Part shown: positions 1-64,000 of the stretch, piece by piece | How the letters are laid out: every line of letters begins with the position of its first letter | Position numbering within the stretch: the first letter of the stretch is position 1 | Sequence record: NC_070980.1 | DNA: 64,000 nt | From: Escherichia phage vB_EcoP_SU7 | Strand: one strand, 5' to 3' | Notes under the pieces: model-generated | What the model saw: only the letters and a program-made list of their open reading frames with translations | The model's database searches: none | What the model was told of the DNA's origin: nothing | Position numbers and translations under genes: made by a program

Positions 1-59
1 AGCCTTTCATCCCTTCTCAACATGAGTAAGAGAAATACGGGTAGGAAATCACTGGTTAG

Positions 60-630
60 ATATACATGGGTAAATAATCAATGTGTAATATCAATGGGTA
101 GGGTATTTATGGGTAAGTATGCCACTGAACGCAGGTAGGGCAAGGCTTAGAGCTTAAAGGCGGTTTGATTTCCTAAAGGCAATTGCATTGGTAATAACCT
201 TTTTTTAAATGAGGACTCCCCCTTTTTAGGAAACGCGCTCGGAGAGGCTAGGTCCATCCGGTCAAATTGAAATTTTAAACTCTTATATATAACTATATGC
301 CCCAACGTTAGTTGTGGATTTAAGCATAAGGAACAACTTAATGTGGAAATTGAAGATGATTATTCGACAGATTAAATGTAATCACGAGTACTATCCAATC
401 CGGATATCGAGAGGTGATGAACGGTTACATGCTTATTACAAGAGTACATGGAGGTGTGCAGACTGTGGTAAGGTGAGGAATAGTAAATGGGTGGATAGGC
501 CTTAACATGACATGGCCTTTATGGGTATGCCTTAATGTGGGGTAGCCTTTATGAAGTCCCCTTTACATCAGCGTACATGGGTTTATACATGGGTGGGCCT
601 TTAGATGAGTACGCCTTTATGGGTTGATCA
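60..630. repeat. Array of short degenerate direct repeats: ATGGGT core (about 8 copies) and GCCTTTATG (4 copies)
   Basis: ATGGGT at about 66, 94, 109, 487, 521, 577, 589, 618; GCCTTTATG-like at about 514, 545, 598, 612. Far above chance for a hexamer in 640 bp. Lies upstream of the terminase genes. Confidence 0.5.
341..505 (+). CDS. Hypothetical small Cys/His-containing protein (possible Zn-ribbon)
   Basis: ATG at 341 preceded by AAGGA; C-x-H...C-x2-C spacing in the translation. Overlaps the repeat array, so coding status is uncertain. Confidence 0.3.
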   Translation: MWKLKMIIRQIKCNHEYYPIRISRGDERLHAYYKSTWRCADCGKVRNSKWVDRP

Positions 631-656
631 CTCTCGTTTATCAGAGGAGAACAAAT

Positions 657-905
657 ATGTTTCTAGACTTTTTATCAGAGGTACTTCCCTACTTCCGCAC
701 TGAGAAATGTGCATTTGTATTTGATGAAGGGGAGGAGTCAGTGACTTGTTTGGGTAGATTAGTAGACCTAGACGATGATGAAGATTTTGATGCTACGATG
801 GACATTAGTTCATTGGGCTGGTTGTACATGAGATGCTTTGTAAGTTACAAGGCTGAAACGTTTAAAGATTATCGCTATAGCGCTGAAGGAGAGAATGATG
901 AATAA
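657..905 (+). CDS. Hypothetical acidic protein
   Basis: ATG at 657 with GAGGAGA SD 6 nt upstream; the track ORF begins at an upstream TTG. Confidence 0.4.
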   Translation: MFLDFLSEVLPYFRTEKCAFVFDEGEESVTCLGRLVDLDDDEDFDATMDISSLGWLYMRCFVSYKAETFKDYRYSAEGENDE

Positions 906-1551
906 TATGACAGGAACTAATACACTGAACGCAATCTATGAGAACATGGGATGTAAAGGCGAGGTTGTTTACAATGGTGGTCTCCGTCCTTTATCAGAGG
1001 ACACTTTCTATCTGAATCGTGTTCACGAAACTGCTGGAGGTAAATCCCGAGTTGAGATGGTAAAACAACTGGCTCATGGTTCTGTGTACGGTTATGCTCC
1101 TTCAACCCGTGAAATATGGGAAGGTTTGATTCCTCGTACAGAAGCTAAAGATGTGAAAGACTATTTCACTGTAGCAAAAGAAATTAAACGTAAGTGTCCA
1201 TCCAATTTAGAAGTTGTTCCGTATGTAGCTGACAAACATTCACACCTACCGGACTATGCCCGTGAGATGATTGAGATGATTGAAGAAGCCGAGTATGAAG
1301 CTCTGAATAATTATTTAAATTCAAAAGATCAATGGTCACGTAATGTAGTAATTGATGAAGAAGGTAATGAAGTAGTTACGTGGGTACATGCTAGTGAACA
1401 AGCTCTGGACCCCGAGCTTGAAGAATACAAAAAATTTTTGGCGTCCTCTTCTTTTGAGGTAGAGAATGACAAATCTATTCCAGTTGGCTGGGAAGGTGAA
1501 ACTGTAGCTCTCCAGACTTTGTTCAACCTACACGTAGGTGATGTAGATTAA
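895..1551 (+). CDS. Hypothetical protein
   Basis: 218-aa ORF with GAAGGAGAG SD; no recognisable motif. Confidence 0.5.
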   Translation: MMNNMTGTNTLNAIYENMGCKGEVVYNGGLRPLSEDTFYLNRVHETAGGKSRVEMVKQLAHGSVYGYAPSTREIWEGLIPRTEAKDVKDYFTVAKEIKRKCPSNLEVVPYVADKHSHLPDYAREMIEMIEEAEYEALNNYLNSKDQWSRNVVIDEEGNEVVTWVHASEQALDPELEEYKKFLASSSFEVENDKSIPVGWEGETVALQTLFNLHVGDVD

Positions 1552-1562
1552 TAAAAGGTGTT

Positions 1563-1586
1563 GCCTCCTCTCGTGGGAGGCTTTTT
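1563..1586 (+). terminator. Rho-independent terminator-like hairpin
   Basis: GCCTCCT/GGGAGGC stem followed by TTTTT directly after the 895-1551 ORF. Confidence 0.5.
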
Positions 1587-1616
1587 GTTATAACGATAAT
1601 GTAGAAGGAGTATAAG

Positions 1617-2084
1617 ATGTTTGGAGAAAAAGGAGAACTCACGCCTGCACAGGTAGCTGAGATTACAGGAAGACTGCCCGGAGTAACGGAAGAACTTGAA
1701 TCCAAGGGCATGGAACCAAGCACAGGGAGGTTCACTAAAGGTAATAAATTTGGACGTCCCAAAGGTAGTAGAGGTAAATTGACACAGCTCATGCTCGATC
1801 GTGTTGCTGCTAGTCATCTGTCTCCCGATGAAGTGTTGATTCAGATTTATGAAGATCCAAGTATTCCACCCGATCTTAGATTCAAGGCTGCAAGTAAAGT
1901 CGCTGATCTGGTATATCCTAAGGCAGCTTCTGTTGAGGTTAAGATTGAGGAAGAGAATGTAATCAATGAAGAATCACTGAACGCACAGATTCGAGACTTC
2001 TTGACTGGTGCACTGAAAGTGGATGTGCTACCTCCAGAGGACTCTGAGGACGCTGAAAAGGAGGAGGAAGCGGACGAGAGTTAA
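1617..2084 (+). CDS. Putative terminase small subunit / DNA-binding protein
   Basis: Immediately upstream of the large terminase; basic GRPKGSRGK segment and acidic C-terminus; AAGGAG SD. Assignment is by position. Confidence 0.4.
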   Translation: MFGEKGELTPAQVAEITGRLPGVTEELESKGMEPSTGRFTKGNKFGRPKGSRGKLTQLMLDRVAASHLSPDEVLIQIYEDPSIPPDLRFKAASKVADLVYPKAASVEVKIEEENVINEESLNAQIRDFLTGALKVDVLPPEDSEDAEKEEEADES

Positions 2085-2150
2085 TAGGAATAAAGGGGAG
2101 GGTTCTTTTCGCGAGGGATCTCTCCCTTTCTTATTTTATTGGAGGAATAT

Positions 2151-3692
2151 ATGTCGTTAGATAAAGAAATCTATGAAGCTCTAACTGGAGACAAGTTGAG
2201 TATAGAGGAAAAGAAAGCTTTGCTCAATATGTTAAAAGAAAGGGACCAGTGGAGAAAATATAACAAGATGTTGGCTTTTAAAGCCTACGACTTTCAGAAG
2301 AAATTCTATGCAGCAGGGTTGAAGCATCGCTTTCGATTCCTGTGCGCAGCTAACCGTGTTGGTAAATCTTACAGCGAGGCATACGAGTTTGCTTGTCATG
2401 TCACAGGTCGCTATCCAACTTGGTGGACAGGTTACAGATTTAATCGACCCATATTGGCTTGGGCAGTAGGGATTACAGGGGACTCTACAAGAAAGGTATT
2501 GCAAAAGGAGTTGTTTGGAACACCTATCGGAAAGGATATGAATCTAATAGGAACAGGTGTTATTCCTCGTGATGCTATCGTATTGGACACGATAGAACGA
2601 GATGGGAACAAATTACAGATTGTACAAATTAAGCATCAAAACGCGAGAGGCGAGTTTGACGGTCTAAGTACGCTGGAGTTCCGTTCTACCCAACAGGGTG
2701 AACATACATTGATGGGTGCTACGGTTGATTACATTTGGCTGGACGAAGAAGATCCATACGAATCTATGGCAATCTTCTCTCAGTGCGTAACACGTACACT
2801 TACAACTAAAGGTTTAGTTACTATTACAGCTACACCAGAGAACGGTTTAACAGAGCTGGTGGATAAGTTTATGAAAGGTGAAGGAGATGAGAACACAGGT
2901 TCTCTGTATTTCCAGAATGCTTCTTGGTGGGATGCTCATGTAGATTTAGGTGGACATATCACTGACCAAGATATTAAAGACATGACTGAAGGTATTCCAA
3001 CATGGCAGTTAGAGATGCGTTCAAAAGGTATGCCGTTGCTTGGTTCTGGTTTGATTTATGATGTATCAGATGACATGATTAAGTGTGATCCCTTTGAGAT
3101 ACCTGATACGTGGAAACGTGTTTGTGCTATTGATATTGGTATCGATCACCCGACAGCCGCTGTTTGGACAGCATATGATGCTAACACTGATACGATTTAT
3201 GTTTATGACTGCTATAAAGAAGGTGGGTTTACTCCGGTGTACCATGCACCAGCTATTAATGGTCGTGGTCAGTGGATTCCAGTTATTCTTCCTCACGATG
3301 CCGATAATATTGAGAAGGGAAGTGGTTCGTCTGTTGCTCAATTCTATAAGAATGCAGGGGTTAATGTACAGAGTGAGACCTTCTACAACAAGATTGGAAT
3401 GGATGGTAAGAAGAACTTCTTTGTAGAGCCGGGAATTACTGATATTCGTGAACGTATGATGTCAGGTCGTTTTAAAATCTTTAACATTGCTTCGTGTGCT
3501 AAACTCTTTGAAGAGAAAGCTCGCTATCACCGTAAGGTTGGCAAGATTGTTAAGGAACATGATGACTTGATGGATGCTATGCGATATTCAGCTTGTTCTG
3601 TAACACATCGTGGACGTAGTAAGCATGATGCTAGTTATGGTAGTTCATCGCTTTATCAAGACAATATTAACAGATGGAATCAGACCTACTAA
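2151..3692 (+). CDS. terL: Terminase large subunit (ATPase + nuclease)
   Basis: Walker A-like CAANRVGKS, Walker B-like IWLDEED, C-terminal acidic nuclease region; ATG at 2151 with GGAGGA SD (track ORF starts at upstream TTG 2139). Confidence 0.85.
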   Translation: MSLDKEIYEALTGDKLSIEEKKALLNMLKERDQWRKYNKMLAFKAYDFQKKFYAAGLKHRFRFLCAANRVGKSYSEAYEFACHVTGRYPTWWTGYRFNRPILAWAVGITGDSTRKVLQKELFGTPIGKDMNLIGTGVIPRDAIVLDTIERDGNKLQIVQIKHQNARGEFDGLSTLEFRSTQQGEHTLMGATVDYIWLDEEDPYESMAIFSQCVTRTLTTKGLVTITATPENGLTELVDKFMKGEGDENTGSLYFQNASWWDAHVDLGGHITDQDIKDMTEGIPTWQLEMRSKGMPLLGSGLIYDVSDDMIKCDPFEIPDTWKRVCAIDIGIDHPTAAVWTAYDANTDTIYVYDCYKEGGFTPVYHAPAINGRGQWIPVILPHDADNIEKGSGSSVAQFYKNAGVNVQSETFYNKIGMDGKKNFFVEPGITDIRERMMSGRFKIFNIASCAKLFEEKARYHRKVGKIVKEHDDLMDAMRYSACSVTHRGRSKHDASYGSSSLYQDNINRWNQTY

Positions 3693-3697
3693 AAATA

Positions 3698-3720
3698 GGG
3701 GAGGCTTTGTCCTCCCTTTA
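3698..3720 (+). terminator. Terminator-like hairpin
   Basis: GGGGAGG-CTTTGT-CCTCCC stem-loop after the terminase stop; weak T-run. Confidence 0.35.
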
Positions 3721-3757
3721 GTAGTTCCTTCCAAGCTATCACCGAGGGAGAGATTAG

Positions 3758-6001
3758 ATGGCTAAGAAGAAATTTAGTGAAGATGTTTTGGATGAATTAC
3801 GCGTTGACCTTCAACGTCGATTCAATTATGCTCAAGGTTATGTAGACTTAGCTGTAAAAGGCTATGCTCGTGAGGCTTGGGAATACTTCTATGGGAACCT
3901 TCCTGCTCCAGTTACTGCTGGTAGCTCTAGTTGGGTAGACCGTACGGTATGGGAATCAGTGAATGGTACGCTCCAAGATATCATTAATGTGTTCTGTTCT
4001 GGTGACGAAGCGGTAACTTTCGTAGCCGATAACCAAGAAGATAGTGATGCTGCTGACGTAGCCACTAAACTTGTCAACCAAATTTTGTTACGTGATAATC
4101 CGGGATACAATATTATCTCTTCAGCGGCACAAGAGTGTCTGGTTACACGTAACTCTTTTATTAAATATTATTGGGATGAACAAACTTCTACCCAAACAGA
4201 AGAAGCAGAGGGTGTTCCTCCGGAAGCTTTGGCTGCATATGTCCAAGGTTTAGAAGCTGGTGGGCTTCAAGATTTAGAAATCTTTACCACTGACAACGAA
4301 GATGGTACAGTGGATGTTAAAGTAACTTACAAACAAACAGTAAAACGCGTTAAAGTAGAATATGTTCCTTCAGAACAGATTTTTGTTGACGAACATGCTA
4401 CCTCTTTTGCAGATGCTCAGTATTTCTGTCATCGCACACGTAAATCTAAAGAAGATCTGGTTGCTATGGGCTTCCCTAAAGATGAAATTGAAGCTTTTAA
4501 TGACTGGACTGATACAATGGACACCACTCAATCTACTGTTGCATGGTCACGTACTGACTGGCGTCAGGATATAGATTCAGATATCGGTGTAGACACTGAT
4601 GATATCGCTTCTATGGTTTGGGTTTACGAGCATTACATCCGTACTGGTGTACTGGATAAGAATAAAGAAGCAAAACTCTATCAAGTTATTCAAGCAGGTG
4701 AGCATATTCTCAGTTGTGAAGAAGTAACTAGCATTCCTTTTGTAACATTCTGCCCTTATCCTATTCCGGGTTCATTCTATGGACAATCTGTTTATGATAT
4801 CACCAAAGATATTCAGGATTTGCGTACCGCTTTGGTTCGTGGTTATATCGATAACGTAAACAATGCTAACTATGGTCGTTATAAGGCTCTTGTAGGTGCT
4901 TATGACCGTCGTTCTCTACTGGATAACCGTCCGGGTGGTGTAGTAGAAATGGAGCGTCAGGATGCGATTGATCTCTTCCCATACCATAATCTACCTCAAG
5001 GTATCGATGGCTTGCTGGGAATGTCTGATGAGTTGAAAGAAACTCGTACTGGTGTTACTAAACTCGGTATGGGTATTAACCCTGATGTGTTTAAGAATGA
5101 TAACGCATATGCAACTGTTGGATTGATGATGAATGCTGCTCAGAACCGTCTCCGTATGGTCTGTCGTAACATTGCTCACAACGGTATGGTTGAATTGATG
5201 CGTGGTATTTATAATTTAGTCCGAGAAAATGGTGAGGTTCCTTTACAAGTACAAACCCCTCGTGGTATGGTTCAGGTTCATCCTAAACAACTGCCTGCTC
5301 GTCACAATCTACAAGTTGTTGTAGCTATCTCTCCTAGCGAGAAATCAGAACGTGCCCAGAAACTAATCAGCCTGAAGCAATTGATTGCTGCTGATGCTCA
5401 GTTAGCACCTCTGTTCACTCTGGAGCAAGATCGTTATATGACTGCACAGATCTTCGAGTTGATGGGAATTAAAGACACTCACAAATACTTAATGCCTCTG
5501 GAACAGTATCAACCGCCAGAACCTTCTCCGATGGAAATCCTCCAGCTTGAGATGACTAAAGCACAGGTTGAGAACGTACAGGCTTCTTCTCAGAAGATGA
5601 TTGCTGATGCATTCGACCAGCGTGAACGTACTACGTTTGAACAGCAGAAAGCTGCGGATGAGTTCAGCTTGCGTCAAGAAGAACTGCAATTTAAGCAAGA
5701 GAATGCTGCTGATCAGATGACTTTGGAGAATCGTAAAGAAGACAACAGTGCTACACTTGAACAAGCTAAGCATAAGTTGGCTCTGCTCCAGCAACAGGTC
5801 CGTCAGTACGAATCTGTACTTAAAGAATTGCAGATGACTCTTAACCATCAGGTTGATGTTGAGAAAGTTGCAAATCAGGCTAAAATTCAAGATAAGACTT
5901 TGGAACTCCAAAAGAAAGAAGCAAATGAAACTAAGAAAGAACAGCAAAGTTCAATCAAAGATTCACGGATTCCTAACCGTCGTCTTGGTAGTAGAAAATA
6001 A
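3758..6001 (+). CDS. Portal protein
   Basis: 747-aa ORF directly after the large terminase, strong SD, C-terminal coiled-coil/charged tail; assignment by position and size. Confidence 0.65.
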   Translation: MAKKKFSEDVLDELRVDLQRRFNYAQGYVDLAVKGYAREAWEYFYGNLPAPVTAGSSSWVDRTVWESVNGTLQDIINVFCSGDEAVTFVADNQEDSDAADVATKLVNQILLRDNPGYNIISSAAQECLVTRNSFIKYYWDEQTSTQTEEAEGVPPEALAAYVQGLEAGGLQDLEIFTTDNEDGTVDVKVTYKQTVKRVKVEYVPSEQIFVDEHATSFADAQYFCHRTRKSKEDLVAMGFPKDEIEAFNDWTDTMDTTQSTVAWSRTDWRQDIDSDIGVDTDDIASMVWVYEHYIRTGVLDKNKEAKLYQVIQAGEHILSCEEVTSIPFVTFCPYPIPGSFYGQSVYDITKDIQDLRTALVRGYIDNVNNANYGRYKALVGAYDRRSLLDNRPGGVVEMERQDAIDLFPYHNLPQGIDGLLGMSDELKETRTGVTKLGMGINPDVFKNDNAYATVGLMMNAAQNRLRMVCRNIAHNGMVELMRGIYNLVRENGEVPLQVQTPRGMVQVHPKQLPARHNLQVVVAISPSEKSERAQKLISLKQLIAADAQLAPLFTLEQDRYMTAQIFELMGIKDTHKYLMPLEQYQPPEPSPMEILQLEMTKAQVENVQASSQKMIADAFDQRERTTFEQQKAADEFSLRQEELQFKQENAADQMTLENRKEDNSATLEQAKHKLALLQQQVRQYESVLKELQMTLNHQVDVEKVANQAKIQDKTLELQKKEANETKKEQQSSIKDSRIPNRRLGSRK

Positions 6002-6010
6002 GGATACTGA

Positions 6011-6247
6011 ATGAATACAAGACAGCAATTCAATAAAGAGCACGCCGCCGCTTTGGCGGCTCTCAATCACAACGGCATTCTTGACGCAGCATTAGAGGCA
6101 TTAAAAGAAACCCTCATGAGAGATATCGTATTAACCGAGGCTCATGAGAATAAGAAACGCGAAGAGTGTTATCAAAAGTATAAAATGGTTGGTAGCTTAA
6201 AAGAGGTCATAAAAGCTGCTATCAATAATGCAGGAGATATTTCCTAA
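6011..6247 (+). CDS. Hypothetical small protein
   Basis: 78-aa ORF with AAGGA SD between portal and scaffold. Confidence 0.4.
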   Translation: MNTRQQFNKEHAAALAALNHNGILDAALEALKETLMRDIVLTEAHENKKREECYQKYKMVGSLKEVIKAAINNAGDIS

Positions 6248-7332
6248 TGGCAAATGATTATATTGACCCGAACGATTTTAAATCTTTCCTCCAACTAGAC
6301 GACTTAAAAGGCTCCTTCAAAGAAGAGCTTAGTCAATTAGAATCAGAACGTGAACCAGAAGTGAACATTGATGATGAATTCCCAGAACAGTCTGAGACTT
6401 TTGATCTTGATGCTTCCGACCTTCTCGGTGATGACGATACGTTAGCGTTCGAAGATGAAGATGGTTGGGAAGATCGTGAAGAGGAAGGCGAAGAAGAAGA
6501 AGAGGAAGAGTCTGAGTTCTCTGATGAAGAAGATGAAGAAGATGATTCCGGTGAAGCAGATCACGATGAAGCTGCTAACAGCGACGAAGATGGCGAAGAA
6601 GGTGAAGTCTTTGACGTAGATTATGAAACTGTTATCACCCTTCCTGATGGTCGTGAGATGACTATTGAAGAGTTGTCTAATGGCTATTTGACTGGTGCAG
6701 AAATGTCCGAACGTGAGACTACTTTGCAGCGTCATGTTGAAGCTTTTGAAGAACGTGTTGCTGGCTTGGGGGATGTATTAGAACTAGCTGCCCTAGAAGC
6801 AGACCGAGTAATTGAAGATTACAATGGTTTTGATTGGGACAAACTCGCACAAGAAGATCCTCAAGCTTATGTAGAAAACAAACGTTTCTTAGAAAAATAT
6901 ACAGCTCGTCGCCAACAGCTTGAACAAGCTCAGCTTAAGATCAAGCAGGAAGCACAAGCAAAAGAACAACAGCTCTTCCAAGCTAAATGCACTGAGTGTG
7001 TAAGCGTACTTAAACGTGAGATTCCTAATTGGGATGACAACTTGTATCAGAACCTGATGCAGTATGCAATCGACTTAGGTGCTACAGAAGAAGAAGTGCT
7101 GAAAGAGAACCGTCCGTCAATCTTCCTAGCTCTACACAAAGCATACCAGTTTGATAAAGGTAAGCAGCAGGTGATGGCTAAGATTAAACGTCCCGGCTCT
7201 CCACGCAAGGTTGTGAAGTCCGATGCTTCTAAGTCTCGTTCTTCCAATACGCCAGACAACGCTAAGGTTGCCAAGGCATTCTCAGAGGGTCGTATTCGTC
7301 ACGAAGACGCATTTAAGTATCTCGTAGATTAA
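6247..7332 (+). CDS. Scaffolding protein (putative)
   Basis: Extremely acidic N-terminal half (EEEEEEESEFSDEEDEEDD), helical C-terminal half, located between portal and capsid. Confidence 0.55.
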   Translation: MANDYIDPNDFKSFLQLDDLKGSFKEELSQLESEREPEVNIDDEFPEQSETFDLDASDLLGDDDTLAFEDEDGWEDREEEGEEEEEEESEFSDEEDEEDDSGEADHDEAANSDEDGEEGEVFDVDYETVITLPDGREMTIEELSNGYLTGAEMSERETTLQRHVEAFEERVAGLGDVLELAALEADRVIEDYNGFDWDKLAQEDPQAYVENKRFLEKYTARRQQLEQAQLKIKQEAQAKEQQLFQAKCTECVSVLKREIPNWDDNLYQNLMQYAIDLGATEEEVLKENRPSIFLALHKAYQFDKGKQQVMAKIKRPGSPRKVVKSDASKSRSSNTPDNAKVAKAFSEGRIRHEDAFKYLVD

Positions 7333-7372
7333 TCGACAAATTTATTTTTAATAGTATAGGAGCTAATATAAC

Positions 7373-8428
7373 ATGGCAAATCCAACTTTATTTGTATCTT
7401 ACGACCAGAATGGTAAAAAACTTTCTTTTGCTAACTGGATTTCTGTCCTGTCTCCGCAAGACACTCCGTTTGTGTCTATGACTGGTAAAGAGTCTATCAA
7501 TCAGACTATTTTCAGCTGGCAGACCGATGCTCTGGCGAGCGTAGATGCTAACAACGCCCACGTCGAAGGCTCTCGTGCTGAAGACGGCGAAATGAAACCG
7601 ACTGTAATCAAGTCCAACGTTACTCAGATCCTGCGTAAAGTTGTTCGTGTTTCTGATACTGCTAACACCACCGCTAACTACGGTCGTGGTCGTGAACTGA
7701 TGTATCAGCTGGAGAAGAAAGGTAAAGAGATTAAACGTGACCTCGAGAAAATCTTGCTGTCCGGTCAGGCTCGTACCGATATTCTGGCAGACCAGTATCT
7801 GACCAACTCTGCAACTGATCCTGCTGTTGTAGGTCAGAATGATACCTCAGCTGCTCGTAAGACTGGTGCTTTCCAGTTCCTGTGTGCACACAATGGTGTT
7901 GCTGGTGGTGTTGTTAAGAAAGAAGATGGTCCTGCTGACCCGGATACTGGTGCAGTAACTGTTAAAGTTGCACAGAATGCTTCTAACCCGACTACTAACA
8001 TCGGTTTTGATGAAGCTGATATCTTTGATATGACTCTGCAATTGTATACCGCTGGTTCTGAAGCAGACATCATCATGATTAACCCTGCTCACGCTAGTAT
8101 CTTTGCTAAGCTTCAGGAAAACTCTGTTGGTTCTCGTCAGCGTATCTTTGAGAACACCAAACAGTTCATCTATGAAGTTAACAGCATCACTGACCCGCTG
8201 GGCCAGAGCTATAAAATCATCGTTAACCGTTGGATGCCTGCTGATGCAGTTTACTTCTTCCGCAGCTCTGACTGGACTCAGATGGTTCTTCGTGCTCCGA
8301 AACGTACTGAACTGGCGAAAGATGGTTCTTACGAGAAATGGATGATCGAAATGGAAGTTGGTCTGCGTCACCGCAACCCGTATGCCTCCGGCGTTCTGTT
8401 CACTGCTGCGGGAAAGGTGGTGGCGTAA
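7373..8428 (+). CDS. Major capsid protein (zero-frame product)
   Basis: 351-aa ORF after scaffold with AGGAG SD, followed by a strong terminator; typical capsid position. Confidence 0.75.
   Translation: MANPTLFVSYDQNGKKLSFANWISVLSPQDTPFVSMTGKESINQTIFSWQTDALASVDANNAHVEGSRAEDGEMKPTVIKSNVTQILRKVVRVSDTANTTANYGRGRELMYQLEKKGKEIKRDLEKILLSGQARTDILADQYLTNSATDPAVVGQNDTSAARKTGAFQFLCAHNGVAGGVVKKEDGPADPDTGAVTVKVAQNASNPTTNIGFDEADIFDMTLQLYTAGSEADIIMINPAHASIFAKLQENSVGSRQRIFENTKQFIYEVNSITDPLGQSYKIIVNRWMPADAVYFFRSSDWTQMVLRAPKRTELAKDGSYEKWMIEMEVGLRHRNPYASGVLFTAAGKVVA
8410..8416 (+). promoter_or_regulatory. -1 programmed ribosomal frameshift slippery heptamer G GGA AAG
   Basis: X XXY YYZ heptamer 10 nt before the capsid stop; the -1 frame is open to 8952. 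A possible hairpin (8427-8432 pairing 8443-8448) lies 10 nt downstream. Confidence 0.55.
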
Positions 8429-8952
8429 CAGTAGACAGTGTGACTGTTAGCCCTGCGTCTTTAGCAAGTCTAGAGACAGGGGCTACTCGGCAGTTCACTG
8501 CAAGCGCGGAGAAAAGTGATGGTTCTACCGAAACAACTGGCTTTACTTGGTCAGTGACAGGAGGTGGTTCTATCACTCAGTCGGGTTTGTATACTGCTCC
8601 GAGTGCGTCTCAATCCACTGATGTATCCATTACTGCAACTTTAGAAGGTGTTTCTGGTACAGCAACAATTTCAGAAATTGTTGCTCCTGCTCCTACTATT
8701 GTAGCTAAGGGTCCAATTACGGGTAAAACTGGTGGTTCCTCCACTAATTTCACTACCATGTTTACTGTAACTAATTCTGCTGCTGCGGATTACACGTTTG
8801 TTGTAACTCCTACAGAAGCTGGTACAGTAAGCGCCGCTGGTGCGTTAACCTTAGATGCTGCTGCAAGTGGCGAAGTTACTGTTCAAGCAAGTTTGACAGC
8901 TGACCCGTCCATCAATGCAACATGCACTTTTACTGGTGTAACACCTGCTTAA
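8410..8952 (+). CDS. Capsid C-terminal extension made by -1 frameshift; contains an Ig-like (Big_2-type) domain
   Basis: -1 frame ORF (track 8338-8952) with no independent start/SD; Ig-like segment VTVSPASLASLETGATRQFTA...TATI. Confidence 0.55.
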   Translation, partial: GKGGGVTVDSVTVSPASLASLETGATRQFTASAEKSDGSTETTGFTWSVTGGGSITQSGLYTAPSASQSTDVSITATLEGVSGTATISEIVAPAPTIVAKGPITGKTGGSSTNFTTMFTVTNSAAADYTFVVTPTEAGTVSAAGALTLDAAASGEVTVQASLTADPSINATCTFTGVTPA

Positions 8953-8960
8953 AAACTAGA

Positions 8961-8990
8961 CCCTGCCTTCGGGCGGGGTTTTTTCGTTTT
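8961..8990 (+). terminator. Rho-independent terminator (UUCG tetraloop)
   Basis: CCCTGCC-TTCG-GGCGGGG stem-loop followed by TTTTTT, directly after the capsid/extension ORFs. Confidence 0.8.
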
Positions 8991-9054
8991 AAGACCTATA
9001 CAAGCTAGTGTGTAATGTATATTCTTTGTCTACATACAACTAGGAGGACAATCT

Positions 9055-9807
9055 ATGGCGATGCCAGACGTTCAAAACCCAATTAATACCTACGGATGGC
9101 TTAAGAAGGCTGTGTCCCTCTGGGCTGACCGTGATGACCCTGAATTTGTTAATCAAATTCCAAACTTTATTAACTTTGCAGAAAAGGAAATCTATCGTAA
9201 CTTACGTATTCCTCCTCTGGAAAAAGAAGTGTATTTAGATATTAAAGATGGAGTAGCTTACATTCCTCCTGATTACTTAGAAGCTCAATGGATGATGAGA
9301 GCCAAAGATGGCACAATCTTCCAAGTAACCTCTCCTGAAGAGATTAGCTATCGTAGACAGCATGGAACAATTAACCCATCTCACTGGAATAACCAACCTG
9401 TCAACTTTGCTCGTTTCGGTAGTCGTTTCATTTTCTACCCTAGCATCGAAGCAGATACTCCGTACTACCCTGATGATGGAAGCCCTTTGATTCCAGCAGA
9501 AAACTCAGTGATTCTTAGCTATTATGCAGACCCACCGGAATTCCATGAAGATACAGATACTAGTACTATTCTTACTATAGCACCGGAACTTCTTCTGTAC
9601 TTCACCCTACGTCATGCTTGTCTCTTTGTTCAAGATGATAATGGTGTTCAGAAATGGTCAGCATTAGGAAAAGCTATCCTTGATGAAATGGTAGAACAGA
9701 ATAAGAAACAAGAGTACTCAGGTTCACCTATCGCAATTCCGAATAACATGACTCGACTTCAGAGCAGCTTGCCTGATATTTATGGTATTCGTACTTCTCG
9801 TGTATAA
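9055..9807 (+). CDS. Virion structural protein (putative adaptor/tail protein)
   Basis: 250-aa ORF with AGGAGG SD after the capsid terminator; role by position only. Confidence 0.4.
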   Translation: MAMPDVQNPINTYGWLKKAVSLWADRDDPEFVNQIPNFINFAEKEIYRNLRIPPLEKEVYLDIKDGVAYIPPDYLEAQWMMRAKDGTIFQVTSPEEISYRRQHGTINPSHWNNQPVNFARFGSRFIFYPSIEADTPYYPDDGSPLIPAENSVILSYYADPPEFHEDTDTSTILTIAPELLLYFTLRHACLFVQDDNGVQKWSALGKAILDEMVEQNKKQEYSGSPIAIPNNMTRLQSSLPDIYGIRTSRV

Positions 9808-9816
9808 GGAGATAAT

Positions 9817-12459
9817 ATGATCGTTTATAATAACCAAGCACCTGATGCAGTGAATAACGTTGGGCAGTTTGGTGCTACTGAAGGCTCTATTGGAGCTTAT
9901 AAGCAAGCCGCAGAATATGCAGCTGACTCCAAATATTGGGCACTGTTAGCAGAGTCTAAGTTTGGTACAATTGATGACCTGATCGCTGAAGTAGAACGTT
10001 TGTATCAGCAAGGTGTTCTGATGAAGCAGGATATCGAAGATCTTAAGCAGGACTTTAAAGATCAAGATGCTCGTCTGATGAGTTTGATTGCTCAAACTAA
10101 CGCAGCGGTATCAGATGCGAATAATGCTGTAGCTCTAATTAATCAGAAACTTATTGAAGTCCAGAACCAGCTTGACGTTCTGTTAGGAATGTCCGTTGAT
10201 GTAACCACACTTCCTCCGGGAACTCCGGCTACTGGTTCTTTTAATCCTAACACTGGTGTAATTTCTTTAGGTATCCCAGAAGGCGAACCCGGAAAGGATG
10301 GTTCTGTTAAGGATTTAGACACAGCTCCTACTGGTGTTCCAGAGCTAGGTGACTTGGGTTTCTATGTTGATAAAGATGACAATACCGTCCATAAAACTAC
10401 TCTAGAGAATATTGCTAACTTAATCCCATCTGTTCGTTCTGTTTCTGTTAATGGGGGACCAGCTCTTGATGGAGAGGTTGCTCTAACAATCAACAAAGAG
10501 ACAGTAGGTTTAGGAAATGTTCTGAATGTTGCTCAGTACAGTCGTCAAGAGATTAATGACAAATTTGACAAGACTACCAAGACATACCAATCAAAAGCAG
10601 AAGCTGATGCTGATGCTCAGTATCGTCAAGTAGGTGAGAAAGTTTTAGTTTGGGAAGCTACTAAGTATGAATTCTATACTGTTGCTGCTAACAAAACATT
10701 GACTCCAGTTAAAACTGAAGGTAGAATTCTTACCGTTAACTCCCGTTCTCCAGATTCCAGTGGTAACATTGACATTACCATTCCAACAGGAAACCCTTCT
10801 CTGTATCTTGGTGAGATGGTGATGTTCCCTTACGACCCATCTAAGAATATCTCCTACCCAGGAGTTCTTCCTGCTGATGGTCGTCTGGTATCAAAAGAAT
10901 CTGCTTCAGATTTAGGCCCATCCCTTGTCAGCGGACAGCTCCCTGTTGTTTCAGAAACTGAATGGCAATCGGGGGCTAAACAGTACTTCTCTTGGGGCAA
11001 GTTAGCAGACGGTATTACCGATGCGGATTCTACTAATTTTATCAACATTCGACTCCCTGATTGGACTGGAGGGGAGGCAATAAGAGCACCAGATTCTGAT
11101 AAAGACTCTCAGTACAATGGGTCTGTACAGGCTCAGAAACCTTATGTTGTTACTGTAAATAACCAAGCTCCTGATGAGATTACTGGTAATGTGAACATCT
11201 CCAGATCAATTTTAGGTGCTGCTTCTTCTGGAGCAAACTCTGACATTACATCTTTATCTGGACTCACAACACCGCTATCCATCTCTCAAGGCGGTACTGG
11301 AGCTAAAAATGCTGCTAGTGCTCGTTCTAATTTAGGTCTAGGTTCAACAGCTACCCTCAACACAATACCTGTAGCCAATGGTGGCACAGGAGCAACTACT
11401 GTTGATGTTGCTCGTTCCAATTTATCCATAGACCGAATAGATCAAGCCTCCGGGGAGAGTAAATTATTATCCCCTAACAAAGAAACCTACCTCTTTGTGG
11501 ATAACAATGGGTGGGGCTGTTATAGTACCTCAGCTGGAAGGGTTGGTGATGTGGCTCTTTCTGTTGAAAGAGGTGGTACTGGAGCTAAAGATGCTGCTGG
11601 TGCTCGTTCTAACTTGGGGTTGGGGAGTGTTTCCACTCTAGATAACGTTCCTATCGCTAGTGGTGGGACAGGGGCTGGAGATGCTGCTGGTGCAAGGTTT
11701 AATCTTGGGTTAGGTAACTCAGCCACAATGAATACCGGAACTAACAGTGATAATGTTCTTAAGGTTGGTGATTTTGGAATTGGAAGACCTGATGGTGCTC
11801 TTGTTTTTGATACTACTTCACAAGACCAACTTCTTGCTGGACTTGACACTTATGGGCTGTGTGTGTTTAGGAATAACCAACAAATAGCAGCACCTTGGGA
11901 CATATGGAACTACTCCTCAAACCTTTTCTTTAGGGCGGGTGACACATACAGTATGATAAGTATTCCGTTTGAGTCTGCTGGTAAGATAAAAGTTTTTGGT
12001 GGTGCATCAGGCAGTGGGTGGAAAACCTCAAGGACGGTATATGATACTGTAAATACAACTGTTGACGTCAATGGCTTTATCAAAGCAGCGTCACCAATAG
12101 TTAAGGTATTCCATGACGGAAGTTTTGAAACAAATGAACAATCTGATGGAGTTAGTGTTAAGAAAATCTCCACCGGGGTTTATTTAATTTCAGGGTGTCT
12201 TGGTCTTAATTCTGATGCAGGATGGGGTGGGGTAGATGGAGGTTTTGAAATCCCAATAGACCGAAACAAACAACCTAGAGTCTGGCTGGATTATGAGATT
12301 AAAGAAGATGGTTCTATTTTAGTTAAAACTTATCACAGAATCCATCCAACCTCTCCGGTTTTTGCTAGAAATGAGATAGAAGGTTTCTCTGACGGCGATC
12401 CTATTGATATCCCGAGTGATGCTTTTATCTCAGTTCGTGTTGAAATGCCATCCAAATAA
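9817..12459 (+). CDS. Tail fibre protein with phage-fibre repeats
   Basis: Repeated GGTGA(K/T)xAAxARSNLGLG motifs at least 3 times, characteristic of phage tail-fibre repeat domains; 880 aa. Confidence 0.65.
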   Translation: MIVYNNQAPDAVNNVGQFGATEGSIGAYKQAAEYAADSKYWALLAESKFGTIDDLIAEVERLYQQGVLMKQDIEDLKQDFKDQDARLMSLIAQTNAAVSDANNAVALINQKLIEVQNQLDVLLGMSVDVTTLPPGTPATGSFNPNTGVISLGIPEGEPGKDGSVKDLDTAPTGVPELGDLGFYVDKDDNTVHKTTLENIANLIPSVRSVSVNGGPALDGEVALTINKETVGLGNVLNVAQYSRQEINDKFDKTTKTYQSKAEADADAQYRQVGEKVLVWEATKYEFYTVAANKTLTPVKTEGRILTVNSRSPDSSGNIDITIPTGNPSLYLGEMVMFPYDPSKNISYPGVLPADGRLVSKESASDLGPSLVSGQLPVVSETEWQSGAKQYFSWGKLADGITDADSTNFINIRLPDWTGGEAIRAPDSDKDSQYNGSVQAQKPYVVTVNNQAPDEITGNVNISRSILGAASSGANSDITSLSGLTTPLSISQGGTGAKNAASARSNLGLGSTATLNTIPVANGGTGATTVDVARSNLSIDRIDQASGESKLLSPNKETYLFVDNNGWGCYSTSAGRVGDVALSVERGGTGAKDAAGARSNLGLGSVSTLDNVPIASGGTGAGDAAGARFNLGLGNSATMNTGTNSDNVLKVGDFGIGRPDGALVFDTTSQDQLLAGLDTYGLCVFRNNQQIAAPWDIWNYSSNLFFRAGDTYSMISIPFESAGKIKVFGGASGSGWKTSRTVYDTVNTTVDVNGFIKAASPIVKVFHDGSFETNEQSDGVSVKKISTGVYLISGCLGLNSDAGWGGVDGGFEIPIDRNKQPRVWLDYEIKEDGSILVKTYHRIHPTSPVFARNEIEGFSDGDPIDIPSDAFISVRVEMPSK

Positions 12460-12469
12460 ATTTAAGGAT

Positions 12470-12490
12470 GCCCTCTTCGGAGGGCTTTAT
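12470..12490 (+). terminator. Terminator-like hairpin (UUCG tetraloop)
   Basis: GCCCTC-TTCG-GAGGGC then TTTAT after the tail fibre stop. Confidence 0.5.
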
Positions 12491-12502
12491 GGAGGATTAT
12501 AA

Positions 12503-14650
12503 ATGTCTAGAGAATTAATGCCCAAATCTGGGATAATGATGCCTCACGTGGTAGTTACTAGAGATGCCGCAGTTGTGGGTGTGTCTACAGTTGATGGCGT
12601 GGCAGGTGCTGTTAATTTAACAGATAAATATCTACAAAAGTCTGATGCTGAAGCAACATATCAAACGAAAGCAGAAGGGGCTACTAAGCAATATGTAACC
12701 GATGCTATTAACCCTATTATGACAAATGCTCTGTTTAAAGATGACCCTTTTGTCAATAATGATACACCTATCCGCTCTGGTGGTGGTAACGGTGTTGAAT
12801 CGGTAGACATGATTAAAGTCACTCCTGAGAATAATATCAAACTGGGGAGCTATGCTTCTTCTGTTCAGGGGGTTGAGATTCATTCTGCTGGTCGTCTTCA
12901 GGTTGTTGATCAGAACGATTCTGGAGTCGAAACTAAATACCCGATATACTCCAAAAGGTATCGCCCGGAAGTTGAGGATTTACCTTTCGCTTCAATCGGT
13001 TCCTACGTCAAAGATTCCAAAGGACGCACTATTGGTGTAACTCGTACTGGTATCAACTCTGATATCAAACAACTTACCCAGAAGGTAACTTTCACTCAAC
13101 CCGTTACTGTTCCTGATGCAGTTGGTGATTATGATGCGGTTACTTTGAGACAGCTTCGAAACAGCGGTGGTGGTTCTGGTGGTCCTACAATGAGTGGAAT
13201 TTCTAACTTTGGGATTGGGGATTTTCATTTACGTGACAGCCGTGCTTTCATCCCAGCTTTTGAGGTAGTGTCTGATGGTCAGCTTTTGAATCGTGCTGAT
13301 TATCCAGATTTGTGGGCTTATGCTCAACTGCTATCTCCAATCGAGGATTCTCTTTGGTTATCTAACATCTACCAGAGGGGTAAATACTCTACGGGTAACG
13401 GTACAACGACTTTCCGTGTTCCTGACCGAAATGGTATTCAAGAAGGGTCTCTGAAAGCTCTGTATGGTCGTGGTGATGGTGGAGATTCGGCTGCTAATGG
13501 TCAAATATTTGATTCTGCTGCTCCTAACATTTATGGAGATATTGGTGGTGTTGTTGCTTATGGCCAGACTGGAGCTATTCTACGAGGTCAAGAGGAACAA
13601 CCTCTCGCCCCTCAACCTTCAACTGGAAATGGTGTCTTGAGAGTTAGTTTAGACGCCTCAAAAGCAAGTCCTGTATATGGTCGTTCCACCGATGAAATCC
13701 TAACCCGTAACTTTGTCGGTGTGTGGACTATTCGTGCGCATGGTGGTTTTACTGCTGCTAATACTTCTTGGTCAGTTATTAACAGTGATGCAAACCGTCC
13801 TGCTGGTGGAACTAGGGTAACTAGCGGTTCAGTTGTTTCTGAATATAAAATAGGTTCAGAAGTAGAAGCCTCTACTACGCTCCAAACTGATGCTTATATC
13901 GACGGAGCTTATTATGGGATTATCAATGTTTATAATAAAACCAAAGGAGTTACCAAGCAATTAGCTTTTGACGATTCTGGAACCCTGAACTCTGATAGAT
14001 ATGTTGCTCGGTCTAGAACATTGATGTCTTGGAGTGAAACAGGAAGTCGCAGAGGGACGTTTTCTATAGACAACCAAGGGGTTGGTGCTAACTACTCTTT
14101 TAACTCTATACTGAGTGCTTCCCAAGCATCCCAAGGTGGATACAAAACTACTACCCATGTAGGGATGATTCACAATGATGCTGGATCTTTTGCTGATTCC
14201 TGTTGGCATGTTTCGGGAGATGAAGACAACAAATATGGTTGTCGTTTAACTCTCCGACCAAACAGGAACGAGATTTACTACTACACTTGGCAGCCAAGTT
14301 CAACCGGAACTTATACTCTTGCTATGAATCCTGTATCTGATGAAAAGTTGAAACATAACATCCAAGATATCTCTCCTGATGAAGCAATTCGTGCGATAAA
14401 AGGTTTGGATTTCAAATCGTTTGTGTACAACAATGATAATCAAGGAAGAACTCGTCGTGGTATCATTGCACAGCAGGCAGAGAAAGTTGAACCTCTTTAT
14501 GTTAAAACTCGTAAATTCCATGACAACGATGGGGTAGAGCAGGAACAGAAAGAGTTGGATGCAACTCCAATGCTTTTAGATACCATGCAGGTTGTTCAAG
14601 ATCTGCTGAAGCGTATTGAAGTTCTAGAAGCGAAGTTAGCAGAGAAGTGA
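12503..14650 (+). CDS. Tail fibre/spike with C-terminal intramolecular chaperone (peptidase S74-like) domain
   Basis: C-terminal segment ...NPVSDEKLKHNIQDISPDEAIRAIKGLDF...RRGIIAQQAEKVEP... matches the self-cleaving chaperone domain of endosialidase-type fibres. Confidence 0.65.
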   Translation: MSRELMPKSGIMMPHVVVTRDAAVVGVSTVDGVAGAVNLTDKYLQKSDAEATYQTKAEGATKQYVTDAINPIMTNALFKDDPFVNNDTPIRSGGGNGVESVDMIKVTPENNIKLGSYASSVQGVEIHSAGRLQVVDQNDSGVETKYPIYSKRYRPEVEDLPFASIGSYVKDSKGRTIGVTRTGINSDIKQLTQKVTFTQPVTVPDAVGDYDAVTLRQLRNSGGGSGGPTMSGISNFGIGDFHLRDSRAFIPAFEVVSDGQLLNRADYPDLWAYAQLLSPIEDSLWLSNIYQRGKYSTGNGTTTFRVPDRNGIQEGSLKALYGRGDGGDSAANGQIFDSAAPNIYGDIGGVVAYGQTGAILRGQEEQPLAPQPSTGNGVLRVSLDASKASPVYGRSTDEILTRNFVGVWTIRAHGGFTAANTSWSVINSDANRPAGGTRVTSGSVVSEYKIGSEVEASTTLQTDAYIDGAYYGIINVYNKTKGVTKQLAFDDSGTLNSDRYVARSRTLMSWSETGSRRGTFSIDNQGVGANYSFNSILSASQASQGGYKTTTHVGMIHNDAGSFADSCWHVSGDEDNKYGCRLTLRPNRNEIYYYTWQPSSTGTYTLAMNPVSDEKLKHNIQDISPDEAIRAIKGLDFKSFVYNNDNQGRTRRGIIAQQAEKVEPLYVKTRKFHDNDGVEQEQKELDATPMLLDTMQVVQDLLKRIEVLEAKLAEK

Positions 14651-14654
14651 GATA

Positions 14655-14676
14655 AGCCCCTTCGGGGGCTTTTAGG
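14655..14676 (+). terminator. Terminator-like hairpin (UUCG tetraloop)
   Basis: AGCCCC-TTCG-GGGGCT followed by TTTTA. Confidence 0.5.
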
Positions 14677-14739
14677 AGTGAAACTTGTGAATAAGTAATG
14701 AAACTACTATATCCAAAAGGAAAATGAAAGGAGAAGAAA

Positions 14740-14958
14740 ATGAAAATGATGAAACAGGTAACTTATGGTCTAGCTTGCTTAGGGACAGGTTTTGTGATTT
14801 CCACAGCAGTACCTGTAAATGCAGTAGGCTCTCATTCTATTATAGAAGCTCCTGTAGAGAAGCTTAGTTCTCAATGTAAACAAAGGACCATTCAAAATAA
14901 TTTGGTTGTTATTTGCCCAGACGCTCAATCTTCAGCTCTGAGAAAAATTCTTCCTTAA
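14740..14958 (+). CDS. Small membrane/secreted protein (possible holin-like)
   Basis: 72 aa, one hydrophobic N-terminal segment, strong SD, immediately upstream of the endolysin. Confidence 0.3.
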   Translation: MKMMKQVTYGLACLGTGFVISTAVPVNAVGSHSIIEAPVEKLSSQCKQRTIQNNLVVICPDAQSSALRKILP

Positions 14959-14991
14959 TTGACCTAAAATAACAACAAAAGGAGGTCAAAG

Positions 14992-15483
14992 ATGGACGCT
15001 ATCGCATTGCCGCCTGTACAGATGAGCCTAAGTCCGGCTGGTATGGAGTTTATCATGAAGCATGAAGGCATGAGAACTAAAGCCTATAAAGACTCCGCTG
15101 GAATCTGGACTATATGTGTAGGGGCTACGCGCGATATGAATGGGTATCCAGTAAGACAAGGATTAACGTATTCTATAGAGGATTGTCTAGCTCTGCTAGA
15201 TAGAGACACACAAGACTCTGTTCGTGCTACTCAGAAAAACATAAGAGTTCCTATGCTAGCTCATGAATTTGATGCTGTCACTTCTTTCAACTTTAATGTT
15301 GGTGGTGGTGCTTTGTCAGCTTCAAAACTTAGGAAAGTGATCAACGGAGATGTGAAGGGTGATGTTTACTCAGAGTTCTTACGTTGGGATAAGATAACTG
15401 TTAAAGGTGTAAAGCAGCGGAGTCCGGGACTTCACAATCGCAGGGTTGCAGAAGCAAATCTATACACTACAGGAAAATATTAA
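14992..15483 (+). CDS. Endolysin, GH24 (T4-lysozyme-like) lysozyme
   Basis: N-terminal HEGxxxxAYxDxxGxxTICVGAT catalytic signature; AAAGGAGG SD. Confidence 0.8.
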   Translation: MDAIALPPVQMSLSPAGMEFIMKHEGMRTKAYKDSAGIWTICVGATRDMNGYPVRQGLTYSIEDCLALLDRDTQDSVRATQKNIRVPMLAHEFDAVTSFNFNVGGGALSASKLRKVINGDVKGDVYSEFLRWDKITVKGVKQRSPGLHNRRVAEANLYTTGKY

Positions 15484-15495
15484 TGGAGGTGCCTT

Positions 15496-16299
15496 TTGGC
15501 TATCGAAACAACTGCGGTAGTTACTACCGATTTAAACCCCCTATACCCACGGGACAGGGATTATCTTTATGAAGGGGCTGCCCAGATACGACTGGTCAAA
15601 CAAGTATTAATTAACACCTTTCCTAACATCACAGAGCCAGTTCAACTTGACTCAGATTCTTTCAACATCTTAGCAAACAAGGTTTCCTTTACTGGAGATT
15701 CTATGGATGTTGGAGGTTTGATGATCAAAAACTTAACTCCGGGAACTGGTGATAAAGATGCTGTAACCAAAGGTCAGATGGAAGCTTTCATGTTAAACTG
15801 GATGCAGAATAAACTCTATCGTATTGGGGCTTACTATATCACTGAAGAAGATATCAACCCCGGAGATTCTAGCTCTCTTGGTTTTGGTTCTTGGGCTAAA
15901 GTAACTGGTGTTGTTATGGGTACTGGTGTTGTTAACCCTGATGGCTCTGTTCCTAATGCTCAGCGTGTAGAGTTCCAAGCAGGTGGTACTGGTGGTCGTG
16001 TATTTAACACAATTCGTGCTGACAACATGCCTCTGACTACAATCAATGGTTCTAGTTTTCAAGTTAGTTCTTATTCTCACTCACATAATATCACAATGGG
16101 TCGTGGAGATGCTAGTGGTCACAACAGCAGTCCTAATTGGTATAGTCCGGGTGGTGGTTATACTCAGGTAACTGACACTAACACCCACTCTCACTCAATT
16201 ACAGGTTCTGTTAGTTTTGGACGTGATGATGTATCAAGACAACCTATTAACACTTTGCCGCCTTTCAGAGCAGCGCATATCTGGAGACGTATTAGCTAA
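15496..16299 (+). CDS. Tail fibre-like structural protein (TTG start)
   Basis: ORF starts at TTG 15496 with GGAGG 5 nt upstream; Gly/Ser-rich beta-type sequence. Confidence 0.4.
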   Translation: MAIETTAVVTTDLNPLYPRDRDYLYEGAAQIRLVKQVLINTFPNITEPVQLDSDSFNILANKVSFTGDSMDVGGLMIKNLTPGTGDKDAVTKGQMEAFMLNWMQNKLYRIGAYYITEEDINPGDSSSLGFGSWAKVTGVVMGTGVVNPDGSVPNAQRVEFQAGGTGGRVFNTIRADNMPLTTINGSSFQVSSYSHSHNITMGRGDASGHNSSPNWYSPGGGYTQVTDTNTHSHSITGSVSFGRDDVSRQPINTLPPFRAAHIWRRIS

Positions 16300-16308
16300 G
16301 GAGGAATT

Positions 16309-19300
16309 ATGGCGCTTTATCCAATAAAATCTTTAGGGGCTGTAGGGGTTATTGCTGACCAAGCTCCGACTGATTTAGCACCTAATGCTTTCACTAATGC
16401 TATCAATGCCCGCTTTGTAGAGCAAAGAGTTTTTAAGACGGGGGGCAATGCCCCTCTTTCTTATGTAGAAGAAGATAAAGAGATTACACCACTTTCTTTT
16501 ATATCAATGCCTTTTGACTACTACAGTGCAGGTAATAGCTTTCTGATTGTTGGTACAGACAAAAAGCTATACAAGCTAACAGATGAAAGTTTGACAGATA
16601 TTAGCCGAAAGGTTGCTACTGTCACAAAAAGAGCTTCCGCTTCTATTAAGATATATCCAGTTGTTTCTCAGATTGTTCCTAAAGAAACTTCTATTTCAAT
16701 GAATTTCAATCAAACTAAAACCTTGGAAGTTTCTATTCTTCCTGAAGATGCTAACAACACAGCTTTAGTTTGGGAGGTTAGTAATTCTTCTTATGGTAAA
16801 GTAGAAGCTGACACCGAGAACCCTAAAACTGCAACCTTGACGTCTTATGAAAAAGAAGGGAATTTAGTAGTTACTGTATCAACAGCTGATAAATCTATTA
16901 GTGCTCAGATTGCAGTAAACATCATAGACGGTGATTCTGGTATCTTCTTAAGTCAGGATACAATAACTGTCCGCAAAGGTGGTAACACAACGCTAACTGC
17001 TGTTACTGGAAAAACTCCTGTAACTTGGGTCTCTAGTAATGCTTCTGTTGTGTCTGTAACACCTAATGCTAATACACTGACAGCTACTTTGTCTGCTAAT
17101 GGTGAGGGTACTGTAACAATAACTGCTGATAACGGAACTAAGAGTGCTTCTTGTCAAATTACTGTTATATCTCAGATAGACAGTATCACTCTGAGTCAGA
17201 CAAGCGTTCAAATGAGCAGGGGTACTCAGTATGTTTTAACTGCTACGGTTAATCCTTCAGATGCTCCCAATAAAAACATAACTTGGACTTCCTCTAATCC
17301 TGCCATTGCCACAGTTTCTGGAAATAGTACAGAAGCGGTAATAACAGGGTTACTAGCTGGGTTTACTGAAATCACAGCTGTTACTCAAGAGGGTGATAGA
17401 TCAGCAACCTGTACAGTGAGAGTTGATTTAGCTGGGAGAATGATGCGAACTTCTGCAATGTCTTTATCAGAACCTGTTGTAGATTCTATACAAGAAGAAG
17501 AAACCAATAATACTCCTATCGAATCAGAAGAGGTTTTATATTTTGTTAATGAGCCATCTGGAGTTGATACCTCAGGGATGTATGAAGGTAACAACTTCTA
17601 TGATTACTCAAACGTCAATGATATGGAAGGTTTTGCACGAGCTGCACTTATGTCCAGCGATACTCCGTTGCAATCTTTATCACTAGATATCATCGATGCC
17701 TCTCTTGATGTTGGGGAAGATATTGTAATTACAGCCAATGCTTTGCCTGAGGGAGAGTATTTCTATCAGTGGACAGTGGACAAAGCAGGATATGTTTCAA
17801 CCACATCTACTACCGGGAAATCTCTAAAACTGACAGCTATTCGTAAAGGTGAGATCAAAGTTACTTGTACTGCTAGTCAAATGACTCAGAAAGATTATGA
17901 TGCTTTTGACGACTATCCTTGGTATCACACCATAATCTCTAACTGTGCAGTGGCTACCACTCACTATGAAACACCACAGGTCAAAGAATTTGAATCTGAG
18001 TATTTCGTAGATCTTCCGGGATGGGGTGAGCAAACAGTCGTTGATAATGATGGCAACCCTTCTGTTAAGAAATTTAACTGGAAGTGTGAGCGTATTCGTG
18101 CATTCAACAACAGACTTTTTGCTCTGAATATGAGGGAATCTAATGCATCTGGTGTAACTACTCACTACCCTCTAAGACTTCGGTGGTCGAATTTCGCTAA
18201 CGAAAACAAAGCTCCATCTCTTTGGGATGATTATGCTTATGATCGTTTAACAACTTCAGACCTATCAGCAAACATTGTTGGTCAAACTGAGGCTTTGGAA
18301 AATGGGTACGCTGGGTATATAGATTTAGCAGATTCTAACGGAAGCTTGATTGATGTACTTCCTCTGAAAGATTACCTTTTTGTTTACACGGAGTTCGAAA
18401 CCTACATTGGTTCTCCAACCAATAACACATATCAGCCTCTTATGTTTAAGAAGCTGTTTAATGACTCTGGCATACTTGCTCCTGAGTGTGCAGTTGAAGT
18501 CGAAGGTGGACACTTCGTAGTAACTCAAAATGATGTGATCTTACACAATGGTGCATCTAAAAAATCTATAGCATCTAACCGAGTCAAGAATCTTCTCATT
18601 AATGAGATCTGTCTAGTAAACCCTCTAGCTACTAGAGTTCACCTACACCAAGACAAGAAAGAGGTTTGGGTTTTATATGTAGGTCCGGGAGAGCCTAAAG
18701 AGAGTTTTGCTTGTAATAAAGCCGCTGTTTGGAATTATGAGTTTGACACTTGGTCTTTCCGTACAATACCATATGCTCAGTGTATTGGGTTAGTCGATCC
18801 ACCAGTTCTTGAGAGAGGTCCAATCTGGGCAGATTTTCAAGAGATCACTTGGGATGATCCCTCTATTAACCAATTAGTCTGGAGAAAGGATGCTAATAAT
18901 TTCCGTCAAAGGATTACAATAGTTGGCTCTTTCCTGAAGGGATTCTATCAAGTGGATGTTGGTGCTCTGGACTACATCTATGACAGAACCAATGATAGGA
19001 TTATAGAAAAACCTTTAGAAATGAGGCTAGAAAGAACTGGTATTGATTTTGATAGTGTCACTAACGAGTGGAATCAAAAACATATTAATAGATTTAGACC
19101 TCAAGTCACTGGTACGGGTACTTATACTTTTGAAGTCGGTGGAAGTCAATTCTCAAACGAGTATGGACACAATCACTCAACTAAAGAGTTTAGGGTAGGC
19201 TCAGATCGTCATGTATCCGTGAGACTGAACCATCCATACCTATTCTATAATGTTATAGATAATGATGTTAACAGTAATGCTTCTATGAATGGTTTAACCA

Positions 19301-19329
19301 TAGAGTTTAGTGTTGGCGGTCGAAGATAA
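16309..19329 (+). CDS. Large structural protein with three tandem Ig-like (Big_2-type) domains
   Basis: Three about 80-aa repeats each ending ...ITV/ITA (aa about 110-200, 215-290, 290-370); 1006 aa. Confidence 0.55.
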   Translation: MALYPIKSLGAVGVIADQAPTDLAPNAFTNAINARFVEQRVFKTGGNAPLSYVEEDKEITPLSFISMPFDYYSAGNSFLIVGTDKKLYKLTDESLTDISRKVATVTKRASASIKIYPVVSQIVPKETSISMNFNQTKTLEVSILPEDANNTALVWEVSNSSYGKVEADTENPKTATLTSYEKEGNLVVTVSTADKSISAQIAVNIIDGDSGIFLSQDTITVRKGGNTTLTAVTGKTPVTWVSSNASVVSVTPNANTLTATLSANGEGTVTITADNGTKSASCQITVISQIDSITLSQTSVQMSRGTQYVLTATVNPSDAPNKNITWTSSNPAIATVSGNSTEAVITGLLAGFTEITAVTQEGDRSATCTVRVDLAGRMMRTSAMSLSEPVVDSIQEEETNNTPIESEEVLYFVNEPSGVDTSGMYEGNNFYDYSNVNDMEGFARAALMSSDTPLQSLSLDIIDASLDVGEDIVITANALPEGEYFYQWTVDKAGYVSTTSTTGKSLKLTAIRKGEIKVTCTASQMTQKDYDAFDDYPWYHTIISNCAVATTHYETPQVKEFESEYFVDLPGWGEQTVVDNDGNPSVKKFNWKCERIRAFNNRLFALNMRESNASGVTTHYPLRLRWSNFANENKAPSLWDDYAYDRLTTSDLSANIVGQTEALENGYAGYIDLADSNGSLIDVLPLKDYLFVYTEFETYIGSPTNNTYQPLMFKKLFNDSGILAPECAVEVEGGHFVVTQNDVILHNGASKKSIASNRVKNLLINEICLVNPLATRVHLHQDKKEVWVLYVGPGEPKESFACNKAAVWNYEFDTWSFRTIPYAQCIGLVDPPVLERGPIWADFQEITWDDPSINQLVWRKDANNFRQRITIVGSFLKGFYQVDVGALDYIYDRTNDRIIEKPLEMRLERTGIDFDSVTNEWNQKHINRFRPQVTGTGTYTFEVGGSQFSNEYGHNHSTKEFRVGSDRHVSVRLNHPYLFYNVIDNDVNSNASMNGLTIEFSVGGRR

Positions 19330-19335
19330 CAAATA

Positions 19336-19360
19336 GGGGCTTCGGCCCCTTTTATTGTTT
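19336..19360 (+). terminator. Rho-independent terminator (UUCG tetraloop)
   Basis: GGGGC-TTCG-GCCCC followed by TTTTATTGTTTTT. Confidence 0.65.
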
Positions 19361-19376
19361 TTAATTGGAGGTACTT

Positions 19377-20345
19377 ATGGGTGCTGGAGGTTTTCGAAAG
19401 AATACTGGTAGAAACAACACCACACTTCCGTACAATGTTGGTTTTCTAAACAATGTGCAGGATACAGAAACTTACAACGTTGCCGTCTATGATGAACTAC
19501 AAAAAGTTAGTACAGCAACTAATCAGATGTTTCAAGCCATTGATGAAATACATGAAGAAATTGATGTTAGGATTAAAGCTCTTAATGCAATGAATCTTCA
19601 ATTTGATGAACTTGAAAACAGAATTACTACAGAGATCGAAACAGCTATTGCTGATATTCAAACACAGATGGGCAATCTGTCCACTGAAGATATTTGGGAT
19701 AATTCAGTACAACCGCCAGTTAAGCTAGAAAGTTCTATGGCAGGGTTTAAAACTTCTATAGAAGGTAATGAGGTTAAGATACAGTCTGTTGAGGGAATCG
19801 TAAACCAGCAGGGAGAGGAAATTGGCTTAGTTCAAACAGAGATCTCCAACATTAACAGCAGTCTATCTTCTTATATGAAGCTATCTGACTACGAAGCTAC
19901 GTGGGGAATTAACTCAAACGTCAACGGCAGGTATGCTGGTGTCAAACTAACTAACAACGGCACGAATAGTCAGTTCCAAGTTACAGCTGATAAGTTTGTT
20001 GTAGGTGATGGTAACTCGGGTAATACACCTTTTGTGTTTGAAGGAGGTCGAGCTAAGATAGAGTTTGCTGATATTAAGAACGTCAATATCACAACTGCTC
20101 AAATTGCTAATGCTCGTATTCAGTTTGCTCAAATAGATAACGTGTGGATTACTGATGGTCAGATTGCCAATCTTACAGCTAACAAGATCACTGCTGGCTC
20201 TATGAGTGGTTCAAACTGGAGACTTACTGTTGGTGGGGATTTTGTGATGGGTGGCACAGGTGGAGCACAGCTCTGGATGAATGGTAATAGAATTGATTTC
20301 TATGATGGGAGCGGTGCACTGAGAATCAGAATAGGGAGTTGGTAA
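19377..20345 (+). CDS. Virion/tail protein (hypothetical)
   Basis: ATG 19377 with GGAGG SD (track ORF starts at upstream TTG); coiled-coil N-terminus. Confidence 0.4.
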   Translation: MGAGGFRKNTGRNNTTLPYNVGFLNNVQDTETYNVAVYDELQKVSTATNQMFQAIDEIHEEIDVRIKALNAMNLQFDELENRITTEIETAIADIQTQMGNLSTEDIWDNSVQPPVKLESSMAGFKTSIEGNEVKIQSVEGIVNQQGEEIGLVQTEISNINSSLSSYMKLSDYEATWGINSNVNGRYAGVKLTNNGTNSQFQVTADKFVVGDGNSGNTPFVFEGGRAKIEFADIKNVNITTAQIANARIQFAQIDNVWITDGQIANLTANKITAGSMSGSNWRLTVGGDFVMGGTGGAQLWMNGNRIDFYDGSGALRIRIGSW

Positions 20346-20346
20346 T

Positions 20347-21378
20347 ATGGCTTATGGAATATGGTGTCAACCTGTAGGACCGGGACCAGCTTCCCCAGCT
20401 CCTCTCTTTATTGATAGCGGAAGCACTTTTCCTCAAATAAAAAATTCAATAAGTGGGAGTTTCAACTTTAACGGGGCTGGAAGATCTTTTCCTATTAGTG
20501 GGTGGGATGGGAGTGGTCAAATAGTGATTGTACCAACAGGCTCTCTTTGTTGGCAATGGGAGGTTCCTCCTAATTTAGTTCCTGATGTATATTGTGTCAA
20601 CAATATCTATGTAGAGAATAACACATCATTCAGGGTTACATTAAACCAAAACCCGGGAAGCAACCCCTTGTTTGACTGTGGTTTCAATGTATATCAAATC
20701 TACCCAAGAGCTGATAGGAACTATGGAATAACCTTCTCTAATACAGCTGATTACTTCTCTATCTCAGATGCTGGGATTGTGGGTCAATGTATCTGGGCTT
20801 GGCAAGGAACTATAAACAACGCTCTACAGATACCTGATATTGGTGGTTTCTATATGCCTAATGCTGTAGTTTTTGCTAACTGGTCTGATGGTGGTGTTGG
20901 TTTATCTTATACGTCAGGAGATAGGGTGATTCGAGTTTATCAAAACAGGTCTTATAACAATGGCAACACTAATGAAGGTGGTTCTGTGTTTGCTAGGGTT
21001 GCTGTATTTTGTAATGGTGCTGGGGTTCCTGAACACAACGGCGGTTTAAATATATACTCTCCCGGAACTACTCAGTGCGTATTCTCTACTTATAGGTCTC
21101 CTTTTACAGTAGACACTTTCGTAGGCTCAGCAGGTGGAAATACTGGCTTAGCTTATCCTATGATTCCTCTGTCTTCTGGAGTTGGAGCTATCAGAGGAAG
21201 TGGGAGTGGTTGGTATTATCAACAAATGCGTTCTCATACCATGTCAGGGTCTTCAATAGGAACTGGATATGGTAGATATATGTTCCAATGGTCTAACAGT
21301 TATGACTTAGGTTCTAATGCTGCTGTTAATATCTCCATCCCTGTAATCAACGCTGCTAAGATTTTTGCAGGTTTATGA
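20347..21378 (+). CDS. Virion/tail protein (hypothetical)
   Basis: 343-aa Gly/Asn-rich ORF coupled to the upstream gene. Confidence 0.4.
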   Translation: MAYGIWCQPVGPGPASPAPLFIDSGSTFPQIKNSISGSFNFNGAGRSFPISGWDGSGQIVIVPTGSLCWQWEVPPNLVPDVYCVNNIYVENNTSFRVTLNQNPGSNPLFDCGFNVYQIYPRADRNYGITFSNTADYFSISDAGIVGQCIWAWQGTINNALQIPDIGGFYMPNAVVFANWSDGGVGLSYTSGDRVIRVYQNRSYNNGNTNEGGSVFARVAVFCNGAGVPEHNGGLNIYSPGTTQCVFSTYRSPFTVDTFVGSAGGNTGLAYPMIPLSSGVGAIRGSGSGWYYQQMRSHTMSGSSIGTGYGRYMFQWSNSYDLGSNAAVNISIPVINAAKIFAGL

Positions 21379-21390
21379 TAAGGAGTTTTT

Positions 21391-22188
21391 ATGACAAAAA
21401 TAATGGGAGTGTCAGAGCTTGACCCTTTGGTCCAACAAGCTTCTAAGAAATATGGCATTCCTGCTGCTCTTATACATGCAGTGATTCAGAGAGAGTCTAA
21501 TGGAAGACCTTCTGTTGAATCTGGTACAGGACCAGTAGGTTTAATGCAAATCAGTAAGGGGTTGGCTAAAGATTATGGATATAAACTTGAAGATAGGTTA
21601 GACCCTGCAAAGAATATTGACATGGGTGCTAGATATTTAAGAGATAACCTGAAAGCTTTTGATGGTGATGTGAGGAAGGCTTTGGTGGGGTATTCAGAAG
21701 GAACTGGTGGTGCTAAGCAAATGTTTGCTGGTAAGAGAGGGTTTACACCTCAAGCTTTAGATTCAATGAATAATAAGCTGTTCCTACCATTCTTTGATAA
21801 GAACACAGCAGCGGCACAAGTGGCTAATCCTGTAGGTGCTTTGAAAGCAGTTCAGCCTGTGGACCAGTTTGATTCTAATACGCTGACTAGAGAAGGTGCT
21901 GCAAACGCTCCTACTCAAGCAGAGATAGCTGCAAGCAAGGCTGGAGCTTTAGGTGGTCGTCCTGTAGAGTTTTACTCTGATGAACAACCTACTGGGGAAA
22001 ATCAAAAACCTCAACAGAACTTTGGAAATGCTGTATTGGCAGCTGCTTCTATGCTTGCAGGAAAACAGCCTAACTCTCAAACCGTACAGAGAGCACATGC
22101 CCCTACTCAAGCAGGTTCTCGATACAGTCCACAAACACAAGCCGTGCTGAGACGTTTGTCTAGCATAGGTACTGATATTTACAGATAA
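21391..22188 (+). CDS. Virion-associated lytic transglycosylase (SLT domain)
   Basis: SLT catalytic region AALIHAVIQRESNG...GLMQI near the N-terminus. Confidence 0.65.
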   Translation: MTKIMGVSELDPLVQQASKKYGIPAALIHAVIQRESNGRPSVESGTGPVGLMQISKGLAKDYGYKLEDRLDPAKNIDMGARYLRDNLKAFDGDVRKALVGYSEGTGGAKQMFAGKRGFTPQALDSMNNKLFLPFFDKNTAAAQVANPVGALKAVQPVDQFDSNTLTREGAANAPTQAEIAASKAGALGGRPVEFYSDEQPTGENQKPQQNFGNAVLAAASMLAGKQPNSQTVQRAHAPTQAGSRYSPQTQAVLRRLSSIGTDIYR

Positions 22189-22197
22189 GGAGGACGT

Positions 22198-23250
22198 ATG
22201 TCTCTTTTCGGTTCTGCTCCTAAATCTAAGACTACGGTAGCTCCGTCTTCTCAGGTTGATGCTCTTCTGAAACAGATTGTAGCAAATGCTCAGGCTATGA
22301 ATCAAAACGATCAAGGTTTTATTGGTCGTAACGTAGCGGGTTTTAATGAAAACCAAACAGCAGCTCTTTCTAATTTAGCAAATTCTAACACACTCAACCA
22401 ACTCAGTCAGATGTACACCCCTAGAACTCAACAAGGGTTGGACCAGATGAATGAGTTGGCTCAGAAATATCAAAACCTAGTTAATAAAGGTGGTATCACT
22501 GCTCAGGTTGTTAATAATTTTAGCTCTGGATTGAATAGCTCTGCTTTAGCTAAGTCTACAGGTAAAGCTGCTGCTAATGTATCTCTTGGTAATGGTTCTG
22601 ATTCAGGTTCTCTTAGACGTGCTGCTGCTCAAGGTGCTGCTCTCTCTTCAGCGAATACAAACCTTTCTCGTTCTATTCAAGGTAAAAACATGGGTGTTAG
22701 CAATCTTATGAATAACAACTCCTATCAGCAAGGTTTGCTCAATGCTCAATCGGGTCTAGCAAATCAGAATTTGAATCTAGGAGCTGCTGGGGTACAAGCT
22801 GGTCAACAGGCAATACAGAATCAGCTCACTGCTGGGAATCTTCAACAACAGCAAGATCAACTCCAAGCTAACAACAATTGGGAGAATGCTATTGGCAATC
22901 AGCAGTATGGTTGGAATCGGCTTAACAACCAGCTTAATGTATTAAACTCAGTAAGCCCAATGGCTGGGTACACCATTACTAACAAAGGTGCTGCCCCTAA
23001 TGTTTCACAACAAATCCTTGGTGCTGGGGTTACTGGTCTTGGTATTGCTGGACGTCTAGGTGCTTTTACCCCTAATCAGCAAACTACTAATGCTTGGAAC
23101 TCATACAATGCTTCTGGAGGTCAAGCTGGGATGGCTGGTCCTATGATTGGTGGCTCAAACCTGTCTCAACAGAATGGTCAGAGCAACTGGTTATCTACCG
23201 CAGGAAGTAATATCTTAGGTGGTGTTCTAGGAGCCTTTGGAGCAAATTAA
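22198..23250 (+). CDS. Gln/Asn/Gly-rich virion protein (paralogue 1)
   Basis: N-terminus MSLFGSAPKSKTT... and Q/N-rich body; paralogous to 23260-24228. Confidence 0.4.
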   Translation: MSLFGSAPKSKTTVAPSSQVDALLKQIVANAQAMNQNDQGFIGRNVAGFNENQTAALSNLANSNTLNQLSQMYTPRTQQGLDQMNELAQKYQNLVNKGGITAQVVNNFSSGLNSSALAKSTGKAAANVSLGNGSDSGSLRRAAAQGAALSSANTNLSRSIQGKNMGVSNLMNNNSYQQGLLNAQSGLANQNLNLGAAGVQAGQQAIQNQLTAGNLQQQQDQLQANNNWENAIGNQQYGWNRLNNQLNVLNSVSPMAGYTITNKGAAPNVSQQILGAGVTGLGIAGRLGAFTPNQQTTNAWNSYNASGGQAGMAGPMIGGSNLSQQNGQSNWLSTAGSNILGGVLGAFGAN

Positions 23251-23259
23251 GGAGGAGCT

Positions 23260-24228
23260 ATGGCTTTATTCGGTGGTGGGAGTAGCAAGACTACTTCTAA
23301 AATGACAAGACCTGACTACATTCAGTCCTATATTGATCAGTTGGTCAATCAGGTTAATAGCACTAGTTCAGGCGATTATGTGTATCGAGAAAATGTTGGA
23401 CTTAATCAAAACCAGCAAGAAGCTCTGAACAATCTATCACAATCTGGTGCATTAGGTGCACTTTCTTCTCAGTATATGGATGCTGCTCAATCTGGCTTAG
23501 GTTATCTAGATAATGCATACTCTGGATATAACAACCTGTCTAACTCTGGTCAAATCACTGGGGAACAGATTGGTGCTCTTGCAGGCCAGCTCTATGACGA
23601 TGAGGCTGTGCAAGCAGCTATTGCAGCGAATAATGAACAAACCCAACAGAGTTTGGCTAGGAATGCACTTCCTCAAATCTCTCAGCAGTTTGCTGGTCAG
23701 CAAGGTTCTGGTGCACGTATGGCTAAATCTTTTGCTCAAGGTGATGCTCTGAACCAGATGCAGAACACAGCAACCAATATTACTAATAGTGCTTATGACT
23801 CCGCTCTAACTCAAGCACAGAACATTCTTTCTGGTAATAGACAAACACAAGCATCTGCTTTGGGTGGTTTATCTAACATTGGCTCCAATCTTGCTAATCT
23901 AGGAAACCAAGCTGGTCAGTTATCACAACAGCAAATGATGAATCAGTGGAATGCAGGACTGCAACAGCAGCAACAACAGCAGTCTGATTTGAACAATGCT
24001 TATGAGAATGCTCAGAATGCCGCTAATTGGGGTTGGCAGGATATTAACAATCAACTAGGTGCTGCCGGGGTTCTTAATGGAGCTTTAGGGACAACCACAA
24101 CTACTAAAACATCTGGTGGTAGTGGAGGCTTCCTAGGTGGTGCTGCTAGCGGTGCTGCTGCTGGCTCAGCTTTTGGCCCTTGGGGTGCTTTAGCTGGCGG
24201 TGTTATCGGTGGCTTAGCTAGCTCTTAA
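23260..24228 (+). CDS. Gln/Asn/Gly-rich virion protein (paralogue 2)
   Basis: N-terminus MALFGGGSSKTTSK... parallels the upstream ORF; tandem duplication. Confidence 0.4.
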   Translation: MALFGGGSSKTTSKMTRPDYIQSYIDQLVNQVNSTSSGDYVYRENVGLNQNQQEALNNLSQSGALGALSSQYMDAAQSGLGYLDNAYSGYNNLSNSGQITGEQIGALAGQLYDDEAVQAAIAANNEQTQQSLARNALPQISQQFAGQQGSGARMAKSFAQGDALNQMQNTATNITNSAYDSALTQAQNILSGNRQTQASALGGLSNIGSNLANLGNQAGQLSQQQMMNQWNAGLQQQQQQQSDLNNAYENAQNAANWGWQDINNQLGAAGVLNGALGTTTTTKTSGGSGGFLGGAASGAAAGSAFGPWGALAGGVIGGLASS

Positions 24229-24242
24229 TTAGGAGAATAATT

Positions 24243-25910
24243 ATGCAACAAACTTCTTATGCGTATCTTCGCAGTCAAGACCCAAGAAATCAGATTTATG
24301 GTGTTAAACAAGGGGCCGCTTCGGCCTCTCCATACATGGCAAGACCTGCTTACCCAGCTGCTGATGTTTCAATGTATAGTCAGAGACCTCCTGCCTCTCC
24401 TGTAGGTTTATCCTCTCTTGTTGCTACTGCTCAAGAAGACCAAGAAGCTATGTTAAATCCGGGATTTAGGCAGCGCCTTATGGAAGCAGAGAATCAAGGG
24501 ACTCCTACAAGCCTTCAGGGTATTGATATTGGCGAACCAGCTCCTGCTATGAATAACCCAGATCTATCCTCTGATGAGGGTCTACAAGCTGCTGGGTTGA
24601 TGCCTAGTGACCCACTTCCTGTTACTCCTCCTCGTAAACCTCTGGAAGAAACAGATAAAGAGTTCTCTCCAGTTCAGGTGGAACAGGCTCAGAATGTTAT
24701 TAACACTTTAGCTAATAGTAATCCAGCTCCTGAAGGTATGGCTGGTGCAACTCGTGCTAAAGACCAAGAACGTATTAATAATGATATTATGGAAGTAGCT
24801 AAAGCTAAAGATCCAGCACAAGCTTGGAATGAGCTTCAGAAGCAACCGTTCTACCAGAAGTCTAGTTTCTATACTGGCTTAATGGGTGTTGGTCTTTCTA
24901 TCATGTCAGGTAAATCCCCTATTGAAGCTTTCCAGATTGGTTCTGGCTTAGCTGCTCAGGATGAAACTAAACAACAACTAGAAGCCAACCGTGATGCTCT
25001 GTTAGAACAAGGCTATTCTCAAGATTCAGTTGCTGCTGCAATTGCTTCGGGAGATCCCTCCCTTCTCAAAATGCGTCAGATTAGTCCTCAGGAGAAGATG
25101 GCTCTTGCTGCTCAGGATGAAGAACGTGCTAATCGTGAGTGGGATAGACGTCAACAGATTCAAGAGAATTCGATGCGGGAACGTGCTGCTGAAACTCGTC
25201 GTGCTGCTGAAGAACGTGCTAATGCTCAGTTCGAGAAACAGAAAGAACTTATTGGATATCGTGATCAAGTTAAAGCAGAGCGTGCAGAGAAGGCTGCTCA
25301 GAGCTTTACTTTCAACCCTAAAGAAGTTCGTCTGGCTCAGAACACAGCAGAAGGTACAGTTGCTAAGCAGTGGGCAGAGAAAGCAGGTCTGTTCAACCAG
25401 TCTCATAAGGACTTGGATTTAGCAGACAAAGCTGTTAAGGATAAGGATTACCAAACTGCTCGTTCTGCTTACATGCAGGCTATTATGAACTCCGCAAGGG
25501 CAGAAATTGGTGCTAACCGTTCTCTCCAAGCTGATGACTTGGCTCACTTTGCAGAAGACCCGTCAATCTTCGTTAAGGTTGGTAATACTTGGTCCCTTAA
25601 AGCAGGCTATCGTCCTTCTGATGCTGCTCTGTCATATGCTCGTAAGCAGGCAACTGTTGGTGCTACTTCCGCTGAGAAAGGTGTGAAGGATGCTAAGAAA
25701 GCAACAATTGAGGCATATATCGGTTCTGGTATGGATAAGAAAAGAGCTACAGCTCTTGTCAACCGTGCTATCCCATCTGCTGGTTTCTATGACCCATTCG
25801 GTACGTTTGAGAGTGAAGCTGAAGCAGCTGTTGGTGGAGATACTACAAATCCTCGCTTAACAGGTGCTCTTTCTTCTTCAGCGGCAGATACGAGTTGGAT
25901 GTTCCAGTAA
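24243..25910 (+). CDS. Internal virion protein (hypothetical)
   Basis: 555-aa ORF in the run of large late genes; coiled-coil/charged central region. Confidence 0.4.
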   Translation: MQQTSYAYLRSQDPRNQIYGVKQGAASASPYMARPAYPAADVSMYSQRPPASPVGLSSLVATAQEDQEAMLNPGFRQRLMEAENQGTPTSLQGIDIGEPAPAMNNPDLSSDEGLQAAGLMPSDPLPVTPPRKPLEETDKEFSPVQVEQAQNVINTLANSNPAPEGMAGATRAKDQERINNDIMEVAKAKDPAQAWNELQKQPFYQKSSFYTGLMGVGLSIMSGKSPIEAFQIGSGLAAQDETKQQLEANRDALLEQGYSQDSVAAAIASGDPSLLKMRQISPQEKMALAAQDEERANREWDRRQQIQENSMRERAAETRRAAEERANAQFEKQKELIGYRDQVKAERAEKAAQSFTFNPKEVRLAQNTAEGTVAKQWAEKAGLFNQSHKDLDLADKAVKDKDYQTARSAYMQAIMNSARAEIGANRSLQADDLAHFAEDPSIFVKVGNTWSLKAGYRPSDAALSYARKQATVGATSAEKGVKDAKKATIEAYIGSGMDKKRATALVNRAIPSAGFYDPFGTFESEAEAAVGGDTTNPRLTGALSSSAADTSWMFQ

Positions 25911-25980
25911 TCTAAGACCTAAGTCCTATCTCTTATAATGTATATAGGAGGTAGGACATTTTTATTTATAAGGAGACGTT

Positions 25981-28900
25981 ATGGCTAATTTAAAATCGTG
26001 GGAAGAAGCTTCCAAAGCTCCTGCGTATCTGAATGCCTCTCCAGAGCAACAGGCTCAAATGAGAGAACAATACAAGGCAGCAGGGGGCACTATTCCTGAG
26101 ACTCAACCACAAGAGCAACCACAACAAGAAGAACGAGGTGTTATTGGGGAGTTTGCTCAAGGTGTGTCTAACGCTCTTCAATCAGGTGGTGCTAACATTG
26201 CAGCTAGTGCTGCTAAAGGTTTAGGTGGGCTGGTAGAGATTGGTGAAAACCTAACTGGTTCGGAAACAAGCTATGGTAAGCGCATTCAAGAGAACTCTAA
26301 GCAATTGCTGGAAGAACGCTTATCCAAGATAGGAGATGGTTTTGGTAAAACAGCTGGTCAGTATGCTGGTGTTGCTGCTGATATTGGTTTGACAGTTGCA
26401 AACCCTGCTGTTGCTGCTGCTGTTATCACAGCTCGTGAAACAGGTCGTGCTTATGCTGATCAAACTCCTAAAGAAGATGAAGATAAGTCAATCTTAGATG
26501 CTGCTCTTGTTGGTGGTGCTAACTACGCTGCTCAGAAGATACTTCCGGGCATGACTGGTACAGCTTCTACTACTCTAGGTCGTGTAGGACAAAGCGTAGC
26601 CTCTAACGCGGTTGCTGGTGCTAAGGGTGGTGCTATTGTTGGTGCTGCTGAAGCTCAGAACAAATATGGAGATGATACTACTCTAGCTAATGTCTTAGAA
26701 GGGGCTATTGAAGAAGGTGCACTCGGTGCCGCTTATGGTGGGGCGATTGGTGGGGTTCATGGGTTAATAAGTCGTCCTAGTCCTCAAGTGTTTGATCGTA
26801 CTCCTGAGCATGTTAAGACTGACATTGCTGCTGAAGATGAGGCTATTCGTAAAGCTGCTAACGCTGATGAACTTCGTGAAGCCTATGCTAAAGCTGAGAA
26901 TGCTAATGCTGCCTCTGCTTTAAACCTTCTGGATGAAAATGGTTTCCGAATCACAGATGCAGTTGCTATGGACTCTCCTGCTGTTCAACGTATATTAAAT
27001 ACAGATCAAAGTCGTGCAGAGAAGGCTGCTACGGTTCAGAAAGATAGTTCTAACGTTCCCGGTCTTAATCCTTTAGCTTCTCCTAAGAAGACTCAAGGTA
27101 AAGCTTTTGCTGACAATGAGTACAACCAGAAACAAGCTGTGGCAATGAAAGATGCAATGGCTGACTACACTAAAGATAACACCAAAGCCCTTACTGATGT
27201 TCTAGACAATCTAGACCGAGAGTTAGTAGCTCTGAGAGCAAGTGGTGATTTTACTGGTAGTGCTATTGACATTAAAAACCGTACTCAAGCTGATCGTGAT
27301 TTTATTGATGCTTATAAAACTTTTTACAGTGAAGCTAATCGTTTCAAAGCTCGTGATGGTGAAGACCTAAACAACTTCATTGATAAAGCTACTCAGTTGC
27401 AGAAGCTCTCTGAAAATGTTTCTCCAGAAATGAAGAAGGCCATTGGTGGATTAAAGAAACTAAAAGGTATGCCTGAAGGTTTTAACCCTATCCAAGATGC
27501 TTTCACTCTGAATAATACAGCTAAGTTCATGAGTAACCAAGACCGTGGTTGGACCTCTCTGACTGATGACGGTTTTCGTGAAGCTCCGGCTCCTGTGTTA
27601 GTTAAGAACCCCCTCGGTGCAGCCAAGTATGTACTTAACCGCTTTACTTCCGATCGTGCTCGTGCTCAACGTGAGAAGCAACAGTCAGCTAATAGTGAAG
27701 CTATCCGCTCTTTGGCTAGGGCTGATTTAGAAGTACAACGAGCTAGGACTCAGGCTGAAGAAGCAAGAGCAAAAATGGAAGAAGAACCAACCACAGAAGA
27801 CATCAAATTCCGTACTCAAAATGATGCACCTTCCGAACCGGTTCGTGAGGAGCCTTCTGCTACTACTGTGACGGAAGAAATTCCTTCCTCTCCAGCTCCA
27901 ACTGAAACACCTCTTACTGCGAGGGATTTGGTTGCTCAAAGACGTGCTCTACAACAAGCAGAACTTAGACGTCAAGAAGCGGAAGCTGCTCAGGCTCAAG
28001 AAAGCACTACTCCAGAACCTGAACCACAGCAAGAAGCATTGACAGCGAGAGAGCTAGTAGCTCAGCGCAGGGCTGTAGCAGAAGCGAAGAAACGTCAAGA
28101 AGCAGAGGAGGCAGAACGTGCCAAAGAAGCTCCTGAGAAGACCGTAGAGGAACCTCAAGAGAAACCTGAGCCATTACCTGCTCGTGCGCCTAAAGCTCCT
28201 GAGAAGGCTCCTGAGCCTGTTAAACCATCACTCGGTGTAGAGCGTCTGGCTTCCATGTCAACTGCTGCCCGTCAGGCAACAAAAGATCGTGCTGACCGAT
28301 TTGCTCGTTCTTTGTATTCGGCTGCTGCTAAAGCTAAAGCTACTGCGGAAAACTTCCTTTCTTATAAAGGAGACCCTAAAGAGCTTATGCGTCGTATCCG
28401 TCAGGAAGACCAAGCAAACAACACACAGCGTCATGAAGAGATGGCTAGAAACCAGCTAGCTTCACAGCAAGGTATTGCTTCTGCTAAGTCTCAACATGTT
28501 CGTTCTTCTTTTGCTGATTGGGTAAAAGAGCGTGGATTGCCTTCTGATATTGCTACTAAGGCTTTACGTGCTGAAGAGAAGGGTTTGGGTGGAAACGTCA
28601 CAAGTCTAGACTCACTGAAACGAAGAGCTGAGCGTTTATATCAGAAACAGAGAGATGATGAATTTGACCGTCTCTATCGAGAGGCTCTGGAAGAGAATAA
28701 AGCTTTTGACAAGAAAGATGCTCCTAAACTGGTAGATCAGAAGAAAGAGCTTCAGGATGAAATTGGTACACTGCTTGATGCAGAACCGTTACGTCCTGCT
28801 CAGAAAGATGCTATGCGTAGGATTATGGAAGACTTCGTGGAGAGTAAGTTTAAATCTTCAGAGAGAGCTGGAAGGGTTGAGGCTTTGGAAGTTGGTCAGA

Positions 28901-30426
28901 TGAAGGATGTGTGGGATGGGTTTATTAATACCTATAACCGAGAAGTTAACATGTTCAACAAGGCTAACAAGAATTCTCAATACGAAGCAGCAGCTAAACA
29001 CTTGCAAGCACGTCAAGAACGTCTTGAGACGCTCCGTAACAGAGCTAAAGCTCGCAGTGATGCTAAGGCAGCCATGGAGGCTGAGAAGCAGTCCTTGGAG
29101 GCTATAGCGGCTCAGAAATCCGAGATGGAGAAGATGTTCAAAGAGTTGCCTGAAAGTGTCAGAGAAGCTCAGGAAGGTCGTACTTTGAAGCAGCTTGCTG
29201 CTCACCACGATAAAAACTCTCCAGTACCACCAGAGCGTTTCCGTAGTATTATTGAACGTATTCACAACGCTGAGAGTGATTACCTCGATCGCAAACGTCG
29301 TTTGACCGAAGCAGAGGAAGATGCTCGTGAGGCTAAGTGGAACAGGATGTATGAACAGGCTGAGGAAATGAACCGTAGGTTTGATATTGATTCTAGAGTG
29401 AAGAGAGATAAGGCTCTGAAAGAAGCTCAGGAACGGGAGAATGACCTAATGGCAGTTCAACGTCAACGTGACGACATTCATAAGCGTTTAGTCAACACTC
29501 TGGAAGAGAAGGGGGTTTCTAGGGAGGATGCTGAAGCGTATGCTGGTTCTTATATGGACAATCGGTATGCTTTGTTAGAGAAACCTATGACTCCAGTGGA
29601 ACATCAGAATGCTCGTGCTCGTATCGAATCTGACGTAGAGAAGTTTGTTAAGAAGTATGAAACAGCTACTCCAATCGAAAGAGAGATTGCTAAGGCAACT
29701 GGTGATGCAGATGGGAAAGCTTCTGACCTTGATGCAGAAACAGCAAAAGCTATCGAAGATGCTCGTAAAGTTGATTCTGATTTTAAGAAACTTTTAGATG
29801 AAGAGAAAGAAATGGAGAAGATTCGTTCGGCTCTACCTGAGGATGAAAGATCTCAGGCTAACTCTGATATTCTTGAAAGTATTAAGAAGCAGGAAGATGA
29901 CTTTGCTAACAAAGCAGAGAAAGCTTTTATTGAAGGGAAAGACTTGCAGGAGTTGGCGAGTGTTGCAGAGGTTCTAGATAGGGTTCATGGTGCAGATAAG
30001 GCTGGTAACAACCGTCGATTTGTGCGTGCTCTACAGACTGCTGCTGAGAACAAGAAACGTTATGGAGATAATCCAGTGGCTTGGTTTAGTGCTGATGATT
30101 ATTCTGCTATTGCGAAACTTGGTGCTGCTTCGGCAGGTGGTAACAAATCTCGAGCACTTGAGAAGATCTTTGGTTCTACAGCAGAACAAGCTAAAGGGAA
30201 ACTTTTAGGGAGGGATGATGTAGCTAAGATTAGACGTGTGATTGAAGCGAATCCTAATGCTAAGATTCCTTCTTACAAGACAACTACTCGACAAGAGTAT
30301 TTACAGTTCTTGGAGAAGTATAATGACGAGGGAGAGTTGAAAGTCAAACGTGGTTCTCTGTCTGACAAGTTGGAGAGAAGTAAGCGTCAAGCTAAACTTC
30401 GTGTTAGAGTTCGAGCTAAGGAGTAA
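25981..30426 (+). CDS. Large internal virion/ejection protein (or tape-measure-like protein)
   Basis: 1481 aa, Ala/Glu/Lys/Arg-rich coiled coil with Gly-rich N-terminal segment; no tail tube/sheath genes recognised, so internal-protein role is favoured. Confidence 0.45.
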   Translation: MANLKSWEEASKAPAYLNASPEQQAQMREQYKAAGGTIPETQPQEQPQQEERGVIGEFAQGVSNALQSGGANIAASAAKGLGGLVEIGENLTGSETSYGKRIQENSKQLLEERLSKIGDGFGKTAGQYAGVAADIGLTVANPAVAAAVITARETGRAYADQTPKEDEDKSILDAALVGGANYAAQKILPGMTGTASTTLGRVGQSVASNAVAGAKGGAIVGAAEAQNKYGDDTTLANVLEGAIEEGALGAAYGGAIGGVHGLISRPSPQVFDRTPEHVKTDIAAEDEAIRKAANADELREAYAKAENANAASALNLLDENGFRITDAVAMDSPAVQRILNTDQSRAEKAATVQKDSSNVPGLNPLASPKKTQGKAFADNEYNQKQAVAMKDAMADYTKDNTKALTDVLDNLDRELVALRASGDFTGSAIDIKNRTQADRDFIDAYKTFYSEANRFKARDGEDLNNFIDKATQLQKLSENVSPEMKKAIGGLKKLKGMPEGFNPIQDAFTLNNTAKFMSNQDRGWTSLTDDGFREAPAPVLVKNPLGAAKYVLNRFTSDRARAQREKQQSANSEAIRSLARADLEVQRARTQAEEARAKMEEEPTTEDIKFRTQNDAPSEPVREEPSATTVTEEIPSSPAPTETPLTARDLVAQRRALQQAELRRQEAEAAQAQESTTPEPEPQQEALTARELVAQRRAVAEAKKRQEAEEAERAKEAPEKTVEEPQEKPEPLPARAPKAPEKAPEPVKPSLGVERLASMSTAARQATKDRADRFARSLYSAAAKAKATAENFLSYKGDPKELMRRIRQEDQANNTQRHEEMARNQLASQQGIASAKSQHVRSSFADWVKERGLPSDIATKALRAEEKGLGGNVTSLDSLKRRAERLYQKQRDDEFDRLYREALEENKAFDKKDAPKLVDQKKELQDEIGTLLDAEPLRPAQKDAMRRIMEDFVESKFKSSERAGRVEALEVGQMKDVWDGFINTYNREVNMFNKANKNSQYEAAAKHLQARQERLETLRNRAKARSDAKAAMEAEKQSLEAIAAQKSEMEKMFKELPESVREAQEGRTLKQLAAHHDKNSPVPPERFRSIIERIHNAESDYLDRKRRLTEAEEDAREAKWNRMYEQAEEMNRRFDIDSRVKRDKALKEAQERENDLMAVQRQRDDIHKRLVNTLEEKGVSREDAEAYAGSYMDNRYALLEKPMTPVEHQNARARIESDVEKFVKKYETATPIEREIAKATGDADGKASDLDAETAKAIEDARKVDSDFKKLLDEEKEMEKIRSALPEDERSQANSDILESIKKQEDDFANKAEKAFIEGKDLQELASVAEVLDRVHGADKAGNNRRFVRALQTAAENKKRYGDNPVAWFSADDYSAIAKLGAASAGGNKSRALEKIFGSTAEQAKGKLLGRDDVAKIRRVIEANPNAKIPSYKTTTRQEYLQFLEKYNDEGELKVKRGSLSDKLERSKRQAKLRVRVRAKE

Positions 30427-30433
30427 ACAAGAA

Positions 30434-30465
30434 AAGCCCCCAACCTGTAAAAAGGAAGGGGGCTT
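30434..30465. terminator. Bidirectional terminator-like hairpin in the convergent region
   Basis: AAGCCCCC...GGGGGCTT stem with T-runs on both strands, between the last plus-strand and first minus-strand gene. Confidence 0.5.
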
Positions 30466-30654
30466 CTTTATTTCTAGATACAGGTTCGACGTTTTATATC
30501 AAACCTTTATCACTTCTCTTGCCATATCTACTGTACAGTAGGGGTGTGTCCTTACTCTTAATAGGAACTATTAGAACAAAGAGAAAACCCAAGGCTACTA
30601 GAATCCATCAAATTCGTCATACATCCCAATTTTATTCTTCAATCATAAAATCTC

Positions 30655-30954
30655 CTAGATTAAATCATAATACTTAATAATATCAGAGAGTTTGAACTCT
30701 CGAATGTCGTTCTTGTCGTTGTCCCAAGCGGTCATTATCCAACAAGGTTTGCCCCCATTATGATAACGGGAAGAAGCAACTGAGGTTCGTAAAGGAATAA
30801 CGGAGCGGTCTGCAATCTCGCCTCTCCAATTACGATAGCTAAAGCGAAGAACTTGTTTCGTAGATACTTGATCATGTGTGTTTTCCTTATTCATAGATTC
30901 AAAGACTTCCTTCTCTTCAGGAGTCTCTAGATTTTTTAAATTCGCGTCTTGCAT
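30655..30954 (-). CDS. Hypothetical protein
   Basis: Track ORF 30655-31023 trimmed to internal Met (MQDANLK...) to limit overlap with the upstream HNH gene. Confidence 0.35.
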   Translation of the reverse strand: MQDANLKNLETPEEKEVFESMNKENTHDQVSTKQVLRFSYRNWRGEIADRSVIPLRTSVASSRYHNGGKPCWIMTAWDNDKNDIREFKLSDIIKYYDLI

Positions 30955-31321
30955 CGTTTTCCTCTTTAGTCTTAATCTTATGGCAAGACTCTTTACATAA
31001 GACTTGAAAACCATCTTTCTCAACTAAAGCCCTCTCGATGATTTCATCCCAAGTAGCTTCATGGTCCACTGGAACAATAGGCTCGATGTGGTCGACAGCC
31101 ACCTCTTTCAGAGGAGAGTCATTACCGCACATGGCACACTTGTAGTGCATTGCCAGCTTGCCAGTCTTAGGGTTGATTTTACGTTCTGTCTGAGCTTCTT
31201 TGAGAGCATCAAACATAGGCTTCCACTTTCTAGTCAGAGAACGAATCCCTGACTTAATGAAGGAGTTATAACGTGCTTCAGTCCACTGACCAGAGCATCT
31301 TGTCTTCTCAGCTTTCGCCAT
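30917..31321 (-). CDS. HNH endonuclease
   Basis: CAMCG...VDHIEPI...LCKESCHKIK HNH/Zn motif. Confidence 0.7.
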   Translation of the reverse strand: MAKAEKTRCSGQWTEARYNSFIKSGIRSLTRKWKPMFDALKEAQTERKINPKTGKLAMHYKCAMCGNDSPLKEVAVDHIEPIVPVDHEATWDEIIERALVEKDGFQVLCKESCHKIKTKEENDARREFKKSRDS

Positions 31322-31499
31322 AACCTACATCCATATCAGCGTCTTCCCAAATGCGTTTATTGACTCGGTGTGATTCTTTATCAGCACGAGGGATACGACC
31401 TGTGCGACGATCAAATGCTTGGTGCTTAATCTTTTGATCTTTACGAGATTCACGAGTAGAGGAGTTTTCATCATACGAACGATAGTCAAATTTACCCAT
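31308..31499 (-). CDS. Hypothetical small basic protein
   Basis: 63-aa ORF, no motif. Confidence 0.3.
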   Translation of the reverse strand: MGKFDYRSYDENSSTRESRKDQKIKHQAFDRRTGRIPRADKESHRVNKRIWEDADMDVGYGES

Positions 31500-31512
31500 T
31501 ATAATATCCTTA

Positions 31513-32355
31513 TTACCAAGTTTTATCTAACCATGACCAATCAAAGAGGTCACCTTCAGCTTGTCCAACGAAGAGCAATCGAGCATTTTCTAACATCTTA
31601 GCTTCTGCTTCTTCCTCGAACCTTTTATAGTATTCCATTCGTATAATATGATAAAGAGTCCACTTATCGAATACCTTCTCAATAAGTTTGATTGCAGCCT
31701 TACTACCAATGCCTTTACGACGCATTACTAGATTGCCACCCCACATCATTTCAACCTTCTCACCACATCCGGGAATGTTATCTGTGCTATCCCCGATCAG
31801 CATTTGGTAGAAGAAGTTCTGCCATGCTACTTCCTCTGATACATAATGAGGGGGTACTTCTTTCTGTCTCTCCCCGCAAGCCCAACGGTAATGCCATCCG
31901 GGGGTGATTAACAAATCTTTATCACGGGTGCAAATGATAGTGTTCTTATCACGTCTCTGTCTTTCAGCTAAGGCATCATCTGCCTCTCTCCCAAAAACTT
32001 CTACGTATTCGTAATTCTCTTTAATGTAGTCACTAACATTTTGCCAGTGGTGAGGTCTTTCTCCCGGTGGTCGATTAGCTTTATAGCCTTGCTGCTTAGC
32101 AATATCAAACCGAAAATTACCACCTTCGCTGAAGTAAAAGATTGTTTTCTCGCAACCAGACCTTGCAATGATTACATCTATTTTATGTTGAAGTCGTTCA
32201 ATCAAGAATCCATAATCAACTGGAACACGACCTGTGTCTAGAAAAGGATGCTCTTGTGTAAGAGCACCGACTTCATATCGCAGAACATCTCCGTCCACAA
32301 TTGCTACTTCAGGATAGATTACATCAGACATAGAGACCTCTCCGTGTCTCTTCAA
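31513..32355 (-). CDS. 5'-3' exonuclease / flap endonuclease (T7 gp6-like)
   Basis: GDSTDNIPGCGEK helix-hairpin-helix/metal-binding signature of the FEN family. Confidence 0.7.
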   Translation of the reverse strand: MKRHGEVSMSDVIYPEVAIVDGDVLRYEVGALTQEHPFLDTGRVPVDYGFLIERLQHKIDVIIARSGCEKTIFYFSEGGNFRFDIAKQQGYKANRPPGERPHHWQNVSDYIKENYEYVEVFGREADDALAERQRRDKNTIICTRDKDLLITPGWHYRWACGERQKEVPPHYVSEEVAWQNFFYQMLIGDSTDNIPGCGEKVEMMWGGNLVMRRKGIGSKAAIKLIEKVFDKWTLYHIIRMEYYKRFEEEAEAKMLENARLLFVGQAEGDLFDWSWLDKTW

Positions 32356-32920
32356 TAATCCACTCTAAATCCTCAACTGCCTCTTCTACAGAACGGTCAT
32401 TAAAGAGGAGGTAGGTTGGTAGGTTTGTTCCTTCAATATAAGAACGGGAGTCCCCTTCAAAGGAGCAGCCATCGCGGAGAACCTGAACCACTCGAACATG
32501 GAAGTGTTTCTCTAGTTCTTCAACTTCTGCTTTAAAACCACCATCAGAGAAGACGATAACATCATTCTGTGATGGGATATGTTGTTGGATACTGCTAACA
32601 GCAAGTTTACCCATGCAGGTCTCACCAAACATAGGCTTCAGGTAATTCTCGCTAGTTGCAATCATCAAGTCTCGAACTGACTTACCGCCCCATTCAGGAC
32701 GGACAAGTTCTTTCCACTCACGGTCGTTGTACAGCTCCATGAACTCGTAAAGAGGTAGACCTAATGCAGCAGCAGCCACTCGATACATAGGCTCCTTAAA
32801 AGCCCTTACATGCGGCCTAAACTCAGTGTTACCAGTGGTCTTCTCTAACCAAGCACTGGCGATTGTATCTTTACCGCAACCCGGAGGTCCATTTAGAATT
32901 ACTACTAATGGTTTACTCAT
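32324..32920 (-). CDS. P-loop nucleotide/nucleic-acid kinase (possibly dNMP kinase)
   Basis: Walker A LNGPPGCGKDT at the N-terminus; substrate not determinable from sequence. Confidence 0.5.
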   Translation of the reverse strand: MSKPLVVILNGPPGCGKDTIASAWLEKTTGNTEFRPHVRAFKEPMYRVAAAALGLPLYEFMELYNDREWKELVRPEWGGKSVRDLMIATSENYLKPMFGETCMGKLAVSSIQQHIPSQNDVIVFSDGGFKAEVEELEKHFHVRVVQVLRDGCSFEGDSRSYIEGTNLPTYLLFNDRSVEEAVEDLEWIIEETRRGLYV

Positions 32921-33570
32921 TATTGAATCATCCCTTGAAGATCTTCTTTATCAAAGTGCTTCTCTACTACCGCTTCATACAGATCACGATTCTCCGAATA
33001 ACGGCGATAGAAGGTTCCGTGTGAAATTCCCAGCTCTTGCTGGATGTGATCATGAGGTATACCGAGGAAGAGCATTGAGAACATACTTGCCATCTTGCGG
33101 TTTTCCATAATATCACTTAGGTCCTGGAAGAAGAAAAAGATTCTAGATTCCAAGAATGGGTCTCCAGTAGAATCATGCTTATCCATAGCAATCTCTAAAG
33201 GACTTTCCCATGAATTCATCTCGGGAGGTCTAAACATATCAGCCTCTGGAATAGAATAGATACGTCTGTCTCCAACTGTCTGACGATTAGAACGAATCGA
33301 CCAGATGATATTCTTCACACGATAAGTCATGTGTTCAATATCTTTTTCATCGGTAAGCAATAGTTCTTCTTGCTTTGCAAATACAAAACGCCAAGAGTTC
33401 AGTAACACTTCCTGAGCAACATCCTCTGCTTCGTGATAATCTTTAATGTCGTACATAAAATACTTATGCACAACTTTCCAATTCTCTCGATAGAATTCAT
33501 CGAAGGTTGGGTAGTACTTAATAGGTATGCCATGAATACGATAGCGTGTGGGTGTTGTCTTTTTCTTCAT
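32920..33570 (-). CDS. Phage-encoded sigma factor (ECF/sigma-70 family-like)
   Basis: Region-2-like [13 protein letters not shown] and C-terminal HTH-like segment [12 protein letters not shown]. Confidence 0.55.
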
Positions 33571-33594
33571 AAGTCATCCTTAACTTACTTTACA

Positions 33595-33819
33595 TTAAAC
33601 TACACAGAATAAATACATTGCTGTTTCAGGGGAAGGTATGTGGTCACTAGGATATCTAACCCTAATCCACTCATCATCTTCTGCTACATAATAAGCCCAA
33701 TAAGACCCATTTTCATTAATAAAGAACTTGAAGGTACAACCAAAGATTTGGTTATTGTGTTCCCATACTGCATGAAACTGAGTAACACCTTCTGGTATTG
33801 TAAGTTCCGCTCTGATCAT
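33595..33819 (-). CDS. Hypothetical protein
   Basis: 74-aa ORF, no motif. Confidence 0.35.
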   Translation of the reverse strand: MIRAELTIPEGVTQFHAVWEHNNQIFGCTFKFFINENGSYWAYYVAEDDEWIRVRYPSDHIPSPETAMYLFCVV

Positions 33820-34082
33820 TGTATTCCTCTCTCCTTTAGAGCTTTAAGCAAACCGTTGTGGTTAGCGGCACAGGTTGTATAAGTGTCCTGATACCACTCG
33901 AGTGTTGTTGCAAGTGCTACTCCCTGTCCACTCTGAAGTAAAGGGAGGTCTACATCACATTCAGCTTTTAGGTTTGTTGGTAAGGGCATTAGCTGCCTGC
34001 TGTTGTCGCTCGTTGAACAAGCCATCAAACTAGAAGCGAGAAAAATCACCAAACAACTCTTTTGCTTTTTCTTTGTAAGCAT
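33816..34082 (-). CDS. Putative o-spanin (outer-membrane lipoprotein)
   Basis: Signal peptide with lipobox-like LMAC, Pro-rich mature region, conserved Cys; start overlaps the 3' end of the HNH gene. Confidence 0.4.
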   Translation of the reverse strand: MLTKKKQKSCLVIFLASSLMACSTSDNSRQLMPLPTNLKAECDVDLPLLQSGQGVALATTLEWYQDTYTTCAANHNGLLKALKERGIQ

Positions 34083-34416
34083 TTTCTGCACCCTCTTGAG
34101 TGCTGTGATAACCAAGCCAAATTACTTTGTTTTGATATCCGATGCGAGCACTCCATTTGTTAATATCCGACCTGTACCCTACACCTTTTATTCCAGTTAA
34201 AGAGTTCTTTTGAACTATTTTGTTGGCATTATTAAGGACAGGTGTTGCTCTTCTTAGATTGCTCCAAGAATTATTAGATTTGTCTAAATCTTTATGGTCT
34301 ATTTGAAAATCAGGAATCTCTCCAGTTTTGATATACCAAGCAATTCTATGAGCTTTGTACTGTTTATATTGATAGGTAATCACTGTATAGCCATCTGTGG
34401 CTTTACAACCTGCCAC
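34030..34416 (-). CDS. HNH-AP2 homing endonuclease
   Basis: HNH_3-type motif HRIAWYIKTGEIPDFQIDHKDLDKSNNSWSNLR plus C-terminal AP2-like DNA-binding domain. Confidence 0.7.
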   Translation of the reverse strand: MAGCKATDGYTVITYQYKQYKAHRIAWYIKTGEIPDFQIDHKDLDKSNNSWSNLRRATPVLNNANKIVQKNSLTGIKGVGYRSDINKWSARIGYQNKVIWLGYHSTQEGAENAYKEKAKELFGDFSRF

Positions 34417-34511
34417 CTTTCCAGCGAATCTTGAATTCCACTGAGCGCTCTTATCCTCAGAATGTTTCCAGTAGAGAAGACCAGAAACCTCATCGTAAGA
34501 TAGATATTTAA

Positions 34512-34853
34512 CTAATTCTTTAATTTCAGTGCCTCCGCTGCTTGTTGCTGTCGTTCATTGAAAAGTCCTACATACTCATCACTAGCACACACATTGTAAA
34601 AAACTGGCTTAGTCTTTTCATAATGCATCTCTTTGTAAATAGTTTCCGTGTTCTTCTTCCAGTTAGATAAACCAGTCAGAACTTTCTGAGCCACTTCATC
34701 AGCAGCCTTAGCTCTCTCAACCTCAATCTCTTGCTGTTTCTTCTCATGGTCAAGAGCATTACTATTACTTCTGTATTGCTCAAACTTGACACCACCAAAG
34801 AAAATAATAGCTGTGAAAATAAGAAAGCCTATATTGTTTTGAAGCTTTTCCAT
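34512..34853 (-). CDS. Putative i-spanin (type II membrane protein with coiled coil)
   Basis: ATG 34853 with GGAG SD; N-terminal TM helix then charged coiled coil; C-terminal about 20 aa duplicated, recoded, at 33961-34020. Confidence 0.4.
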   Translation of the reverse strand: MEKLQNNIGFLIFTAIIFFGGVKFEQYRSNSNALDHEKKQQEIEVERAKAADEVAQKVLTGLSNWKKNTETIYKEMHYEKTKPVFYNVCASDEYVGLFNERQQQAAEALKLKN

Positions 34854-34865
34854 TTTAACTCCAAC

Positions 34866-34888
34866 GAAAAAAGCCACCCGAAGGTGGC
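34866..34888 (-). terminator. Rho-independent terminator (UUCG tetraloop)
   Basis: On the minus strand GCCACC-UUCG-GGUGGC followed by UUUUUU, just downstream of the SSB stop. Confidence 0.75.
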
Positions 34889-34912
34889 TAAGCTATTACA
34901 AGGAGAGATTCA

Positions 34913-35653
34913 TTAGAAAGGGCTGTCATCTTCTTCAAAGGTAGACTGCGGCTCTTCGTTAATAGTAGGGATACTTGGAGTAGCATCTTTCTGTTCAATA
35001 TCAGAAGCTTTAGTAACTTCACGACCAGCCAGAGGGATGTTCTTAGCATCATTAGCTTGGGTCAGAAGATTACGTTGGAATGGGAAGATTGCTTGATAAG
35101 CAGCCAAGTTAGCATCAGTCTCAGCATATGGTTCGAAGAAGATCAACTCACTACGAGGGGCACCTACAGAATCACGATATTTGGTAGGGATTGGAGTGAT
35201 ACTCTTAATGGAGTTTTTCTTCTCACCAGCTTTGTTTACATAGGAATTAACCAGAATGTTAACAGGCTGACCTAGCAGCATATCTTTAAACCAACCCAAA
35301 TCACCTTTCAGTGCTTGAACACTTGGGTCGATCATTTTGATCAGATTCAGAATACCAGAGTTCTTAGCTCGTGGGTTTACGTCGAAAGTTTTAAACTGGC
35401 AAGCAGGACGAGGGTCCAGAGGTTTGCCTTCATTATCAGTCCCTGTTGCATCCACGCCAATCAGTTCAAAAGCCAAGTCCATACGGAAAGCTGGGTTCTT
35501 AGGAGTAACTGCTTTAGTCTTAGGGTCAATCCAAGGGTCACGATTGTGAACACCTAAACCTACAACACGAACAATACGTGCTTCGTACTCACCATCAGGG
35601 ATTACATCGTAGTTGGATTTACGGGATACAGACAGTTCAGGGATCATAGACAT
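34913..35653 (-). CDS. ssDNA-binding protein (T7 gp2.5-like)
   Basis: About 246 aa with acidic C-terminal tail ending ...FEEDDSPF (terminal Phe), sitting with the replication genes. Confidence 0.6.
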   Translation of the reverse strand: MSMIPELSVSRKSNYDVIPDGEYEARIVRVVGLGVHNRDPWIDPKTKAVTPKNPAFRMDLAFELIGVDATGTDNEGKPLDPRPACQFKTFDVNPRAKNSGILNLIKMIDPSVQALKGDLGWFKDMLLGQPVNILVNSYVNKAGEKKNSIKSITPIPTKYRDSVGAPRSELIFFEPYAETDANLAAYQAIFPFQRNLLTQANDAKNIPLAGREVTKASDIEQKDATPSIPTINEEPQSTFEEDDSPF

Positions 35654-36068
35654 ATTAATATTTCCTTATATAAATTTAAGATTGTTGCTCTCTTTGAGCG
35701 GTTTGTATACTATATACATTACACTTATACAGATAAGGTTCTATTATACTATAACCTTTTTGGTAGTAGATAATGACAAGTAGTAATGTATATATGGTAT
35801 AGCTAGTAAAGCTATTGCAGGCTTGTATATTGGGCAATCATTGTAACCCTTGCAAGTACCGAAGGGCAGGAGACACCTGCGAGATAAAAATAGAGAATTA
35901 AGGAAATCCTTGATTTAGGTTGTAGGGACTCCTAGGGACTTTGATTCTCTATTTAAAAGAATATTAATTACTTACTACCTAAATAATTAACTAACTTACT
36001 TAAACCAAACTCAAGAATAATAGATAAAAAGATTATTCCTAAGAAAGCTAAAAAGTAAAGGATATAAG
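35654..36068. promoter_or_regulatory. Long AT-rich intergenic region (candidate promoter/origin region)
   Basis: 415 bp without ORFs upstream of SSB; direct repeat TAGGGACTCC-TAGGGACTTT around 35921-35940; TTGCAA palindrome. Confidence 0.4.
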
Positions 36069-36233
36069 TTACCATTCAAGTAAACCTTTAAAGTTAGTTT
36101 GTTCTACTATCCTCTGATAACGAAGATTAGAATCAGCTTGTTTCTTTAACATCTCATTATATTTATCTCTGATAGGGTCTTTATAAACTACAGGTTCTTT
36201 AAATAACGAGATCTTGTTCTTTTCTTCTTTCAT
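36069..36233 (-). CDS. Hypothetical small protein
   Basis: Track ORF trimmed to internal Met (MKEEKNK...). Confidence 0.3.
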   Translation of the reverse strand: MKEEKNKISLFKEPVVYKDPIRDKYNEMLKKQADSNLRYQRIVEQTNFKGLLEW

Positions 36234-36720
36234 CGAAAACCTTCCTAATCTCTTGCAGAGAAACAGCTTTATAATTAATTTGCTCCATTGATGTACAGAA
36301 ATATCTCCAATCATCAATTACATGATTATGGGTATGAGCATAAATATTAAACTTCCCTCTCATTTCATCAGTGTGAATAGGAATATGAGTTACCCAAAAC
36401 TCTTTATATTTATAATCACCAGAGATTCTACGGAAGACTTTCATCATATCAGGGAGAAGTTCTAACCTGTCATGGTTTCCTAAGACTAGATGCTTCTCTC
36501 CTTTTACTTCAGCGATGATATCAAGGGCATACTTTTCAAACACCCAATCACCGGTAAAGAAAGTTTTATCACGTTTAGTAACATGGTCAAACGCTGCTAA
36601 GATAGCTTTGTCGTGTTCTTCAATACTACTAAACCTCTTCCTAAAGCTACAGATGTTACGATGGCCTAGGTGACCATCACCTGCAAAATAAACTTCAGCC
36701 ATTCTCGTATGTGTCCTCAT
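36199..36720 (-). CDS. Calcineurin-like metallophosphoesterase
   Basis: Motifs GDGHLGH, LVLGNHD and HTHNH in order. Confidence 0.6.
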   Translation of the reverse strand: MRTHTRMAEVYFAGDGHLGHRNICSFRKRFSSIEEHDKAILAAFDHVTKRDKTFFTGDWVFEKYALDIIAEVKGEKHLVLGNHDRLELLPDMMKVFRRISGDYKYKEFWVTHIPIHTDEMRGKFNIYAHTHNHVIDDWRYFCTSMEQINYKAVSLQEIRKVFDERRKEQDLVI

Positions 36721-36845
36721 AATATGAGTAGTTGAAGGATTCAGCTTTCGTTTCAGCCTCCTCCATATCGTCTGTTTCCAGAATCACTCTCCAGCCAGAA
36801 CCGTTAGGATATTCAGCTCCCTCATCTAGCCAGACTTTGTATCGT

Positions 36846-37049
36846 TTAGATTGTGCAACCATCGCAGATGTAATCTCCGCTTAGAGACTCTTGCAAGAGC
36901 CGGGATTGTTCATCTGATACCAACTTGTCAACCTCTTCTTTCAGAGCCATAAGATCAACAAAGGTTAGTAGCTCGTGTCGGTCAGCAATCACTTGGTATT
37001 TGTAGTCATTAATATGTGGTGCGCTTTGTACGACGTAAATATTAGACAT
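36846..37049 (-). CDS. Hypothetical small protein
   Basis: 67-aa ORF in a run of tightly packed small minus-strand ORFs. Confidence 0.3.
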   Translation of the reverse strand: MSNIYVVQSAPHINDYKYQVIADRHELLTFVDLMALKEEVDKLVSDEQSRLLQESLSGDYICDGCTI

Positions 37050-37273
37050 TATAAGATCTCCCTTTGTTTAGCGTTAATGACTGACATTGCTGTGATTGGG
37101 TTGTTTGTTCCAAGATATTCCAGAACAGGGACACCCTTAGTCGGTTTATCAGCCTCTGTGTAATTCTTAACCTTGCCACCAAGAACCGCTAGAGAAGCCT
37201 GAGCTTCCGCTTCATCATAGTGAATTCGGTCAACTGTTTTCTTTCCAATCCTATAAGTGTGAACGTAAATCAT
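37049..37273 (-). CDS. Hypothetical small protein
   Basis: 74-aa ORF, coupled to neighbours. Confidence 0.3.
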   Translation of the reverse strand: MIYVHTYRIGKKTVDRIHYDEAEAQASLAVLGGKVKNYTEADKPTKGVPVLEYLGTNNPITAMSVINAKQREIL

Positions 37274-37476
37274 TTAACTTCCTCAATATCAACTAATTCA
37301 AAACTTCCTATTTCTTCAAGCTTAATAATCTCTTTAACCTTCTCAACAGCTTTAATAGGGTTTTCTTCTTCTACAACTTTACACCCTGATACTTCAAGAC
37401 TGCCTGTTCCACGAAGGTATAAATTCAACTTATAAACTACTTTGTAGTATTTCATCGTGCTCCCAATTTCTTTCAT
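37270..37476 (-). CDS. Hypothetical small protein
   Basis: 68-aa ORF. Confidence 0.3.
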   Translation of the reverse strand: MKEIGSTMKYYKVVYKLNLYLRGTGSLEVSGCKVVEEENPIKAVEKVKEIIKLEEIGSFELVDIEEVK

Positions 37477-37645
37477 AATATCCAGAGTTGTAGTTTAGGG
37501 CGCATTTCTCGGCCTCTTCTATGTCGTCTGTGTTTAGGATATTAACCCAACCACCAACTTCATCAAAACCCTCTTCTACCTCATTGAACCACACGCTGTA
37601 TTTCTTCATCTTGATAAGACCCTTCCCCAATCCTTGATGTAACAT
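37430..37645 (-). CDS. Hypothetical small protein
   Basis: 71-aa ORF. Confidence 0.3.
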   Translation of the reverse strand: MLHQGLGKGLIKMKKYSVWFNEVEEGFDEVGGWVNILNTDDIEEAEKCALNYNSGYYERNWEHDEILQSSL

Positions 37646-37781
37646 CGACCATCAACCCACTTGGTCTCTGATTTAAACTCTTGAGAGATTCTTGTTTCAC
37701 AGTCTTCTTTACTGTAATCACCAAGAGCATCCATCACCCAAAGAAACAGAGCAATTACAATAGACCAGATTAGAAACTTCT

Positions 37782-38174
37782 TCATCGTATCACCAGAGGC
37801 TCTTCAGAGTACACAGGAGAGGTTATTTCTACCGGAGGTGCTGCTCTAAGGTCATTAAGCCTTACGCCCTTCAGCATACCATCTAGGTGGTCCATTTTAG
37901 GGATACCTACAGGGAAGTCATCAATCCAAACATCCACAAAGAAACCCAAGCTCTGAGTGACGGAATCCTTCTGAACACCATTGCAAAAGATAACAGGAAT
38001 ATCTAGACTTGCTGCATCTGCTAGAAGCTCCTCATTTGAATACCCATTAGGTTGAGCAAAACGATAGGTGACAATACGTACATCATGTCCACGAGATTTC
38101 ATAAGACCTACAATGTGGGTCCACATCTCTTTGTCCACTGTAAAAGTGTCATCATAATCTAAACCAATATTCAT
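37782..38174 (-). CDS. Putative HAD-like phosphatase
   Basis: N-terminal IGLDYDDTFT fits HAD motif I (DxDxT); short protein, weak call. Confidence 0.35.
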   Translation of the reverse strand: MNIGLDYDDTFTVDKEMWTHIVGLMKSRGHDVRIVTYRFAQPNGYSNEELLADAASLDIPVIFCNGVQKDSVTQSLGFFVDVWIDDFPVGIPKMDHLDGMLKGVRLNDLRAAPPVEITSPVYSEEPLVIR

Positions 38175-38190
38175 ATTAGCCTCTTAGACA

Positions 38191-38212
38191 AGAAAAGCCA
38201 CCCGAAGGTAGC
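38191..38212 (-). terminator. Terminator-like hairpin (same family as 34866-34888)
   Basis: Minus strand GCUACC-UUCG-GGUGGC followed by UUUUCUU. Confidence 0.5.
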
Positions 38213-38458
38213 TTATTTATTCTGTGTTTCCAGTTCGCTGATACGAACTTTCAAACCGTTAATCTCAGCCTGAGCAGCTTCTAGTTTAATTAGAGCTTCT
38301 TCAGCGTCAGCTTCTGTTTGAAGAACCGCAGTGGTTAGTTCGTATAAAGCTTGGCGGAGAGAATCTTTTCCCATAGCATGAATCTGTGCAACAAAGAATT
38401 GCTTACCTTCCGTGGTTTCCAAAGTCTCTTTTAATTCTTTAGATGTTAAAGTCATCAT
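38213..38458 (-). CDS. Hypothetical coiled-coil protein
   Basis: 81-aa helical ORF. Confidence 0.35.
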   Translation of the reverse strand: MMTLTSKELKETLETTEGKQFFVAQIHAMGKDSLRQALYELTTAVLQTEADAEEALIKLEAAQAEINGLKVRISELETQNK

Positions 38459-38838
38459 TACTCCCTTTCATAAATTTTAAGAACTGTACCGCCATCTGCT
38501 TCAATCTGAGCAACTACTTCATCGCGCTCTTCATCAGAATAAACCAGTTGGTTGTGAAATTTGCCTGTACTATCTTGGAAATACACATTCCATTTTGGAG
38601 CAGGTTTACGAATCAAATCCATCATTGATCTCTCTCCTCTCGTTCAACCCATGTATGGAAAAGCTCCCCATACACTTTGGCATCATCAAAACGTCCTTCT
38701 TCCTGTGCGAGTTTTTGTTGCTTCAAGCACCATTCAGAACTTTTTACTTCTTCCACTTCCTTGTCTCCTTAAAAAAGAACTAATCAATAAGACTAGTTCA
38801 TTTCATAATACGATTCAGCTCTTCCACTGAACTAATCA

Positions 38839-39150
38839 CTACTTCTCCACCACAAAGAGGTTAACTTCAATGAAAGTTTCGTATTGTGTTGACTCCTGCT
38901 TACGGGTGTAGTAGAAATGACGACCTTCTAATGCACCTCCGTACTGAGTGGCACATCTTTTAACCATCTCTTTTATCACATCTACAACTGATTCGCCTTT
39001 CCACGGACGTAACCCCTGAGTTGGGACTTTTGCTGTACAGGTTACTTGTGTGTAACCTACATCTTGTAGAGATATCTCAAGAATCAGCTTTGCCCAAGCA
39101 TCAAAATTAAGCTTGGGGTTATATTTAACTTCAGTTTTGATATCAATCAT
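38839..39150 (-). CDS. Hypothetical protein
   Basis: 103-aa ORF whose ATG overlaps the stop of the polymerase C-terminal segment (TAATG). Confidence 0.4.
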   Translation of the reverse strand: MIDIKTEVKYNPKLNFDAWAKLILEISLQDVGYTQVTCTAKVPTQGLRPWKGESVVDVIKEMVKRCATQYGGALEGRHFYYTRKQESTQYETFIEVNLFVVEK

Positions 39151-39302
39151 TAGTGAGTATGATTCCAGTTTAATCCAATCTTACAATCTGATGCAAGAGG
39201 ACATTCCATCTTGAGGTATTCCCCTGCTTTACGAACACATTCTTCAGTGAGGGTACGAAGTTTGTTAACATCATCACGATGTACAGTGAACTGACCTTCA
39301 TC
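39150..39302 (-). CDS. DNA polymerase A C-terminal segment (putative exon 2)
   Basis: Encodes DEGQFTVHRDDVNKL...KIGLNWNHTH*, matching the family A polymerase C-terminus (post-motif-C region and terminal NW..H). Under 60 aa, so absent from the ORF track. Confidence 0.6.
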   Translation of the reverse strand, partial: DEGQFTVHRDDVNKLRTLTEECVRKAGEYLKMECPLASDCKIGLNWNHTH

Positions 39303-39909
39303 CATTCAGTTATTCCCAAATTACTTCGGGTGTCGGACTATATCATAACAGCATAGCTAATTTGCTGTTGTTGGCGCTTCGAGGGTTTCCCTGTTAACCC
39401 CCTACTCCCTTAGGATAGTCTCTACACTTTCCACTTCCGAATCCATCTACAACCGATTCCGAAGCTCACACCAAACTTCTCTGCAAGATGTACACCAGAG
39501 CATTCTGTTTCTAGCCAATAAAGCCTTGCAGCTTCTTGTCTATCTCCATTTCTTCCAGTGTTTGATTCTATTGCATGTTCTGAACCTTCAAGCATTTCTA
39601 AGTGCTCAAGATTGGAACAAGCCCTATTCTTGCATTTGTGATTTATTTCATAACCATCAGGAATAGAACCAAAAGATTCTTCCCAAACATATCTATGATA
39701 CATGACCCATTTGCCATCTATTACTTTTCTGAAATAACCATCTTTGTTAAGTTTGTGTGAGATAGGGATGATACACCCTGTTTCGGTTGTTTCCAAAACA
39801 AGAGTTTTCTTAGCCATATCATCTCCTAATAGCTTAGCTCGGTATTGCCCCCAACTTAATGGTAGGGTTTCACCGAGTTCACCAACTTTTACATGCACAA
39901 TGAAAGTTT
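39303..39909 (-). mobile_element. Intron-like insertion (candidate group I intron) carrying an HNH gene, splitting polA at motif C
   Basis: Upstream segment ends ...ATG CAT (U at the 5' junction); insertion ends ...TGAATG (terminal G); joining gives ...IDMH|DEGQF, restoring an HDE motif C. Core intron structure not verified. Confidence 0.45.
39422..39817 (-). CDS. HNH homing endonuclease (within the polA insertion)
   Basis: ATG 39817 with AGGAG SD; motif YEINHKCKNRACSNLEHLE. Confidence 0.7.
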   Translation of the reverse strand: MAKKTLVLETTETGCIIPISHKLNKDGYFRKVIDGKWVMYHRYVWEESFGSIPDGYEINHKCKNRACSNLEHLEMLEGSEHAIESNTGRNGDRQEAARLYWLETECSGVHLAEKFGVSFGIGCRWIRKWKV

Positions 39910-41604
39910 ATGCATGTCAATAACCTTCGCACAACGAACACCATCCCGCTCAATCCATTTATTGAGGAATAGCATTGCATACTTCATAACAATCGCCCCA
40001 GCGCTCTGTAAGAGTGTATTTAAGGCTTTATGGACCATAACCTTTCCAGTTGCATCTCTTCTCATTGTAATACGACGTCCATCCACACCGTAGATATATC
40101 CACTTTGCGCTTTCTCTGTCATACGTTCAATAAGGATTGCAATACAAGGGTTCTCTGCTAAGAATCTTGCTCTCATGATAGCCCCTTCGTCAGAGCCACC
40201 ACCTACAATACTTCCTAACTTAGCGTCACCTGCCCCATAGTTAAAGGCATAGATAAACGTTTTAGCATTATCACGAGTAGGAAGGCCAGCAAGTTTTTGG
40301 TTATGTGAGTGAATATCTCCTTCTAAAAGAATATCTCTATACATAACAGCAGAAGCTAGACCACGTTCAGCTTCTCGTTTCTTAGCCGGGTTGTTTTCTC
40401 GCTCTGCTTCAGCGAGCATCTCACGACATTCTTTAATAAGGTAGTGAGCTAGCATCCTCAGCTCAAGACCAGAGCCATCGTAACCTAAGAAGATTTCACG
40501 ACCAGCAGGAACATAGAACTTATAGGCACCTACAGGTTTGTCTTTCTTGCCCGGTTTTCCCACTTCGTAGATAATGTTAGTACCCTTTCGTACGTAACAC
40601 CCATCAGGGATATGGTTGGTAATGATGAAAGGATGGTTATGACTATCGTCTGAGGAATAGTCAGATTGAAAAAGACTGCGGCACTCGTGACCAAACAAAC
40701 CGCGAGAAGGAATATTAACAACAATGCGATGTTTAAAACGAAATGTCGGAGTAGCGCAGCTATTAGCTTCGGCGGACAACTTACCATCTTTACGTTCCTT
40801 GTCGATAAGCCCGCTAATCAAACCTAGCCTGTGAGCCGCTACAACGCGTCTCTTAAGCAAACTTCCTACACCCCCTAGCTCACCCCCAAGCCCCTCTTCA
40901 AGAGTCTCCTCAAGGTTTGTAGGGGCTGTGGGCCACTTGTTTGATGTAGCCAAAGCTTTTTTGATTTCATCAAAGGTTACAGGTTTCTTCCTATTCGGAT
41001 TAAGACCTAAACCACTGACGTAGGCTTTCATGTAGTTGACAGTGTGATAACGGAAATGTTTATCCAAAAATCTTCGGATATCAGCATCTATCATCTCCGC
41101 TGTCTGTTTCTCTTTAGCATTACCTCGAATCCAAGCAGAATACCATGCAGAGTATGTACCATACTTCTTCATAGCTCTACGGATTTCAAATGTATTCCAA
41201 GGTTTCTTAGAATAATTCCACTCTGGAGGTATGAAGCCTTCGTCCATCAAGGCTTCTTTGATACGTGCATCTTTCGATGGGTCGAAGTCTACATACTCAA
41301 CGCAAGTAAACGCCCCACCGATATCTTCTCTTTTAAGACCAACTCTGTCACAATAGAGCTGAGGCCACTTCTGTAAAGCACCTGACTTCTTAAAAGGTTT
41401 CGAATAAGTTGAACCATCCACCCGCATTTTGGGGAGGAGAGGAATCAGTTCTTTATCAATATTGACAATAATCTCTTTGAGAAGGTGAACAAACCACCGA
41501 GCGTTTCTTCTGTTGAAGTTGACTCCATGCTTCGCTTGTTTTGAGATTATATCAGCGACTGTCATCTCCGTTATGAAAGGTAACTTATCAGGGTTATCCA
41601 TCAC
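39889..41604 (-). CDS. DNA polymerase A, polymerase domain (T7 gp5-like; putative exon 1)
   Basis: Motif B region RDNAKTFIYAFNYGAGDAKLG and downstream LLQSAGAIVMKYAM; ORF stops 5 codons after DMH, immediately before motif C. Confidence 0.85.
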   Translation of the reverse strand: MMDNPDKLPFITEMTVADIISKQAKHGVNFNRRNARWFVHLLKEIIVNIDKELIPLLPKMRVDGSTYSKPFKKSGALQKWPQLYCDRVGLKREDIGGAFTCVEYVDFDPSKDARIKEALMDEGFIPPEWNYSKKPWNTFEIRRAMKKYGTYSAWYSAWIRGNAKEKQTAEMIDADIRRFLDKHFRYHTVNYMKAYVSGLGLNPNRKKPVTFDEIKKALATSNKWPTAPTNLEETLEEGLGGELGGVGSLLKRRVVAAHRLGLISGLIDKERKDGKLSAEANSCATPTFRFKHRIVVNIPSRGLFGHECRSLFQSDYSSDDSHNHPFIITNHIPDGCYVRKGTNIIYEVGKPGKKDKPVGAYKFYVPAGREIFLGYDGSGLELRMLAHYLIKECREMLAEAERENNPAKKREAERGLASAVMYRDILLEGDIHSHNQKLAGLPTRDNAKTFIYAFNYGAGDAKLGSIVGGGSDEGAIMRARFLAENPCIAILIERMTEKAQSGYIYGVDGRRITMRRDATGKVMVHKALNTLLQSAGAIVMKYAMLFLNKWIERDGVRCAKVIDMHKLSLCM

Positions 41605-41617
41605 CCACTCCTTATAG

Positions 41618-41971
41618 TTATTGGTATATTAAGTCTGTGAATGCTTGGTTGTCTTCAACAATATCTAAAGCTTCATATGAATCAGCCAATTCATCCACAT
41701 AAAAGACTGCTGGAATATCTTCTGCTCGCTGTCTACGAGATTCCCTTTGTTCATTGATATTTCTTTGAACCTGTGCAAGTTTCATACCCCACACCTGCTC
41801 ATACAACTCTGGATATTTGTCACTAACCACTACATAATTTCGAGCTGGTTGGTTTCTATTAATCTTCGCTGTCAACTCAATAAACTGGCGAAACTCTTGA
41901 ATAGAGAGGTTGTCATGAATATTATCCCATTTGAGAACGCAGTGACGTTCTAGGCGTTGAGGTACTGGCAT
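41618..41971 (-). CDS. Hypothetical protein
   Basis: 117-aa ORF. Confidence 0.4.
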   Translation of the reverse strand: MPVPQRLERHCVLKWDNIHDNLSIQEFRQFIELTAKINRNQPARNYVVVSDKYPELYEQVWGMKLAQVQRNINEQRESRRQRAEDIPAVFYVDELADSYEALDIVEDNQAFTDLIYQ

Positions 41972-41974
41972 AAC

Positions 41975-42244
41975 TTACTCCACTGTCGGGAATGGTTTTA
42001 GGTTGTTCATGGCTGTACGAACATCAGCACAGATTTCAGGATCACGATAAGAGAGGAATTTACCATCCTTACCACGAATCATTACATTAGTCCGTGCTGT
42101 TTTATTAGGCAATAAAGAAATCCCTCCAATAAGATGGTTGGTAGGGTGTTGTCCTTGATTAACCTTGTAGTCATGAGTCTGAGCGTCACCATTAAAGAGA
42201 TGATCACGAATTTGGATTAAGCTAATCTTCATATTATGCACCAA
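41975..42244 (-). CDS. Hypothetical small protein (paralogue of 42234-42485)
   Basis: Shares KTARTNV(M/A)(I/L)RG(K/P)DGKF(L/I)S(Y/F)RD...NLKPFP with the adjacent ORF. Confidence 0.4.
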   Translation of the reverse strand: MVHNMKISLIQIRDHLFNGDAQTHDYKVNQGQHPTNHLIGGISLLPNKTARTNVMIRGKDGKFLSYRDPEICADVRTAMNNLKPFPTVE

Positions 42245-42485
42245 AATTAGGGAAAGGTTTCAGATTTTCAATAGACTTAGCAATACGCTTAGGAACAGCC
42301 TTATCACGGAAGGAGATGAACTTTCCATCAGGACCACGAAGGGCTACATTAGTACGAGCTGTTGTTTTGTTAAACTGAATCATCTCAACAGAGCTTGTAA
42401 CATTTTCTACAGGAAAAGTATAGCTCTCAGTTGTGTTCAGAGAAGGGAGGAAATCAGTTACAGTGATGTAAGTTACTTTAGACAT
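42234..42485 (-). CDS. Hypothetical small protein (paralogue of 41975-42244)
   Basis: ATG 42485 preferred; the track's GTG start at 42521 lies inside a terminator hairpin. Confidence 0.4.
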   Translation of the reverse strand: MSKVTYITVTDFLPSLNTTESYTFPVENVTSSVEMIQFNKTTARTNVALRGPDGKFISFRDKAVPKRIAKSIENLKPFPNFGA

Positions 42486-42515
42486 ATTTATTACCTTAGG
42501 TTCTATAAAAGAAAA

Positions 42516-42540
42516 GGCCACCCGAAATGGGTAGCCTTAT
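42516..42540 (-). terminator. Terminator-like hairpin (same family)
   Basis: GGCCACCC...GGGTAGCC stem (one mismatch) followed by T-run on the minus strand. Confidence 0.45.
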
Positions 42541-42541
42541 A

Positions 42542-42859
42542 TCAACTTGAGCTTAAAGCTCCTTTGCGACCGCCTGCTGATTTTCCAGCACGATCTCCAC
42601 TTTTGCCGCCGTTCGAGCGATTTCGAGAGACTGATTCAACACGTAAGTTACTTGACGCATTAGAACCTCCCGACTTGATTGATCGTTTGTGTCCAACATC
42701 TTTACCTCGGACAGCAGCTTTTCCATCGCGCTTTTCAACGATGCGACGTGCACGGTGGCGCTGAGCATCTCCGCTCTTGCTCCCAATTCCCGTTTCACCG
42801 CGCTTGATCGCAGTCCTTCTTTCTTGAGCATAGTCTCTTTTTCCTACATGATCTGCCAT
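42542..42859 (-). CDS. Hypothetical basic Gly/Ser/Lys/Arg-rich protein
   Basis: 105-aa low-complexity basic ORF; an alternative helical ORF (42553-42831) occupies the same DNA in another frame, so the true frame is unresolved. Confidence 0.3.
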   Translation of the reverse strand: MADHVGKRDYAQERRTAIKRGETGIGSKSGDAQRHRARRIVEKRDGKAAVRGKDVGHKRSIKSGGSNASSNLRVESVSRNRSNGGKSGDRAGKSAGGRKGALSSS

Positions 42860-43188
42860 TAGATTTCTCCTGATTCTCTTTGGTTAAAGGTGTGGATGGC
42901 GTGGCAATTAGCACACAATATCCTGCACTTCCTCATCTCTTCTTTTATTTGAGATAAAGATCTGGTGTGCCCTTTGGAGAGTTCGAATGACTTAGTTAAT
43001 GGATTTAAATGATCAAACTGAAGAGCAGATGCGTGGCCTTTAAAACCACATTCAGAGCACCCGTAGAATGTTTTAACTCTACGAATAAAAGCTAGTTGCC
43101 TAAACCTTCTTCTCTCATTGTCTGCTTTTCTCTTATCTCTATTTCCTGGGTCGGCCCATCTACACGAGTCATTGCAAAACCTCTGCAT
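42859..43188 (-). CDS. HNH endonuclease
   Basis: CSECGF...QFDHLNP...LCANCH motif. Confidence 0.65.
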   Translation of the reverse strand: MQRFCNDSCRWADPGNRDKRKADNERRRFRQLAFIRRVKTFYGCSECGFKGHASALQFDHLNPLTKSFELSKGHTRSLSQIKEEMRKCRILCANCHAIHTFNQRESGEI

Positions 43189-43421
43189 TATATACTTCGT
43201 TACAAATGGTACCTTACAGGTTTCACATTCCTTGTGGTATGTTGCTATTTTGACCCCCTACTCAGTGTAAACAAAACCTTCTTTATCGGCTGACTCTTTT
43301 GCAAAAGTTTTTGCATCTTCAAGAGTGTCAAAAGTCTCAGTGATATAAACTTCTCGAGGCCCGTTTTTGTATACTACAGAAAACTTACCACCCTTAAGTT
43401 CTATTGGTTTCACAACAGTAC

Positions 43422-44162
43422 TCATTGAGACCCCTTCTCCATTGCTTTAACAATCGCCTTACAGAAACCAGAACGAACAATGTCATCTGATTCACCATCT
43501 ACAATCTCAGCGAACTCATACAGATCATGTTCATCAATAAAGTTAGTAGCCCAAGTAAGACCACTCTCACGACCACGCATATCATGCTGGTTAGTATCAC
43601 CCATGCAGAACAGCTGAGAGGTTTCTCCCAATCGGGTCATGATTGAGAAGGCTTCATCCTTAGTTGTGTTCTGGAACTCATCTACGATAACAATAGCATC
43701 ATTGAAAGAACGACCACGGAGATATTCCAGAGGTACGAACTCAATGTTACTGTTACCGAGCTGGCATTCATAGAACCCCTTACCATATCGCTGAGTAATA
43801 ACATCAATGATGGGCATCAGGTAAGGTTCAAACTTCTCACGCATTCCTCCCGGAAGTAACCCAAGAGAGTTGCCCATGCCAACTGAAGGTCGACTCAGAA
43901 TGATCTTCTGAATCTTACCGCTCTTCAGTGCATCAATAACTGTGGAAGTGATTACAAAGGTCTTACCACAGCCCGCAGGAGCGTCTGTGAACACAACTTG
44001 TTTAGTCTTAATAGCATTGAGTAGCTCAGACTGAAACTGGTTCTGAGGGACTACAGGCTTTGCTAAAACCACCTCTTCATACTCTCGCTTACCCTTATGA
44101 GTAACAAGTGCTTCCCGACGAAGGTCTTTCCGTGATTCTTTCCGTGATTGACGACGACTCAT
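43422..44162 (-). CDS. phoH: PhoH-like ATPase
   Basis: Walker A VVFTDAPAGCGKTF and Walker B AIVIVDEFQN. Confidence 0.8.
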   Translation of the reverse strand: MSRRQSRKESRKDLRREALVTHKGKREYEEVVLAKPVVPQNQFQSELLNAIKTKQVVFTDAPAGCGKTFVITSTVIDALKSGKIQKIILSRPSVGMGNSLGLLPGGMREKFEPYLMPIIDVITQRYGKGFYECQLGNSNIEFVPLEYLRGRSFNDAIVIVDEFQNTTKDEAFSIMTRLGETSQLFCMGDTNQHDMRGRESGLTWATNFIDEHDLYEFAEIVDGESDDIVRSGFCKAIVKAMEKGSQ

Positions 44163-44344
44163 TTACGCTCTCCAATTTCTTCGTAATGACACTCAGTAGT
44201 TAAGCAATCTTTACAGATTGCTGTATAAACCCTGACGTTAGTAAATCGTTTGTTCTTCCCTTTGGTTGGAGAGCCTTTAGCAAGCTCTCTGATAACCTTG
44301 TTACTTAAATGAAGGTTTGTTCCTTCACATCTAGAGCACTTCAT
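44159..44344 (-). CDS. Hypothetical small Zn-ribbon protein
   Basis: CSRC...CKDC pairs. Confidence 0.35.
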   Translation of the reverse strand: MKCSRCEGTNLHLSNKVIRELAKGSPTKGKNKRFTNVRVYTAICKDCLTTECHYEEIGERK

Positions 44345-44660
44345 GGTTCATGTCTTTATGAATCCTGTAAACAGCTGTCGCCATACAAGCAACAGCCTCG
44401 TTGTGTGGGAGATGCATTCCTGTAGAACCATCCCAATCTTTGAACTCAGCGTCAAAGACTCCGGTAGGCTCTGGATACAGAGCTTGCAGCTCCACTAGAT
44501 CATTAGCAACTTGTTGCCATTTATCATCAGACCAGATAGGGTCATCCAACCAGTAATACAAATAGGAATGGATGATCAATTGCCTTCTGTGCCGATTTAT
44601 TACTTCAGCGGGACTTATCTCACTTCCATTTGAAGTCCTAAATGTATTACTGTCAATCAT
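44331..44660 (-). CDS. Small protein resembling the N-terminal Ia domain of NAD-dependent DNA ligase
   Basis: LIIHSYLYYWLDDPIWSDDKWQQVANDLVELQALYPEP parallels the LigA N-terminal H.YLY..D.P.I.D..YD.L..EL...PE pattern; only 109 aa, no adenylation domain. Confidence 0.35.
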   Translation of the reverse strand: MIDSNTFRTSNGSEISPAEVINRHRRQLIIHSYLYYWLDDPIWSDDKWQQVANDLVELQALYPEPTGVFDAEFKDWDGSTGMHLPHNEAVACMATAVYRIHKDMNHEVL

Positions 44661-44842
44661 TTCACAACCTTAAATTTGAATGTTGTTGGGTGATAATAGT
44701 GCAACCTGTTAATGGTGTGCTTTGTTTCAAGGTATAACCTGCAAGAGTGACACATGACATGAGTCAAACCGGTTACAGGATTAGGTTTAAAGTTGGCGAC
44801 AGTCTTCTCTTTCTTACAGAAGCTACAGACTTTCTTTTCCAT
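44657..44842 (-). CDS. Hypothetical Zn-finger protein
   Basis: CSFCKK...CHSCR motif; start set at internal Met. Confidence 0.35.
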   Translation of the reverse strand: MEKKVCSFCKKEKTVANFKPNPVTGLTHVMCHSCRLYLETKHTINRLHYYHPTTFKFKVVK

Positions 44843-45056
44843 CTTTTCTCCAGTGGTCAACGAATTGCTGAAACACTTTATGGTCGAAGGTGAAACCGCG
44901 AGCAATCCCACACTCTACGAAAGTAGAAGGCATATAATCTACATCACCTTCAGATGTATGACCATAGATTTGAATAAGCTTCTTAATCTTATCCTTCTCT
45001 CTTCGAGGAAGCATTCTAAATGCCTCCTGAATATCTGTAATATGTTTTATCTTCAT
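44823..45056 (-). CDS. Hypothetical protein
   Basis: 77-aa ORF. Confidence 0.3.
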   Translation of the reverse strand: MKIKHITDIQEAFRMLPRREKDKIKKLIQIYGHTSEGDVDYMPSTFVECGIARGFTFDHKVFQQFVDHWRKDGKESL

Positions 45057-45202
45057 AAGAAATTCCTGCTAATCCTCTGAGTTGTGGGAACAGCAATATT
45101 CACATACTCCACAACAAGGGCAGATTTCTACACTTGGGTCATATGCATCATCAACTGTCATCCCACACTTGGTGCAGAACACGTCATCATCTTCTTCCAA
45201 TA

Positions 45203-45850
45203 TTAACTCTCCAAAGTTTTCTTCAGGGCTGCCCACGAGATTGGGTAGAGTTTAGCCATCTCTTCGTCTAGAGATTGGGCAAACACTCGAACTTCATATT
45301 GAGCGTGAGATGAGAGTCGCTGACGACACAACTCAAACCAGCCATACAAAGAACCAGTCCAGTACCAAGTAGTTATCATACCTTGAGGCAAAACAAATCT
45401 AGCCTGTTCCGGAGCAATAAATTTAATCAATTCATCATAACTAGCAAGAGATGCTTCATACGCAGAGTTAAACAAAGCCAAAGCTTTTGCCTCCTCTTCC
45501 CCTTCAAGAAGCGCTCCAGAACCAGAGTGTAAATCATCTGGACGAGAGAAAATTTCTTTAGGTATGAAAATATCCACTGCTCCGTCTTTGTATCTACGAC
45601 TCATCTCATTCCAAGAGAATCCAACTTGATGTTTTTGTAGCTGTCGTGCGATTGCTATCGGGGCTTCACACCGGAAGCTTGCTTGTGGGTGACGAAAAGG
45701 GCTTACATGGCGTTCTCGAGCTAAGAAGTTAATAAGCCGAGTATCATTTTCTTTCAGCTCCTCCCTTTCTACTCCCATAGTTACACGAGCGGCATTTACC
45801 ACAGTAAGGTCTGATCCGAAGTTATCAATTAGTGAAGCTTTGATTGTCAT
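45203..45850 (-). CDS. thyX: Flavin-dependent thymidylate synthase (ThyX-like)
   Basis: ThyX-like ...FRHPQASFRCEAPIAIARQLQKHQVGFSWNEMSRRY; the usual RHR triad appears as KHQ here, but the alignment is by eye. Confidence 0.7.
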   Translation of the reverse strand: MTIKASLIDNFGSDLTVVNAARVTMGVEREELKENDTRLINFLARERHVSPFRHPQASFRCEAPIAIARQLQKHQVGFSWNEMSRRYKDGAVDIFIPKEIFSRPDDLHSGSGALLEGEEEAKALALFNSAYEASLASYDELIKFIAPEQARFVLPQGMITTWYWTGSLYGWFELCRQRLSSHAQYEVRVFAQSLDEEMAKLYPISWAALKKTLES

Positions 45851-46316
45851 TTATATAAATCTCCTTGACTTTATTATATTCCCTAGAGGCCTCTTCTACG
45901 GTTGAGAAGAGTCCTATATGCTTAGATTTAAATACAGCCCGATAAGCAATAGAACCACTTTTCCTTTTATGAACAGTTACTCCAATTACTCCAGTGGATA
46001 AGTTATTACTCTGTGCTACCCTATTAAGACTGTTTCCTGCTTTAGTAGTCCCTCTAAGATTCTCTCTTTTGTTGTTCAACCTGTTGCGGTCCAAGTGGTC
46101 TACCTCTTCAGGAAGCGAACCAGTGTCCCACCAGTAAGCAAGACGGTGAGCGTAATACTTAACACCTTTATAGATGATTCTCAAATACCCATTGGTATTT
46201 ACAGAACCAGCTATAGATCCTTTGTGTCCTTTTCCATAAGTTTTAACCCATCGGAAATCTCCAGTCAAAGGGTCGTAATCAAGAGCTTCTTTTATTGATA
46301 GGTCAATGTCATTCAT
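45825..46316 (-). CDS. HNH-AP2 homing endonuclease
   Basis: HNH_3 motif YAHRLAYWW...VDHLDRNRLNNKRENLR plus AP2-like C-terminal domain; overlaps the thyX start. Confidence 0.7.
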   Translation of the reverse strand: MNDIDLSIKEALDYDPLTGDFRWVKTYGKGHKGSIAGSVNTNGYLRIIYKGVKYYAHRLAYWWDTGSLPEEVDHLDRNRLNNKRENLRGTTKAGNSLNRVAQSNNLSTGVIGVTVHKRKSGSIAYRAVFKSKHIGLFSTVEEASREYNKVKEIYINDNQSFTN

Positions 46317-46331
46317 CCGTGAACTTCCTTA

Positions 46332-46607
46332 TTACTTTTTGTTCAGAGCTGTATCCAAAAAGGCTTTCAGGTTTGCTTCAGTTTGCATACCGGACAAGCT
46401 GTAATGAGCACCACTGTTCTTATCAGGGATGACAAAGGCTGGGATACTGCGAACACCATATTCAATGGCTCGCTCTCGACCATCACCTTCGGTGATATTT
46501 ACTTCTTCAACTTCTACGTTGTAATCATCTACAACCTTCTTAAACACAGGAGCCATAGCTGCACAAGGTGCACATGAATTACTATAAAACTTAATCACTT
46601 TACTCAT
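46332..46607 (-). CDS. Thioredoxin/glutaredoxin-fold protein
   Basis: ATG 46607; active-site SCAPC (CxxC) near the N-terminus, about 91 aa. Confidence 0.6.
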   Translation of the reverse strand: MSKVIKFYSNSCAPCAAMAPVFKKVVDDYNVEVEEVNITEGDGRERAIEYGVRSIPAFVIPDKNSGAHYSLSGMQTEANLKAFLDTALNKK

Positions 46608-46797
46608 TCTATTCCTTGTTAATAAACAGGTTGATATGACGCTGGGTAGCAGGAACAACAATAAAAGATTTATACTGACCTTTTGCTAAGTCATGAGCAA
46701 TCTTCTTTGTCTGACCAAGACCCATCACACAGCCACTAACGATAATGGCATGTGCTTGTAATTCTTCAGGTAGGTTTAGTTTCACTCTTTGGGTTCC

Positions 46798-46983
46798 TTA
46801 TAGCATACAAAGAATAATAACAAGAGGTAGTGTTATAGCAAAATGTACCAGAACAACACTACCTAGCTTGATAGCTTTAACATCCTCTTCTGCTGGGTTT
46901 TCTTTAATTGCTAAATTTCGAGCTTTATATATAACAGTACCAACTATTAACGACCACACGGCCCACACAATCAGTGAAATCAT
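46798..46983 (-). CDS. Small membrane protein (paralogue A)
   Basis: Two hydrophobic helices flanking ...KENPAEEDVKAIKLGS...; paralogous to 46993-47214. Confidence 0.4.
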   Translation of the reverse strand: MISLIVWAVWSLIVGTVIYKARNLAIKENPAEEDVKAIKLGSVVLVHFAITLPLVIILCML

Positions 46984-46992
46984 ATCAAACCC

Positions 46993-47214
46993 TTATGCAG
47001 TCAACAGGTGGAGAAGGAAAGGAATCACAATAGTACAAACTACCAGAGCGATGCTGCCATGTTTAATAGCTTTAGCTTCACTTGGATTTTCTTTAAGCAT
47101 CTGCTTCTGGGCCAGATAGACGATACCACCAATAATGATTGCCCAAAAAGACCATACGATTGCTGAAAACATATTCACATCCTTATAAAGAAGTTCGCCC
47201 CACCTCTTAAACAA
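46993..47214 (-). CDS. Small membrane protein (paralogue B)
   Basis: Same architecture (...KENPSEAKAIKHGS...). Confidence 0.4.
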   Translation of the reverse strand: MFKRWGELLYKDVNMFSAIVWSFWAIIIGGIVYLAQKQMLKENPSEAKAIKHGSIALVVCTIVIPFLLHLLTA

Positions 47215-47235
47215 AGAGACAGGGCGGAGGTTTGA

Positions 47236-47811
47236 TTAGTAAGACACATCACCACTAGAGTGGGACATGTTGCTCTTGACGAAGTAACAGAACTTGCCAA
47301 GACCTTCATTAATTTCTTGAAGCATACTCTGGTCCACTGGATAGGTGCACAAGTCTGAATCAAACTCATCCATCTTCTCAATGATACACATAAGAGTCAT
47401 GCACATGTCGGAAAGCATACCGTCCATGTCAAGATCAGCGTTACCTTCTCGGAACCAAGCATGACCTAAATAATTACTAGCAGTAGCATCCACCTTAACA
47501 CAATGAAAGCGCATACGCTCTGCTATTCGGTCGCCTGCCTCACGAGCATAATCTTCTAGTTCATCGAACATACCATGAACACCTTGGAAACCAGCTCCAG
47601 AGACGTTCCAGTGGTAGTTCTTTGCTTTGATGTGTAGAAGTTCAAGGTTAGCTTGCACACCACACAAGATGTGTTCTAAGCTGTTACCGCTAATCAGTTT
47701 ATTCATTCCCTCAAGACGAGAGATAGAAGAGTCAGTAGTAGAGAATGGGTTGCTAGAACCCACTCGTGTTAGTTCTGGTAAGTCGAAGACATTATTATGC
47801 ATTAGGTGCAT
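47236..47811 (-). CDS. Dps-like ferritin (DNA-protection/ferroxidase family)
   Basis: HWNVSGAGFQGVHGMFDELEDYAREAGDRIAERM matches the Dps ferroxidase-centre pattern. Confidence 0.65.
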   Translation of the reverse strand: MHLMHNNVFDLPELTRVGSSNPFSTTDSSISRLEGMNKLISGNSLEHILCGVQANLELLHIKAKNYHWNVSGAGFQGVHGMFDELEDYAREAGDRIAERMRFHCVKVDATASNYLGHAWFREGNADLDMDGMLSDMCMTLMCIIEKMDEFDSDLCTYPVDQSMLQEINEGLGKFCYFVKSNMSHSSGDVSY

Positions 47812-48142
47812 CCCCTTCTAAGTTAGTTGAATTAGCTACATTACGAGCAATGTTATCCATGACCTGCTGTGTAATAACAATGCAATTCTGAGGGTCTACT
47901 GATTTAGAACGCCCCATCTCAGGGTCATAGACTTTGACTCGCTTGGCTGTTGAGCCAGTAACTTGCAACACTTTGAGAAGATAGCCTTGGTTTCCAATAG
48001 ACCATGCAACAACATCACGATTCTTGATATAACGACCAAGCATGTCACGATGATAGAACTGCTGCATAACTTTAGCTTTGCTAATCTCTTCAGATGGCGG
48101 GGCCACTTTACTCAAATCTAACATAACTCTCTCCTGTTTCAT
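47795..48142 (-). CDS. Hypothetical protein
   Basis: 115-aa ORF. Confidence 0.4.
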   Translation of the reverse strand: MKQERVMLDLSKVAPPSEEISKAKVMQQFYHRDMLGRYIKNRDVVAWSIGNQGYLLKVLQVTGSTAKRVKVYDPEMGRSKSVDPQNCIVITQQVMDNIARNVANSTNLEGDAPNA

Positions 48143-48194
48143 ACAATATTCTTATACTGTATATACATTTGAGAGTTATCATATCTACTACCAA

Positions 48195-48401
48195 CTAGTA
48201 ATAAACCTTGCTGGATATGAATCCAGCACTGTTATGGATATTTTCAATCCAACGATGAATCTCCACCTTTTCAGCGAGACCTAAAGCTTTTGTAGCTTTC
48301 TTAGCAAGACGAGCTTCTTGTCGAGTGTCGAATAATTTAAGACAATCACCACCAAGGTCTTTGTTAGCCCATTTAACGCGAACTGCCCATAATTTAGCCA
48401 T
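48195..48401 (-). CDS. Hypothetical small protein (paralogue)
   Basis: W.VRVKW...TRQEAR..KK pattern shared with 48401-48613. Confidence 0.35.
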   Translation of the reverse strand: MAKLWAVRVKWANKDLGGDCLKLFDTRQEARLAKKATKALGLAEKVEIHRWIENIHNSAGFISSKVYY

Positions 48402-48613
48402 TAGTAATGTACCTTTCCGCTGATATAGAAACGACCTGATTTAAAGTCTTGAGCTTTGTGGATAGTGATCTTATTAATTGTGCTTTCACAACTTAACAAG
48501 AACTTCTTATGAGCGCGAGCTTCTTGACGGGTGTTTCTAATACCCATCGACTCTGCACCACTACTCCAGCGAATACGAACTACCCAACGTCTTTTCATTG
48601 TTCCAAACTCCAT
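48401..48613 (-). CDS. Hypothetical small protein (paralogue)
   Basis: Tandem paralogue of the downstream ORF. Confidence 0.35.
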   Translation of the reverse strand: MEFGTMKRRWVVRIRWSSGAESMGIRNTRQEARAHKKFLLSCESTINKITIHKAQDFKSGRFYISGKVHY

Positions 48614-48616
48614 CAG

Positions 48617-49150
48617 TTATACGCCTTTAGAAGCAACTACACCATTACTACCGTTATAACGACCCTTCACTGCATAGGAATCATCACCAGCGTGAGAGTG
48701 TTCAAACATAACCATTTGACCAACACGCATCCCAGCACGAACTCGTAAGCTGTGATTGTGGGTAACGTTATGGAACTCAAAGGTTAGCTTACTGCTATTA
48801 AACCCTGCATCAGCCCAACCAGCATGTAAGTGGTTCAAACCACAACGAGCCATAGAGGAGCGAAGTACAAACAGACTTGAGATGTTATCTGGAAGGTTAA
48901 ACTCTTCCATTGAGTGAGCTAAGAAGAACTGTCCCGGAGTGATGACAATGCCATCTTCAGGGATTTTCACTTCTTTCCACTTGAGGTTTTCTTTAGCATC
49001 AATGTCAACAATACCATCAGCCTGTTCTTCAACAAGGATAGTATCACCAATACGGATATCCACGCTAGCAGCGTTAACATATTTATGCTCCGCATCTAAA
49101 AAGCCATTATCAATAACGCTGTGTAATTCTTGAGAACCTAAAAGACTCAT
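48617..49150 (-). CDS. dcd: dCTP deaminase (dUTPase fold)
   Basis: 177 aa; N-terminal ...DNGFLDAEHKYVNAASVDIRIGD... typical of dCTP deaminase/dUTPase-fold enzymes. Confidence 0.7.
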   Translation of the reverse strand: MSLLGSQELHSVIDNGFLDAEHKYVNAASVDIRIGDTILVEEQADGIVDIDAKENLKWKEVKIPEDGIVITPGQFFLAHSMEEFNLPDNISSLFVLRSSMARCGLNHLHAGWADAGFNSSKLTFEFHNVTHNHSLRVRAGMRVGQMVMFEHSHAGDDSYAVKGRYNGSNGVVASKGV

Positions 49151-50634
49151 GAGTTTCTGTTTCCTTGTACAGATGATGCCAAATTATTAATCATATTACG
49201 AGCTGTTTCACGAGATAGTGTAACACCTGCTAGGTTGTTGTGAAGCTCACCAGATAGCTCACGAGCTGCTGCTCGTAGTTCTGCACCAAGTGCAGTGTCA
49301 GAGTGAGCTAGACCATTACGACGACCAACAGGTCGAGGAGCTTCGTTAGCGTCATTAGCTAATGATGCAAAACCAATATGAGCAGCTTCACGAGCCGCTA
49401 TAGCTGATACTCGATCTTCTGTAGGGGTTGGCAAATCACCAACTTCTACACGTTCAATATCACTAGCACGTAGACCCTGAACAACAGAGCTTACTGTTTC
49501 CCATGAACGACGAGAACGCTGCAAATCATCCATTGACGGAGATGGAATAGGACGAGCAGTTCCTCCTTGGACATGCCATGTACGAGTATCCATTCCAGAA
49601 GAGTGTGCACTACCAAAACTACCAGTGAAAGTATCACGAGGTCTTTCATGAGGTTGTACGTTATACCCTACAACACCCCCTCGAACAGTTCGAGAAGTTT
49701 CTTCATTAAAAGCTTGAAGATCTCGTCTGTTAGTTCCCGGAGTCCAAGGTCGTGTAATTGCTTCAGCACCTATAGTGGTTAATCCACTAGACCATTCTGT
49801 CTGTAGGTTAACTTCCTCGTCCAGATAACTACGACCCCTTTCCTGAGGAATGTTTAATGTAGTTTCCATCATCTTCAGGGTATAATGACGACGCTGATTC
49901 TGATATAAATTTACACCAGCCATAGGCCCAACTAAATCACTGATCAGATGAACTTCTGGTTCACCAAAAGCTCCCATTGCAAGGTGCATGTACTCAGTAG
50001 AACTGCTGTAAACTGCAACTGTTGCTTCAGGCCACTTTTTGTGGACATACTTCATGTCACGACTTGTCACCACAGGGATATCATTAGTATATGCCATTGC
50101 AAACATACCTTCGTTCGACACATACATATCATCGAGAGTCATAAACCCTTGACAAATCATAGGGAAGCGACCGCTCAGAGTATCCATATCCAGAGGGAGG
50201 TTAATCATCATCTGAATCTTCACTTCGTCAATCTCCACTTCCAAAATCTCTTGGAAAGTGAAAAGTGCTTCAGCGTAGGTTGTTCCACTGATAGGCTGAA
50301 CTAGTCGAGATGTAACTTGAAGCCCCTTACTCTCTGTCCAAGACAAGAAGTTGTCAAGGAACAGTGCAGCATTACTTACGTTAGCAGGGCTGTTTTCCTG
50401 ACGAGTGTTCCAACGGAATCCTCCTTGAACTAGGAAGATATCAACATCATTCGGAGTTCGATTTTGGAAGAACGTATCACGGATAGCACCACCTGCAATG
50501 ACAGGATAGATACCATCAGGGACTACGTTATCTCTGATCAGATTGCGAATCAGATCAAGCCCTACGCTGAGGGCTTCTCCTTCTTGAAGGTTTAATTCAG
50601 ACAATGGAATCTTAATCATTTCTACATTTTCCAA
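49147..50634 (-). CDS. Putative Pol-beta superfamily nucleotidyltransferase
   Basis: IAGGAIRD...(13 aa)...DVDIFL fits the hG[GS]...DxD minimal nucleotidyltransferase pattern (CCA-adding-like head); C-terminal about 150 aa low-complexity Ser/Arg/Ala-rich. Confidence 0.4.
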
Positions 50635-51170
50635 TTTAGAGATGGGGGATTCTTATAATCAAATCCAGCCATTTGACAAAGACACATGTAAACTTTAACT
50701 GTCAAGTTAACGTCTTGCTCACAATAGGTGAACATGTCTTCAGTGAATGCGTCCCATGCCTCCTCCTGTTCTCCATAATCTCCTTTCAGCTCCCCAAGAA
50801 ACTCGCCCCATTGTTTGAGGCCGTGACCACGAGGGCCATGTCTAGGGTCGCCTTTGGGGTATTCTGGACTATCACCAATACGGTCAGGCTTGAGATATCT
50901 ACTCAGGCACAAAGTATCGAAGACGTTAAAGCGAAAAGGTATCACATGAGAATAAAACTTAAACAAAGCAGGAAGGTCAAAATCAATAATATTGTGACCT
51001 ATTACTACATCAGCTTCTTTCAGTTTGTGTAGTGCTTCTTCAATTTGGTGAGGGCGATACCCCCACCGCTCTCCAGATAATACATCAAATATCCAGATAC
51101 ACCAGACATTCTGAATACCATCATAGAGATTATCCCCCTCGATATCAAACGCATACAGTTTCTTTACCAC
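50622..51170 (-). CDS. 3'-5' exonuclease domain protein (T7 gp5 N-terminal domain-like), separate from the polymerase ORF
   Basis: Exo I FDIEGDN, Exo [16 protein letters not shown], Exo III YCEQD; ends with a stop, about 9 kb from the polymerase-domain ORF. Confidence 0.7.
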
Positions 51171-52954
51171 GGACGTGCCTCCCCTTCTTGTGCAAGTAAG
51201 GAAGCTGCATCCTCTCCATTGGTAACGGTAAAAGGATGCTCTTCATCAACTTCATGATCTTCTCGTTCTACAAGACGACCTGTTTCATTGATGTATTTGG
51301 TATAGCAAACCCCTGTCTGTCCATAGTTACGCTCTTTGAGCAGTCGTATGATTGACAAGTTTTTACCTAACCCATCCGCTTGTTTGTTACGTTCAAAACC
51401 AATAATACACTGACACCAGCGCATCAATGAACGTGAACCAGTAAACTGTACTTCTTTAACCTGACCACCTTCTTCGTGGGGTGCACCACCTGCCGGAGCG
51501 TTCAAGTGAGATAATACAAAAGCAGTGAAGTCTAATTCCTTACACATACCAGCAAGCTCTGAAGCAATCTTGCTGATTTCTGTGTTTACCTCAGATGGGG
51601 TTAAGTGAGATACCAATGCAGTGATGTTATCAAGAATGATAAATTTACACTGATTCTCAACTACCCAAAAGCGAATACACTGCTTAATGTCTTCCCACTC
51701 GTTCTGCCCAAAGTTGTCATACAAGAAAAACTTATCAGCGTATCGAAGTGCTTCATCTCGTAGCTGGCTTTCTTCGTACTCAACATCTGGTCGGTGGAAT
51801 GGAATAGATGCAGATTTACCTGCAATGTTCTTAACAGACATGCCTACCTTCTCTTCCAAGAAGAAGCCACCACCATTAAAACCATGCTCAAGGCAAAGCC
51901 ATGCTACTAGTTCGTGTGCGATTAAGGTTTTACCTGAACCAACACCACCGCCGATTGCAACCATCTCTCCCCAACGAATACCAAAGGTCATGTCGTTAAG
52001 AGTTTTCCACGGATAAGGAATACCCCATTCCGCTTTCTTCAGAGCATCTTCGAGGCAATCAAAAACTGTAACAGCTCCAGCAGGAGATTCCCGCTTAGCT
52101 GAATATTTCAGATTGTTGAAAAGCTCTTGACCTCTCCCTGCAAGTAACATGTCGTTTGCATCTTTGATTTCCTTTTCTTGTCCGTTATAAGTGAACGTAC
52201 CTTTTGGAATCCTTGCAAACTTAACATGCGGGTACAGAGAACGACCCTTAGTTAAAGCAATCTCACCTGCATCATCATTGTCCATGCAGAGTACAATCTC
52301 CTCGAAACCATTAATAAAATCACGGTTTCTTGATAATACAGAAGAGATTGAACCTGCACCGAACGGAAGAGAGACGCAAGCAGGTTTGATGTTAGTTGCG
52401 TTTGTAAACGCGGTAAGTACGTGGAACCCAGACATACAAGAGAGAGGGTCTTCAAAGATGAAGAGTTTCTTGTTGTATACGTCACCACGTTGTGCTTGAG
52501 CCATACCAAACAAGTCGGCTTCTTTCACATTACCTACATAATAGAACTTCTTGCTGTCTAGAAGTTTTACTTCATATCCAACAATGTTCCCATCACGTTC
52601 ACGAGGGAAGAAGTAGCTGTCAGGAGTTTGACCATCTGTTTGGCTTAAACCGATACGGCATCCATAACGTTCAGATACAGCTTTAGGAATTAAGCGACGA
52701 GTCAACTCTCCCTGAGGAAGCTCTAAGCAATCGTCTAAGACTTCTCGGAGTTCTTCAGGGGACAGCTCTTTCTTTTCATTAGGAGTGGGCGTCGTTCCTT
52801 TCTCGAAGATTTCATACGCACCACATCTGTTACATGAACCCCACTCCTCACCGGACTCTTCATTTCGGAAGAGAATCATGTGATTGCGGGTCTTATCACG
52901 ACCATGAGAGATACACTCTTTACAGCCCGTGTCTCCCAAAATGATCTTTGACAT
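51164..52954 (-). CDS. Primase-helicase (T7 gp4-like)
   Basis: N-terminal Zn-binding CKEC...CNRCG, helicase Walker [10 protein letters not shown]; 596 aa. Confidence 0.85.
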
Positions 52955-52989
52955 GCTCTATCCTCCTTGGAATTCCTTGAGCAATCTTC

Positions 52990-53195
52990 TTAGTAAAACG
53001 ATCGTATTTCTTCCCACACATCATCTTGCAAGTTTCTAAAACCCTGCAAGGTTTGCTTTGTTCTGTGAATAAATTCTTCAGAGTGCTTATCAGGTGTGAG
53101 CATACTGACAAACTTTTCATAGCGATTAATCTTCCACCGCATCTTTAAGTAGTCAGATTCAAGCTTTCTTAACTTCTGCCTGTCAGTTACTGTCA
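52990..53195 (-). CDS. Hypothetical small protein
   Basis: Track ORF trimmed to internal Met after the upstream gene's stop. Confidence 0.3.
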
Positions 53196-53614
53196 TCCTT
53201 CTCACCTGCCAGATATGCTGTCCAGTCACCCGATTCAACCAGAACATCTTGTTCTTCGTCGATGTGATAAATCCACGCTTCCACAGTTTCACCGCTGTCC
53301 AATAATACTGGAATCAGCGTACGCTTGTAAAAGGTGTATGGGTTATCATTACCACGATGACCTTCCAGACCGTCATACGGACCTTCCAGACCAGCTTGGG
53401 TTGTTTCAAAGACTTCTACACGAACAGGCTTACCATTGCTGTCATGCTCCAAAGATACACTTGGGAAGTATGCTGTGCAATATTGATACAGGTTACAGTT
53501 GTTTACTGTCCACCCTTCACCAATAGACACACCACCGGCACGAGCATTGATAGCGTGGTTGTGTTGACCTTTTCTCAAGCTTCCGTAAGTTGCAACTAGT
53601 ACTTTATCAGACAT
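53183..53614 (-). CDS. Gamma-glutamyl cyclotransferase-like (AIG2/GGCT fold) protein
   Basis: N-terminal VATYGSLRKGQHNH (YGSL motif) and 143-aa size. Confidence 0.55.
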   Translation of the reverse strand: MSDKVLVATYGSLRKGQHNHAINARAGGVSIGEGWTVNNCNLYQYCTAYFPSVSLEHDSNGKPVRVEVFETTQAGLEGPYDGLEGHRGNDNPYTFYKRTLIPVLLDSGETVEAWIYHIDEEQDVLVESGDWTAYLAGEKDDSN

Positions 53615-53680
53615 TATATTACCTTTTAGTGTTTCAGTTAAATTCGAACTAGCCTCCTCTTTCGAAGAGGCTAAAGCAAA

Positions 53681-53866
53681 TTATTCTACTTCGAAGTGTT
53701 TGATCACACCAGTCAGTACATCAGATTGGAATGTACCCACTAGCTCTGTACCTCGGAAGAAGTTGACATTTGTTCCAAGTGATTCAAAGCGATCTGCTTG
53801 AATGTCCAGAGATTGAATATTTCCTTCTGCTGACATTGTACGAAACATGATTGTGTATTTATTCAC
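53681..53866 (-). CDS. Hypothetical small protein
   Basis: 61-aa ORF inside the modification-enzyme cluster. Confidence 0.3.
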   Translation of the reverse strand: MNKYTIMFRTMSAEGNIQSLDIQADRFESLGTNVNFFRGTELVGTFQSDVLTGVIKHFEVE

Positions 53867-54105
53867 AGACTTGTTACTCCCTTATCTGCTTGTGCAATTG
53901 CGATGATACGCTCAGCACATTCCATTGAATATTTATCACCTCGTTTGAGGAAGGTGATGATTGCAGAGAACTGATTACCAATCATTCTCTTATTTGTGAT
54001 ACCGAACTCTTCACAGAGTTGGTTGATAGCTTTACGAGAGCCTACAATAAGAGGCTCTTTTTCTTCGGTCATTCCACGGCTGATCAAATCTTCGATAGAC
54101 AACAT
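53863..54105 (-). CDS. Hypothetical small protein
   Basis: 80-aa ORF coupled to neighbours. Confidence 0.3.
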   Translation of the reverse strand: MLSIEDLISRGMTEEKEPLIVGSRKAINQLCEEFGITNKRMIGNQFSAIITFLKRGDKYSMECAERIIAIAQADKGVTSL

Positions 54106-54131
54106 TACAAATTCCTTTTTGTTTAATTTAA

Positions 54132-55367
54132 TTACAGAGTTACTGCTACTTCGCTACCTTCAACATTGACAGACTCTAACTTGCGAGGGTTATGAATCTG
54201 GACTGGATTGACCGGAACGTTCCAACCACTGCGGTAGAAGTTACGACCATCACAGAACAGGATGACATTGGCAGACATTGCATTCGGTTGCAGGTTGTTG
54301 TGGACATGACGGATATTTGCAATCCAGTAGCCACGAGACAAAGTGTAGCCAGTAGGTGCATTACGAATAGTTTGAGTATTCATCTGACCTTCCAGTTGCA
54401 TTTCTTCAGGAACCACATCAACTGAATCAATCGGCTGTGCTACTTGTCCTTCCAGTGCAAAGTTTTCATCATCAGCACTTTCACTGTCAGCAACCAATTC
54501 ACCGTCCCCGTCTTCAATCGGAGTCTGGTAAACCACTTTATACTGAGGGGTATAGAGAGGGTTCTGAGCTTTAACAAACTCAAGAATGTTGTGACGATAA
54601 GTATCCAGAGTCGTACCAGTCAGTCCCGGTGCTGTGTTAACTTCCAGTACCCATGCTTCTTGACCTTTGGTGATAATATCAACTGCACCGAAATCCAGAC
54701 CCATTGATTCAACAGCTTTCACCGCATTGATCAGAGAGGCATCATTCGGAGCATCTGTGAAGGAGCTTGAGTAAACCCAGCCAGTGTGGTGATTACGAAT
54801 ATCTTCACGATAGTTAGGGTCTTCGCGATAACCATTGCGACGAATCTTCTTCTGAACATAGGTGATTACACCTTTGAACACATGGACACGCCATTCACGA
54901 CGTGGGCCTTGAATACCTTTAGTGTACAGCTCAGCCTGATCAACTGTAGTGTTAGGCTCTACAACAACAATACCTGAACCAGAGTGACCAGTCAGCTCGT
55001 GACGCTCATACACAATGTTGCCAGCGTTTGACCACTCCTGAGCAGTCTCTTGAACATCTGTGTATTCCACAGTTTTAACACCTGCTTGGTCCATCACACT
55101 GAAAGCACGACGTTTGTTCGCTGCCATATGTAAGGCTGCGGTACGGTTAAGGACGGTTGCAGAACCAAAGAATGATTCAGGATAGCGACGGTTCCCGTAG
55201 TTAACAACCACATCATCTTCACGAGAACGCCAGCGGCTATTCTCTGAAAGAAGCCCCATCACGTTAGCATTGATGCGTTCATCACGGATAGTATCACTGA
55301 TAGCAGATACCAGAGCGTTAACAGAATCAGACGGGCCATACGGAAGAACACGGATACGAGTAGTCAT
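54132..55367 (-). CDS. ATP-grasp ligase (RimK/glutathione-synthetase-like)
   Basis: ATP-grasp pattern: ...HSGSGIVVV..., ...WRVHVF..., ...EAWVLEVNTAPGL... Confidence 0.6.
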   Translation of the reverse strand: MTTRIRVLPYGPSDSVNALVSAISDTIRDERINANVMGLLSENSRWRSREDDVVVNYGNRRYPESFFGSATVLNRTAALHMAANKRRAFSVMDQAGVKTVEYTDVQETAQEWSNAGNIVYERHELTGHSGSGIVVVEPNTTVDQAELYTKGIQGPRREWRVHVFKGVITYVQKKIRRNGYREDPNYREDIRNHHTGWVYSSSFTDAPNDASLINAVKAVESMGLDFGAVDIITKGQEAWVLEVNTAPGLTGTTLDTYRHNILEFVKAQNPLYTPQYKVVYQTPIEDGDGELVADSESADDENFALEGQVAQPIDSVDVVPEEMQLEGQMNTQTIRNAPTGYTLSRGYWIANIRHVHNNLQPNAMSANVILFCDGRNFYRSGWNVPVNPVQIHNPRKLESVNVEGSEVAVTL

Positions 55368-55369
55368 TT

Positions 55370-55600
55370 TTAGATACCTTTTAGTTTAAGAATTTCGTTA
55401 CGACAGGATTGAATTTTAGCTTCGATTGCCCAATACTCAGCGAACATTTCGTCTTCTTGGGCATCGCTTGGAGAGTCGATTAAGTTAAAAGCAAACGGAT
55501 ACAGCTTTCGCTGCTCCGTTACCAGTTGTTGAAGTCGGAGTTGTTGATACTCCAGCATTGTCAGGTGAGGCTTAGCTCCCTTGCTTGACATGAGGCTCAA
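55370..55600 (-). CDS. Hypothetical small protein
   Basis: 76-aa ORF. Confidence 0.3.
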   Translation of the reverse strand: MSLMSSKGAKPHLTMLEYQQLRLQQLVTEQRKLYPFAFNLIDSPSDAQEDEMFAEYWAIEAKIQSCRNEILKLKGI

Positions 55601-55805
55601 CTTTAATCCCCTTCATTTTAACATAGTCAGCCAACACGTTGTTGATAACGGTTGGAAAAGGGATTTCTACTGGAGAATCAACCAGCTTCCCAATACCTTC
55701 TTGCATCCACTTCTGAATTGCTCGGAGGTTATCACATCCTGTGCTTGTCATCGGAATACGGCGGGTAGTTACCACGTTATCCAACATCAGTTTACGAACT
55801 TCCAT
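55572..55805 (-). CDS. Hypothetical small protein
   Basis: 77-aa ORF. Confidence 0.3.
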   Translation of the reverse strand: MEVRKLMLDNVVTTRRIPMTSTGCDNLRAIQKWMQEGIGKLVDSPVEIPFPTVINNVLADYVKMKGIKVEPHVKQGS

Positions 55806-55816
55806 AACTATACCTC

Positions 55817-57850
55817 TTAGTGTTTACCTTTACAGTAATCTGAATTACAGATCACCCTGTTTTCTTTGTTCAGTGAGCAAGTTTCTGCATCACGCCACGG
55901 AATTTGTTTATAACAGACTGCACAAAACCCAATTGAAGTCCAGAGGGCTTTTGTGAACTCGGCTGTTCGTTGTCCATCATAGCTGACAACTGTTTTTCGG
56001 AGAGAGGTTGACTTTTTTGGAAATGTCTCCGCTTTCTCAGCGGGTACCTCCTTTGGGGAATTCTTTGGACCATAAACAGAGATGGCATAAGTATCACCAC
56101 CACGTTTTTCCAAATACGAATTAGGAACATCTGCAAGTGTAATATCCCCTGAACGTTTTGCTGAGCTAACCATTACGATCATACGGCTAAGCATACGTTC
56201 ATCAACACGAACAGCTACTTCAGGACGACGTGGGTTGGTTGTGTCTACTGCTTTAGTCCAAATATAACCCTCAGATAGAGTAACATTCTTTACTTTATCT
56301 TTGATTTCTTTGGAGCAGATATAACAAACATCTTCACCACGAAGTTTACTCATTTCGTTGTCAAACTCGAAATCAGTCTTGACTTCACCACAGACAGCAC
56401 ATACGCCCAAAGGCACATCTTCTTCATCTTCAGAGATTTTAGATAACGCTTCGAAGCATTCTGGATGCCAGTATGCTTGATAAGCAAACACAGCCTTACG
56501 AGCATCTTTCCAGTCAATGTGCTTATCACAACCACCACAATCACCATGAGAGTGAGATTCCCAGAACTTACGAGTGACTTCTACACCATTTTTAGTGATG
56601 AAGGAGTCCTCTGCATCAAAAGGGATGTCATCATCAAAATCAGCAGTAGTGCTTTGAGGCTCCTTATCTGTAGCATCAACAAACAGCCCTGAAGTTAGTA
56701 CGAGGCGAATCATACTGTCCACTTCGGAGATACAAGCAATCGTCCCGCGATATACTACCTTTGGGTTTTCAAGAGCCTTAAGATATTCATCTTTGGCTAC
56801 GTTGTGAACATCCCCTTCGACATACTCTTGGGCTTTATCGTCGTAGATGTAACCAATCATCTTACCACGATCTGTGTTGTTATAAGCATGGAACTCGTGA
56901 GGAATAATATCCACACGACCATCACGACGATAAGGAAGACCACGATCGGCAGCCAGTTTGTTCTGGTCTTCAATCGCTTTACGACGACGAATGTCTCCGC
57001 TTGTCACGCCGGGCTTGTCGTCTTTGTTTCCGTAAATGTCGCTTGTGCTGCTGCTTGATTTGTTTGTCTGTTGGTTCTGATATAGAGAGGAGTTCGAGTA
57101 ATAGCCGCCCCAGCGACTCGTTATCGTAAAAACCGGAAGCTTGTGCTCCACCTCTTGAACCAGAGTCATACGACTGTTAGACACATCAAAGATATACTCA
57201 GTTCCCACTTTACATTCGAAGTGGTCATTGATACGGTTCTTGTGGGATTTAGAACGCTCTAAAATCCACATAAGCATAGCTTCTTCAGAAGCCCCAAACC
57301 AATCTAAACCACAACGGGCTAGGTGGAAAGGACGCTCATCATTACGGATAATGTGAAGCGTGTTGTCTTTAGCATCATGCCAAATCAAAGTGAATGCACC
57401 ATCCAGTTTTTGGATAGTCTCTGCTGCTCCAATGGTATTAATTGAGTGGCAGATGTTTTCACTATCAACTTCGAAACGCTTACTGTCAGGAAGGAGATCT
57501 TGATCTAACAGGGTTCCATTATGAACCAGAGTAATATCCCCGTGAGTAAATGGGTGAGCATTTCGAGCATTGACAGCCCCACGAGTGGCATGTCGGCTGT
57601 GACCAACAATCCACGAAGGAGGAACTACGTAGTTCGTAAGCCCTTTGGTAATATTTGTATATTCTGTCTGGAGCATAAAAGCATAAGAAGGAAGAGCTTC
57701 TTTATAAGAGAAGACTTGCTTTTCACCTTTACGCTGACCAAACACACCAGTTGAGTGCTGTCCACGGAAAACACCAGCATACAGAAGTTGGTTGAAAATA
57801 TCCAAATCTGTTGAGGTCATGTTGCCGCCAGCTAATACGATACCACAAAT
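55817..57850 (-). CDS. Class II (Ntn-type) glutamine amidotransferase with C-terminal Cys-rich domain; predicted AUU start
   Basis: In-frame upstream of the track ATG (57820) the sequence reads TAG AAA ATT TGT GGT ATC = stop-K-I-C-G-I-V, i.e. the conserved (M)CGIV nucleophile; the only start placing Cys at position 2 is ATT 57848-57850, with AGGTGG SD 8 nt upstream. Downstream RGQHSTGV, GHSRHATRG, NAHPF, HNG motifs. Confidence 0.6.
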   Translation of the reverse strand: MCGIVLAGGNMTSTDLDIFNQLLYAGVFRGQHSTGVFGQRKGEKQVFSYKEALPSYAFMLQTEYTNITKGLTNYVVPPSWIVGHSRHATRGAVNARNAHPFTHGDITLVHNGTLLDQDLLPDSKRFEVDSENICHSINTIGAAETIQKLDGAFTLIWHDAKDNTLHIIRNDERPFHLARCGLDWFGASEEAMLMWILERSKSHKNRINDHFECKVGTEYIFDVSNSRMTLVQEVEHKLPVFTITSRWGGYYSNSSLYQNQQTNKSSSSTSDIYGNKDDKPGVTSGDIRRRKAIEDQNKLAADRGLPYRRDGRVDIIPHEFHAYNNTDRGKMIGYIYDDKAQEYVEGDVHNVAKDEYLKALENPKVVYRGTIACISEVDSMIRLVLTSGLFVDATDKEPQSTTADFDDDIPFDAEDSFITKNGVEVTRKFWESHSHGDCGGCDKHIDWKDARKAVFAYQAYWHPECFEALSKISEDEEDVPLGVCAVCGEVKTDFEFDNEMSKLRGEDVCYICSKEIKDKVKNVTLSEGYIWTKAVDTTNPRRPEVAVRVDERMLSRMIVMVSSAKRSGDITLADVPNSYLEKRGGDTYAISVYGPKNSPKEVPAEKAETFPKKSTSLRKTVVSYDGQRTAEFTKALWTSIGFCAVCYKQIPWRDAETCSLNKENRVICNSDYCKGKH

Positions 57851-57927
57851 TTTCTAATCCACCTGAAGGGTAAACCCTTTCATCTAATTAACCTTTAAAT
57901 GCGCCCTTTATCAGAGCGCCCATTGTG

Positions 57928-59028
57928 TTACAGCAGTCGTTCTAATTGCATTTCCAGATGGTCTGGAATGTAATCAGTGATGTTATTATCACTGCTACCT
58001 GATTCACGCATCAGAGCAAACATGTGACGAATTTCACGAACCGTTGCGATTCGAGTGCTTTCAATCTGAGGGGTGTAGTAGGTCATGATCTCTTCATAGA
58101 CAGTGTTGGCATTACCGCGCACATATCCCAAGAAACCATAGAAGTCATTCATATCACGTAAGTTGATAAGGACTTCACCATCAGGGCCAGTCTGTTGCAC
58201 ACGAACACGACCAACCAAAGTTACAGATTGCTCACGACAGAACAGAATATCACGAGCAAGACGATACCCTTCAGTGAGATCACTGTCTCTTGGAGTATAG
58301 TCTAGGGGTAGATGTTGAATCATAGGAGCGAAGCGCAGCTCATTCAACTTCTCAACATAAGCTTCATTGTCTAAATCTGCATATTCAACAGCCAGTTTCT
58401 TGAGAACCAAGAAGCGGTTGACCAGATTCAGAAGTTGGCTCTTTTTCCACTTCGGCTCTGAGATACGGAACTCAACAGAACCAAATTGAGATAGAGGCAA
58501 AAGATTAAGGGAGGTATATTTATCCCAGCTATTAACAAGAGAGTGGAAGAAAGCTTCCCCGTCTCGGTTGAACGCTGACGAAGCATTCATAACTTGTGCT
58601 TGAACGACAGCAAAAGCTGGACAGAAGTTGCTACGATAGCGATGGTATCCAGAACATTTGAACATCATCTTTTCATAGAACGTCCATCCAAGAATAACTT
58701 TCTTAAGGATATTACTATCAGCGTCACGCATATCCATATGAACGTGAGTGGAACAGCGCCAAGTTCCCTCGGCTCCAGAATCCTGTACTGCTTCACTCAG
58801 ATTGTTAATAGCACGAAGTAATTCTTCACCGTTGTAAGGTCGTGCACATACTAATTCACAACCATCACGAAGAGAGCCATCTTCAGTACAAACCCACATA
58901 TCAGCGTCAATGTTAGTTGTACCTTCGACTTCTAACTCAATACCAACACCACACTGAAAAGCAATACTTGGATGCGGTTCAGATAAGCGAGGGTTACGGT
59001 ATCCAAAAACTTGTGCTACGGTTGTCAT
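57928..59028 (-). CDS. Amidoligase-like (glutamine-synthetase-like carboxylate-amine ligase) protein
   Basis: GVGIELEVEG and CSTHVHMD motifs resembling phage amidoligase families. Confidence 0.45.
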   Translation of the reverse strand: MTTVAQVFGYRNPRLSEPHPSIAFQCGVGIELEVEGTTNIDADMWVCTEDGSLRDGCELVCARPYNGEELLRAINNLSEAVQDSGAEGTWRCSTHVHMDMRDADSNILKKVILGWTFYEKMMFKCSGYHRYRSNFCPAFAVVQAQVMNASSAFNRDGEAFFHSLVNSWDKYTSLNLLPLSQFGSVEFRISEPKWKKSQLLNLVNRFLVLKKLAVEYADLDNEAYVEKLNELRFAPMIQHLPLDYTPRDSDLTEGYRLARDILFCREQSVTLVGRVRVQQTGPDGEVLINLRDMNDFYGFLGYVRGNANTVYEEIMTYYTPQIESTRIATVREIRHMFALMRESGSSDNNITDYIPDHLEMQLERLL

Positions 59029-59651
59029 AATGATTCCACCAACTCTACATTATATGATGACAGGTCTGAAGAAATATGCTTGAACTTCTCCAGAAGGTTT
59101 AAAGATTGACGACCATTGTCGCCATAACCAGCTTCAAGAAGCACGTTTCCAACGTAAGCTCCTTTGTAATAAACTTTTCCATCGACAGGATTGATATAGA
59201 TGAAACGAGTAACCAACCCTTCAAACTCTGGATTAAACAGGTTGTACACCAAATCACCCGGAATCGAACGTCCGAGAGAAGGTGGAGTACCACGAAGTTT
59301 ATTCCCCATCAATCCTTTAGCTCGCTGACGAACAGGGTTGATATGGGTCCAGCTCACCATGTTATTACCATGCTGAAGGTATCCTACATCTGGAGACTCC
59401 AGAATGAGGCTGTGATCAAACACTGGGATATTACTAACAATCTGACGCTCAAACTGACCTTCGGAGTTTTTAGTCCAGCGTTCCGCCTCAAACACTAAAG
59501 ACATTTCAGCGTCGTGTGAGTAGTCGTCGATATCAAAGTTACCTTGCTGACGAACATCAAGCACATATAGAGGGAGGTTTTTACCATCAGGTGATCGCTG
59601 AGCAATCCATGTTCCACAATAATAGTGTTGAAAATCTCTTAACAAGCTCAC
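59025..59651 (-). CDS. Hypothetical protein (within the ligase cluster)
   Basis: 208-aa ORF coupled to the flanking ligase genes. Confidence 0.4.
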   Translation of the reverse strand: MSLLRDFQHYYCGTWIAQRSPDGKNLPLYVLDVRQQGNFDIDDYSHDAEMSLVFEAERWTKNSEGQFERQIVSNIPVFDHSLILESPDVGYLQHGNNMVSWTHINPVRQRAKGLMGNKLRGTPPSLGRSIPGDLVYNLFNPEFEGLVTRFIYINPVDGKVYYKGAYVGNVLLEAGYGDNGRQSLNLLEKFKHISSDLSSYNVELVESL

Positions 59652-59660
59652 AATATCACC

Positions 59661-60470
59661 TTATACAATCTGGAGTTTAGAGGAGAATTTATCCGCTTCT
59701 TTAACATCGTTACTGTTGATGATGTTGTGAAGCTTTTCAATTGGAAGGCGAGAGTGAAGTGACATCAATACTTCCATATCACAGCCTTGAACAACCTTAT
59801 CAACTTGCTCATAAACAAACTTGCGGGTTGACTTCTCGCCAATCCAGAAGTTAGAAAGAGAACGATATTCAATACCGTAATCTTTGTAGCGAATGGCAGA
59901 AGCCTTTCCGTATAACTCTTTACGACGAGTATCTTTATCCATGATCACAGCTGGCAAGGACAGGAAGTAATCACACAACACACCTAACATCATTTGAGTC
60001 TGACGACTAATTTCCAGCGTACCAGTGACGCCAAGGTGAACATGACCACCAGCAGTACGCAGACCTTTGTCTGTCGCTACTGGAGATGGGTTTTTCTGAC
60101 CAGTGAAGGCGTTGAAATCAGGAGTACAACCAAATACAAAGGCTGACGGATGGAAAGATTCCATCTCTTCTGAAGTGAACACATGAGAGCTAATCCCAAG
60201 TGCTGCCTCCATGCCACGTTCATTGAGAACTTTGTTAGTCAGATCAATACCACGCTGAATGTTATCATTAAACGCTTCAAACCCTTTCTGTGGGTTAATA
60301 TCGAACTCGGCCAGAACGTTGTCTTCTTGAAGACGAACATCAGGGGCCAGATCAATTTTGTTGTCTTTAGAGCAGCCCAGCTTACCAGCCACAGAGGTGA
60401 TAATACCAGAAGCAGTACGAACAAACATTTCCGGATCCGACCCTATTAAGAATTTACGTTTAGTAGTCAT
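59661..60470 (-). CDS. Second amidoligase-like / carboxylate-amine ligase protein
   Basis: IGSDPEMFV (acidic ligase-type N-terminal motif) and AGGHVHLGV motif; divergent paralogue-like. Confidence 0.4.
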   Translation of the reverse strand: MTTKRKFLIGSDPEMFVRTASGIITSVAGKLGCSKDNKIDLAPDVRLQEDNVLAEFDINPQKGFEAFNDNIQRGIDLTNKVLNERGMEAALGISSHVFTSEEMESFHPSAFVFGCTPDFNAFTGQKNPSPVATDKGLRTAGGHVHLGVTGTLEISRQTQMMLGVLCDYFLSLPAVIMDKDTRRKELYGKASAIRYKDYGIEYRSLSNFWIGEKSTRKFVYEQVDKVVQGCDMEVLMSLHSRLPIEKLHNIINSNDVKEADKFSSKLQIV

Positions 60471-60937
60471 GCTTTAGTCCAACCTTTATGAGATAGATAG
60501 TTTTTAAATCTGCCACTGTGCACAGCGCCCATGTGGCCTTGATGTAAGTCGTTGCTTCTACAGAAGTCTTTAAGATTGTATATTGTTACAACCTCGCCAT
60601 CTGGAGATCTAAACTTCCAAAATCTAGCATTCCCTTTCACAGCGTTTTCTTCACTGGTCAGAAGTTGGAAATTACTTGGGTGGTTATTAAGTTTATCGCC
60701 ATCGATGTGATCAACAGTCATACCATCCGGAATAGGCCCAATAAACAATTCATACATAAGTCTATGTAATAAAAAGTTCCTTGTTATCTTTTCAGGAGCC
60801 TGAACTGTTGTAAACTTAAGATAACCATCTTTATCAGGAAACAGTTTCCTCTGTTTCCCTGTTCTTGCATGGAATATACTACCGTCTTCGAACACCAAGA
60901 AGGTAGCAACTCCGACTACTAACTCCCTAAATTCCAT
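60467..60937 (-). CDS. HNH endonuclease (inserted within the ligase cluster)
   Basis: VDHIDGDKLNNHPSNFQLLTSEENAVKGN HNH_3 motif. Confidence 0.65.
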   Translation of the reverse strand: MEFRELVVGVATFLVFEDGSIFHARTGKQRKLFPDKDGYLKFTTVQAPEKITRNFLLHRLMYELFIGPIPDGMTVDHIDGDKLNNHPSNFQLLTSEENAVKGNARFWKFRSPDGEVVTIYNLKDFCRSNDLHQGHMGAVHSGRFKNYLSHKGWTKA

Positions 60938-60961
60938 AGAGAACCAATAAGGAAAGCACGC

Positions 60962-61912
60962 TTAGTCATTGTAATACTCCACGAGTTCATCAAAAAGGGA
61001 AACAACACGAGCACCAGCTTCTTCTGGTGTCATTGAGGAAGGTACTGCTTGCATCAGACGTTCGATAAAACTTCGAACAGTAATTCTGTCCATACGCTGA
61101 TCTAATACTTCTCGCTTGTGACCTGCACAAGTTGACCAGAGACGTAACCACTCACTCATACTCTCATAATGGTCAGGGTCTTGGTCACGACGACGTGCCA
61201 TACGACGGAGAACTCCATCATTATGGTTTCGTACATAACCATCTCGGTTGTCATCAACACCGAATACATTCTGAACCCATACGTTTTCAGAAAATTCATC
61301 AGTGGTGCAAATTAATGGCAGAAATGCAATTGCACTCATGTCGCCATCAAAATAAGTCGCTGCTGACTCATCGGTTGAGTCTACGTCATTACTATAACAC
61401 CAGCGACCAAAGAAGTTACGACTTAAACCAGCTAAGCGTAGAGCTAAACCGATTCGTTGTCGCTTAAGCAACTCTTCCTTGTCTTGTACGCCTTCCTGAA
61501 GGAACTCCATTCCATTAAAATCACCATCCAAATAGCTACGGATGGTCATTAGTCCAGTAAACACCTTGTCTGCTGGATGGTTTCGAAGGTTCACGGCAAT
61601 GGAGTTCACCGAAGTGACAGAGAACATATCTTTATAGCAAGACATTGAGTTAAAAATATCTGTTGCTTCAACTAAAGCTCTTTCGATATCTTTAGCTGGC
61701 ACGCCATAAAAATTGTGAGGCCAGAAGTTAATAACTTCAATTTCTGAAGTTCTATCACGAAGGCTTGTTCGGTTACGACTTTCACCGTTAATGTCTGTAA
61801 CAGAATACATGTGCATACAGTTAAAAGTACCAAAGCAAGCTCTTCCTTTGAACACTGACTCACCGAAATCCTCTGCCGGTGTTACCGGAGCAATCGATGC
61901 GGAGATTGACAT
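60962..61912 (-). CDS. Hypothetical protein
   Basis: 316-aa ORF, no recognised motif. Confidence 0.4.
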   Translation of the reverse strand: MSISASIAPVTPAEDFGESVFKGRACFGTFNCMHMYSVTDINGESRNRTSLRDRTSEIEVINFWPHNFYGVPAKDIERALVEATDIFNSMSCYKDMFSVTSVNSIAVNLRNHPADKVFTGLMTIRSYLDGDFNGMEFLQEGVQDKEELLKRQRIGLALRLAGLSRNFFGRWCYSNDVDSTDESAATYFDGDMSAIAFLPLICTTDEFSENVWVQNVFGVDDNRDGYVRNHNDGVLRRMARRRDQDPDHYESMSEWLRLWSTCAGHKREVLDQRMDRITVRSFIERLMQAVPSSMTPEEAGARVVSLFDELVEYYND

Positions 61913-61920
61913 ATTCGCCT

Positions 61921-63138
61921 CTATTTATTAAAGAATAGTTTTTCCATAATGGTTTCCCACTCTTCTGAGGGGAGGGTTGAGAACCCGTTTCCGTGAAGCC
62001 TGTTTGTCATGCAACTAATAATATTGTACATGTTGTAGCTTCGGGTGGATTCTGTTCCATTGTTCCAGTTGTAACCGAAAACAATTTTATCGAAGGAGGT
62101 TTTATCCGTAGTTACTTCTCGGATAAACTCAACCAAGAGCGATTTCTCTGTGATGACCGCACGTTCACCATCTGGCAGATTGCAATACTGAGGAAGAAGG
62201 ATTGGTAAGAACATCGAATTGTTCACTCGACAATCACGAACACCTTCACTGCGATAGATTAGGCTTGAGAAGTCTTCATCACGCAGGTGTCCTTCACCTT
62301 CAGTGTATTCACACTGTCGCCACTTGGTCTGGCGAGGCTCAATCATTGTACTACCAACGCCTACTGTATACAGAGACGCTTGGAAAATACATGAATCGTA
62401 ATCATTCCCTGTTAAAGCAACACGTTCGTTACCGAACACATCCACTGAAGAGTTGATCAGTCGGCTGAATGCAAGAGAGGCTAGTGGAGACCAACCTTTC
62501 TTATACATCTTGTTCAGCATTTCATACACAGCAGATTTTTCATCATCTGTATAGAATGTACGATTCAGCATCAGATAGAACAGAGCGCGATCAGCAGGAC
62601 AACCATCAGTACAAACACCCATGAATCCTACTTCATGCCATACCAGACATGAGTCAGAATCTTTATCCATGAATGCTTCAAAGGCTTCCATTACAGCCCT
62701 GTCAGTAACATCAGGACGGTTGTTTTCTTCTGCCCATGTTTCTACATGAGAAGGGGGACGAGGGTCTCCATTCTCCACCCCTTCGCGGAAATATTGAGTG
62801 GTAATAGGCTTTTTATCACCATAACGTTTTACACCATAAGCGGGAAGGTGTGTACCAGAGTTCCAGATGTACTTGATTTCGGACATAGGCATCATGTTTT
62901 CGAGAACATTCTCTTCAGCAGTGCCTTGACGAACCATCATACCCTCACTCCACACCTTAATACGGATATTCCAGCCAAAATTGCTGTCATATGCGTTGTA
63001 GTAGTCAGGATAACCATCTTCATCTTCATCATAATCACCACCCTGATAGTAACCTGCTTTCAGGAAACCATAACAAGGAGGCCAGACGGTTACAACATCA
63101 TCTGATTCTTTCCAGCTTTGAAGTGTTACAGGGAACAT
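61921..63138 (-). CDS. Hypothetical protein
   Basis: 405-aa ORF with acidic Tyr/Asp-rich N-terminal region; first gene of the long minus-strand run ending in the ligase cluster. Confidence 0.4.
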   Translation of the reverse strand: MFPVTLQSWKESDDVVTVWPPCYGFLKAGYYQGGDYDEDEDGYPDYYNAYDSNFGWNIRIKVWSEGMMVRQGTAEENVLENMMPMSEIKYIWNSGTHLPAYGVKRYGDKKPITTQYFREGVENGDPRPPSHVETWAEENNRPDVTDRAVMEAFEAFMDKDSDSCLVWHEVGFMGVCTDGCPADRALFYLMLNRTFYTDDEKSAVYEMLNKMYKKGWSPLASLAFSRLINSSVDVFGNERVALTGNDYDSCIFQASLYTVGVGSTMIEPRQTKWRQCEYTEGEGHLRDEDFSSLIYRSEGVRDCRVNNSMFLPILLPQYCNLPDGERAVITEKSLLVEFIREVTTDKTSFDKIVFGYNWNNGTESTRSYNMYNIISCMTNRLHGNGFSTLPSEEWETIMEKLFFNK

Positions 63139-63149
63139 CTTTTACCTCT

Positions 63150-63512
63150 TTACTCTGCTACCAAAAGGCTCAGAGATTTGCGAATGTAGTCAATACTACG
63201 GAAGTTTCGATAGTTCTCTTGGAAGCGCATTTTTTCAAACTCTGCTTCCTGAAGCTCTACCTCTGCTGCTTTATATCCTGATAAAGCTAAACTTACCACA
63301 TCCTGAGGTAAGGTATTACGACGGCGAATAAGATATTTATTCGCTTTTAGTTTACCTTGTGCACGAGCCATTTTGGCCTTTGCCGCCTTGATACCATGAG
63401 AAATCCAAAGCAGTTGCTGTTTCAGATCTTCCTCATCCATACCACCTAAATCATTTGCTACTTTATGAAGCGTAGACAGGTTCACATGGCCTTTAATGGG
63501 GCGTAGGTTCAT
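63150..63512 (-). CDS. Hypothetical protein
   Basis: 120-aa helical basic ORF. Confidence 0.4.
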   Translation of the reverse strand: MNLRPIKGHVNLSTLHKVANDLGGMDEEDLKQQLLWISHGIKAAKAKMARAQGKLKANKYLIRRRNTLPQDVVSLALSGYKAAEVELQEAEFEKMRFQENYRNFRSIDYIRKSLSLLVAE

Positions 63513-63676
63513 AACTTCTCCTGTTTATCACATTGATTGGTCAGCCAGTTGTAAGCCCCTCTGTTGTTCTTGCTTAACTCACAAGATGCAAAAGAATAGG
63601 TTCTGACAAACCCTACGGTGGCTAAGCAAATAAAGATTGCTGCCAATAAGAACTTAACTTTCAACTTATTATCCAT
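63509..63676 (-). CDS. Hypothetical small membrane/secreted protein
   Basis: 55-aa ORF (below the track cutoff): MDNKLKVKFLLAAIFICLATVGF...; GAGG SD; stop overlaps the ATG of the downstream gene (ATGA). Confidence 0.25.
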   Translation of the reverse strand: MDNKLKVKFLLAAIFICLATVGFVRTYSFASCELSKNNRGAYNWLTNQCDKQEKL

Positions 63677-64000
63677 ACAACCTCTTCTTTGAACTTAAAA
63701 AAGGACTCTCCTAAGAGAGCCAAGCTTTAAGGCCAATTAAATAGATATCACCCAATATCTGTGGATAACCTGCTCTTAAAATATTCTATCCGACGGATGT
63801 TCGAGGATTACTCCTCTCCCTAGCATCGGCCCCATACGGGTAAGATTAAATTAAGATTAGGTTAGTTGAGCCAGAATAGCTCACATAGCCCTCTGATACT
63901 CACAAGGGCTATAGATGTTACTCTGTGGCTCCGTCGAAGCGGAGGATTGCTGCTGGGGCAGGGTATACTTCCAGATCTTCATCCAGTCGGTACAGGTGCC

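Follow-up and report, generated by a model that had tools for sequence, protein, structure and literature searches.

A probable phiEco32 gp36-type sigma factor, its gp79 partner and their predicted promoters in Escherichia phage vB_EcoP_SU7

Introduction

A phage-encoded sigma factor is a classic route to the takeover of host transcription. The locus studied here, a 216-residue open reading frame (ORF) in a 64,000-nucleotide stretch of Escherichia phage vB_EcoP_SU7 (NC_070980.1; the whole stretch is called the window below), raises the question of whether it encodes such a factor and, if so, which promoters it would serve. An earlier note, based on the letters and an ORF list, had read it as a sigma factor with region-2-like and helix-turn-helix (HTH)-like segments that redirects host RNA polymerase (RNAP) to phage promoters, expected as a recurring motif upstream of late genes.

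The closest experimental precedent is phiEco32, in which sigma70-RNAP serves the early genes and gp36-RNAP the middle and late genes (PMC12276001; PMC8948821). There, gp36 and gp79 co-purify with RNAP from infected cells, gp36 directs in vitro transcription from middle and late promoters, and gp79 inhibits both the sigma70 and the sigmaS holoenzymes, shutting off sigma70 transcription, stabilises the phage sigma and stimulates the gp36 holoenzyme 3- to 4-fold (PMC12276001; PMC8948821). Six gp36-dependent promoters have been mapped, 5' of genes 6, 13, 26, 40, 58 and 68 (PMC8948821 Table S3), with the consensus tAATGTAtA and a start 6-8 bp downstream (PMC12276001; PMC8948821). In a 3.4 A open complex on one of these, P68, gp36 is arranged on RNAP as sigma2-linker-sigma4: the N-terminal domain (1-103) takes the place of sigma2 on the clamp helices, the linker runs through the active-site cleft as sigma3.2 does, and the sigma4-like C-terminal domain (138-214), onto which the N-terminal helix of gp79 docks, grips the flap-tip helix and contacts -37G and -34A, mutations at which contacts abolish phiEco32 transcription (PMC12276001). 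Its authors describe gp36 as a distant, structurally deviant sigma homologue (PMC12276001). In the sources consulted, core RNAP binding and promoter-specific initiation are demonstrated only for phiEco32 gp36 (PMC12276001; Pavlova 2012, as reported in PMC8948821). With its temporal classes, mapped promoters and 2025 cryo-EM open complex, the gp36/gp79 pair is among the best understood of its kind.

Results

The ORF, its setting and its relatives

The ORF was recovered exactly as first described, on the minus strand and from an ATG (Table 1), with the Shine-Dalgarno sequence AAGGA 7 nt 5' of the start and a stop codon sharing 1 nt with the beginning of the next ORF, which is dNMP-kinase-like. 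GC skew and ORF layout divide the window into two convergent arms, with structural genes on the plus strand to ~30.4 kb and replication, middle and early genes on the minus strand beyond, and the earlier assignment of the ORF to the replication/early-middle arm was right: an exonuclease, a dNMP kinase and a DNA polymerase lie alongside. The gene order around the locus is syntenic with that of phiEco32, Bas86, ECBP2, EK010, KBNP1711 and LAMP. By megablast of 32000-35000, all 97 phage records matched were phiEco32-group (Gordonclarkvirinae) Escherichia/Shigella podophages, PAS59 (97.3% DNA identity) and Bas86 (96.4%) being the closest.

A tblastn search with the ORF likewise returned 97 records, each covering at least 80% of the protein. 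The annotated Bas86 'RNA polymerase sigma factor' matches it at 100% identity, the ECBP2 homologue at 97.7% and the product of phiEco32 gene 36 at 79.5%; in several GenBank relatives the homologue still carries the label 'hypothetical protein'. Residues 1-215 match PHROG 1740 'RNA polymerase sigma factor' (E=9.1e-43), of which gp36-type family every computationally testable defining feature was found, and align with residues 1-213 of PDB 9m7y_F, 'RNA polymerase ECF sigma factor' (E=2.8e-117, improving to E=8e-143 with a profile of six orthologues). Chain F of 9m7y is phiEco32 gp36 itself, as resolved by Xu et al. 2025 in their cryo-EM structure of the open complex (PMC12276001). Global alignment with gp36 (216 vs 214 aa) gave 79.9% identity over 214 aligned residues; the N-terminal domain is the best conserved (84.5%), followed by the inter-domain linker (82.4%), where there is a 2-aa insertion, and the C-terminal domain (72.7%). 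By homology, the window protein would consist of a sigma2-like domain at ~1-103, a linker, and a sigma4-like domain at ~140-216. A single-sequence AlphaFold2 model of the protein was too poor for use (mean pLDDT 40.8); by homology, its fold would be that of the 80%-identical gp36, whose solved structure shows sigma2-like and sigma4-like folds with some deviations (PMC12276001). Judged by these relationships, the ORF almost certainly encodes the phage's own promoter-specificity (sigma) subunit, orthologous to phiEco32 gp36.

Table 1 Features of the window at and related to the sigma factor locus
Feature	Coordinates	Strand	Element	Remarks
Phage sigma factor gene, probable gp36 orthologue	32920..33570	-		216 aa, ATG start; matches PHROG 1740, PDB 9m7y_F, Bas86
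gp79 homologue	53863..54105	-		80 aa; tblastn 76% identity, E=2.5e-40
P6 counterpart (late)	1597..1605	+	TAATGTAGA	11 nt 5' of ATG at 1617; predicted start ~1612
P13 counterpart (late)	9013..9021	+	TAATGTATA	AAGACCTA at -37..-30 (8991-8998); predicted start ~9028
P26 counterpart (late)	25936..25944	+	TAATGTATA	AAGACCTA at -37..-30 (25914-25921); predicted start ~25951
P40 counterpart (middle)	35713..35721	-	TAATGTATA	59 nt 5' of gene 40 homologue (34913-35653); predicted start ~35706
P68 counterpart (middle)	48162..48192	-	AAATGTATA (48162-48170), GGTAGTAGATA (48182-48192)	GGTAGTAGATA at -37..-27; predicted start ~48155
Candidate seventh gp36-type promoter	35762..35792	+	GGTAGTAGATA (35762-35772), TAATGTATA (35784-35792)	Predicted start ~35799
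Near-consensus -10 look-alike	33589..33597	-	TAATGTAAA	18 nt 5' of sigma ATG; lacks T-38 and A-34
Terminator-like hairpin	34872..34889	-	AGCCACC-TTCG-GGTGGCT + T-run	After gene 40 homologue, 5' of sigma operon segment

Generic sigma-70 and HTH models

The region-2-like and C-terminal HTH-like segments noticed earlier do exist, in a weak and sub-threshold form: Pfam Sigma70_r2 (PF04542) matches residues 26-61 (E=0.011; 15.9 bits vs a cutoff of 24), DUF1492 residues 148-191 (E=0.028) and the TetR_N HTH residues 176-201 (E=0.065), and Pfam gave no match of the protein to Sigma70_r4 or r4_2 even at E<=10. The sigma-70/ECF models of NCBIfam (best E=2.4e-5) all score far under their cutoffs, the best region-2 match reaching 24.3 bits vs 202, and TIGR02937, across residues 23-191, 18.6 bits vs 42.9; cellular ECF sigmas were non-significant in the PDB search with the six-orthologue profile (E=0.5-1.3). 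Region 2 and region 4 models both being sub-threshold, the protein falls outside the curated sigma-70 ECF/group 4 models by sequence. The surroundings do not have the usual look of an ECF locus either: the neighbours are the dNMP kinase and a 74-aa ORF without Pfam matches, neither of them an adjacent anti-sigma, and the -10 look-alike 5' of the sigma gene, where an autoregulated promoter would be looked for, has no -35 signature. Since the generic models stay below threshold, the assignment of sigma function rests on orthology to the experimentally proven gp36.

Functional residues and the gp79 partner

The residues by which gp36 engages RNAP and DNA are retained almost without exception. All five acidic residues facing the clamp helices (D44, E47, E49, D50, E54) are identical in the window protein, as are all eight fork and -10 contact residues (E79, H80, Y83, R84, W90, S91, S94, N95) and the -35 contact residues Y186/R187 of gp36, which correspond to Y188/R189 here, so that 15 of 15 DNA and clamp contact residues agree with gp36; they are also invariant in six orthologues. 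In the groove that receives the flap-tip helix, identity extends to four of five residues, the exception being M138>L, and in the gp79-binding groove (F146, M164, L167, I169) to all four.

A homologue of gp79 is encoded on the minus strand (Table 1). Its gp36-contacting positions read L6>I, L9, V10>I and M14, and the residues that contact gp36, beta' and the clamp are identical or conservatively changed (the changes include L29>I and W36>F), which holds also for the beta'-pocket residues and the two salt-bridge arginines. The view that a phage sigma redirects host RNAP to phage promoters is supported by gp36 orthology, by the contact residues and by the promoter sites described below, with the amendment that the sigma does not act alone but requires gp79, another phage protein, alongside it.

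Promoters in the window

Five of the six published phiEco32 promoters (P6, P13, P26, P40 and P68) were found at syntenic sites with near-identical flanks, and their intergenic placement was checked against the ORF lists. The P6 counterpart has the same element and context as phiEco32 1677-1685 and falls in the gap between ORFs 895-1551 and 1617-2084; the counterpart of P13 is flanked by ORFs 8338-8952 and 9055-9807, that of P26 by ORFs 24243-25910 and 25981-30426, and that of P68 by ORFs 48195-48401 and 47795-48142. The P40 counterpart is invariant in seven phages. A counterpart of P58 was not found in the window, where the phiEco32 P58 flank fails to align and the sole remnant 5' of the gene 58 homologue (42542-42859) is a degenerate AATGTG. 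That homologue is preceded by a 109-aa Cys/His-rich ORF (42859-43188), at which place Bas86 has an annotated HNH endonuclease; P58 is thus missing at what appears from the sequence to be the insertion of a homing-endonuclease-like ORF.

How far the motif stands out depends on how it is written. The exact TAATGTATA occurs four times in the window vs 0.53 expected, and the published degenerate consensus [TA]AATGTA[TG]A eight times vs 3.2 expected (at least eight in 7 of 200 simulations), six of the eight sites being intergenic. The hexamer AATGTA is at chance in the window (41 vs 41.8 expected) and the 9-mer with one mismatch near chance (22 vs 18.4 expected). Raw counts are thus uninformative, and the promoter signal is significant solely when position is considered together with the consensus in its exact or published degenerate form; the position of the sites is a stronger argument for promoters than their number. 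The motif that the earlier note had expected upstream of late genes but could not define is, then, tAATGTAtA, as seen at P6, P13 and P26; its restriction to late genes did not hold, as it also marks the middle promoters P40 and P68. Orthology, residue conservation, the partner gene, and the presence and placement of the promoters are all demonstrated for the window.

The -35 region and look-alike sites

Anchoring on the -10 element, we aligned the -35 regions of 13 sites from the window and phiEco32, which represent seven distinct promoters, orthologous pairs not being independent. Position -34 is A in 13/13 and -36 a purine in 13/13, with a purine at -37 in 12/13 and a T at -38 in 12/13; the invariant -34A and the purines at -36/-37 agree with the published contacts to -37G and -34A (PMC12276001). 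Two longer blocks recur, AAGACCTA at -37..-30 of P13 and P26, both late promoters, and GGTAGTAGATA at -37..-27 in P68 and in a plus-strand site at 35762-35792; the exact 11-mer GGTAGTAGATA has two copies in the window and two in phiEco32, always at equal spacing. The pattern TRRNA-N19-AATGTA yields seven sites vs 0.89 expected, an enrichment that is partly circular because the pattern was drawn from these same promoters, and it still serves to discriminate promoters from look-alikes. Three minus-strand -10 look-alikes, at 33589-33597, 50621-50629 and 59044-59052, lack the -35 signature and are therefore probably not promoters. The first of these, TAATGTAAA, lies just 5' of the sigma gene and was considered as its autoregulatory promoter; we rejected it, as it has no -38/-34 signature and is kept only in the closest relatives, Bas86 and ECBP2, whose near-identity makes the conservation uninformative.

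Alternative readings

Two other readings of the locus deserve to be weighed against this evidence. The ORF might encode an ordinary HTH regulator, TetR-like or DUF1492-like, which binds DNA alone, without taking the place of sigma in the holoenzyme. The weak C-terminal matches to TetR_N and DUF1492, PDB TetR chains at E=0.18-1.2 and the failure of every sigma-70 model to pass its curated cutoff would fit such a protein; its TetR and DUF1492 matches are, however, all non-significant, as against a full-length match to gp36, a component of an RNAP open complex, at E=2.8e-117, and an autonomous regulator sits badly with the conserved residues for binding the clamp helices and the flap-tip helix. 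We consider this reading very unlikely indeed.

A gp36 orthologue whose specificity or role has drifted, with a regulon or timing that differs from that of phiEco32, for instance through positive autoregulation from TAATGTAAA, is less far-fetched and still improbable. It could draw on the lower identity of the C-terminal domain (72.7% vs 84.5% in the N-terminal domain), the absence of P58 from the window, the different gene upstream of sigma, the terminator-like hairpin upstream (34872-34889), and the near-consensus -10 that the window, Bas86 and ECBP2 carry directly 5' of the sigma gene. Yet every base-contacting residue is identical to that of gp36 and the same elements are retained at five promoters, and the TAATGTAAA site, limited to near-identical relatives, lacks T-38 and A-34, in a system where mutations at the -37G/-34A contacts kill phiEco32 transcription (PMC12276001).

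Expression of the sigma gene

Gene 37 of phiEco32 and SU10, which lies just 5' of the sigma gene, is predicted to contain a sigma70-type promoter (PMC8948821, PMC4281155). In the window, as in Bas86 and ECBP2, this macro-domain gene is replaced by the unrelated 74-aa ORF, so that the window lacks the sigma70 promoter proposed for phiEco32. A search for another sigma70-type promoter between the hairpin and the gene gave just weak 9/12 matches at chance frequency, and the software-annotated promoter of the relative 4E8 is degraded in the window; both candidates were rejected. The simplest guess would be that sigma mRNA arises by read-through from upstream early or middle transcription.

Discussion

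A proposed course of infection

The biochemistry and timing of the system are carried over from the phiEco32 orthologue, and on that analogy we infer the following course. The first genes to be transcribed would be the early ones, read by host sigma70-RNAP from the distal end of the minus-strand arm, and the sigma gene and the gp79 homologue would then be expressed as middle genes. The gp79 homologue would bind the RNAP clamp, and its N-terminal helix, by entering the RNA exit channel, would displace sigma70 region 4 and thereby turn host and early transcription off. On binding core RNAP, the phage sigma would place its N-terminal domain against the clamp helices, and its C-terminal domain would engage the flap-tip helix and be stabilised at this point by the N-terminal helix of gp79. 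Its N-terminal domain would read AATGTA, centred at -11.5, with E79/H80 directed at -11G and S91, S94 and N95 at -13, -12 and -14, respectively, and W90 and Y83 would stack at the fork; the C-terminal domain would read the -35 region through R189 at -37G and Y188 at the T opposite -34A. The expected outcome is the firing of the middle-gene promoters P40 and P68 and of the late structural-gene promoters P6, P13 and P26.

Comparison with known systems

With phiEco32 gp36 the window protein shares its length class, ~80% end-to-end identity, the position in the middle arm, the contact residues, the gp79 partner and tAATGTAtA at five sites; it differs from it in the 2-aa linker insertion and a C-terminal domain that is 73% identical, and the window differs in the 74-aa ORF in place of the macro-domain gene 37 and in that no P58 was found. 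From the Suseptimavirus-type phages there is essentially no difference: the sigmas of ECBP2, Bas86, Bas87 and EK010, annotated as 'RNA polymerase sigma factor' or 'ECF sigma factor', lie at the same locus and are 93-100% identical, and the window is another isolate of this lineage, its DNA around the locus being ~96-97% identical to that of PAS59 and Bas86.

The likeness to bacterial ECF (group 4) sigmas such as M. tuberculosis SigL (6dv9_F) and SigK (4nqw_A) is one of architecture, namely sigma2-linker-sigma4 in ~200 aa without regions 1.1 and 3, together with a weak region-2 similarity at residues 22-63 and, for gp36, the binding of clamp helices and flap-tip helix by its two domains in the manner of sigma2/sigma4 (PMC12276001). 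Against this stand a sequence similarity under every curated threshold and the structural deviations of gp36, whose N-terminal helix alpha1 is rotated by ~70 degrees and whose C-terminal domain combines a shortened recognition-region helix with a flap-tip helix pose rotated by ~100 degrees (PMC12276001). Also unlike the bacterial factors, the main promoter determinant is one extended -10-like element, and there is no anti-sigma partner, gp79 being a co-activator.

The sigma gp47 of Salmonella phage 7-11 (7-11/GAP52 subgroup) has a comparable genome position and comparable late promoter positions (PMC8948821). It is, however, only ~15% identical to gp36 and uses a bipartite promoter, GTAAtg-N16-aCTA, and phage 7-11 is without a gp79 homologue, host shut-off and a middle class (PMC8948821). 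The window is clearly a member of the phiEco32 subgroup. An analogy has also been drawn with AsiA/MotA of T4, in which a small protein disables sigma70 region 4 and a second one gives new promoter specificity (PMC12276001), with the difference that T4 retains and remodels host sigma70 and here the phage sigma replaces it.

The system is already known, through biochemistry and cryo-EM in phiEco32 and through the sigma annotation in the closest relatives; as gp36 has thus been proven, the initial interpretation was right and the finding is not new. An orthologue in another phiEco32-like genome brings no new biology, and its value lies in a correct annotation and a ready promoter map.

A divergent candidate promoter by P40

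The plus-strand site at 35762-35792 faces away from P40 and is invariant in seven phages. Its -35 block and spacing are exactly those of P68, with the full -38 to -34 signature, and its -10 element forms a perfect 12-nt inverted repeat with that of P40, 60 nt apart. It lies in the 545-bp gap (35654-36198) that separates the gene 40 homologue from the next ORF upstream, and falls together with P40 in a conserved block of ~330 bp within that gap. The block is near-invariant in seven phages from several subfamily lineages and 88-90% identical between the window and phiEco32, as against 74.5% in the sigma gene and 74-83% in neighbouring regions. The site is absent from the six published promoters and from the phiEco32-group literature surveyed, whose scope excludes Pavlova 2012.

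From the predicted start, RNAP would be sent antisense to the arm across ~170 nt of invariant sequence, which contains several hairpins, among them one with 14-bp arms (35888-35954) that carries in its loop a tandem TAGGGACT repeat with 10-bp spacing. No ATG-initiated ORF follows the candidate promoter, just TTG-start ORFs of 22 and 28 aa, and Rfam has no match in the conserved intergenic block. Folding z-scores of the block are ~-2 on both strands, with one compensatory pair and no useful covariation, and hence provide no structural evidence for an RNA.

It is conceivable, though we would rather bet against it, that the site is a seventh gp36 promoter giving rise to a ~170-nt transcript that is non-coding or related to replication or regulation, and that the promoters fall into subclasses by their -35 block. 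If so, the subclasses AAGACCTA (late P13 and P26) and GGTAGTAGATA (P68 and 35762-35792) could underlie middle and late timing. The divergent promoter with its conserved non-coding block may be the only new element of the window, and this oppositely oriented consensus promoter is the only part that might merit experiment. On the minus strand, the 14-bp-arm hairpin followed by TTTTTAT could, from its sequence, act as a terminator ahead of P40.

Promoters of the gp36 type and the conserved intergenic block

The intergenic block that contains P40, one of the published promoters of the phiEco32 sigma factor gp36, is 88-90% identical between the window and phiEco32, which exceeds the identity of its flanking genes and compares with 74.5% for the sigma gene. 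Inside this block, and oriented oppositely to P40, lies a candidate promoter with a perfect gp36-type sequence that is absent from the published list of six. The plus-strand site or the block around it could be the source of a non-coding or antisense transcript of ~170 nt, or could act as a replication or regulatory element.

Two distinct -35-region blocks, each at fixed spacing, are found among the gp36-type promoters, with an A at -34 common to P13, P26, P68 and the plus-strand site. The difference between the blocks could underlie middle versus late timing.

Features of the window discussed in the text (positions in phiEco32 refer to its sequence L001)
Feature	Position	Strand	Location or remark	phiEco32
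P6 element to ATG	1597-1617	+		
-35 block AAGACCTA	8991-8998; 25914-25921		late promoters P13; P26	
Bipartite match TGGAA...N19...TAATGTATT	22912-22941	+	within gene 23-type DNA-ejection protein gene	23005-23034
-10 look-alike TAATGTAAA	33589-33597	-	18 nt upstream of sigma ATG	
74-aa ORF	33595-33819	-	replaces gene 37	34833-35273
128-aa ORF	34030-34416	-	between spanin-like ORF and sigma gene	
Conserved intergenic block	35654-36198 (core 35700-35965)			36573-36887
-35 block GGTAGTAGATA	48182-48192; 35762-35772		middle promoter P68; plus-strand site	
Candidate promoter with perfect gp36-type sequence, GGTAGTAGATA + TAATGTATA	35762-35772 + 35784-35792	+	inside conserved block	
Hairpin, 14-nt arms AAATAGAGAATTAA / TTGATTCTCTATTT	35888-35954			
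Tandem TAGGGACT repeat	35923-35940		hairpin loop	
109-aa Cys/His-rich ORF	42859-43188	-	directly upstream of gene 58 homologue	
55-aa ORF	43258-43425		replaces gene 59 region	

The bipartite match in the DNA-ejection protein gene is kept in phiEco32 and has T at -7, where A is otherwise invariant. A weak internal promoter is one possibility; the other is simply that its coding role has preserved it. The -10 look-alike upstream of the sigma gene overlaps the stop codon of the preceding 74-aa ORF. It is probably not an autoregulatory promoter, since it lacks the -38/-34 signature and is shared by the window with Bas86 and ECBP2 only.

At P6, just 11 nt separate the promoter element from the ATG, as in phiEco32, and the predicted leader is therefore ~5 nt long; the transcript would begin inside the AGGAG Shine-Dalgarno or downstream of it. 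Judged by this predicted start, the gene 6 mRNA made from P6 would be nearly leaderless. The hairpin may be a terminator of the upstream operon on the minus strand, because TTTTTAT follows it when read in that direction, while the tandem repeat in its loop, spaced at 10 bp, looks like a protein-binding site.

Gene replacements in the window and apparent mosaicism of a related sigma gene

Whereas a macro-domain (Appr-1-p processing) gene, gene 37, precedes the sigma gene in phiEco32, the window carries in its place a 74-aa ORF that is unrelated to it and gives no hit in Pfam, and the sigma70 promoter predicted in phiEco32 gene 37 is therefore missing here. The gene 59 region has also been replaced, and the phiEco32 promoter P58 has no counterpart in the window upstream of the gene 58 homologue. 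At the position of the 109-aa ORF, Bas86 has an annotated HNH endonuclease, and an HNH endonuclease annotated in Bas86 also corresponds in position to the 128-aa ORF. The region of the latter looks like a mobile insertion, as it is uncovered in several relatives (UKE3, NC-B and IME267, with 83% coverage in two pieces).

The sigma factor of EK010 (3501-4151 of its sequence, L005) appears to be a mosaic: in the sigma alignment its N-terminal half is of the phiEco32 type and its C-terminal half of the window/ECBP2 type, which suggests recombination within the gene near the linker.

Follow-up and report, generated by a model that had tools for sequence, protein, structure and literature searches.

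The spanin locus of Escherichia phage vB_EcoP_SU7 has probably been shaped by a compact mobile element, a cassette with a free-standing HNH-AP2 homing endonuclease (HEG) at its core, that has colonised the dual-coding spanin overlap of phiEco32-like coliphages (Gordonclarkvirinae). This reading, drawn from sequence comparison, concerns a 64,000-nucleotide stretch of record NC_070980.1 (the window), in which the spanin and endonuclease genes all lie on the minus strand (Table 1). It provides a base-level view of how a selfish nuclease gene may enter DNA encoding two proteins essential for lysis with neither being killed, which is more difficult than the invasion of one gene alone.

Table 1. Features of the spanin locus (window coordinates; strand as annotated here).
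Feature	Position	Strand	Remarks
i-spanin gene	34512..34853	-	113 aa; ATG 34853, TAG 34514-34512; TMD-like segment at residues 8-22
Shine-Dalgarno (SD) GGAGG of the endonuclease	34532..34536	-	7 nt upstream of ATT; predicted from sequence
HNH_3 + AP2 homing endonuclease (HEG) ORF	34030..34524	-	164 codons; ATT 34524-34522, TAG 34032-34030
SD-like AGAGGG for the new o-spanin start	34091..34096	-	8 nt upstream of ATG 34082; within the HEG ORF
o-spanin gene	33816..34082	-	88 aa; ATG 34082, stop ends at 33816
Old native o-spanin start, remnant	34568..34621	-	ATG 34621, MKRLSQFFTMCVLVMSM, TAG 34570-34568
Insert relative to HEG-less UKE3	34023..34569	-	547 nt; window/UKE3/Bas86 alignment
Cassette-borne i-spanin tail GLFNERQQQAAEALKLKN with stop	34512..34568	-	GGA...TAG; also holds the HEG SD and start codon
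Displaced native i-spanin tail GLFNERQQQAANALTNKPKS with stop	33961..34023	-	GGC...TGA; in frame with the HEG stop
Terminator-like hairpin (intrinsic type) with T-run	34872..34889	-	between i-spanin and the gene upstream; outside the cassette, context only

The position of the insert becomes apparent from comparison with relatives that lack the endonuclease. A sequence-only reading of the window had placed an HNH-AP2 endonuclease gene within the i-spanin/o-spanin overlap, and had predicted a single tail overlapping the o-spanin in relatives without it; both statements have held in the alignment with HEG-less genomes. In vB_EcoP-101114UKE3 (UKE3), with flanks 99% identical to those of the window, a single tail is found in a classic overlapped pair, in which the o-spanin ATG lies inside the i-spanin gene in the +1 frame, the overlap spans 116 nt and the o-spanin reads MKRLSQFFTMCVLVMSMSAC/STSDNS.... 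The insert takes the place of the UKE3 dinucleotide CA, and the locus measures 1078 nt in the window vs 533 nt in UKE3. The insertion point is located after i-spanin nt 284, inside the overlap (nt 233-348); from there, two codons remain to the lipobox cysteine and 20 to the i-spanin stop. Native sequence makes up i-spanin codons 1-94 and extends two bases into codon 95, and the last ∼19 codons are derived from the cassette, the end of the gene overlapping the HEG ORF by 13 nt. In the window, the ATG that opens the UKE3 o-spanin persists within the i-spanin (+1 frame), where it now begins a dead-end ORF of 17 codons. Across eight HEG-less genomes, the spanin overlap is the best-conserved segment of the locus, as expected for a homing site.

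Family matches and signal features agree with the proposal, made earlier from the letters alone, that both ORFs are spanins. The i-spanin matches phrog_1152 ‘Rz-like spanin’ (E=1.5e-32), carries the N-terminal hydrophobic, TMD-like segment IGFLIFTAIIFFGGV, and aligns to the UKE3 ‘Rz-like spanin’ as far as position 34570. The o-spanin matches phrog_2425 (E=1.7e-23) and, weakly, phrog_456 ‘Rz-like spanin’ (E=0.008), and its homolog in Paul carries an o-spanin annotation with a LipoP SpII score. Its lipoprotein signal conforms to a PS51257-like pattern with a lipobox, the cysteine being Cys22 in the window and Cys20 in HEG-less relatives; these signal peptides have been judged by pattern rules only, and that of cassette type C misses the strict PROSITE-like pattern at position -4. 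Lipoprotein processing of the o-spanin in the window is thus a prediction. The architecture is that of two-component spanins, overlapped in the HEG-less relatives and HEG-separated in the window, and PhiEco32 and ECBP2 are among the overlapped two-component spanins listed by Kongari et al. (2018; PMC6139136). Experimental work on phiEco32-like spanins has not been found in a literature search.

The i-spanin 3′ end is present twice, once before the HEG and once after the HEG stop, with the same residues recurring in both copies. The region reported for this repeat by the sequence-only reading (33961-34570) is exact to the base, and its count for the LFNERQQQAA core has been reproduced: 22 of 30 nt are common to both copies, and the eight differences comprise seven third positions and one first position (in a Leu codon). 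The downstream tail DNA also encodes, one frame over and as had been stated, the o-spanin lipobox LMAC (34028-34017) and the mature N-terminus CSTSDNSRQLMPLPTNLKAEC. Compared alone by BLASTP, the two tails share 14/19 identities (E=9e-9), and in BLASTN of the window vs UKE3 one 31-nt UKE3 stretch (33842-33872) pairs with both window copies, the downstream copy showing 100% nucleotide identity to the single native UKE3 tail. Although Q and A abound in the core, as a likeness by chance or low complexity without common origin would have it, these identities, the base-for-base agreement of the downstream copy with the native tail of HEG-less relatives and the recurrence of the tail relation in four cassette types leave such an origin with a negligible probability, and it has been refuted by the HEG-less genome comparison.

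The further suggestion that the conflict had been resolved by duplicating the overlap has not been borne out, since the i-spanin half alone occurs twice. Nor is the upstream tail a recent local duplicate: it belongs to the mobile cassette, is conserved within each type across backbones (identical in 7/7 type A loci, despite different backbones), is saturated at synonymous sites next to flanks that are 99% identical to HEG-less genomes, and bears the ribosome-binding site and start codon of the HEG. In type A, codons of the cassette tail differ from the native tail at 11 of the 14 same-amino-acid positions; with 8.0 changes expected (P=0.08), the recoding is not significantly beyond saturation, and selection for self-immunity is therefore not claimed. 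The displaced native tail, seen at every HEG-carrying locus with a contig extending past the HEG stop, is in its own frame part of no gene any more, and owes its retention to the o-spanin, whose mature N-terminus is encoded by this DNA. The o-spanin half, i.e., the signal peptide, has not been duplicated at all: its old start is the dead-end ORF mentioned above, and a new, unrelated peptide is derived from the HEG 3′ end.

The last 17 HEG codons, read in the +1 frame, yield this new signal peptide, MLTKKKQKSCLVIFLASSLMAC, so that the first 17 o-spanin codons (34082-34032) overprint them together with the HEG stop codon, and the mature o-spanin that follows is native and identical to that of UKE3. 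A signal peptide has been found in the +1 frame of the HEG 3′ end at every locus covering that region, in four cassette types; in four HNH-AP2 homologs from outside spanin loci, the same frame contains stops and is without signal peptide. Simulated synonymous recoding of the HEG has left the +1 frame open in 88-100% of cases and equally hydrophobic in 6-19%. At P=0.06-0.19 per type, the codon choice consequently gives little sign of selection on the overprinted peptide, and none is claimed. The current annotation lets the o-spanin begin at an internal Met and lists it as a ‘hypothetical protein’ of 57 aa.

The HEG ORF is bounded by stops, lies in a frame different from that of the i-spanin, and has a length of 164 codons in 16/16 complete ORFs (the window and 15 others; the ORF of locus L019 ends with its contig). 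Its HNH_3 domain is well supported (Pfam PF13392, E=9.9e-14, 51.1 bits vs a cutoff of 24.8), it matches phrog_99 with E=2.3e-58, and the motif ...AHR...IDHKD...SNNSWSNLR is intact at all loci. The AP2 match (Pfam PF00847, E=2.8e-6) covers positions 1-53 of the 54 in the profile at residues 110-159, with a score of 28.0 bits below the cutoff of 33.3, and precomputed Pfam labels give ‘AP2 (weak)’ in relatives. What the sequence-only reading had overlooked is the start: in 15/15 type A-C loci, the HEG is without ATG, GTG or TTG before the conserved N-terminus. The aligned start codon is ATT in 7/7 type A loci, ATC in 8/8 loci of types B and C, and GTG and ATG in type D, and a purine-rich SD precedes it in types A, B, C and D; four unrelated HNH-AP2 homologs have ATG at the equivalent N-terminus. 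Initiation at AUU or AUC is probable, as indicated by this conservation, by selection on the upstream codons and by the alignment with the GTG and ATG of type D. The HEG shows a dN/dS of 0.03-0.24, with dS up to saturation, and for the 36 codons before the first ATG/GTG/TTG a pN/pS of 0.11-0.45 (0.11-0.29 for types A-C among themselves); as judged from these ratios, the HEG is maintained by purifying selection. Between the window and PAS59, four nonsynonymous and zero synonymous changes have been counted in the HEG, a pattern that could reflect recent relaxed selection.

In E. coli, initiation on AUU and AUC amounts to ∼0.02-3% of that on AUG (bioRxiv 10.1101/063800), which is so low that the HEG may be barely expressed. 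One may also regard the HEG as a decaying or domesticated gene that has lost its start codon and no longer homes, being inherited vertically and spread by ordinary recombination alone; the missing canonical start in all type A-C loci, the skipping or shortening of the ORF by gene callers and the substitutions relative to PAS59 are in line with such decay. We nevertheless consider it unlikely, as the low dN/dS extends to the 36 N-terminal codons, which any later start would leave untranslated, the length of 164 codons and the HNH motif are preserved throughout, the SD is conserved at the correct spacing ahead of AUU/AUC, and both codons can initiate in E. coli. Folding of the start region (34580-34470) has given z=+1.4, and thus no significant RNA structure hiding the SD or start. 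Within the cassette, sigma-70 promoters and terminators are not above the shuffled expectation, and the only terminator that stood out lies upstream of the i-spanin. A -1 frameshift producing an i-spanin/HEG fusion has been rejected as a general mechanism, since the heptamer U UUA AAA occurs in type B and is absent from types A and C. Plus-strand ORFs at 33640-33882, 33875-34033, 34003-34200 and 34731-34916 are without PHROG family and have been taken as spurious.

In the GenBank records of Bas86 and Bas87, the ‘Rz-like spanin’ is given as a two-piece join spanning the HNH gene, as it would be if the insert were a group I intron with an HNH endonuclease, whose splicing joined the i-spanin body to the downstream tail. 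That tail is indeed intact, boundaries at ...TATGTAG/GCTTG... would restore an in-frame i-spanin, and a genuine intron-like HEG insertion is present elsewhere in the window. However, an Rfam scan of 33700-35000 has returned no match to Intron_gpI (RF00028) or another ribozyme at E<=10, with the DNA-polymerase insert elsewhere in the window giving Intron_gpI (RF00028) at E=1.5e-4 as a positive control, and the 547 nt are made up of 495 nt of HEG ORF, 44 nt of upstream i-spanin tail and the rest, so that a P3-P9 core could not be accommodated. A complete, conserved and homologous tail with a stop is already part of the i-spanin; if the inserted bases are excised exactly, the result is 2 nt shorter than UKE3 and hence frameshifted, and the sole in-frame join retains a TAG in the frame of the o-spanin and is without the usual U(-1)/terminal-G pair. 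Splicing would moreover make the new o-spanin signal peptide superfluous. Lacking a ribozyme core, and with an excision that does not restore the uninterrupted sequence, a group I intron with internal HEG is highly improbable and has been rejected.

The layout described for the window is common to four diverged cassette types, found in the window and 16 other loci, and the HEG start overlaps the i-spanin tail at each locus covering that region. Among 97 related phage records, the HEG is carried by seven; the remaining 90 show the overlapped HEG-less form, which occurs in every sublineage and also with i-spanins of only 55% identity. Each cassette type has been found in different backbones, with recombination breakpoints at the cassette. 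In the metagenome locus L014, the 5′ part of the i-spanin is Kuravirus-type (97% to IMGVR12) and the o-spanin Suseptimavirus-type (95-96%), the mosaic flanks of EK010 are the reverse of these, and cassette type C occurs in both Kuravirus-type and Suseptimavirus-type backgrounds. A cassette-type tail is followed by the HEG in 9/9 database i-spanin clusters checked, and HEG-less genomes keeping a cassette-type tail, as a footprint of HEG loss, have been found in none of these nine cassette-type clusters. An IMG/VR scan for further relatives has yielded five loci, all of them HEG-less. No earlier description in phiEco32-like phages has been found in a literature search, and the BASEL paper mentions HEG insertions solely at a different locus.

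The direction of change has been left open for T5 and Shivani by Kongari et al. (2018; PMC6139136), and the HEG-separated form might likewise be ancestral here, the overlapped form having arisen from it by precise HEG loss. In favor of this order, the apparent relics of an overlapped pair, the old o-spanin start and the native tail, would each be preserved by the frame of the other gene, and their survival alone gives no direction. Ancestral separation is very unlikely in view of the overlapped form in 90/97 records and all sublineages: the loss would need repeated rebuilding of an identical functional 116-nt double-coding sequence. In addition, one and the same cassette type recurs in unrelated backbones, its edges coinciding with breakpoints, and the cassette tail resembles a derivative of the native tail that has been reshaped for an SD and start codon.

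If the overlap has been colonised by a mobile cassette, as we prefer, co-infection would allow the enzyme to cut the overlap where it is uninterrupted, in HEG-less genomes, the predicted cut region of the HEG-less allele being in or near ...GATGAGTATGTCAGCTTGTTCAACGAGCGAC..., and repair from the HEG-carrying genome would copy the cassette along with flanking markers (homing). As seen in the sequence comparison, the insert supplies a diverged substitute for the lost i-spanin tail that contains the HEG SD and start codon, and its HEG 3′ end (last 17 codons, +1 frame) provides an SD, the ATG and a full new lipoprotein signal peptide, joined to the native lipobox and mature o-spanin. With a substitute tail and a new signal peptide at hand, the overlapped pair has been turned into two genes that are separate and intact. 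Being heavily diverged at synonymous sites, the cassette tail may prevent rebuilding of the target site at the left junction and may also limit direct-repeat deletion. HEG translation would be low, starting from AUU, or from AUC in types B and C, and possibly coupled to the i-spanin termination 10 nt downstream.

More generally, we lean slightly towards regarding spanin overlaps as recurrent landing sites of self-patching HEG cassettes, with three layers of overlapping code in the present case, in which the i-spanin C-terminus doubles as a HEG initiation region (AUU/AUC) and the signal peptide overprints the last helix of the AP2 domain. This would offer a mechanism for the transition from overlapped to separated spanin architecture that was left open by Kongari et al. 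(2018; PMC6139136). The locus would also be a compact natural case of overprinting, in which a DNA-binding domain read in its alternative frame yields a signal peptide, and of a probable non-AUG (AUU/AUC) start fixed in 15/15 type A-C loci. For annotation, current records are wrong or incomplete: the HEG is missed or truncated, and the Bas86/Bas87 i-spanin appears as a join. If this reading is true, the export signal of a spanin depends on the DNA of a selfish gene, the HEG 3′ end is locked in place even should the nuclease decay, and the birth of a functional signal peptide by overprinting has become accessible as a natural, datable event.

Several known systems share single features with this arrangement. 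The E. coli genes infC and pcnB are AUU-initiated (cited in bioRxiv 10.1101/063800). They resemble the window HEG in having AUU after a normal SD, and their expression is low or regulated. Integrating elements such as phage 21 and e14 in icd, and prophages in tRNA genes, bring a replacement 3′ end of their target; as in the window, a diverged, largely synonymous gene end restores the interrupted gene, but this proceeds by integrase-mediated site-specific recombination instead of homing, and one gene only is repaired. Friedrich et al. are said to have reported in 2007 that mobE splits nrdA in Aeromonas phage Aeh1, likewise a free-standing HEG inside an essential phage coding sequence whose function is kept; unlike in the window, nrdA is left as two reassembling polypeptides, with no duplication or replacement and no overlapping gene pair. 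A HEG-associated C-terminal duplication was reportedly found by Paquin et al. in 1994 in Allomyces atp6. Further C-terminal duplications associated with HEGs are known from the mitochondrial atp6 and cob genes of Endoconidiophora resinifera (PMC6279837). In these mitochondrial cases, an endonuclease ORF lies, as in the window, between a gene with a substitute C-terminus and a displaced copy of its 3′ end; the displaced copy is a pseudogene fragment there, whereas the displaced tail of the window is the other frame of a live gene, and a second gene needing repair is absent from the mitochondrial loci.

The closest precedent, overlooked by the sequence-only reading, is a GIY-YIG HEG that separates i-spanin from o-spanin in the T5-like phages Shivani and phiR201 (Kongari et al., 2018; PMC6139136), which makes the window case a variant of a known arrangement. 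As in the window, the HEG of Shivani sits where relatives have an overlapped pair (70 nt in T5), and the differences between Shivani and T5 are confined to the extreme C-terminus of the i-spanin and the start of the o-spanin signal sequence. In our re-analysis, Shivani carries the cassette tail SGSLEYCRDERKNK in place of the native TGNLEYCSQPQSQSQAVHKK, each with its stop codon, and the native tail NLEYCSQPQSQSQAVHKK, again with its stop, survives directly after the HEG stop in the HEG frame. An overlap of 20 nt joins the i-spanin end to the HEG start, and the ATG of the o-spanin is contained in the HEG 3′ end (13 nt). The retained native tail, the overlaps and the recoding have not been described by Kongari et al. 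(2018; PMC6139136). Among T5-like phages, the HEG-separated form is a minority allele (19/445 records). The Shivani insertion cuts four codons into the o-spanin, so that the ATG and ∼4 residues are replaced, whereas the window cut is at the lipobox and a whole 20-residue signal peptide therefore had to be supplied, overprinted on the AP2 domain. Shivani's HEG has a normal ATG, that of the window ATT. Taken together, the window and T5 vs Shivani suggest that dual-coding spanin overlaps are preferred homing sites. As the nucleases differ (GIY-YIG in Shivani, HNH-AP2 in the window) and the phage and spanin families are unrelated, the spanins as judged by eye, the two cases are analogous, not homologous, and an unrelated element in T5-like phages would thus have reached the same solution independently.

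Comparison of the spanin locus with related phages makes it likely that a homing cassette of the HNH-AP2 type, free-standing and probably still mobile, has entered the overlap of the i-spanin and o-spanin genes and patches both of the genes it interrupts. The window comes from a phiEco32-like coliphage of the Gordonclarkvirinae (nearest records PAS59, Bas86, Bas87 and vB_EcoP-101114UKE3, hereafter UKE3), and PhiEco32 and ECBP2 have been placed among the overlapped two-component spanins in a curated survey (Kongari et al., 2018, PMC6139136). The i-spanin ORF gives a match to PHROG 1152 'Rz-like spanin' (E=1.5e-32), and its residues 8-22 resemble a TMD. For the o-spanin ORF a match to PHROG 2425 and a weak one to PHROG 456 'Rz-like spanin' have been obtained; this ORF conforms to a lipoprotein-signal pattern (Cys22) and has a homolog in phage Paul that is annotated as o-spanin with a LipoP SpII call. 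For the middle ORF, matches to Pfam HNH_3 (E=9.9e-14) and PHROG 99 'HNH endonuclease' (E=2.3e-58) have been obtained, together with a sub-threshold AP2 match (Pfam, E=2.8e-6). In UKE3, holin and endolysin (14701-15444) lie in the plus-strand structural/late block of this phage group, and the spanins (33666-34158) are found ~19 kb away in a minus-strand block, beside a phage sigma factor and a dNMP kinase.

Features of the spanin locus and of other endonuclease-related loci in the window
Feature	Position	Strand	Remarks
i-spanin ORF	ATG 34853 to TAG 34514-34512	minus	ends ...CASDEYVGLFNERQQQAAEALKLKN, stop
Replacement i-spanin tail	34568-34512	minus	part (a) of insert
HEG first codon	ATT 34524-34522	minus	7 nt after GGAGG, 13 nt inside i-spanin tail
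New o-spanin start	ATG 34082	minus	+1 frame of last 17 HEG codons; SD-like AGAGGG, then MLTKKKQKSCLVIFLASS
HNH-AP2 ORF, stop	TAG 34032-34030	minus	second ORF, after i-spanin
Displaced native i-spanin tail	34023-33961	minus	GLFNERQQQAANALTNKPKS, stop; two codons past HNH-AP2 stop, in its frame
DNA polymerase insert	39302-39910	minus	608 nt vs UKE3; polymerase frame ends ...KVIDMH, resumes DEGQFTVHRDD...
HNH ORF in polymerase insert	39898-39422	minus	phrog_6254
Group I intron match in polymerase insert	39421-39314	minus	Rfam, sub-threshold, 26.3 bits, E=1.5e-4
Second HNH-AP2 endonuclease paralog, 163 aa	45825-46316	minus	phrog_99, E=1.3e-45; normal ATG; adjoins ThyX-like ORF
Small ORF, 109 aa	42859-43188	minus	HNH-like ...CANCH... 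sequence motif

The sequence-only reading had noticed that the i-spanin 3' end recurs downstream of the HNH-AP2 gene, and this description, with its coordinates, has proved correct. Over the LFNERQQQAA core 22 of 30 nt are common to both copies, the mismatches being third positions and one Leu first position; BLASTP aligns the two tails with 14/19 identities (E=9e-9), and a single 31-nt stretch of UKE3 matches both window copies (BLASTN). One frame over, the DNA of the displaced tail reads ...SSLMACSTSDNSRQLMPLPTNLKAEC..., the lipobox followed by the mature lipoprotein. In UKE3, an endonuclease-free relative of the kind proposed for comparison and 99% identical to the window in the flanks here, the i-spanin has indeed a single tail (...DEYVSLFNERQQQAANALTNKPKS, stop), and the o-spanin, MKRLSQFFTMCVLVMSMSAC/STSDNS..., starts within the i-spanin in the +1 frame, giving an overlap of 116 nt.

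Identity between the window and UKE3 ends at 34570 and is picked up again at 34022, and a 547-nt insert stands in place of the UKE3 dinucleotide CA. The overlap is thereby interrupted after 52 nt, two codons short of the o-spanin lipobox Cys and 20 short of the i-spanin stop; the former o-spanin ATG (34621) has been kept and meets a TAG after 17 codons. Three coding functions are held by the insert, namely an i-spanin tail, the endonuclease, and an o-spanin start with signal peptide, which leads through the lipobox (LMAC) to the native mature o-spanin. The Pfam AP2 match extends to residue 159 of 164, and the new signal peptide is thus overprinted on the C-terminal portion of the putative AP2 domain. 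As for the native tail that has been displaced, it is part of no gene in its own frame and persists because the same DNA encodes o-spanin in the other frame.

In the GenBank records of Bas86 (L002, 644-1536) and Bas87 (L006, 444-1336) the HNH gene lies between the two joined pieces of the annotated 'Rz-like spanin', in the style of an intron, and the annotated HNH ORF is cut down to 116 aa; for UKE3, EK010, PAS59 and others, the records give the o-spanin as a hypothetical protein of 57 aa that begins at an internal Met. Such annotations are probably mistaken, and several results speak against an intron. Permissive scanning of 33700-35000 against Rfam has matched no intron model, whereas a comparable scan, serving as positive control, has detected Intron_gpI (E=1.5e-4) in the HNH-containing 608-nt insert of the window's DNA polymerase gene, which is probably an intron-borne HEG. 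Moreover, the spanin insert contains hardly any non-coding DNA, its excision would not regain the UKE3 sequence, and the i-spanin is already complete with a conserved homologous tail. Several endonuclease genes have been found in this phage; 42832-46342 gives no alignment to UKE3 at the BLAST threshold applied.

Returning to the free-standing cassette, its endonuclease ORF spans exactly 164 codons from the aligned first codon to the stop in ten extracted loci besides the window and in further complete loci, and its dN/dS has been determined as 0.03-0.24 across all comparisons with measurable dS. The closest pair, the window (34030-34524) and PAS59 (L005), shows 4 nonsynonymous and 0 synonymous differences (D11N, Y18C, H21Q, E145D), in contrast to the strong purifying pattern of all deeper comparisons. 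The first ATG/GTG/TTG of the window HEG is GTG 34416, preceded by 36 codons whose pN/pS (0.11-0.29 between types A-C; 0.11-0.45 including B-C and within-C pairs) is the same as that of the HEG body, and these codons are therefore probably translated. At the aligned first codon, ATT is found in 7/7 type A loci, ATC in 8/8 of types B and C, and GTG or ATG in type D, with a purine-rich SD before it in every case. We take this to indicate that translation probably starts at AUU/AUC at a low level, and it may be coupled to the end of i-spanin translation 10 nt downstream. Such codons support initiation in E. coli at ~0.02-3% of AUG, and confirmed natural AUU starts are restricted to infC and pcnB (bioRxiv 10.1101/063800).

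Diverged cassette types, all located at one and the same site
Type	Loci	i-spanin tail	HEG start	o-spanin signal peptide
A	window, PAS59, Bas86, Bas87, 3 metagenome loci	...AAEALKLKN, stop	ATT	MLTKKKQKSCLVIFLASSLMAC
B	EK010, E20-1, KM01, 3 metagenome loci	...RQ[EK]EA[KE]RVLKSKE, stop	ATC	(V/M)HIKKKLLSCTGILLAFSLSAC
C	2 metagenome loci	...TRQEEAKRILKSKE, stop	ATC	...HTKKKLLSCLGILLAANLTAC
D	2 metagenome loci, i-spanin only ~55% identical	...EVQTKSRE[VA]L.GRTQ..P, stop	GTG or ATG	MMKKLKASILIIAALNLLG..., contig ends there

Four diverged cassette types have been distinguished, the endonucleases of types A and B being ~65% identical. In type B tails (L003, L007, L008) the i-spanin frame includes the heptamer U UUA AAA shortly before the HEG start; this heptamer is probably incidental because types A and C are without it. 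Four non-spanin homologs (phiEB49, KIL4, S147, SUSP1) have an ATG at the equivalent N-terminus and the same end point; in each, the +1 frame is interrupted by stops and encodes no signal peptide. According to simulation, the +1-frame signal peptide follows mostly from the endonuclease amino-acid sequence and less from codon choice.

The repeat had further been interpreted as a duplication of the overlap upon endonuclease invasion. Insertion into the overlap with both genes kept is supported, but the upstream tail is no fresh duplicate: its synonymous sites are saturated, although HEG-less genomes match the flanks at 99% identity, and it is therefore an old cassette passenger. Same-amino-acid codons differ from the native tail at 11/14 positions in type A, 8/10 in type B and 9/9 in type C, including Ser AGC to TCT, Arg CGA to AGA and Leu TTG to CTT; for type A, 8.0 differences are expected from random codon choice, and the excess is not significant (P=0.08). 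Amino-acid changes fall at the embedded SD and start (native AAT-GCC-CTT-ACC to GAG-GCA-CTG-AAA-TT). It is reasonable to suppose that tail divergence also keeps the target site from re-forming at the left junction.

Regarding mobility, the HEG is present in only 7/97 related phage records, and of 25 representatives of i-spanin clusters (genomes and metagenomes) 13 have cassette-type and 12 native tails, with the HEG following the tail in 9/9 cassette-type clusters whose context was read. Cassette types are found across differing backbones: in the locus L014 the i-spanin 5' part is Kuravirus-type (97% to IMGVR12, compared with 73-75% to the window group) and the o-spanin is Suseptimavirus-type (95-96% to Bas87 and IMGVR9), EK010 is the reverse, with a mature o-spanin identical to that of Paul, and type C occurs in both backgrounds. 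Such a mosaic would be expected from homing with co-conversion, although ordinary recombination may also have had a share in it. Across 8 HEG-less genomes, conservation within the locus is highest in the double-coding stretch (majority identity 0.90-0.94 vs 0.77-0.87 elsewhere), in keeping with a homing site. Among the i-spanin homologs P0001-P0025, HEG-less alleles differ exactly at the junction residues (YVSL, YVIM, YILM, YIRM, YVKL, VISL), and the sequence on either side is nearly invariant; this could reflect target-site variation under endonuclease pressure or merely a tolerant position.

A description of the phiEco32-like case has not been found in our literature search, and the full signal-peptide overprint, the tail doubling as HEG initiation region, the fixed AUU/AUC start and the four co-diverged types appear, as far as found, to be undescribed. 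Analogues are mobE, which splits nrdA in Aeh1, and prophage-borne replacement gene ends, e.g., of icd. C-terminal duplications beside HEG ORFs in fungal mitochondrial genes are another (PMC6279837). In the T5-like phages Shivani and phiR201 the spanins are ~700 bp apart with a GIY-YIG endonuclease between them, compared with a 70 bp overlap in T5, and differences have been reported only in the i-spanin C-terminus and the o-spanin signal sequence, the direction being left open (Kongari et al., 2018, PMC6139136). In Shivani (L020, 24382-25827) we have found a cassette tail, SGSLEYCRDERKNK (stop), in place of the TGNLEYCSQPQSQSQAVHKK (stop) of T5 (L031), and the native tail kept beyond the endonuclease stop and in frame with it, as in the window; the i-spanin and the start of the endonuclease gene share 20 nt, and the o-spanin begins at an ATG 13 nt within the endonuclease. 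This GIY-YIG cassette is present in 19/445 records. Although its nuclease and spanins are unrelated to those of the window, and just the first four o-spanin residues are replaced, the same logic of replacement tail, retained native tail and overlapping starts is seen in both systems.

Follow-up and report, generated by a model that had tools for sequence, protein, structure and literature searches.

The window analysed here is a stretch of 64,000 nt from the phiEco32-like coliphage Escherichia phage vB_EcoP_SU7 (NC_070980.1), and all positions refer to it. On its minus strand lies a family A DNA polymerase gene in two parts, separated by a 607-nt insertion that carries an HNH homing-endonuclease reading frame (Table 1). 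Left unspliced, the polymerase reading frame runs from 41604 or 41601 to 39889 and ends in ...AKVIDMH KLSLCM*, with six read-through codons after the histidine and not the five counted in the first-pass annotation. The ATG at 41601 is more likely to be the start than the GTG at 41604; the annotations of ECBP2 and HC-25922 begin the gene at this codon as well, and a clear AAGGAG Shine-Dalgarno sequence precedes the gene. On the far side of the insertion a reading frame of 51 codons (39305..39150) encodes MDEGQFTVH...NWNHTH, its ATG being made of the final three bases of the insertion. We note that in GenBank this frame is called as a separate gene in ECBP2, PE006 and PAS59.

Table 1. Features of the interrupted polymerase gene, in window positions. 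Structural elements are those of the modelled intron.
Feature	Position	Strand	Details
Family A DNA polymerase exon 1	39910..41601	-	564 codons; last codons ATT GAC ATG CAT = I D M H
Probable group I (IA2-type) intron	39303..39909	-	607 nt; intron position 1 = 39909, position 607 = 39303
P1 hairpin	39891..39917	-	exon ACAUGCAU (39917..39910) pairs with guide GUGCAUGU (39898..39891); U·G at splice site
P10 5' strand	39899..39903	-	UCAUU; partner GAUGA, first five bases of exon 2 (39302..39298); 5 bp
P3 5' strand	39880..39886	-	GUUGGUG; partner CGCCAAC 39376..39370
P4-P5 domain	39838..39877	-	P4 CUCGGU/ACCGAG (P, Q elements); P5 CCC/GGG, enlarged L5
P6/P6a	39837..39831 with 39428..39422	-	last codons of the HNH ORF and its UAG form the 3' strands (39428..39422)
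HNH homing-endonuclease ORF	39422..39817	-	131 aa + stop, in P6a loop; Shine-Dalgarno AGGAG 39827..39823
Catalytic core, 3' half	39336..39420	-	order: P7 5', P7.1, GUA, P7.2, P3 3', P8, J8/7, P7 3'
P7 5' strand	39420..39415	-	GACUAU (R element)
P7.1	39414..39407	-	CC-UAAG-GG, then A-GUA linker
P7.2	39402..39381	-	GGGGGUU/AACCCUC
P8	39369..39347	-	J8/7 next
P7 3' strand	39341..39336	-	AUAGUC (S element)
P9, 3' tail and omega-G	39303..39330	-	P9 CCCGAA-GUAA-UUUGGG 39330..39315; omega-G 39303
Polymerase exon 2	39150..39302	-	GAT GAA GGT ... = DEGQFTVH...NWNHTH + stop codon

Alignment with the intron-less polymerase gene of HC-25922 defines the boundaries of the insertion unambiguously as ...ATGCAT|AAAC......GAATG|GATGAAGG. 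Exactly these 607 nt are absent from relatives that are 99.0-99.4% identical, and the same insertion is found at the same site in at least seven other independently sequenced Gordonclarkvirinae isolates, among them ECBP2, PAS59, PE006, FH3, 1-6af/bf and pEC-N1203-2Af.1. The alignment confirms the earlier proposal that the polymerase is broken at motif C by an insertion of this length (39909..39303), and also that U ends the upstream segment and G ends the insertion, the latter base (39303) being set by the indel boundary. The exons of the window and of HC-25922 show one difference near the junction, at position +9; since the window, HC-25922 and ECBP2 each have a different base there, no co-conversion tract can be called. 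An intein is ruled out by the in-frame stop codons within the insertion. The distribution of the intron is patchy among near-identical phages, and the same element turns up in polymerase genes from phage families with no close relation to one another; both observations give indirect support to homing.

When the two exons are joined in silico, the product is a polymerase of 614 aa which differs from that of the intron-less HC-25922 at one residue. The joined product contains a single Pfam DNA_pol_A stretch (362-611), and phmmer aligns it with T7 gp5 in one stretch that crosses the junction, with vidmHDEgqf set against mawvHDEiqv (H|DE of motif C). The first-pass suggestion that a CAT|GAT join restores HDE is thus borne out. 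Beyond the C-terminal third of the polymerase (residues 422-612), the alignment with T7 gp5 consists of short low-scoring stretches only. If the transcript is spliced, a junction-spanning peptide, VIDMHDEGQFTVHR, would be expected.

The structure modelled for the insertion lacks P2. Between P7 and P3' it has the helices P7.1 and P7.2, linked by GUA; extra helices at this place with a G-U-A linker are the mark of subgroup IA2 (PMC3428280). The same arrangement is seen, with differing sequences, in most members of the family, two of which (L017 and L021) have a linker other than GUA. The core positions that are invariant in the family are all intact in the window, where the motif GATATAGTCYG has one exact match only, in the 3' core. 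The in-frame UAA that closes the exon 1 read-through (39891..39889) overlaps the 3' end of P1 by one base. Two other pairings, CUCGGU/ACCGAG as P2 and CCCUAC/GUAGGG as P3, were dropped, because the consensus of the P and Q elements, together with the alignment of the family, makes CUCGGU/ACCGAG P4 and GUUGGUG/CGCCAAC P3.

A covariance-model search for a group I core, proposed in the first-pass annotation as a check, gave partial matches. The Rfam model Intron_gpI (RF00028) matches the 3' core with 26.3 bits (E = 3e-4), a partial match that does not reach the gathering threshold of 50 bits, and a second match on the 5' core (14.3 bits, E = 1.2) is statistically insignificant. The low score says little against an intron, because the accepted introns of 13a and K1F likewise fall under the gathering threshold; when the window was screened along with 15 related loci, nothing but the Rhizobium phage RNR intron passed it. 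The Rfam model cannot bridge the 396-nt ORF. A related intron in which the ORF lies outside the ribozyme core (L016) scores 83.6 bits, and its Rfam structure line shows the core helices laid out as they are in the window intron.

Folding and covariation point in the same direction. Folded without constraints, the ORF-deleted core has a minimum-free-energy structure that contains P3, P4, P5, P6/6a, P7.1, P7.2, P8 and P9 (z = -2.2). These are all the non-pseudoknotted helices of a core in which P3 and P7 form a pseudoknot. Across 12 family members, 96.6% of the modelled pair cells are paired, compared with 30-47% when the partners are slid, and 15 pairs are changed on both sides, a count matched in none of 500 shuffles. 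The covarying helices are P3, P5, P6a and P9: five of the seven pairs of P3 show compensatory changes while the helix is 100% paired, as do four of the six pairs of P9. P10 is paired in 94.9% of cells. P7, P4 and P7.1 are invariant in the family, so that their support comes from conservation and homology to the consensus only, and one pair of P6 is a C·A mismatch in the seven members that remain when the window's group and Vp_R1 are set aside. The U·G pair of P1 is invariant in all 12 members. At exon position -6 the P1 pair is A-U in five members and G-C in seven, tracking the base in the host exon, which indicates a guide tuned to each host gene. The P1 and P10 pairings, the covariation of the IA2 core, the fold and the homology to the 13a and K1F introns all support the group I reading first made from the insertion boundaries.

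The endonuclease ORF lies between the strands of P6a, at intron positions 93-488. It had been listed from a GTG at 39898; the true initiation codon is the ATG at 39817, behind AGGAG, and the ECBP2 annotation has the same 396-nt ORF. The frame is intact and full length and matches Pfam HNH_3 (E = 1.6e-12), in agreement with the earlier description of an HNH ORF with its own Shine-Dalgarno sequence. Its product is 56-63% identical in amino-acid sequence to the intron-encoded proteins of 13a, K1F, Vp_R1 and others. Searching the PDB with the HNH protein returned a spurious TCR match alone (E = 0.07), and when the ORF was run against a large protein collection, the matches were 110 clusters without names, none of them tied to I-TslI by name.

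Full-length homologs of the intron are present in the polymerase genes of unrelated phages, with BLAST E values down to 5e-46; together with the recurrence of the insertion among Gordonclarkvirinae, this goes well beyond chance. The gene 5 introns of 13a, K1F and other T7-like phages share 63-68% nucleotide identity with it over the full length. The 13a homolog is inserted at codon 653|654 of 704, at T7 His653|Asp654, and in RefSeq gene 5 of both 13a and K1F is entered as a two-piece join; the K1F element has been described as a putative group I intron (PMC4925675). The gene 5 introns of ΦI and W31 (records AY769989 and AY769990; partial) are reported to be self-splicing introns of subgroup IA2 with an HNH ORF in P6a, at Pol I site 881 (PMC3428280, on Bonocora & Shub 2004); their endonuclease is I-TslI. 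As Pol I His881 precedes Asp882, the insertion site in the window is the ΦI/W31 site. The SU7 element resembles those of ΦI/W31, 13a and K1F in its insertion between the H and DE of motif C, in its IA2 architecture with P7.1-GUA-P7.2 and no P2, and in its 131-aa HNH_3 ORF, which begins in the P6a loop and finishes in P6. Its link to the experimentally spliced ΦI/W31 introns runs through homology to 13a and K1F together with the published site and architecture. Three metagenomic homologs that were looked up are all located at H|DE in DNA_pol_A genes.

There are several differences from the T7-like systems. The SU7 polymerase is of the phiEco32 type, without a fused exonuclease. The guide is GUGCAUGU in SU7 and GUGCACAU in the T7-like introns, a retuning to the new exon, and the SU7 intron has a larger L5, a shorter P7.2 and a P8 of another kind. 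Further HNH-bearing group I introns are known from phage family A polymerase genes, namely those of Pf-WMP3 and of SPO1, SP82 and Bastille (I-HmuI, I-HmuII and I-BasI; PMC3428280); I-PfoP3I, which belongs to the IA2 polymerase intron of cyanophage Pf-WMP3, is a nicking HNH endonuclease (PMC3428280). These introns have in common with that of SU7 a location in a highly conserved catalytic region, U before the 5' splice site, a terminal G and a separate ribosome-binding site for the ORF (PMC3428280), but their insertion sites, 674 or 676, belong to the fingers subdomain, whereas 881 is in motif C. Searches with the SU7 intron detected no nucleotide similarity to them. In the literature we found no report of an intron in phiEco32-like phages, Kuravirus or Gordonclarkvirinae.

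In our view, the insertion is very probably a mobile group I intron of subgroup IA2 and of the ΦI/W31 type, and splicing in SU7, the activity of the endonuclease and its cleavage site are predictions from sequence. It is a genuine and ordinary mobile element of an intron family already known from T7-like phages. The polymerase gene would be transcribed through the intron, and the RNA would fold into P1-P10, with the guide GUGCAUGU on the last eight exon bases and the splice-site U in the U·G wobble. An external guanosine, bound in P7, would attack after ...AUGCAU; the terminal G (39303) would then take its place in the G site, with exon 2 held by P10 (UCAUU/GAUGA). Ligation of the exons as ...AUG CAU GAU GAA... 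would yield the 614-aa polymerase with the His-Asp-Glu of motif C intact. The 131-aa HNH_3 protein would have its own translation start in the P6a loop, with a separate Shine-Dalgarno sequence and AUG. In relatives infecting the same cell it may nick or cut polymerase alleles that lack the intron, close to the conserved TGCAT|GATGA, after which recombinational repair would copy the intron into the cut allele. In the intron-less polymerase gene of HC-25922 the putative target reads ...GTTATTGACATGCATGATGAAGGACAG....

The first-pass annotation had named as an alternative two separately translated polypeptides, here a 570-aa product ending ...IDMHKLSLCM and a 51-aa product MDEGQF..., which would assemble non-covalently around an insertion that is simply a free-standing endonuclease cassette. 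The nrdA gene of Aeromonas phage Aeh1 is split by mobE in this way and translated as two polypeptides; there, too, a homing-endonuclease gene interrupts an essential replication gene, whose downstream part starts with AUG. In SU7 an in-frame AUG stands immediately before exon 2, and the annotators of ECBP2, PE006 and PAS59 give the 51-codon ORF a gene of its own. Split genes of the Aeh1 type have no ribozyme, whereas the SU7 ORF is flanked by a complete, covarying group I core: the non-coding flanks of the ORF, about 210 nt, show the conservation and covariation of a group I ribozyme, something for which a simple endonuclease cassette has no need. The only Shine-Dalgarno-like bases before the exon 2 AUG are GGGA, which lie inside the P9 stem and leave no usable ribosome-binding sequence. 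Nor is this AUG conserved in the family, being AAG in the T7-like members, PT2 and Vp_R1 and UAG or AGG in others. Finally, the Asp and Glu of motif C are catalytic, and both would need to come in trans from the small piece. We regard this alternative as very unlikely. Very unlikely, too, is a back-up route in a gene that is both spliced and split, whereby on failure of splicing a 51-aa piece bearing Asp-Glu, made from the intron-terminal AUG, would complement the 570-aa product.

A further reading, likewise very unlikely, is that of a decayed intron or assembly artefact which inactivates the polymerase gene, with another polymerase used or the genome not viable: the uninterrupted reading frame is indeed broken and the Rfam gathering score is not reached, but the same insertion recurs in at least seven independently sequenced isolates, the family-invariant core positions are intact, the HNH ORF is full length and the exons are as conserved as in intron-less relatives, with one amino-acid difference. 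One case against an intron foreseen in the first-pass annotation, a missing core together with an assembly error, likewise does not hold, given the complete IA2 core and the presence of the insertion in those other isolates.

Read as a probable group I intron, the insertion calls for a single spliced CDS in the annotation of the polymerase of SU7, ECBP2, PAS59, PE006, FH3, 1-6af/bf and pEC-N1203-2Af.1. The present annotation shows two 'DNA polymerase' fragments and an unrelated nuclease. The SU7 case leaves the known working of such introns unchanged. It adds to a picture of one unit of intron and endonuclease at the invariant motif C codons, shared by four phage lineages or more, namely Autographiviridae, Gordonclarkvirinae, Vibrio phage Vp_R1 (Grimontviridae) and unclassified metagenomic phages, whose polymerases have only short, low-scoring stretches in common outside the C-terminal third. 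With its guide re-adapted to each host exon, the element would be a clean natural case of homing across phage families into a target that is conserved universally.

The source of the window is a phiEco32-like coliphage (Gordonclarkvirinae; Kuravirus or Suseptimavirus), and sequence matching places its 2.7 kb polymerase region at 95% to ECBP2 and at 99.0–99.4% to several Kuravirus genomes. The polymerase ORF reads past AKVIDMH through six codons (KLSLCM) to a UAA; the first-pass annotation had recognized the early stop but counted five codons. Alignment with the intron-less phage HC-25922 (L002) indicates exactly 607 extra bases in the window (39909..39303), flanked as ...ATGCAT/AAAC...GAATG/GATGAAGG (slashes mark the junctions), and a one-base shift of the boundary in either direction no longer recovers the intron-less sequence. 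Apart from the codon count, the earlier description is therefore correct: a 607 bp insertion at this place, U ending the exon and G ending the insertion, an HNH ORF with its own Shine–Dalgarno sequence and a 51-codon downstream segment bearing the family A C-terminus.

Joining 41601..39910 to 39302..39150 in silico gives a 614-residue protein; compared with the polymerase of HC-25922, which is uninterrupted, one residue and 13 of 1845 nucleotides differ. Pfam DNA_pol_A matches it in a single stretch (residues 362–611, 85.5 bits). In a phmmer search of solved structures residues 422–612 align in one stretch with T7 gp5, with vidmHDEgqf opposite mawvHDEiqv, which bears out the proposal that a CAT/GAT join restores an HDE motif C. 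Once joined, the exons encode a normal polymerase. The T7-like phage 13a has a homologous insertion after codon 653 of its 704-codon gene, which is T7 His653/Asp654, Asp654 being the metal-binding aspartate of motif C (T7 and Klenow polymerases); in Pol I, His881 precedes Asp882. The intron ends with an AUG (39303–39305, −) that is in the reading frame of exon 2, which accounts for the 51-codon 'DNA polymerase' ORF reported by gene callers. The same AUG ends the intron in PE006, PAS59 and the metagenomic T7-like contig L019; other members have AAG, UAG or AGG.

Features of the polymerase locus and the intron RNA. ORFs are in window coordinates; helices are in intron positions (1 = 39909, 607 = 39303), assigned by manual reading of the intron sequence.
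Feature	Position	Strand	Remarks
Family A polymerase ORF	ATG 41601 (GTG 41604 in ORF list)	−	reads to ...AKVIDMH
HNH ORF	ATG 39817 to UAG 39422	−	plausible start five bases after AGGAG
51-codon ORF	39305..39150	−	MDEGQFTVH...NWNHTH; third of three ORFs in order
P1	exon ACAUGCAU with 12–19 GUGCAUGU		splice-site U in U·G
P10	7–11 UCAUU with GAUGA of exon 2
P3	24–30 GUUGGUG with 534–540 CGCCAAC
P4	33–38 CUCGGU with 67–72 ACCGAG		classical P and Q elements
P5	43–45 with 60–62
P6/P6a	73–79 with 482–488		ORF in loop, with its UAG stop in the last pairs of P6
P7	490–495 GACUAU with 569–574 AUAGUC		R element GUGUAGAGACUAU, S element AUGAUAUAGUCC
P7.1	496–503
Linker P7.1–P7.2			GUA
P7.2	508–529
P8	541–563
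P9	580–595		GUAA loop
omega-G	607

The insertion has the layout of a subgroup IA2 group I intron and lacks P2. The joining of P7.1 and P7.2 by G-U-A is the IA2 signature (PMC3428280). The manual assignment is matched by three checks made independently of it, namely a free fold, Rfam and a related intron. When the core was folded by minimum free energy without constraints, a tetraloop standing in for the ORF, P3, P4, P5, P6/6a, P7.1, P7.2, P8 and P9 were recovered (z-score −2.2 against shuffles). The Rfam group I model matches the 3′ core (39421..39314; 26.3 bits, E = 3e-4), but the 5′ core match (14.3 bits, E = 1.2) is statistically insignificant and the score falls below threshold. Since 13a and K1F have accepted introns with an ORF that likewise fail, a sub-threshold score is uninformative. 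The RNR-gene intron of Rhizobium phage RHph_N3_13 (L016 1427–1676), 82% identical to the window intron over positions 18–78 (P3–P6 region), passes Rfam with 83.6 bits, and the helices in its curated structure line are those of the window intron. It splits a ribonucleotide reductase gene, and its ORF lies outside the ribozyme core.

Ribosomes translating exon 1 run only six codons into the intron before they meet the UAA, which coincides with the 3′ end of P1 (39889–39909, −); exon 1 translation would therefore cover P1 and the guide for a short time. Coupling of translation and splicing has been described for T4 introns, and the stop at P1 may be relevant to coupling of that type.

A sensitive BLAST search with the intron matched 54 phage records. 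The element is carried by seven other Gordonclarkvirinae phages (85–98% identity) and, at full length, by many T7-like phages (~63–68%), including 13a, K1F, VSG32, Yep_15, WX1, mtp4, HZP2, Bas102–104 and Aeromonas phage PT2; further carriers are Vibrio phage Vp_R1 and Klebsiella phage RCIP0053. Every extracted member has the site ...GCAT/...G/GA(T/C)GA(A/G), the H/DE boundary, and a 131–139-residue HNH ORF at the equivalent position. RefSeq gives gene 5 as a two-piece join in both 13a and K1F, and the K1F element has been termed a putative group I intron (PMC4925675). In the GenBank records of ECBP2, PE006 and PAS59 the polymerase pieces are annotated separately, and our literature search found no paper mentioning an intron in phiEco32-like phages.

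In an alignment of 12 ORF-deleted cores of the family, 96.6% of cells are paired, compared with 30–47% when partners are slid by 1–3 columns, and 15 of 51 pairs are altered on both sides. In 500 shuffles, none attained the real alignment's values for paired cells, for two-sided changes (by pair or by cell) or for the covariation score, although 50 equalled its number of further pair types. The covarying helices are P3 (5/7 pairs), P9 (4/6), P5, P6a and P1, of which P1 is the most telling. Exon position −6 is A, with guide U, in the window's group and Vp_R1, and G, with guide C, in the other seven members (six T7-likes and RCIP0053). The pair tracks the exon, and the guide has therefore been fitted to the gene in which each intron sits; such fitting would be pointless unless P1 were in use. 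Zero variation is seen in P4, P7 and P7.1 across the 12 cores, so that conservation is their only support. In per-sequence folds, hairpins for P7.1, P7.2, P8 and P9 recur in most members with differing sequences; the GUA linker is found in most, the related locus L021 being without it. The pattern match returned none for locus L017 or for the group to which the window belongs; hairpins of the window itself are visible in the minimum-free-energy fold.

Separate translation of exon 2 from its own AUG is conceivable, because the intron ends in this in-frame triplet. However, the only Shine–Dalgarno-like bases upstream (GGGA) are part of the stem of P9, the AUG varies across the family, and a conserved, covarying ribozyme would be left unexplained. 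An artefact or pseudogene is excluded by recurrence of the insertion in independent isolates and by a core and ORF that are intact. The IA2 helices, partial Rfam match, covariation and homologs support the first-pass interpretation, a spliced group I intron, as far as sequence can speak to it.

The intron ORF matches Pfam HNH_3 (E = 1.6e-12), and from the family we infer both cleavage activity and cleavage site. Its metagenomic homologs form at least 110 clusters; the three looked up all lie inside DNA_pol_A genes at H/DE, on contigs of 71–189 kb. The Shine–Dalgarno sequence and start codon lie between complementary hexamers, AGCUAU...AUGGCU (39815–39832, −), and a possible 6 bp hairpin between these could limit endonuclease translation. 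The intron is scattered within Gordonclarkvirinae, where about 7 phages have it out of 84 records that match. The window flanks differ by 0.6% from those of intron-less phages; the window and ECBP2 introns are 98.2% identical, with ECBP2 flanks 5% different. This pattern is consistent with a recent acquisition through homing or with an exact loss. Comparison with relatives gave no callable co-conversion tract in the window exons.

Other mobile elements were noticed. A second, different insertion lies in polymerase motif B (...FIYAFN/YGAGD...) of some relatives, namely Escherichia phage KBNP1711 (L003, NC_023593; about 2910–3700) and also Bas89. It has another endonuclease (151 residues), U before the 5′ splice site, G at its end and clear IA2 hallmarks: AGACUAUCC, P7.1 CCCGGAAGGG, GUA, P7.2, GAAGAUAUAGUCCG and P9 with a GAAA loop. 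It is absent from the window, where the uninterrupted site is at about 40236..40241, within FIYAFN/YGAG. A free-standing 109-residue HNH endonuclease gene (42859–43188, −; Pfam HNH 21.9 bits, just above cutoff) lies upstream of the polymerase gene at a distance of 1.3 kb and gives the replication module a second selfish nuclease. In the metagenomic T7-like contig L020 (393–2435) gene calling splits the polymerase into three (461 residues, 127 residues and the exon that follows the HNH ORF), but into two in the near-identical L019, so that L020 may have a further interruption upstream of its motif C intron.

The gene 5 introns of the T7-like phages ΦI and W31 are summarised as self-splicing IA2 introns with an HNH ORF (I-TslI) in P6a, at Pol I site 881 (Bonocora & Shub 2004, in PMC3428280). 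Compared with this published description, the window intron has the same site, architecture and ORF, whereas its guide sequence is retuned and peripheral L5, P7.2 and P8 are modified. The window element is thus an IA2 polymerase intron of the ΦI/W31 type, here in a host lineage new for it, and the likeness of the window and RHph_N3_13 introns suggests that different genes can host related IA2 cores.

Follow-up and report, generated by a model that had tools for sequence, protein, structure and literature searches.

A conserved minimal thioredoxin gene in a phiEco32-like Escherichia phage: a candidate redox donor for nucleotide supply in a genome whose T7-like polymerase carries a shortened thumb insertion

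Coupling of a phage-encoded thioredoxin to a T7-like DNA polymerase, as a processivity factor of the kind that T7 borrows from its host, was proposed in 2021 for exactly the C3-phage group considered here (Corban & Ramsey, PMC7881722), and the idea is thus not new; a demonstrated phage-encoded processivity thioredoxin was, however, not found in the literature. Phage Syn5 likewise combines its own thioredoxin with a T7-like polymerase, and the same two hypotheses, reductant of ribonucleotide reductase (RNR) versus processivity factor, have been weighed for it; the Syn5 protein is redox-active and boosted genome replication, and RNR was judged the likelier partner (10.1101/2025.10.05.680603). 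On the polymerase side, Czernecki et al. (2023) reported that split T7-like PolAs have a truncated thioredoxin-binding domain (TBD), with a 32-aa deletion in the S-SBP1-like cluster 5. For T7 itself, the thioredoxin contacts named in an MD study of the crystal complex are, polymerase residue first, E319-K90, E330-R73, T327-I75, V329-R73, P325-A93 and Y265-I72; the study also ties the segment that holds Y265 and the basic loop K268-K290 to thioredoxin-dependent DNA contact. Among C3 phages, the SU10 paper counts thioredoxin among the small number of genes that all sequenced members share, and its authors detected the homologue gp65 by mass spectrometry in PEG-precipitated lysate; because this was lysate and not purified virions, the detection shows expression only. 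Other phages carry T4 NrdC-type proteins, glutaredoxins or NrdH-like proteins, which resemble the protein described below in being small (70-90 aa), minimal thioredoxin-fold members of a nucleotide-metabolism module; ours differs from such RNR-associated redoxins in that it is thioredoxin-type in sequence and in that Kuraviruses have no RNR of their own.

The window analyzed here, the whole stretch of 64,000 nucleotides from Escherichia phage vB_EcoP_SU7 (NC_070980.1), comes from a Kuravirus (Gordonclarkvirinae; phiEco32-like E. coli podophages of C3 morphotype), as judged from the 5 kb around the thioredoxin gene (74-82% coverage, 85-91% identity), and its gene order is the same in the annotated relative vB_EcoP_WFI101126. 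An earlier note, made from the sequence alone, had placed a phage-encoded CxxC thioredoxin at 46332-46607, and this gene is real, with matches to Pfam PF00085 and PHROG 22, a Trx1 fold and the motif C12-A-P-C15. The gene and its start region comprise the following features.

46332..46607, minus strand: thioredoxin gene, 91 aa, ATG to stop (Pfam, PHROG and PDB matches, AF2 model)
46613..46617, minus strand: Shine-Dalgarno-like AAGGA, 5 nt upstream of the thioredoxin ATG (read directly from the sequence)
46609..46785, minus strand: ORF upstream of thioredoxin, whose stop lies 1 nt before the thioredoxin ATG (from the sequence)

Translation of the ORF (46607..46332, minus strand, 91 aa) begins MSKVIKFYSNSCAPCAAM..., and the N-terminal sequence of the 91-aa protein is MSKVIKFYSNSCAPCAAMAPVF.... 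According to the ORF listing the frame can be extended to a TTG at 46661; since all homologues are 90-91 aa long, we take the ATG as the start. A search of all window ORFs found no second thioredoxin-like one. The gene has been annotated as a thioredoxin since the phiEco32 genome record ('thiol-disulfide isomerase and thioredoxin'), and tblastn recovered it in 122 phage records, mostly Kuraviruses and other groups of C3 morphotype. Identity to the window protein amounts to 74-93% in Kuraviruses and to 35-43% in the Proteus Privateer-like, Cronobacter GAP52/009 and Salmonella 7-11 phages; three further tblastn records are weak thioredoxin matches outside the C3 groups. Beyond the C3 clade, 80 thioredoxin-type loci in IMG/VR belong to unrelated phages, and none has a similar polymerase within 10 kb. 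These observations confirm the ORF as a genuine, conserved gene in this phiEco32-like phage of E. coli. The thioredoxins of phiEco32, SU10 (gp65) and Privateer (QIN94863) are its orthologues and lie in the same genomic neighborhood; the window copy differs from them in having an HNH endonuclease gene just downstream and in nothing else substantive. This HNH_3 gene (45825..46316, minus strand) lies between thioredoxin and thyX and overlaps the thyX start; it looks like the insertion of a free-standing homing endonuclease, because WFI101126 has an unrelated 204-nt ORF in its place.

Both sequence and predicted structure assign the protein to the thioredoxin family. It matches Pfam Thioredoxin (PF00085) at E=3.8e-13 and 49.8 bits against a cutoff of 23.5, as well as PHROG 22, 'thioredoxin domain', at E=2e-12, a family that PHROGs files under nucleotide metabolism. 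The closest solved structures by phmmer against the PDB are thioredoxins of the E. coli Trx1 type (E about 1e-8), aligned over Trx residues 24-106; because the alignment begins at residue 24, the N-terminal beta1-alpha1 is missing from the phage protein, whose N-terminus is some 20 residues shorter than that of E. coli Trx1 and which shares 33% identity with it over 82 aligned residues. An AF2 model (pLDDT 79.6) has a minimal b-a-b-a-b-(b)-a fold, and its best Foldseek matches in the PDB are E. coli Trx1 (TM about 0.76-0.78), the thioredoxin chain of the T7 polymerase complex among them. A glutaredoxin or NrdH identity was considered and rejected (Pfam Glutaredoxin 17.7 bits, below cutoff; NrdH E=0.0036).

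At the level of residues, the phage protein both keeps and departs from what characterizes E. coli TrxA, its best match in sequence and fold. The active site C12-A-P-C15 corresponds to C32-G-P-C35 of E. coli, with A13 at G33 and S11 at W31; the cis-Pro loop R53-S54-I55-P56 corresponds to R73-G74-I75-P76, P56 being the cis-Pro; and G73 corresponds to G92. The CxPC motif, the R-x-(I/V)-P loop and G73 are invariant down to about 35% identity across the Kuravirus, Privateer, Cronobacter and 7-11 groups, and R53, P56 and G73 never vary among the C3-phage homologues. Unlike TrxA, the protein lacks beta1-alpha1 and has CAPC, serine for W31, K6 at D26, E35 at K57, serine for G74 and L71 at K90. It scores below the NCBIfam equivalog cutoffs for TIGR01068, NF006898 and NF008229 (47.7, 37.4 and 42.8 bits vs 96.8, 138 and 125) and thus departs from canonical TrxA and TrxC in these scores as well as in the missing beta1-alpha1 and in the lysine that replaces the buried Asp26. 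Given Lys at D26, the absence of W31 and the sub-cutoff scores, the protein need not have canonical activity or be recognized by E. coli TrxB. The charged D26/K57 pair beside the active site is present with opposite charges (Lys6 and Glu35), and Lys6 is invariant across all C3-phage homologues; the residue pattern suggests that the pair has been charge-swapped rather than lost.

The genes around that of the thioredoxin encode ThyX, PhoH, a dCTP deaminase and a Dps-like protein.

48617..49150, minus strand: dCTP deaminase, part of the nucleotide-metabolism neighborhood
47236..47811, minus strand: Dps/ferritin-like protein, a C3-phage core gene co-occurring with thioredoxin
45203..45850, minus strand: flavin-dependent thymidylate synthase ThyX, downstream of thioredoxin in the same predicted transcription unit
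47196..47226, minus strand: terminator-like hairpin, 13 bp stem, upstream of the thioredoxin unit
42514..42538, minus strand: terminator-like hairpin, 10 bp stem, between the thioredoxin/ThyX/PhoH unit and the polymerase unit

The same stretch of the genome holds three tandem pairs of paralogous minus-strand ORFs, recognized by pairwise blastp: 46798..46983/46993..47214 (E=7e-16), 48195..48401/48401..48613 (4e-10) and 41975..42244/42234..42521 (2e-15). The first of these, just upstream of the thioredoxin unit, looks on inspection of its hydrophobic sequence like a pair of two-pass membrane proteins.

With moderate confidence, we propose that the phage thioredoxin is a redox-active donor in a nucleotide-supply module and that it acts on the host reductase. 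The minimal thioredoxin would belong to a middle-gene module together with dCTP deaminase, ThyX, a dNMP kinase and the Dps-like protein; it would be reduced by host thioredoxin reductase and would pass its electrons to a class I RNR. Lacking a phage-encoded reductase, a Kuravirus would have host NrdAB as the target, and the additional electron supply would increase the yield of dNTPs while phage DNA is replicated. The proposal builds on the observed gene with its fold, conserved CxPC and cis-Pro, on the gene context and on the expression of the SU10 homologue, from which the redox activity, the reductase that recharges the protein and its target are extrapolated. Thioredoxin is not known to need its cysteines in supporting T7 processivity; for that reason, the strict retention of both cysteines in the phage protein points to redox use. 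The conserved cysteines and the K6/E35 swap fit a redox function without proving it.

Further indications come from the redoxins of related phages. Privateer, which encodes T4-like NrdA and NrdB, has the gene order dCTP deaminase, thioredoxin (QIN94863) and, two genes on, Dps. In a metagenomic lineage with the same split polymerase (L091; polymerase 52% identical), the start of nrdB-nrdA is overlapped by the gene of a 72-aa Thioredoxin_3 protein, which resembles the window thioredoxin weakly (pairwise E=7e-4); in two others with that polymerase (L092 and L089), nrdA-nrdB directly follows a glutaredoxin gene. In L090, again a metagenomic relative with that polymerase, a 70-aa CGPC mini-thioredoxin is encoded just downstream of a dCTP deaminase/dUTPase gene, with one small ORF between the two. 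No redoxin was seen in lineages without a class I RNR in view, namely PaP3 (whole genome), L088 (nrdDG only), L093 and L096. The small redoxins of the clade therefore follow class I RNR and not the polymerase insertion described below, in a small sample of about eleven lineages, mostly with ±10 kb in view. A redoxin without an RNR in view also occurs in 7-11 (28 kb seen) and in L090, and the Kuraviruses are an outright exception to the pattern, as they keep the thioredoxin without any RNR: neither the window nor a complete Kuravirus genome contains nrdA, nrdB or nrdD. This is what speaks against the RNR reading, in that the proposed target has to be an enzyme of the host. Host RNR is already served by Trx1 and Grx1, and a benefit from one more electron donor beside them is assumed in our proposal. 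The earlier note had mentioned service to redox enzymes such as a host RNR as its second option; the gene context favors this part of it over processivity, and it is weakened by the lack of a Kuravirus RNR beside the gene.

The exception made by the Kuraviruses can conceivably be read in another way. Without an RNR of their own, these phages might use the thioredoxin for general protection against thiol or oxidative stress, or on some other target, perhaps together with the Dps-like ferritin in guarding replicating phage DNA, and in any case not specifically for RNR. In all C3 phages the core set includes both thioredoxin and the Dps-like protein, encoded a short distance apart, and the Privateer authors place the thioredoxin gene under stress response. 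We nevertheless consider this unlikely, because no specific partner can be named, because the host thioredoxin and glutaredoxin systems are already abundant and because the redoxins of relatives adjoin nrdAB or dcd and not Dps.

A further gene cluster is shared with relatives. An ATP-grasp enzyme (54132..55367) and a class II glutamine amidotransferase (55817..57820) lie in a minus-strand cluster at 54132..57820 and further downstream, with neighbors annotated in relatives as COOH-NH2 ligase and gamma-glutamyl cyclotransferase; the ATP-grasp/amidotransferase cluster is common to Privateer, 7-11 and PaP3-like phages. An Rfam search at gathering thresholds found no RNA family, tRNA included, on either strand of the 64 kb, and the tRNA-Arg annotated in WFI101126 falls outside the part of the genome that the window covers.

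The processivity idea, which was the main claim of the earlier note, depends on the replication genes of the phage. The T7-like replication module that the note had described in the same gene arm is indeed there, and it comprises a T7-gp5-like PolA, a gp4-like primase-helicase and a separate exonuclease.

39150..41604, minus strand: PolA, T7-like family A DNA polymerase, whole gene (T7 gp5 best by sequence and fold)
39910..41604, minus strand: first coding segment of the polymerase, residues 1-565, ending ...VIDMH within motif C
39303..39909, minus strand: intervening sequence that splits the polymerase gene, 607 nt
39422..39898, minus strand: HNH endonuclease ORF inside the intervening sequence
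39314..39421, minus strand: sub-threshold group I intron match, RF00028, 26 bits, E=1.5e-4 (Rfam, search of the interrupted region alone)
39150..39302, minus strand: second coding segment of the polymerase, DEGQFTV...NWNHTH, from motif C onward
50622..51170, minus strand: separate 3'-5' exonuclease gene (split-off exo domain of T7-like PolA)
51164..52954, minus strand: T7 gp4-like primase-helicase

The best PDB sequence match of PolA is T7 gp5 (E=2e-29). A structure was obtained by modelling P0009, an intact homologue with 99% identity, from 81 aligned sequences; the model reached a pLDDT of 92.8, its top 27 Foldseek matches are all T7 gp5, and the Foldseek E-value is about 1e-25 for T7 gp5 vs about 1e-16 for Bst Pol I. 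Because the exonuclease is encoded apart from the polymerase, the enzyme is a 'split T7-like PolA' in the sense of Czernecki et al. (2023). It resembles the polymerases of that study in having separate exo and pol genes and in a shortened insertion, about 23 aa shorter than the T7 TBD, and differs from them in that the Kuravirus lineage has its own thioredoxin gene and the window polymerase is interrupted by HNH-containing sequence. The gene is uninterrupted in WFI101126, whereas the window copy is broken inside motif C (..VIDMH / DEGQ..), and the intervening sequence probably represents an intron that splices itself and encodes a homing endonuclease. Such introns have been reported for polymerase genes of T7-like phages.

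A second gene of the replication block had to be considered as the possible real polymerase. This is a 495-aa 'nucleotidyltransferase' (PHROG 12715; 49147..50634, minus strand) that adjoins the exonuclease gene. It was rejected, as neither Pfam nor the PDB gave a match for it, as it varies strongly among Kuraviruses, and as 39150..41604 encodes a complete T7-like PolA. The protein shares 88% identity with that of one Kuravirus locus (L007), against only 31-39% over parts of its length with four others, which makes its gene hypervariable within an otherwise conserved replication block.

To look for a thioredoxin-binding loop in the polymerase thumb, as the earlier note had suggested, gives a qualified yes.

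41287..41445, minus strand: shortened TBD-homologous thumb insertion, polymerase residues 54-106 (alignment, predicted structure)

The insertion of about 53 aa (IPLLPKMRVDGSTYSKPFKKSGALQKWPQLYCDRVGLKREDIGGAFTCVEYVD) lies between helices H and H1, exactly where T7 has its 76-aa TBD and where E. coli Klenow has no insertion (AHEIAGE|EFNLSS). It aligns with T7 residues of about 285-333, that is, with the C-terminal two thirds of the TBD, including FKKP and GAPYTPVEH, and in this alignment T100, V102 and E103 of the phage polymerase correspond to T7 T327, V329 and E330, with C101 at P328. Since an insertion is present, the objection that the polymerase has no thioredoxin-binding insertion does not hold. 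The window polymerase has no counterpart of T7 residues from about 258 to 284 (some 23-25 residues), which include Y265 and the greater part of the basic 'backwards loop' K268-K290. AF2 predicts what is left as a unit that is ordered on its own, composed of a strand (59-66), a helix (78-87) and a strand (98-104), at a pLDDT of about 92.

On this basis the phage thioredoxin might sit on the shortened TBD of the split polymerase as a processivity cofactor, replacing or supplementing the host protein and perhaps having a redox role as well. A T7-like contact between the two is sterically conceivable from the residues aligned: the polymerase is nearest to T7 gp5 by sequence and fold, T100, V102 and E103 match the T7 residues that contact I75 and R73 of thioredoxin, and the phage thioredoxin keeps R53, I55, P56 and G73 (= R73, I75, P76 and G92). 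Both genes occur in every phage of C3 morphotype, and the hypothesis is already in print for these phages, as mentioned above. There are, however, several points against it. First, the insertion is found in all 120 polymerase homologues retrieved (33-99% identity), with the KPF and GGPF(T/S)x(V/I) motifs kept, and this includes the polymerases of the Pseudomonas PaP3/LUZ24 group; in PaP3, the one phage checked over its complete genome, profile and phmmer searches of all ORFs found no thioredoxin. A phage-encoded partner is therefore not what the insertion evolved for. Second, the equivalent of E330 is tryptophan in Privateer and 7-11, both of which have a thioredoxin, as well as in many others, although R53 of the thioredoxin is constant. 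Thus, across the 120 homologues neither the insertion nor its contact residues track the presence of a thioredoxin. Third, the segment with Y265 and the basic loop, which in T7 is tied to DNA contact, is the very one that is absent, and the predicted mini-domain would be ordered without a partner. Fourth, the phage thioredoxin has G74S, K90L and W31S at or near what is the interface in T7, and its gene is not adjacent to that of the polymerase but 4.7 kb away, in a different predicted unit (strong terminator-like hairpins at 47226..47196 and 42538..42514). Docking of related pairs points in the same direction: AF2 docked no host thioredoxins on another split T7-like PolA (Czernecki et al. 2023), and AF3 gave no support for the Syn5 thioredoxin on its polymerase (10.1101/2025.10.05.680603). 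A processivity role is thus not favored by the comparisons made, and we regard it as doubtful. Of the original claim, the phage thioredoxin, the T7-like polymerase and a TBD insertion have stood; the insertion turned out to be shortened and independent of the phage thioredoxin.

A cysteine (AFTCVEY; C101, 41293..41313, minus strand) stands beside the T327 equivalent in many Kuravirus polymerases, whereas this position is alanine or valine in other Kuravirus subclades and alanine, glycine or proline in other genera. Its interest lies in the mixed disulfide that it might form with a thioredoxin, and proponents of a processivity role could count the frequency of the cysteine among Kuraviruses in its favor. 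In the strongest form of that role, the phage thioredoxin would be a dedicated processivity subunit on TBD strand 98-104 that makes replication independent of host trxA, possibly by way of a mixed disulfide between Cys101 and its own Cys12; such a tether could apply to those Kuraviruses that have Cys101 beside the T327 equivalent. We consider this version quite improbable.

The conservation of the insertion in lineages without phage redoxins would also fit a third possibility, namely that the polymerase binds host thioredoxin, as in T7, with the phage protein being irrelevant to fork mechanics. The conserved strand matches the part of the T7 TBD that touches the active-site loop of thioredoxin. 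Literature on trxA dependence of any Kuravirus was, however, not found, the related split polymerase docked no host thioredoxin in AF2, and the insertion is predicted to fold autonomously. In our view, this possibility is a very doubtful one. The confidences we attach to all these readings overlap, because the protein could have a dual function.

Taken together, we prefer the redox donor for nucleotide supply. The thioredoxin gene, the processivity hypothesis and the truncated TBD have all been described before, so that no new kind of element is claimed here. Syn5 differs from the Kuravirus in that it encodes its own RNR, and its thioredoxin was assayed for redox activity and by gene deletion. 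Should the Kuravirus thioredoxin be a polymerase subunit after all, it would be the first processivity factor of the thioredoxin type to be encoded by a virus, and this would explain why a phage of a thioredoxin-rich host keeps its own copy. If instead it feeds host RNR, it would be one more ordinary case of a phage boosting dNTP supply. Two observations are of use beyond this locus: the polymerases of the clade carry a truncated TBD that is conserved throughout and does not depend on a phage-encoded thioredoxin, and the small redoxins of the clade track class I RNR genes.
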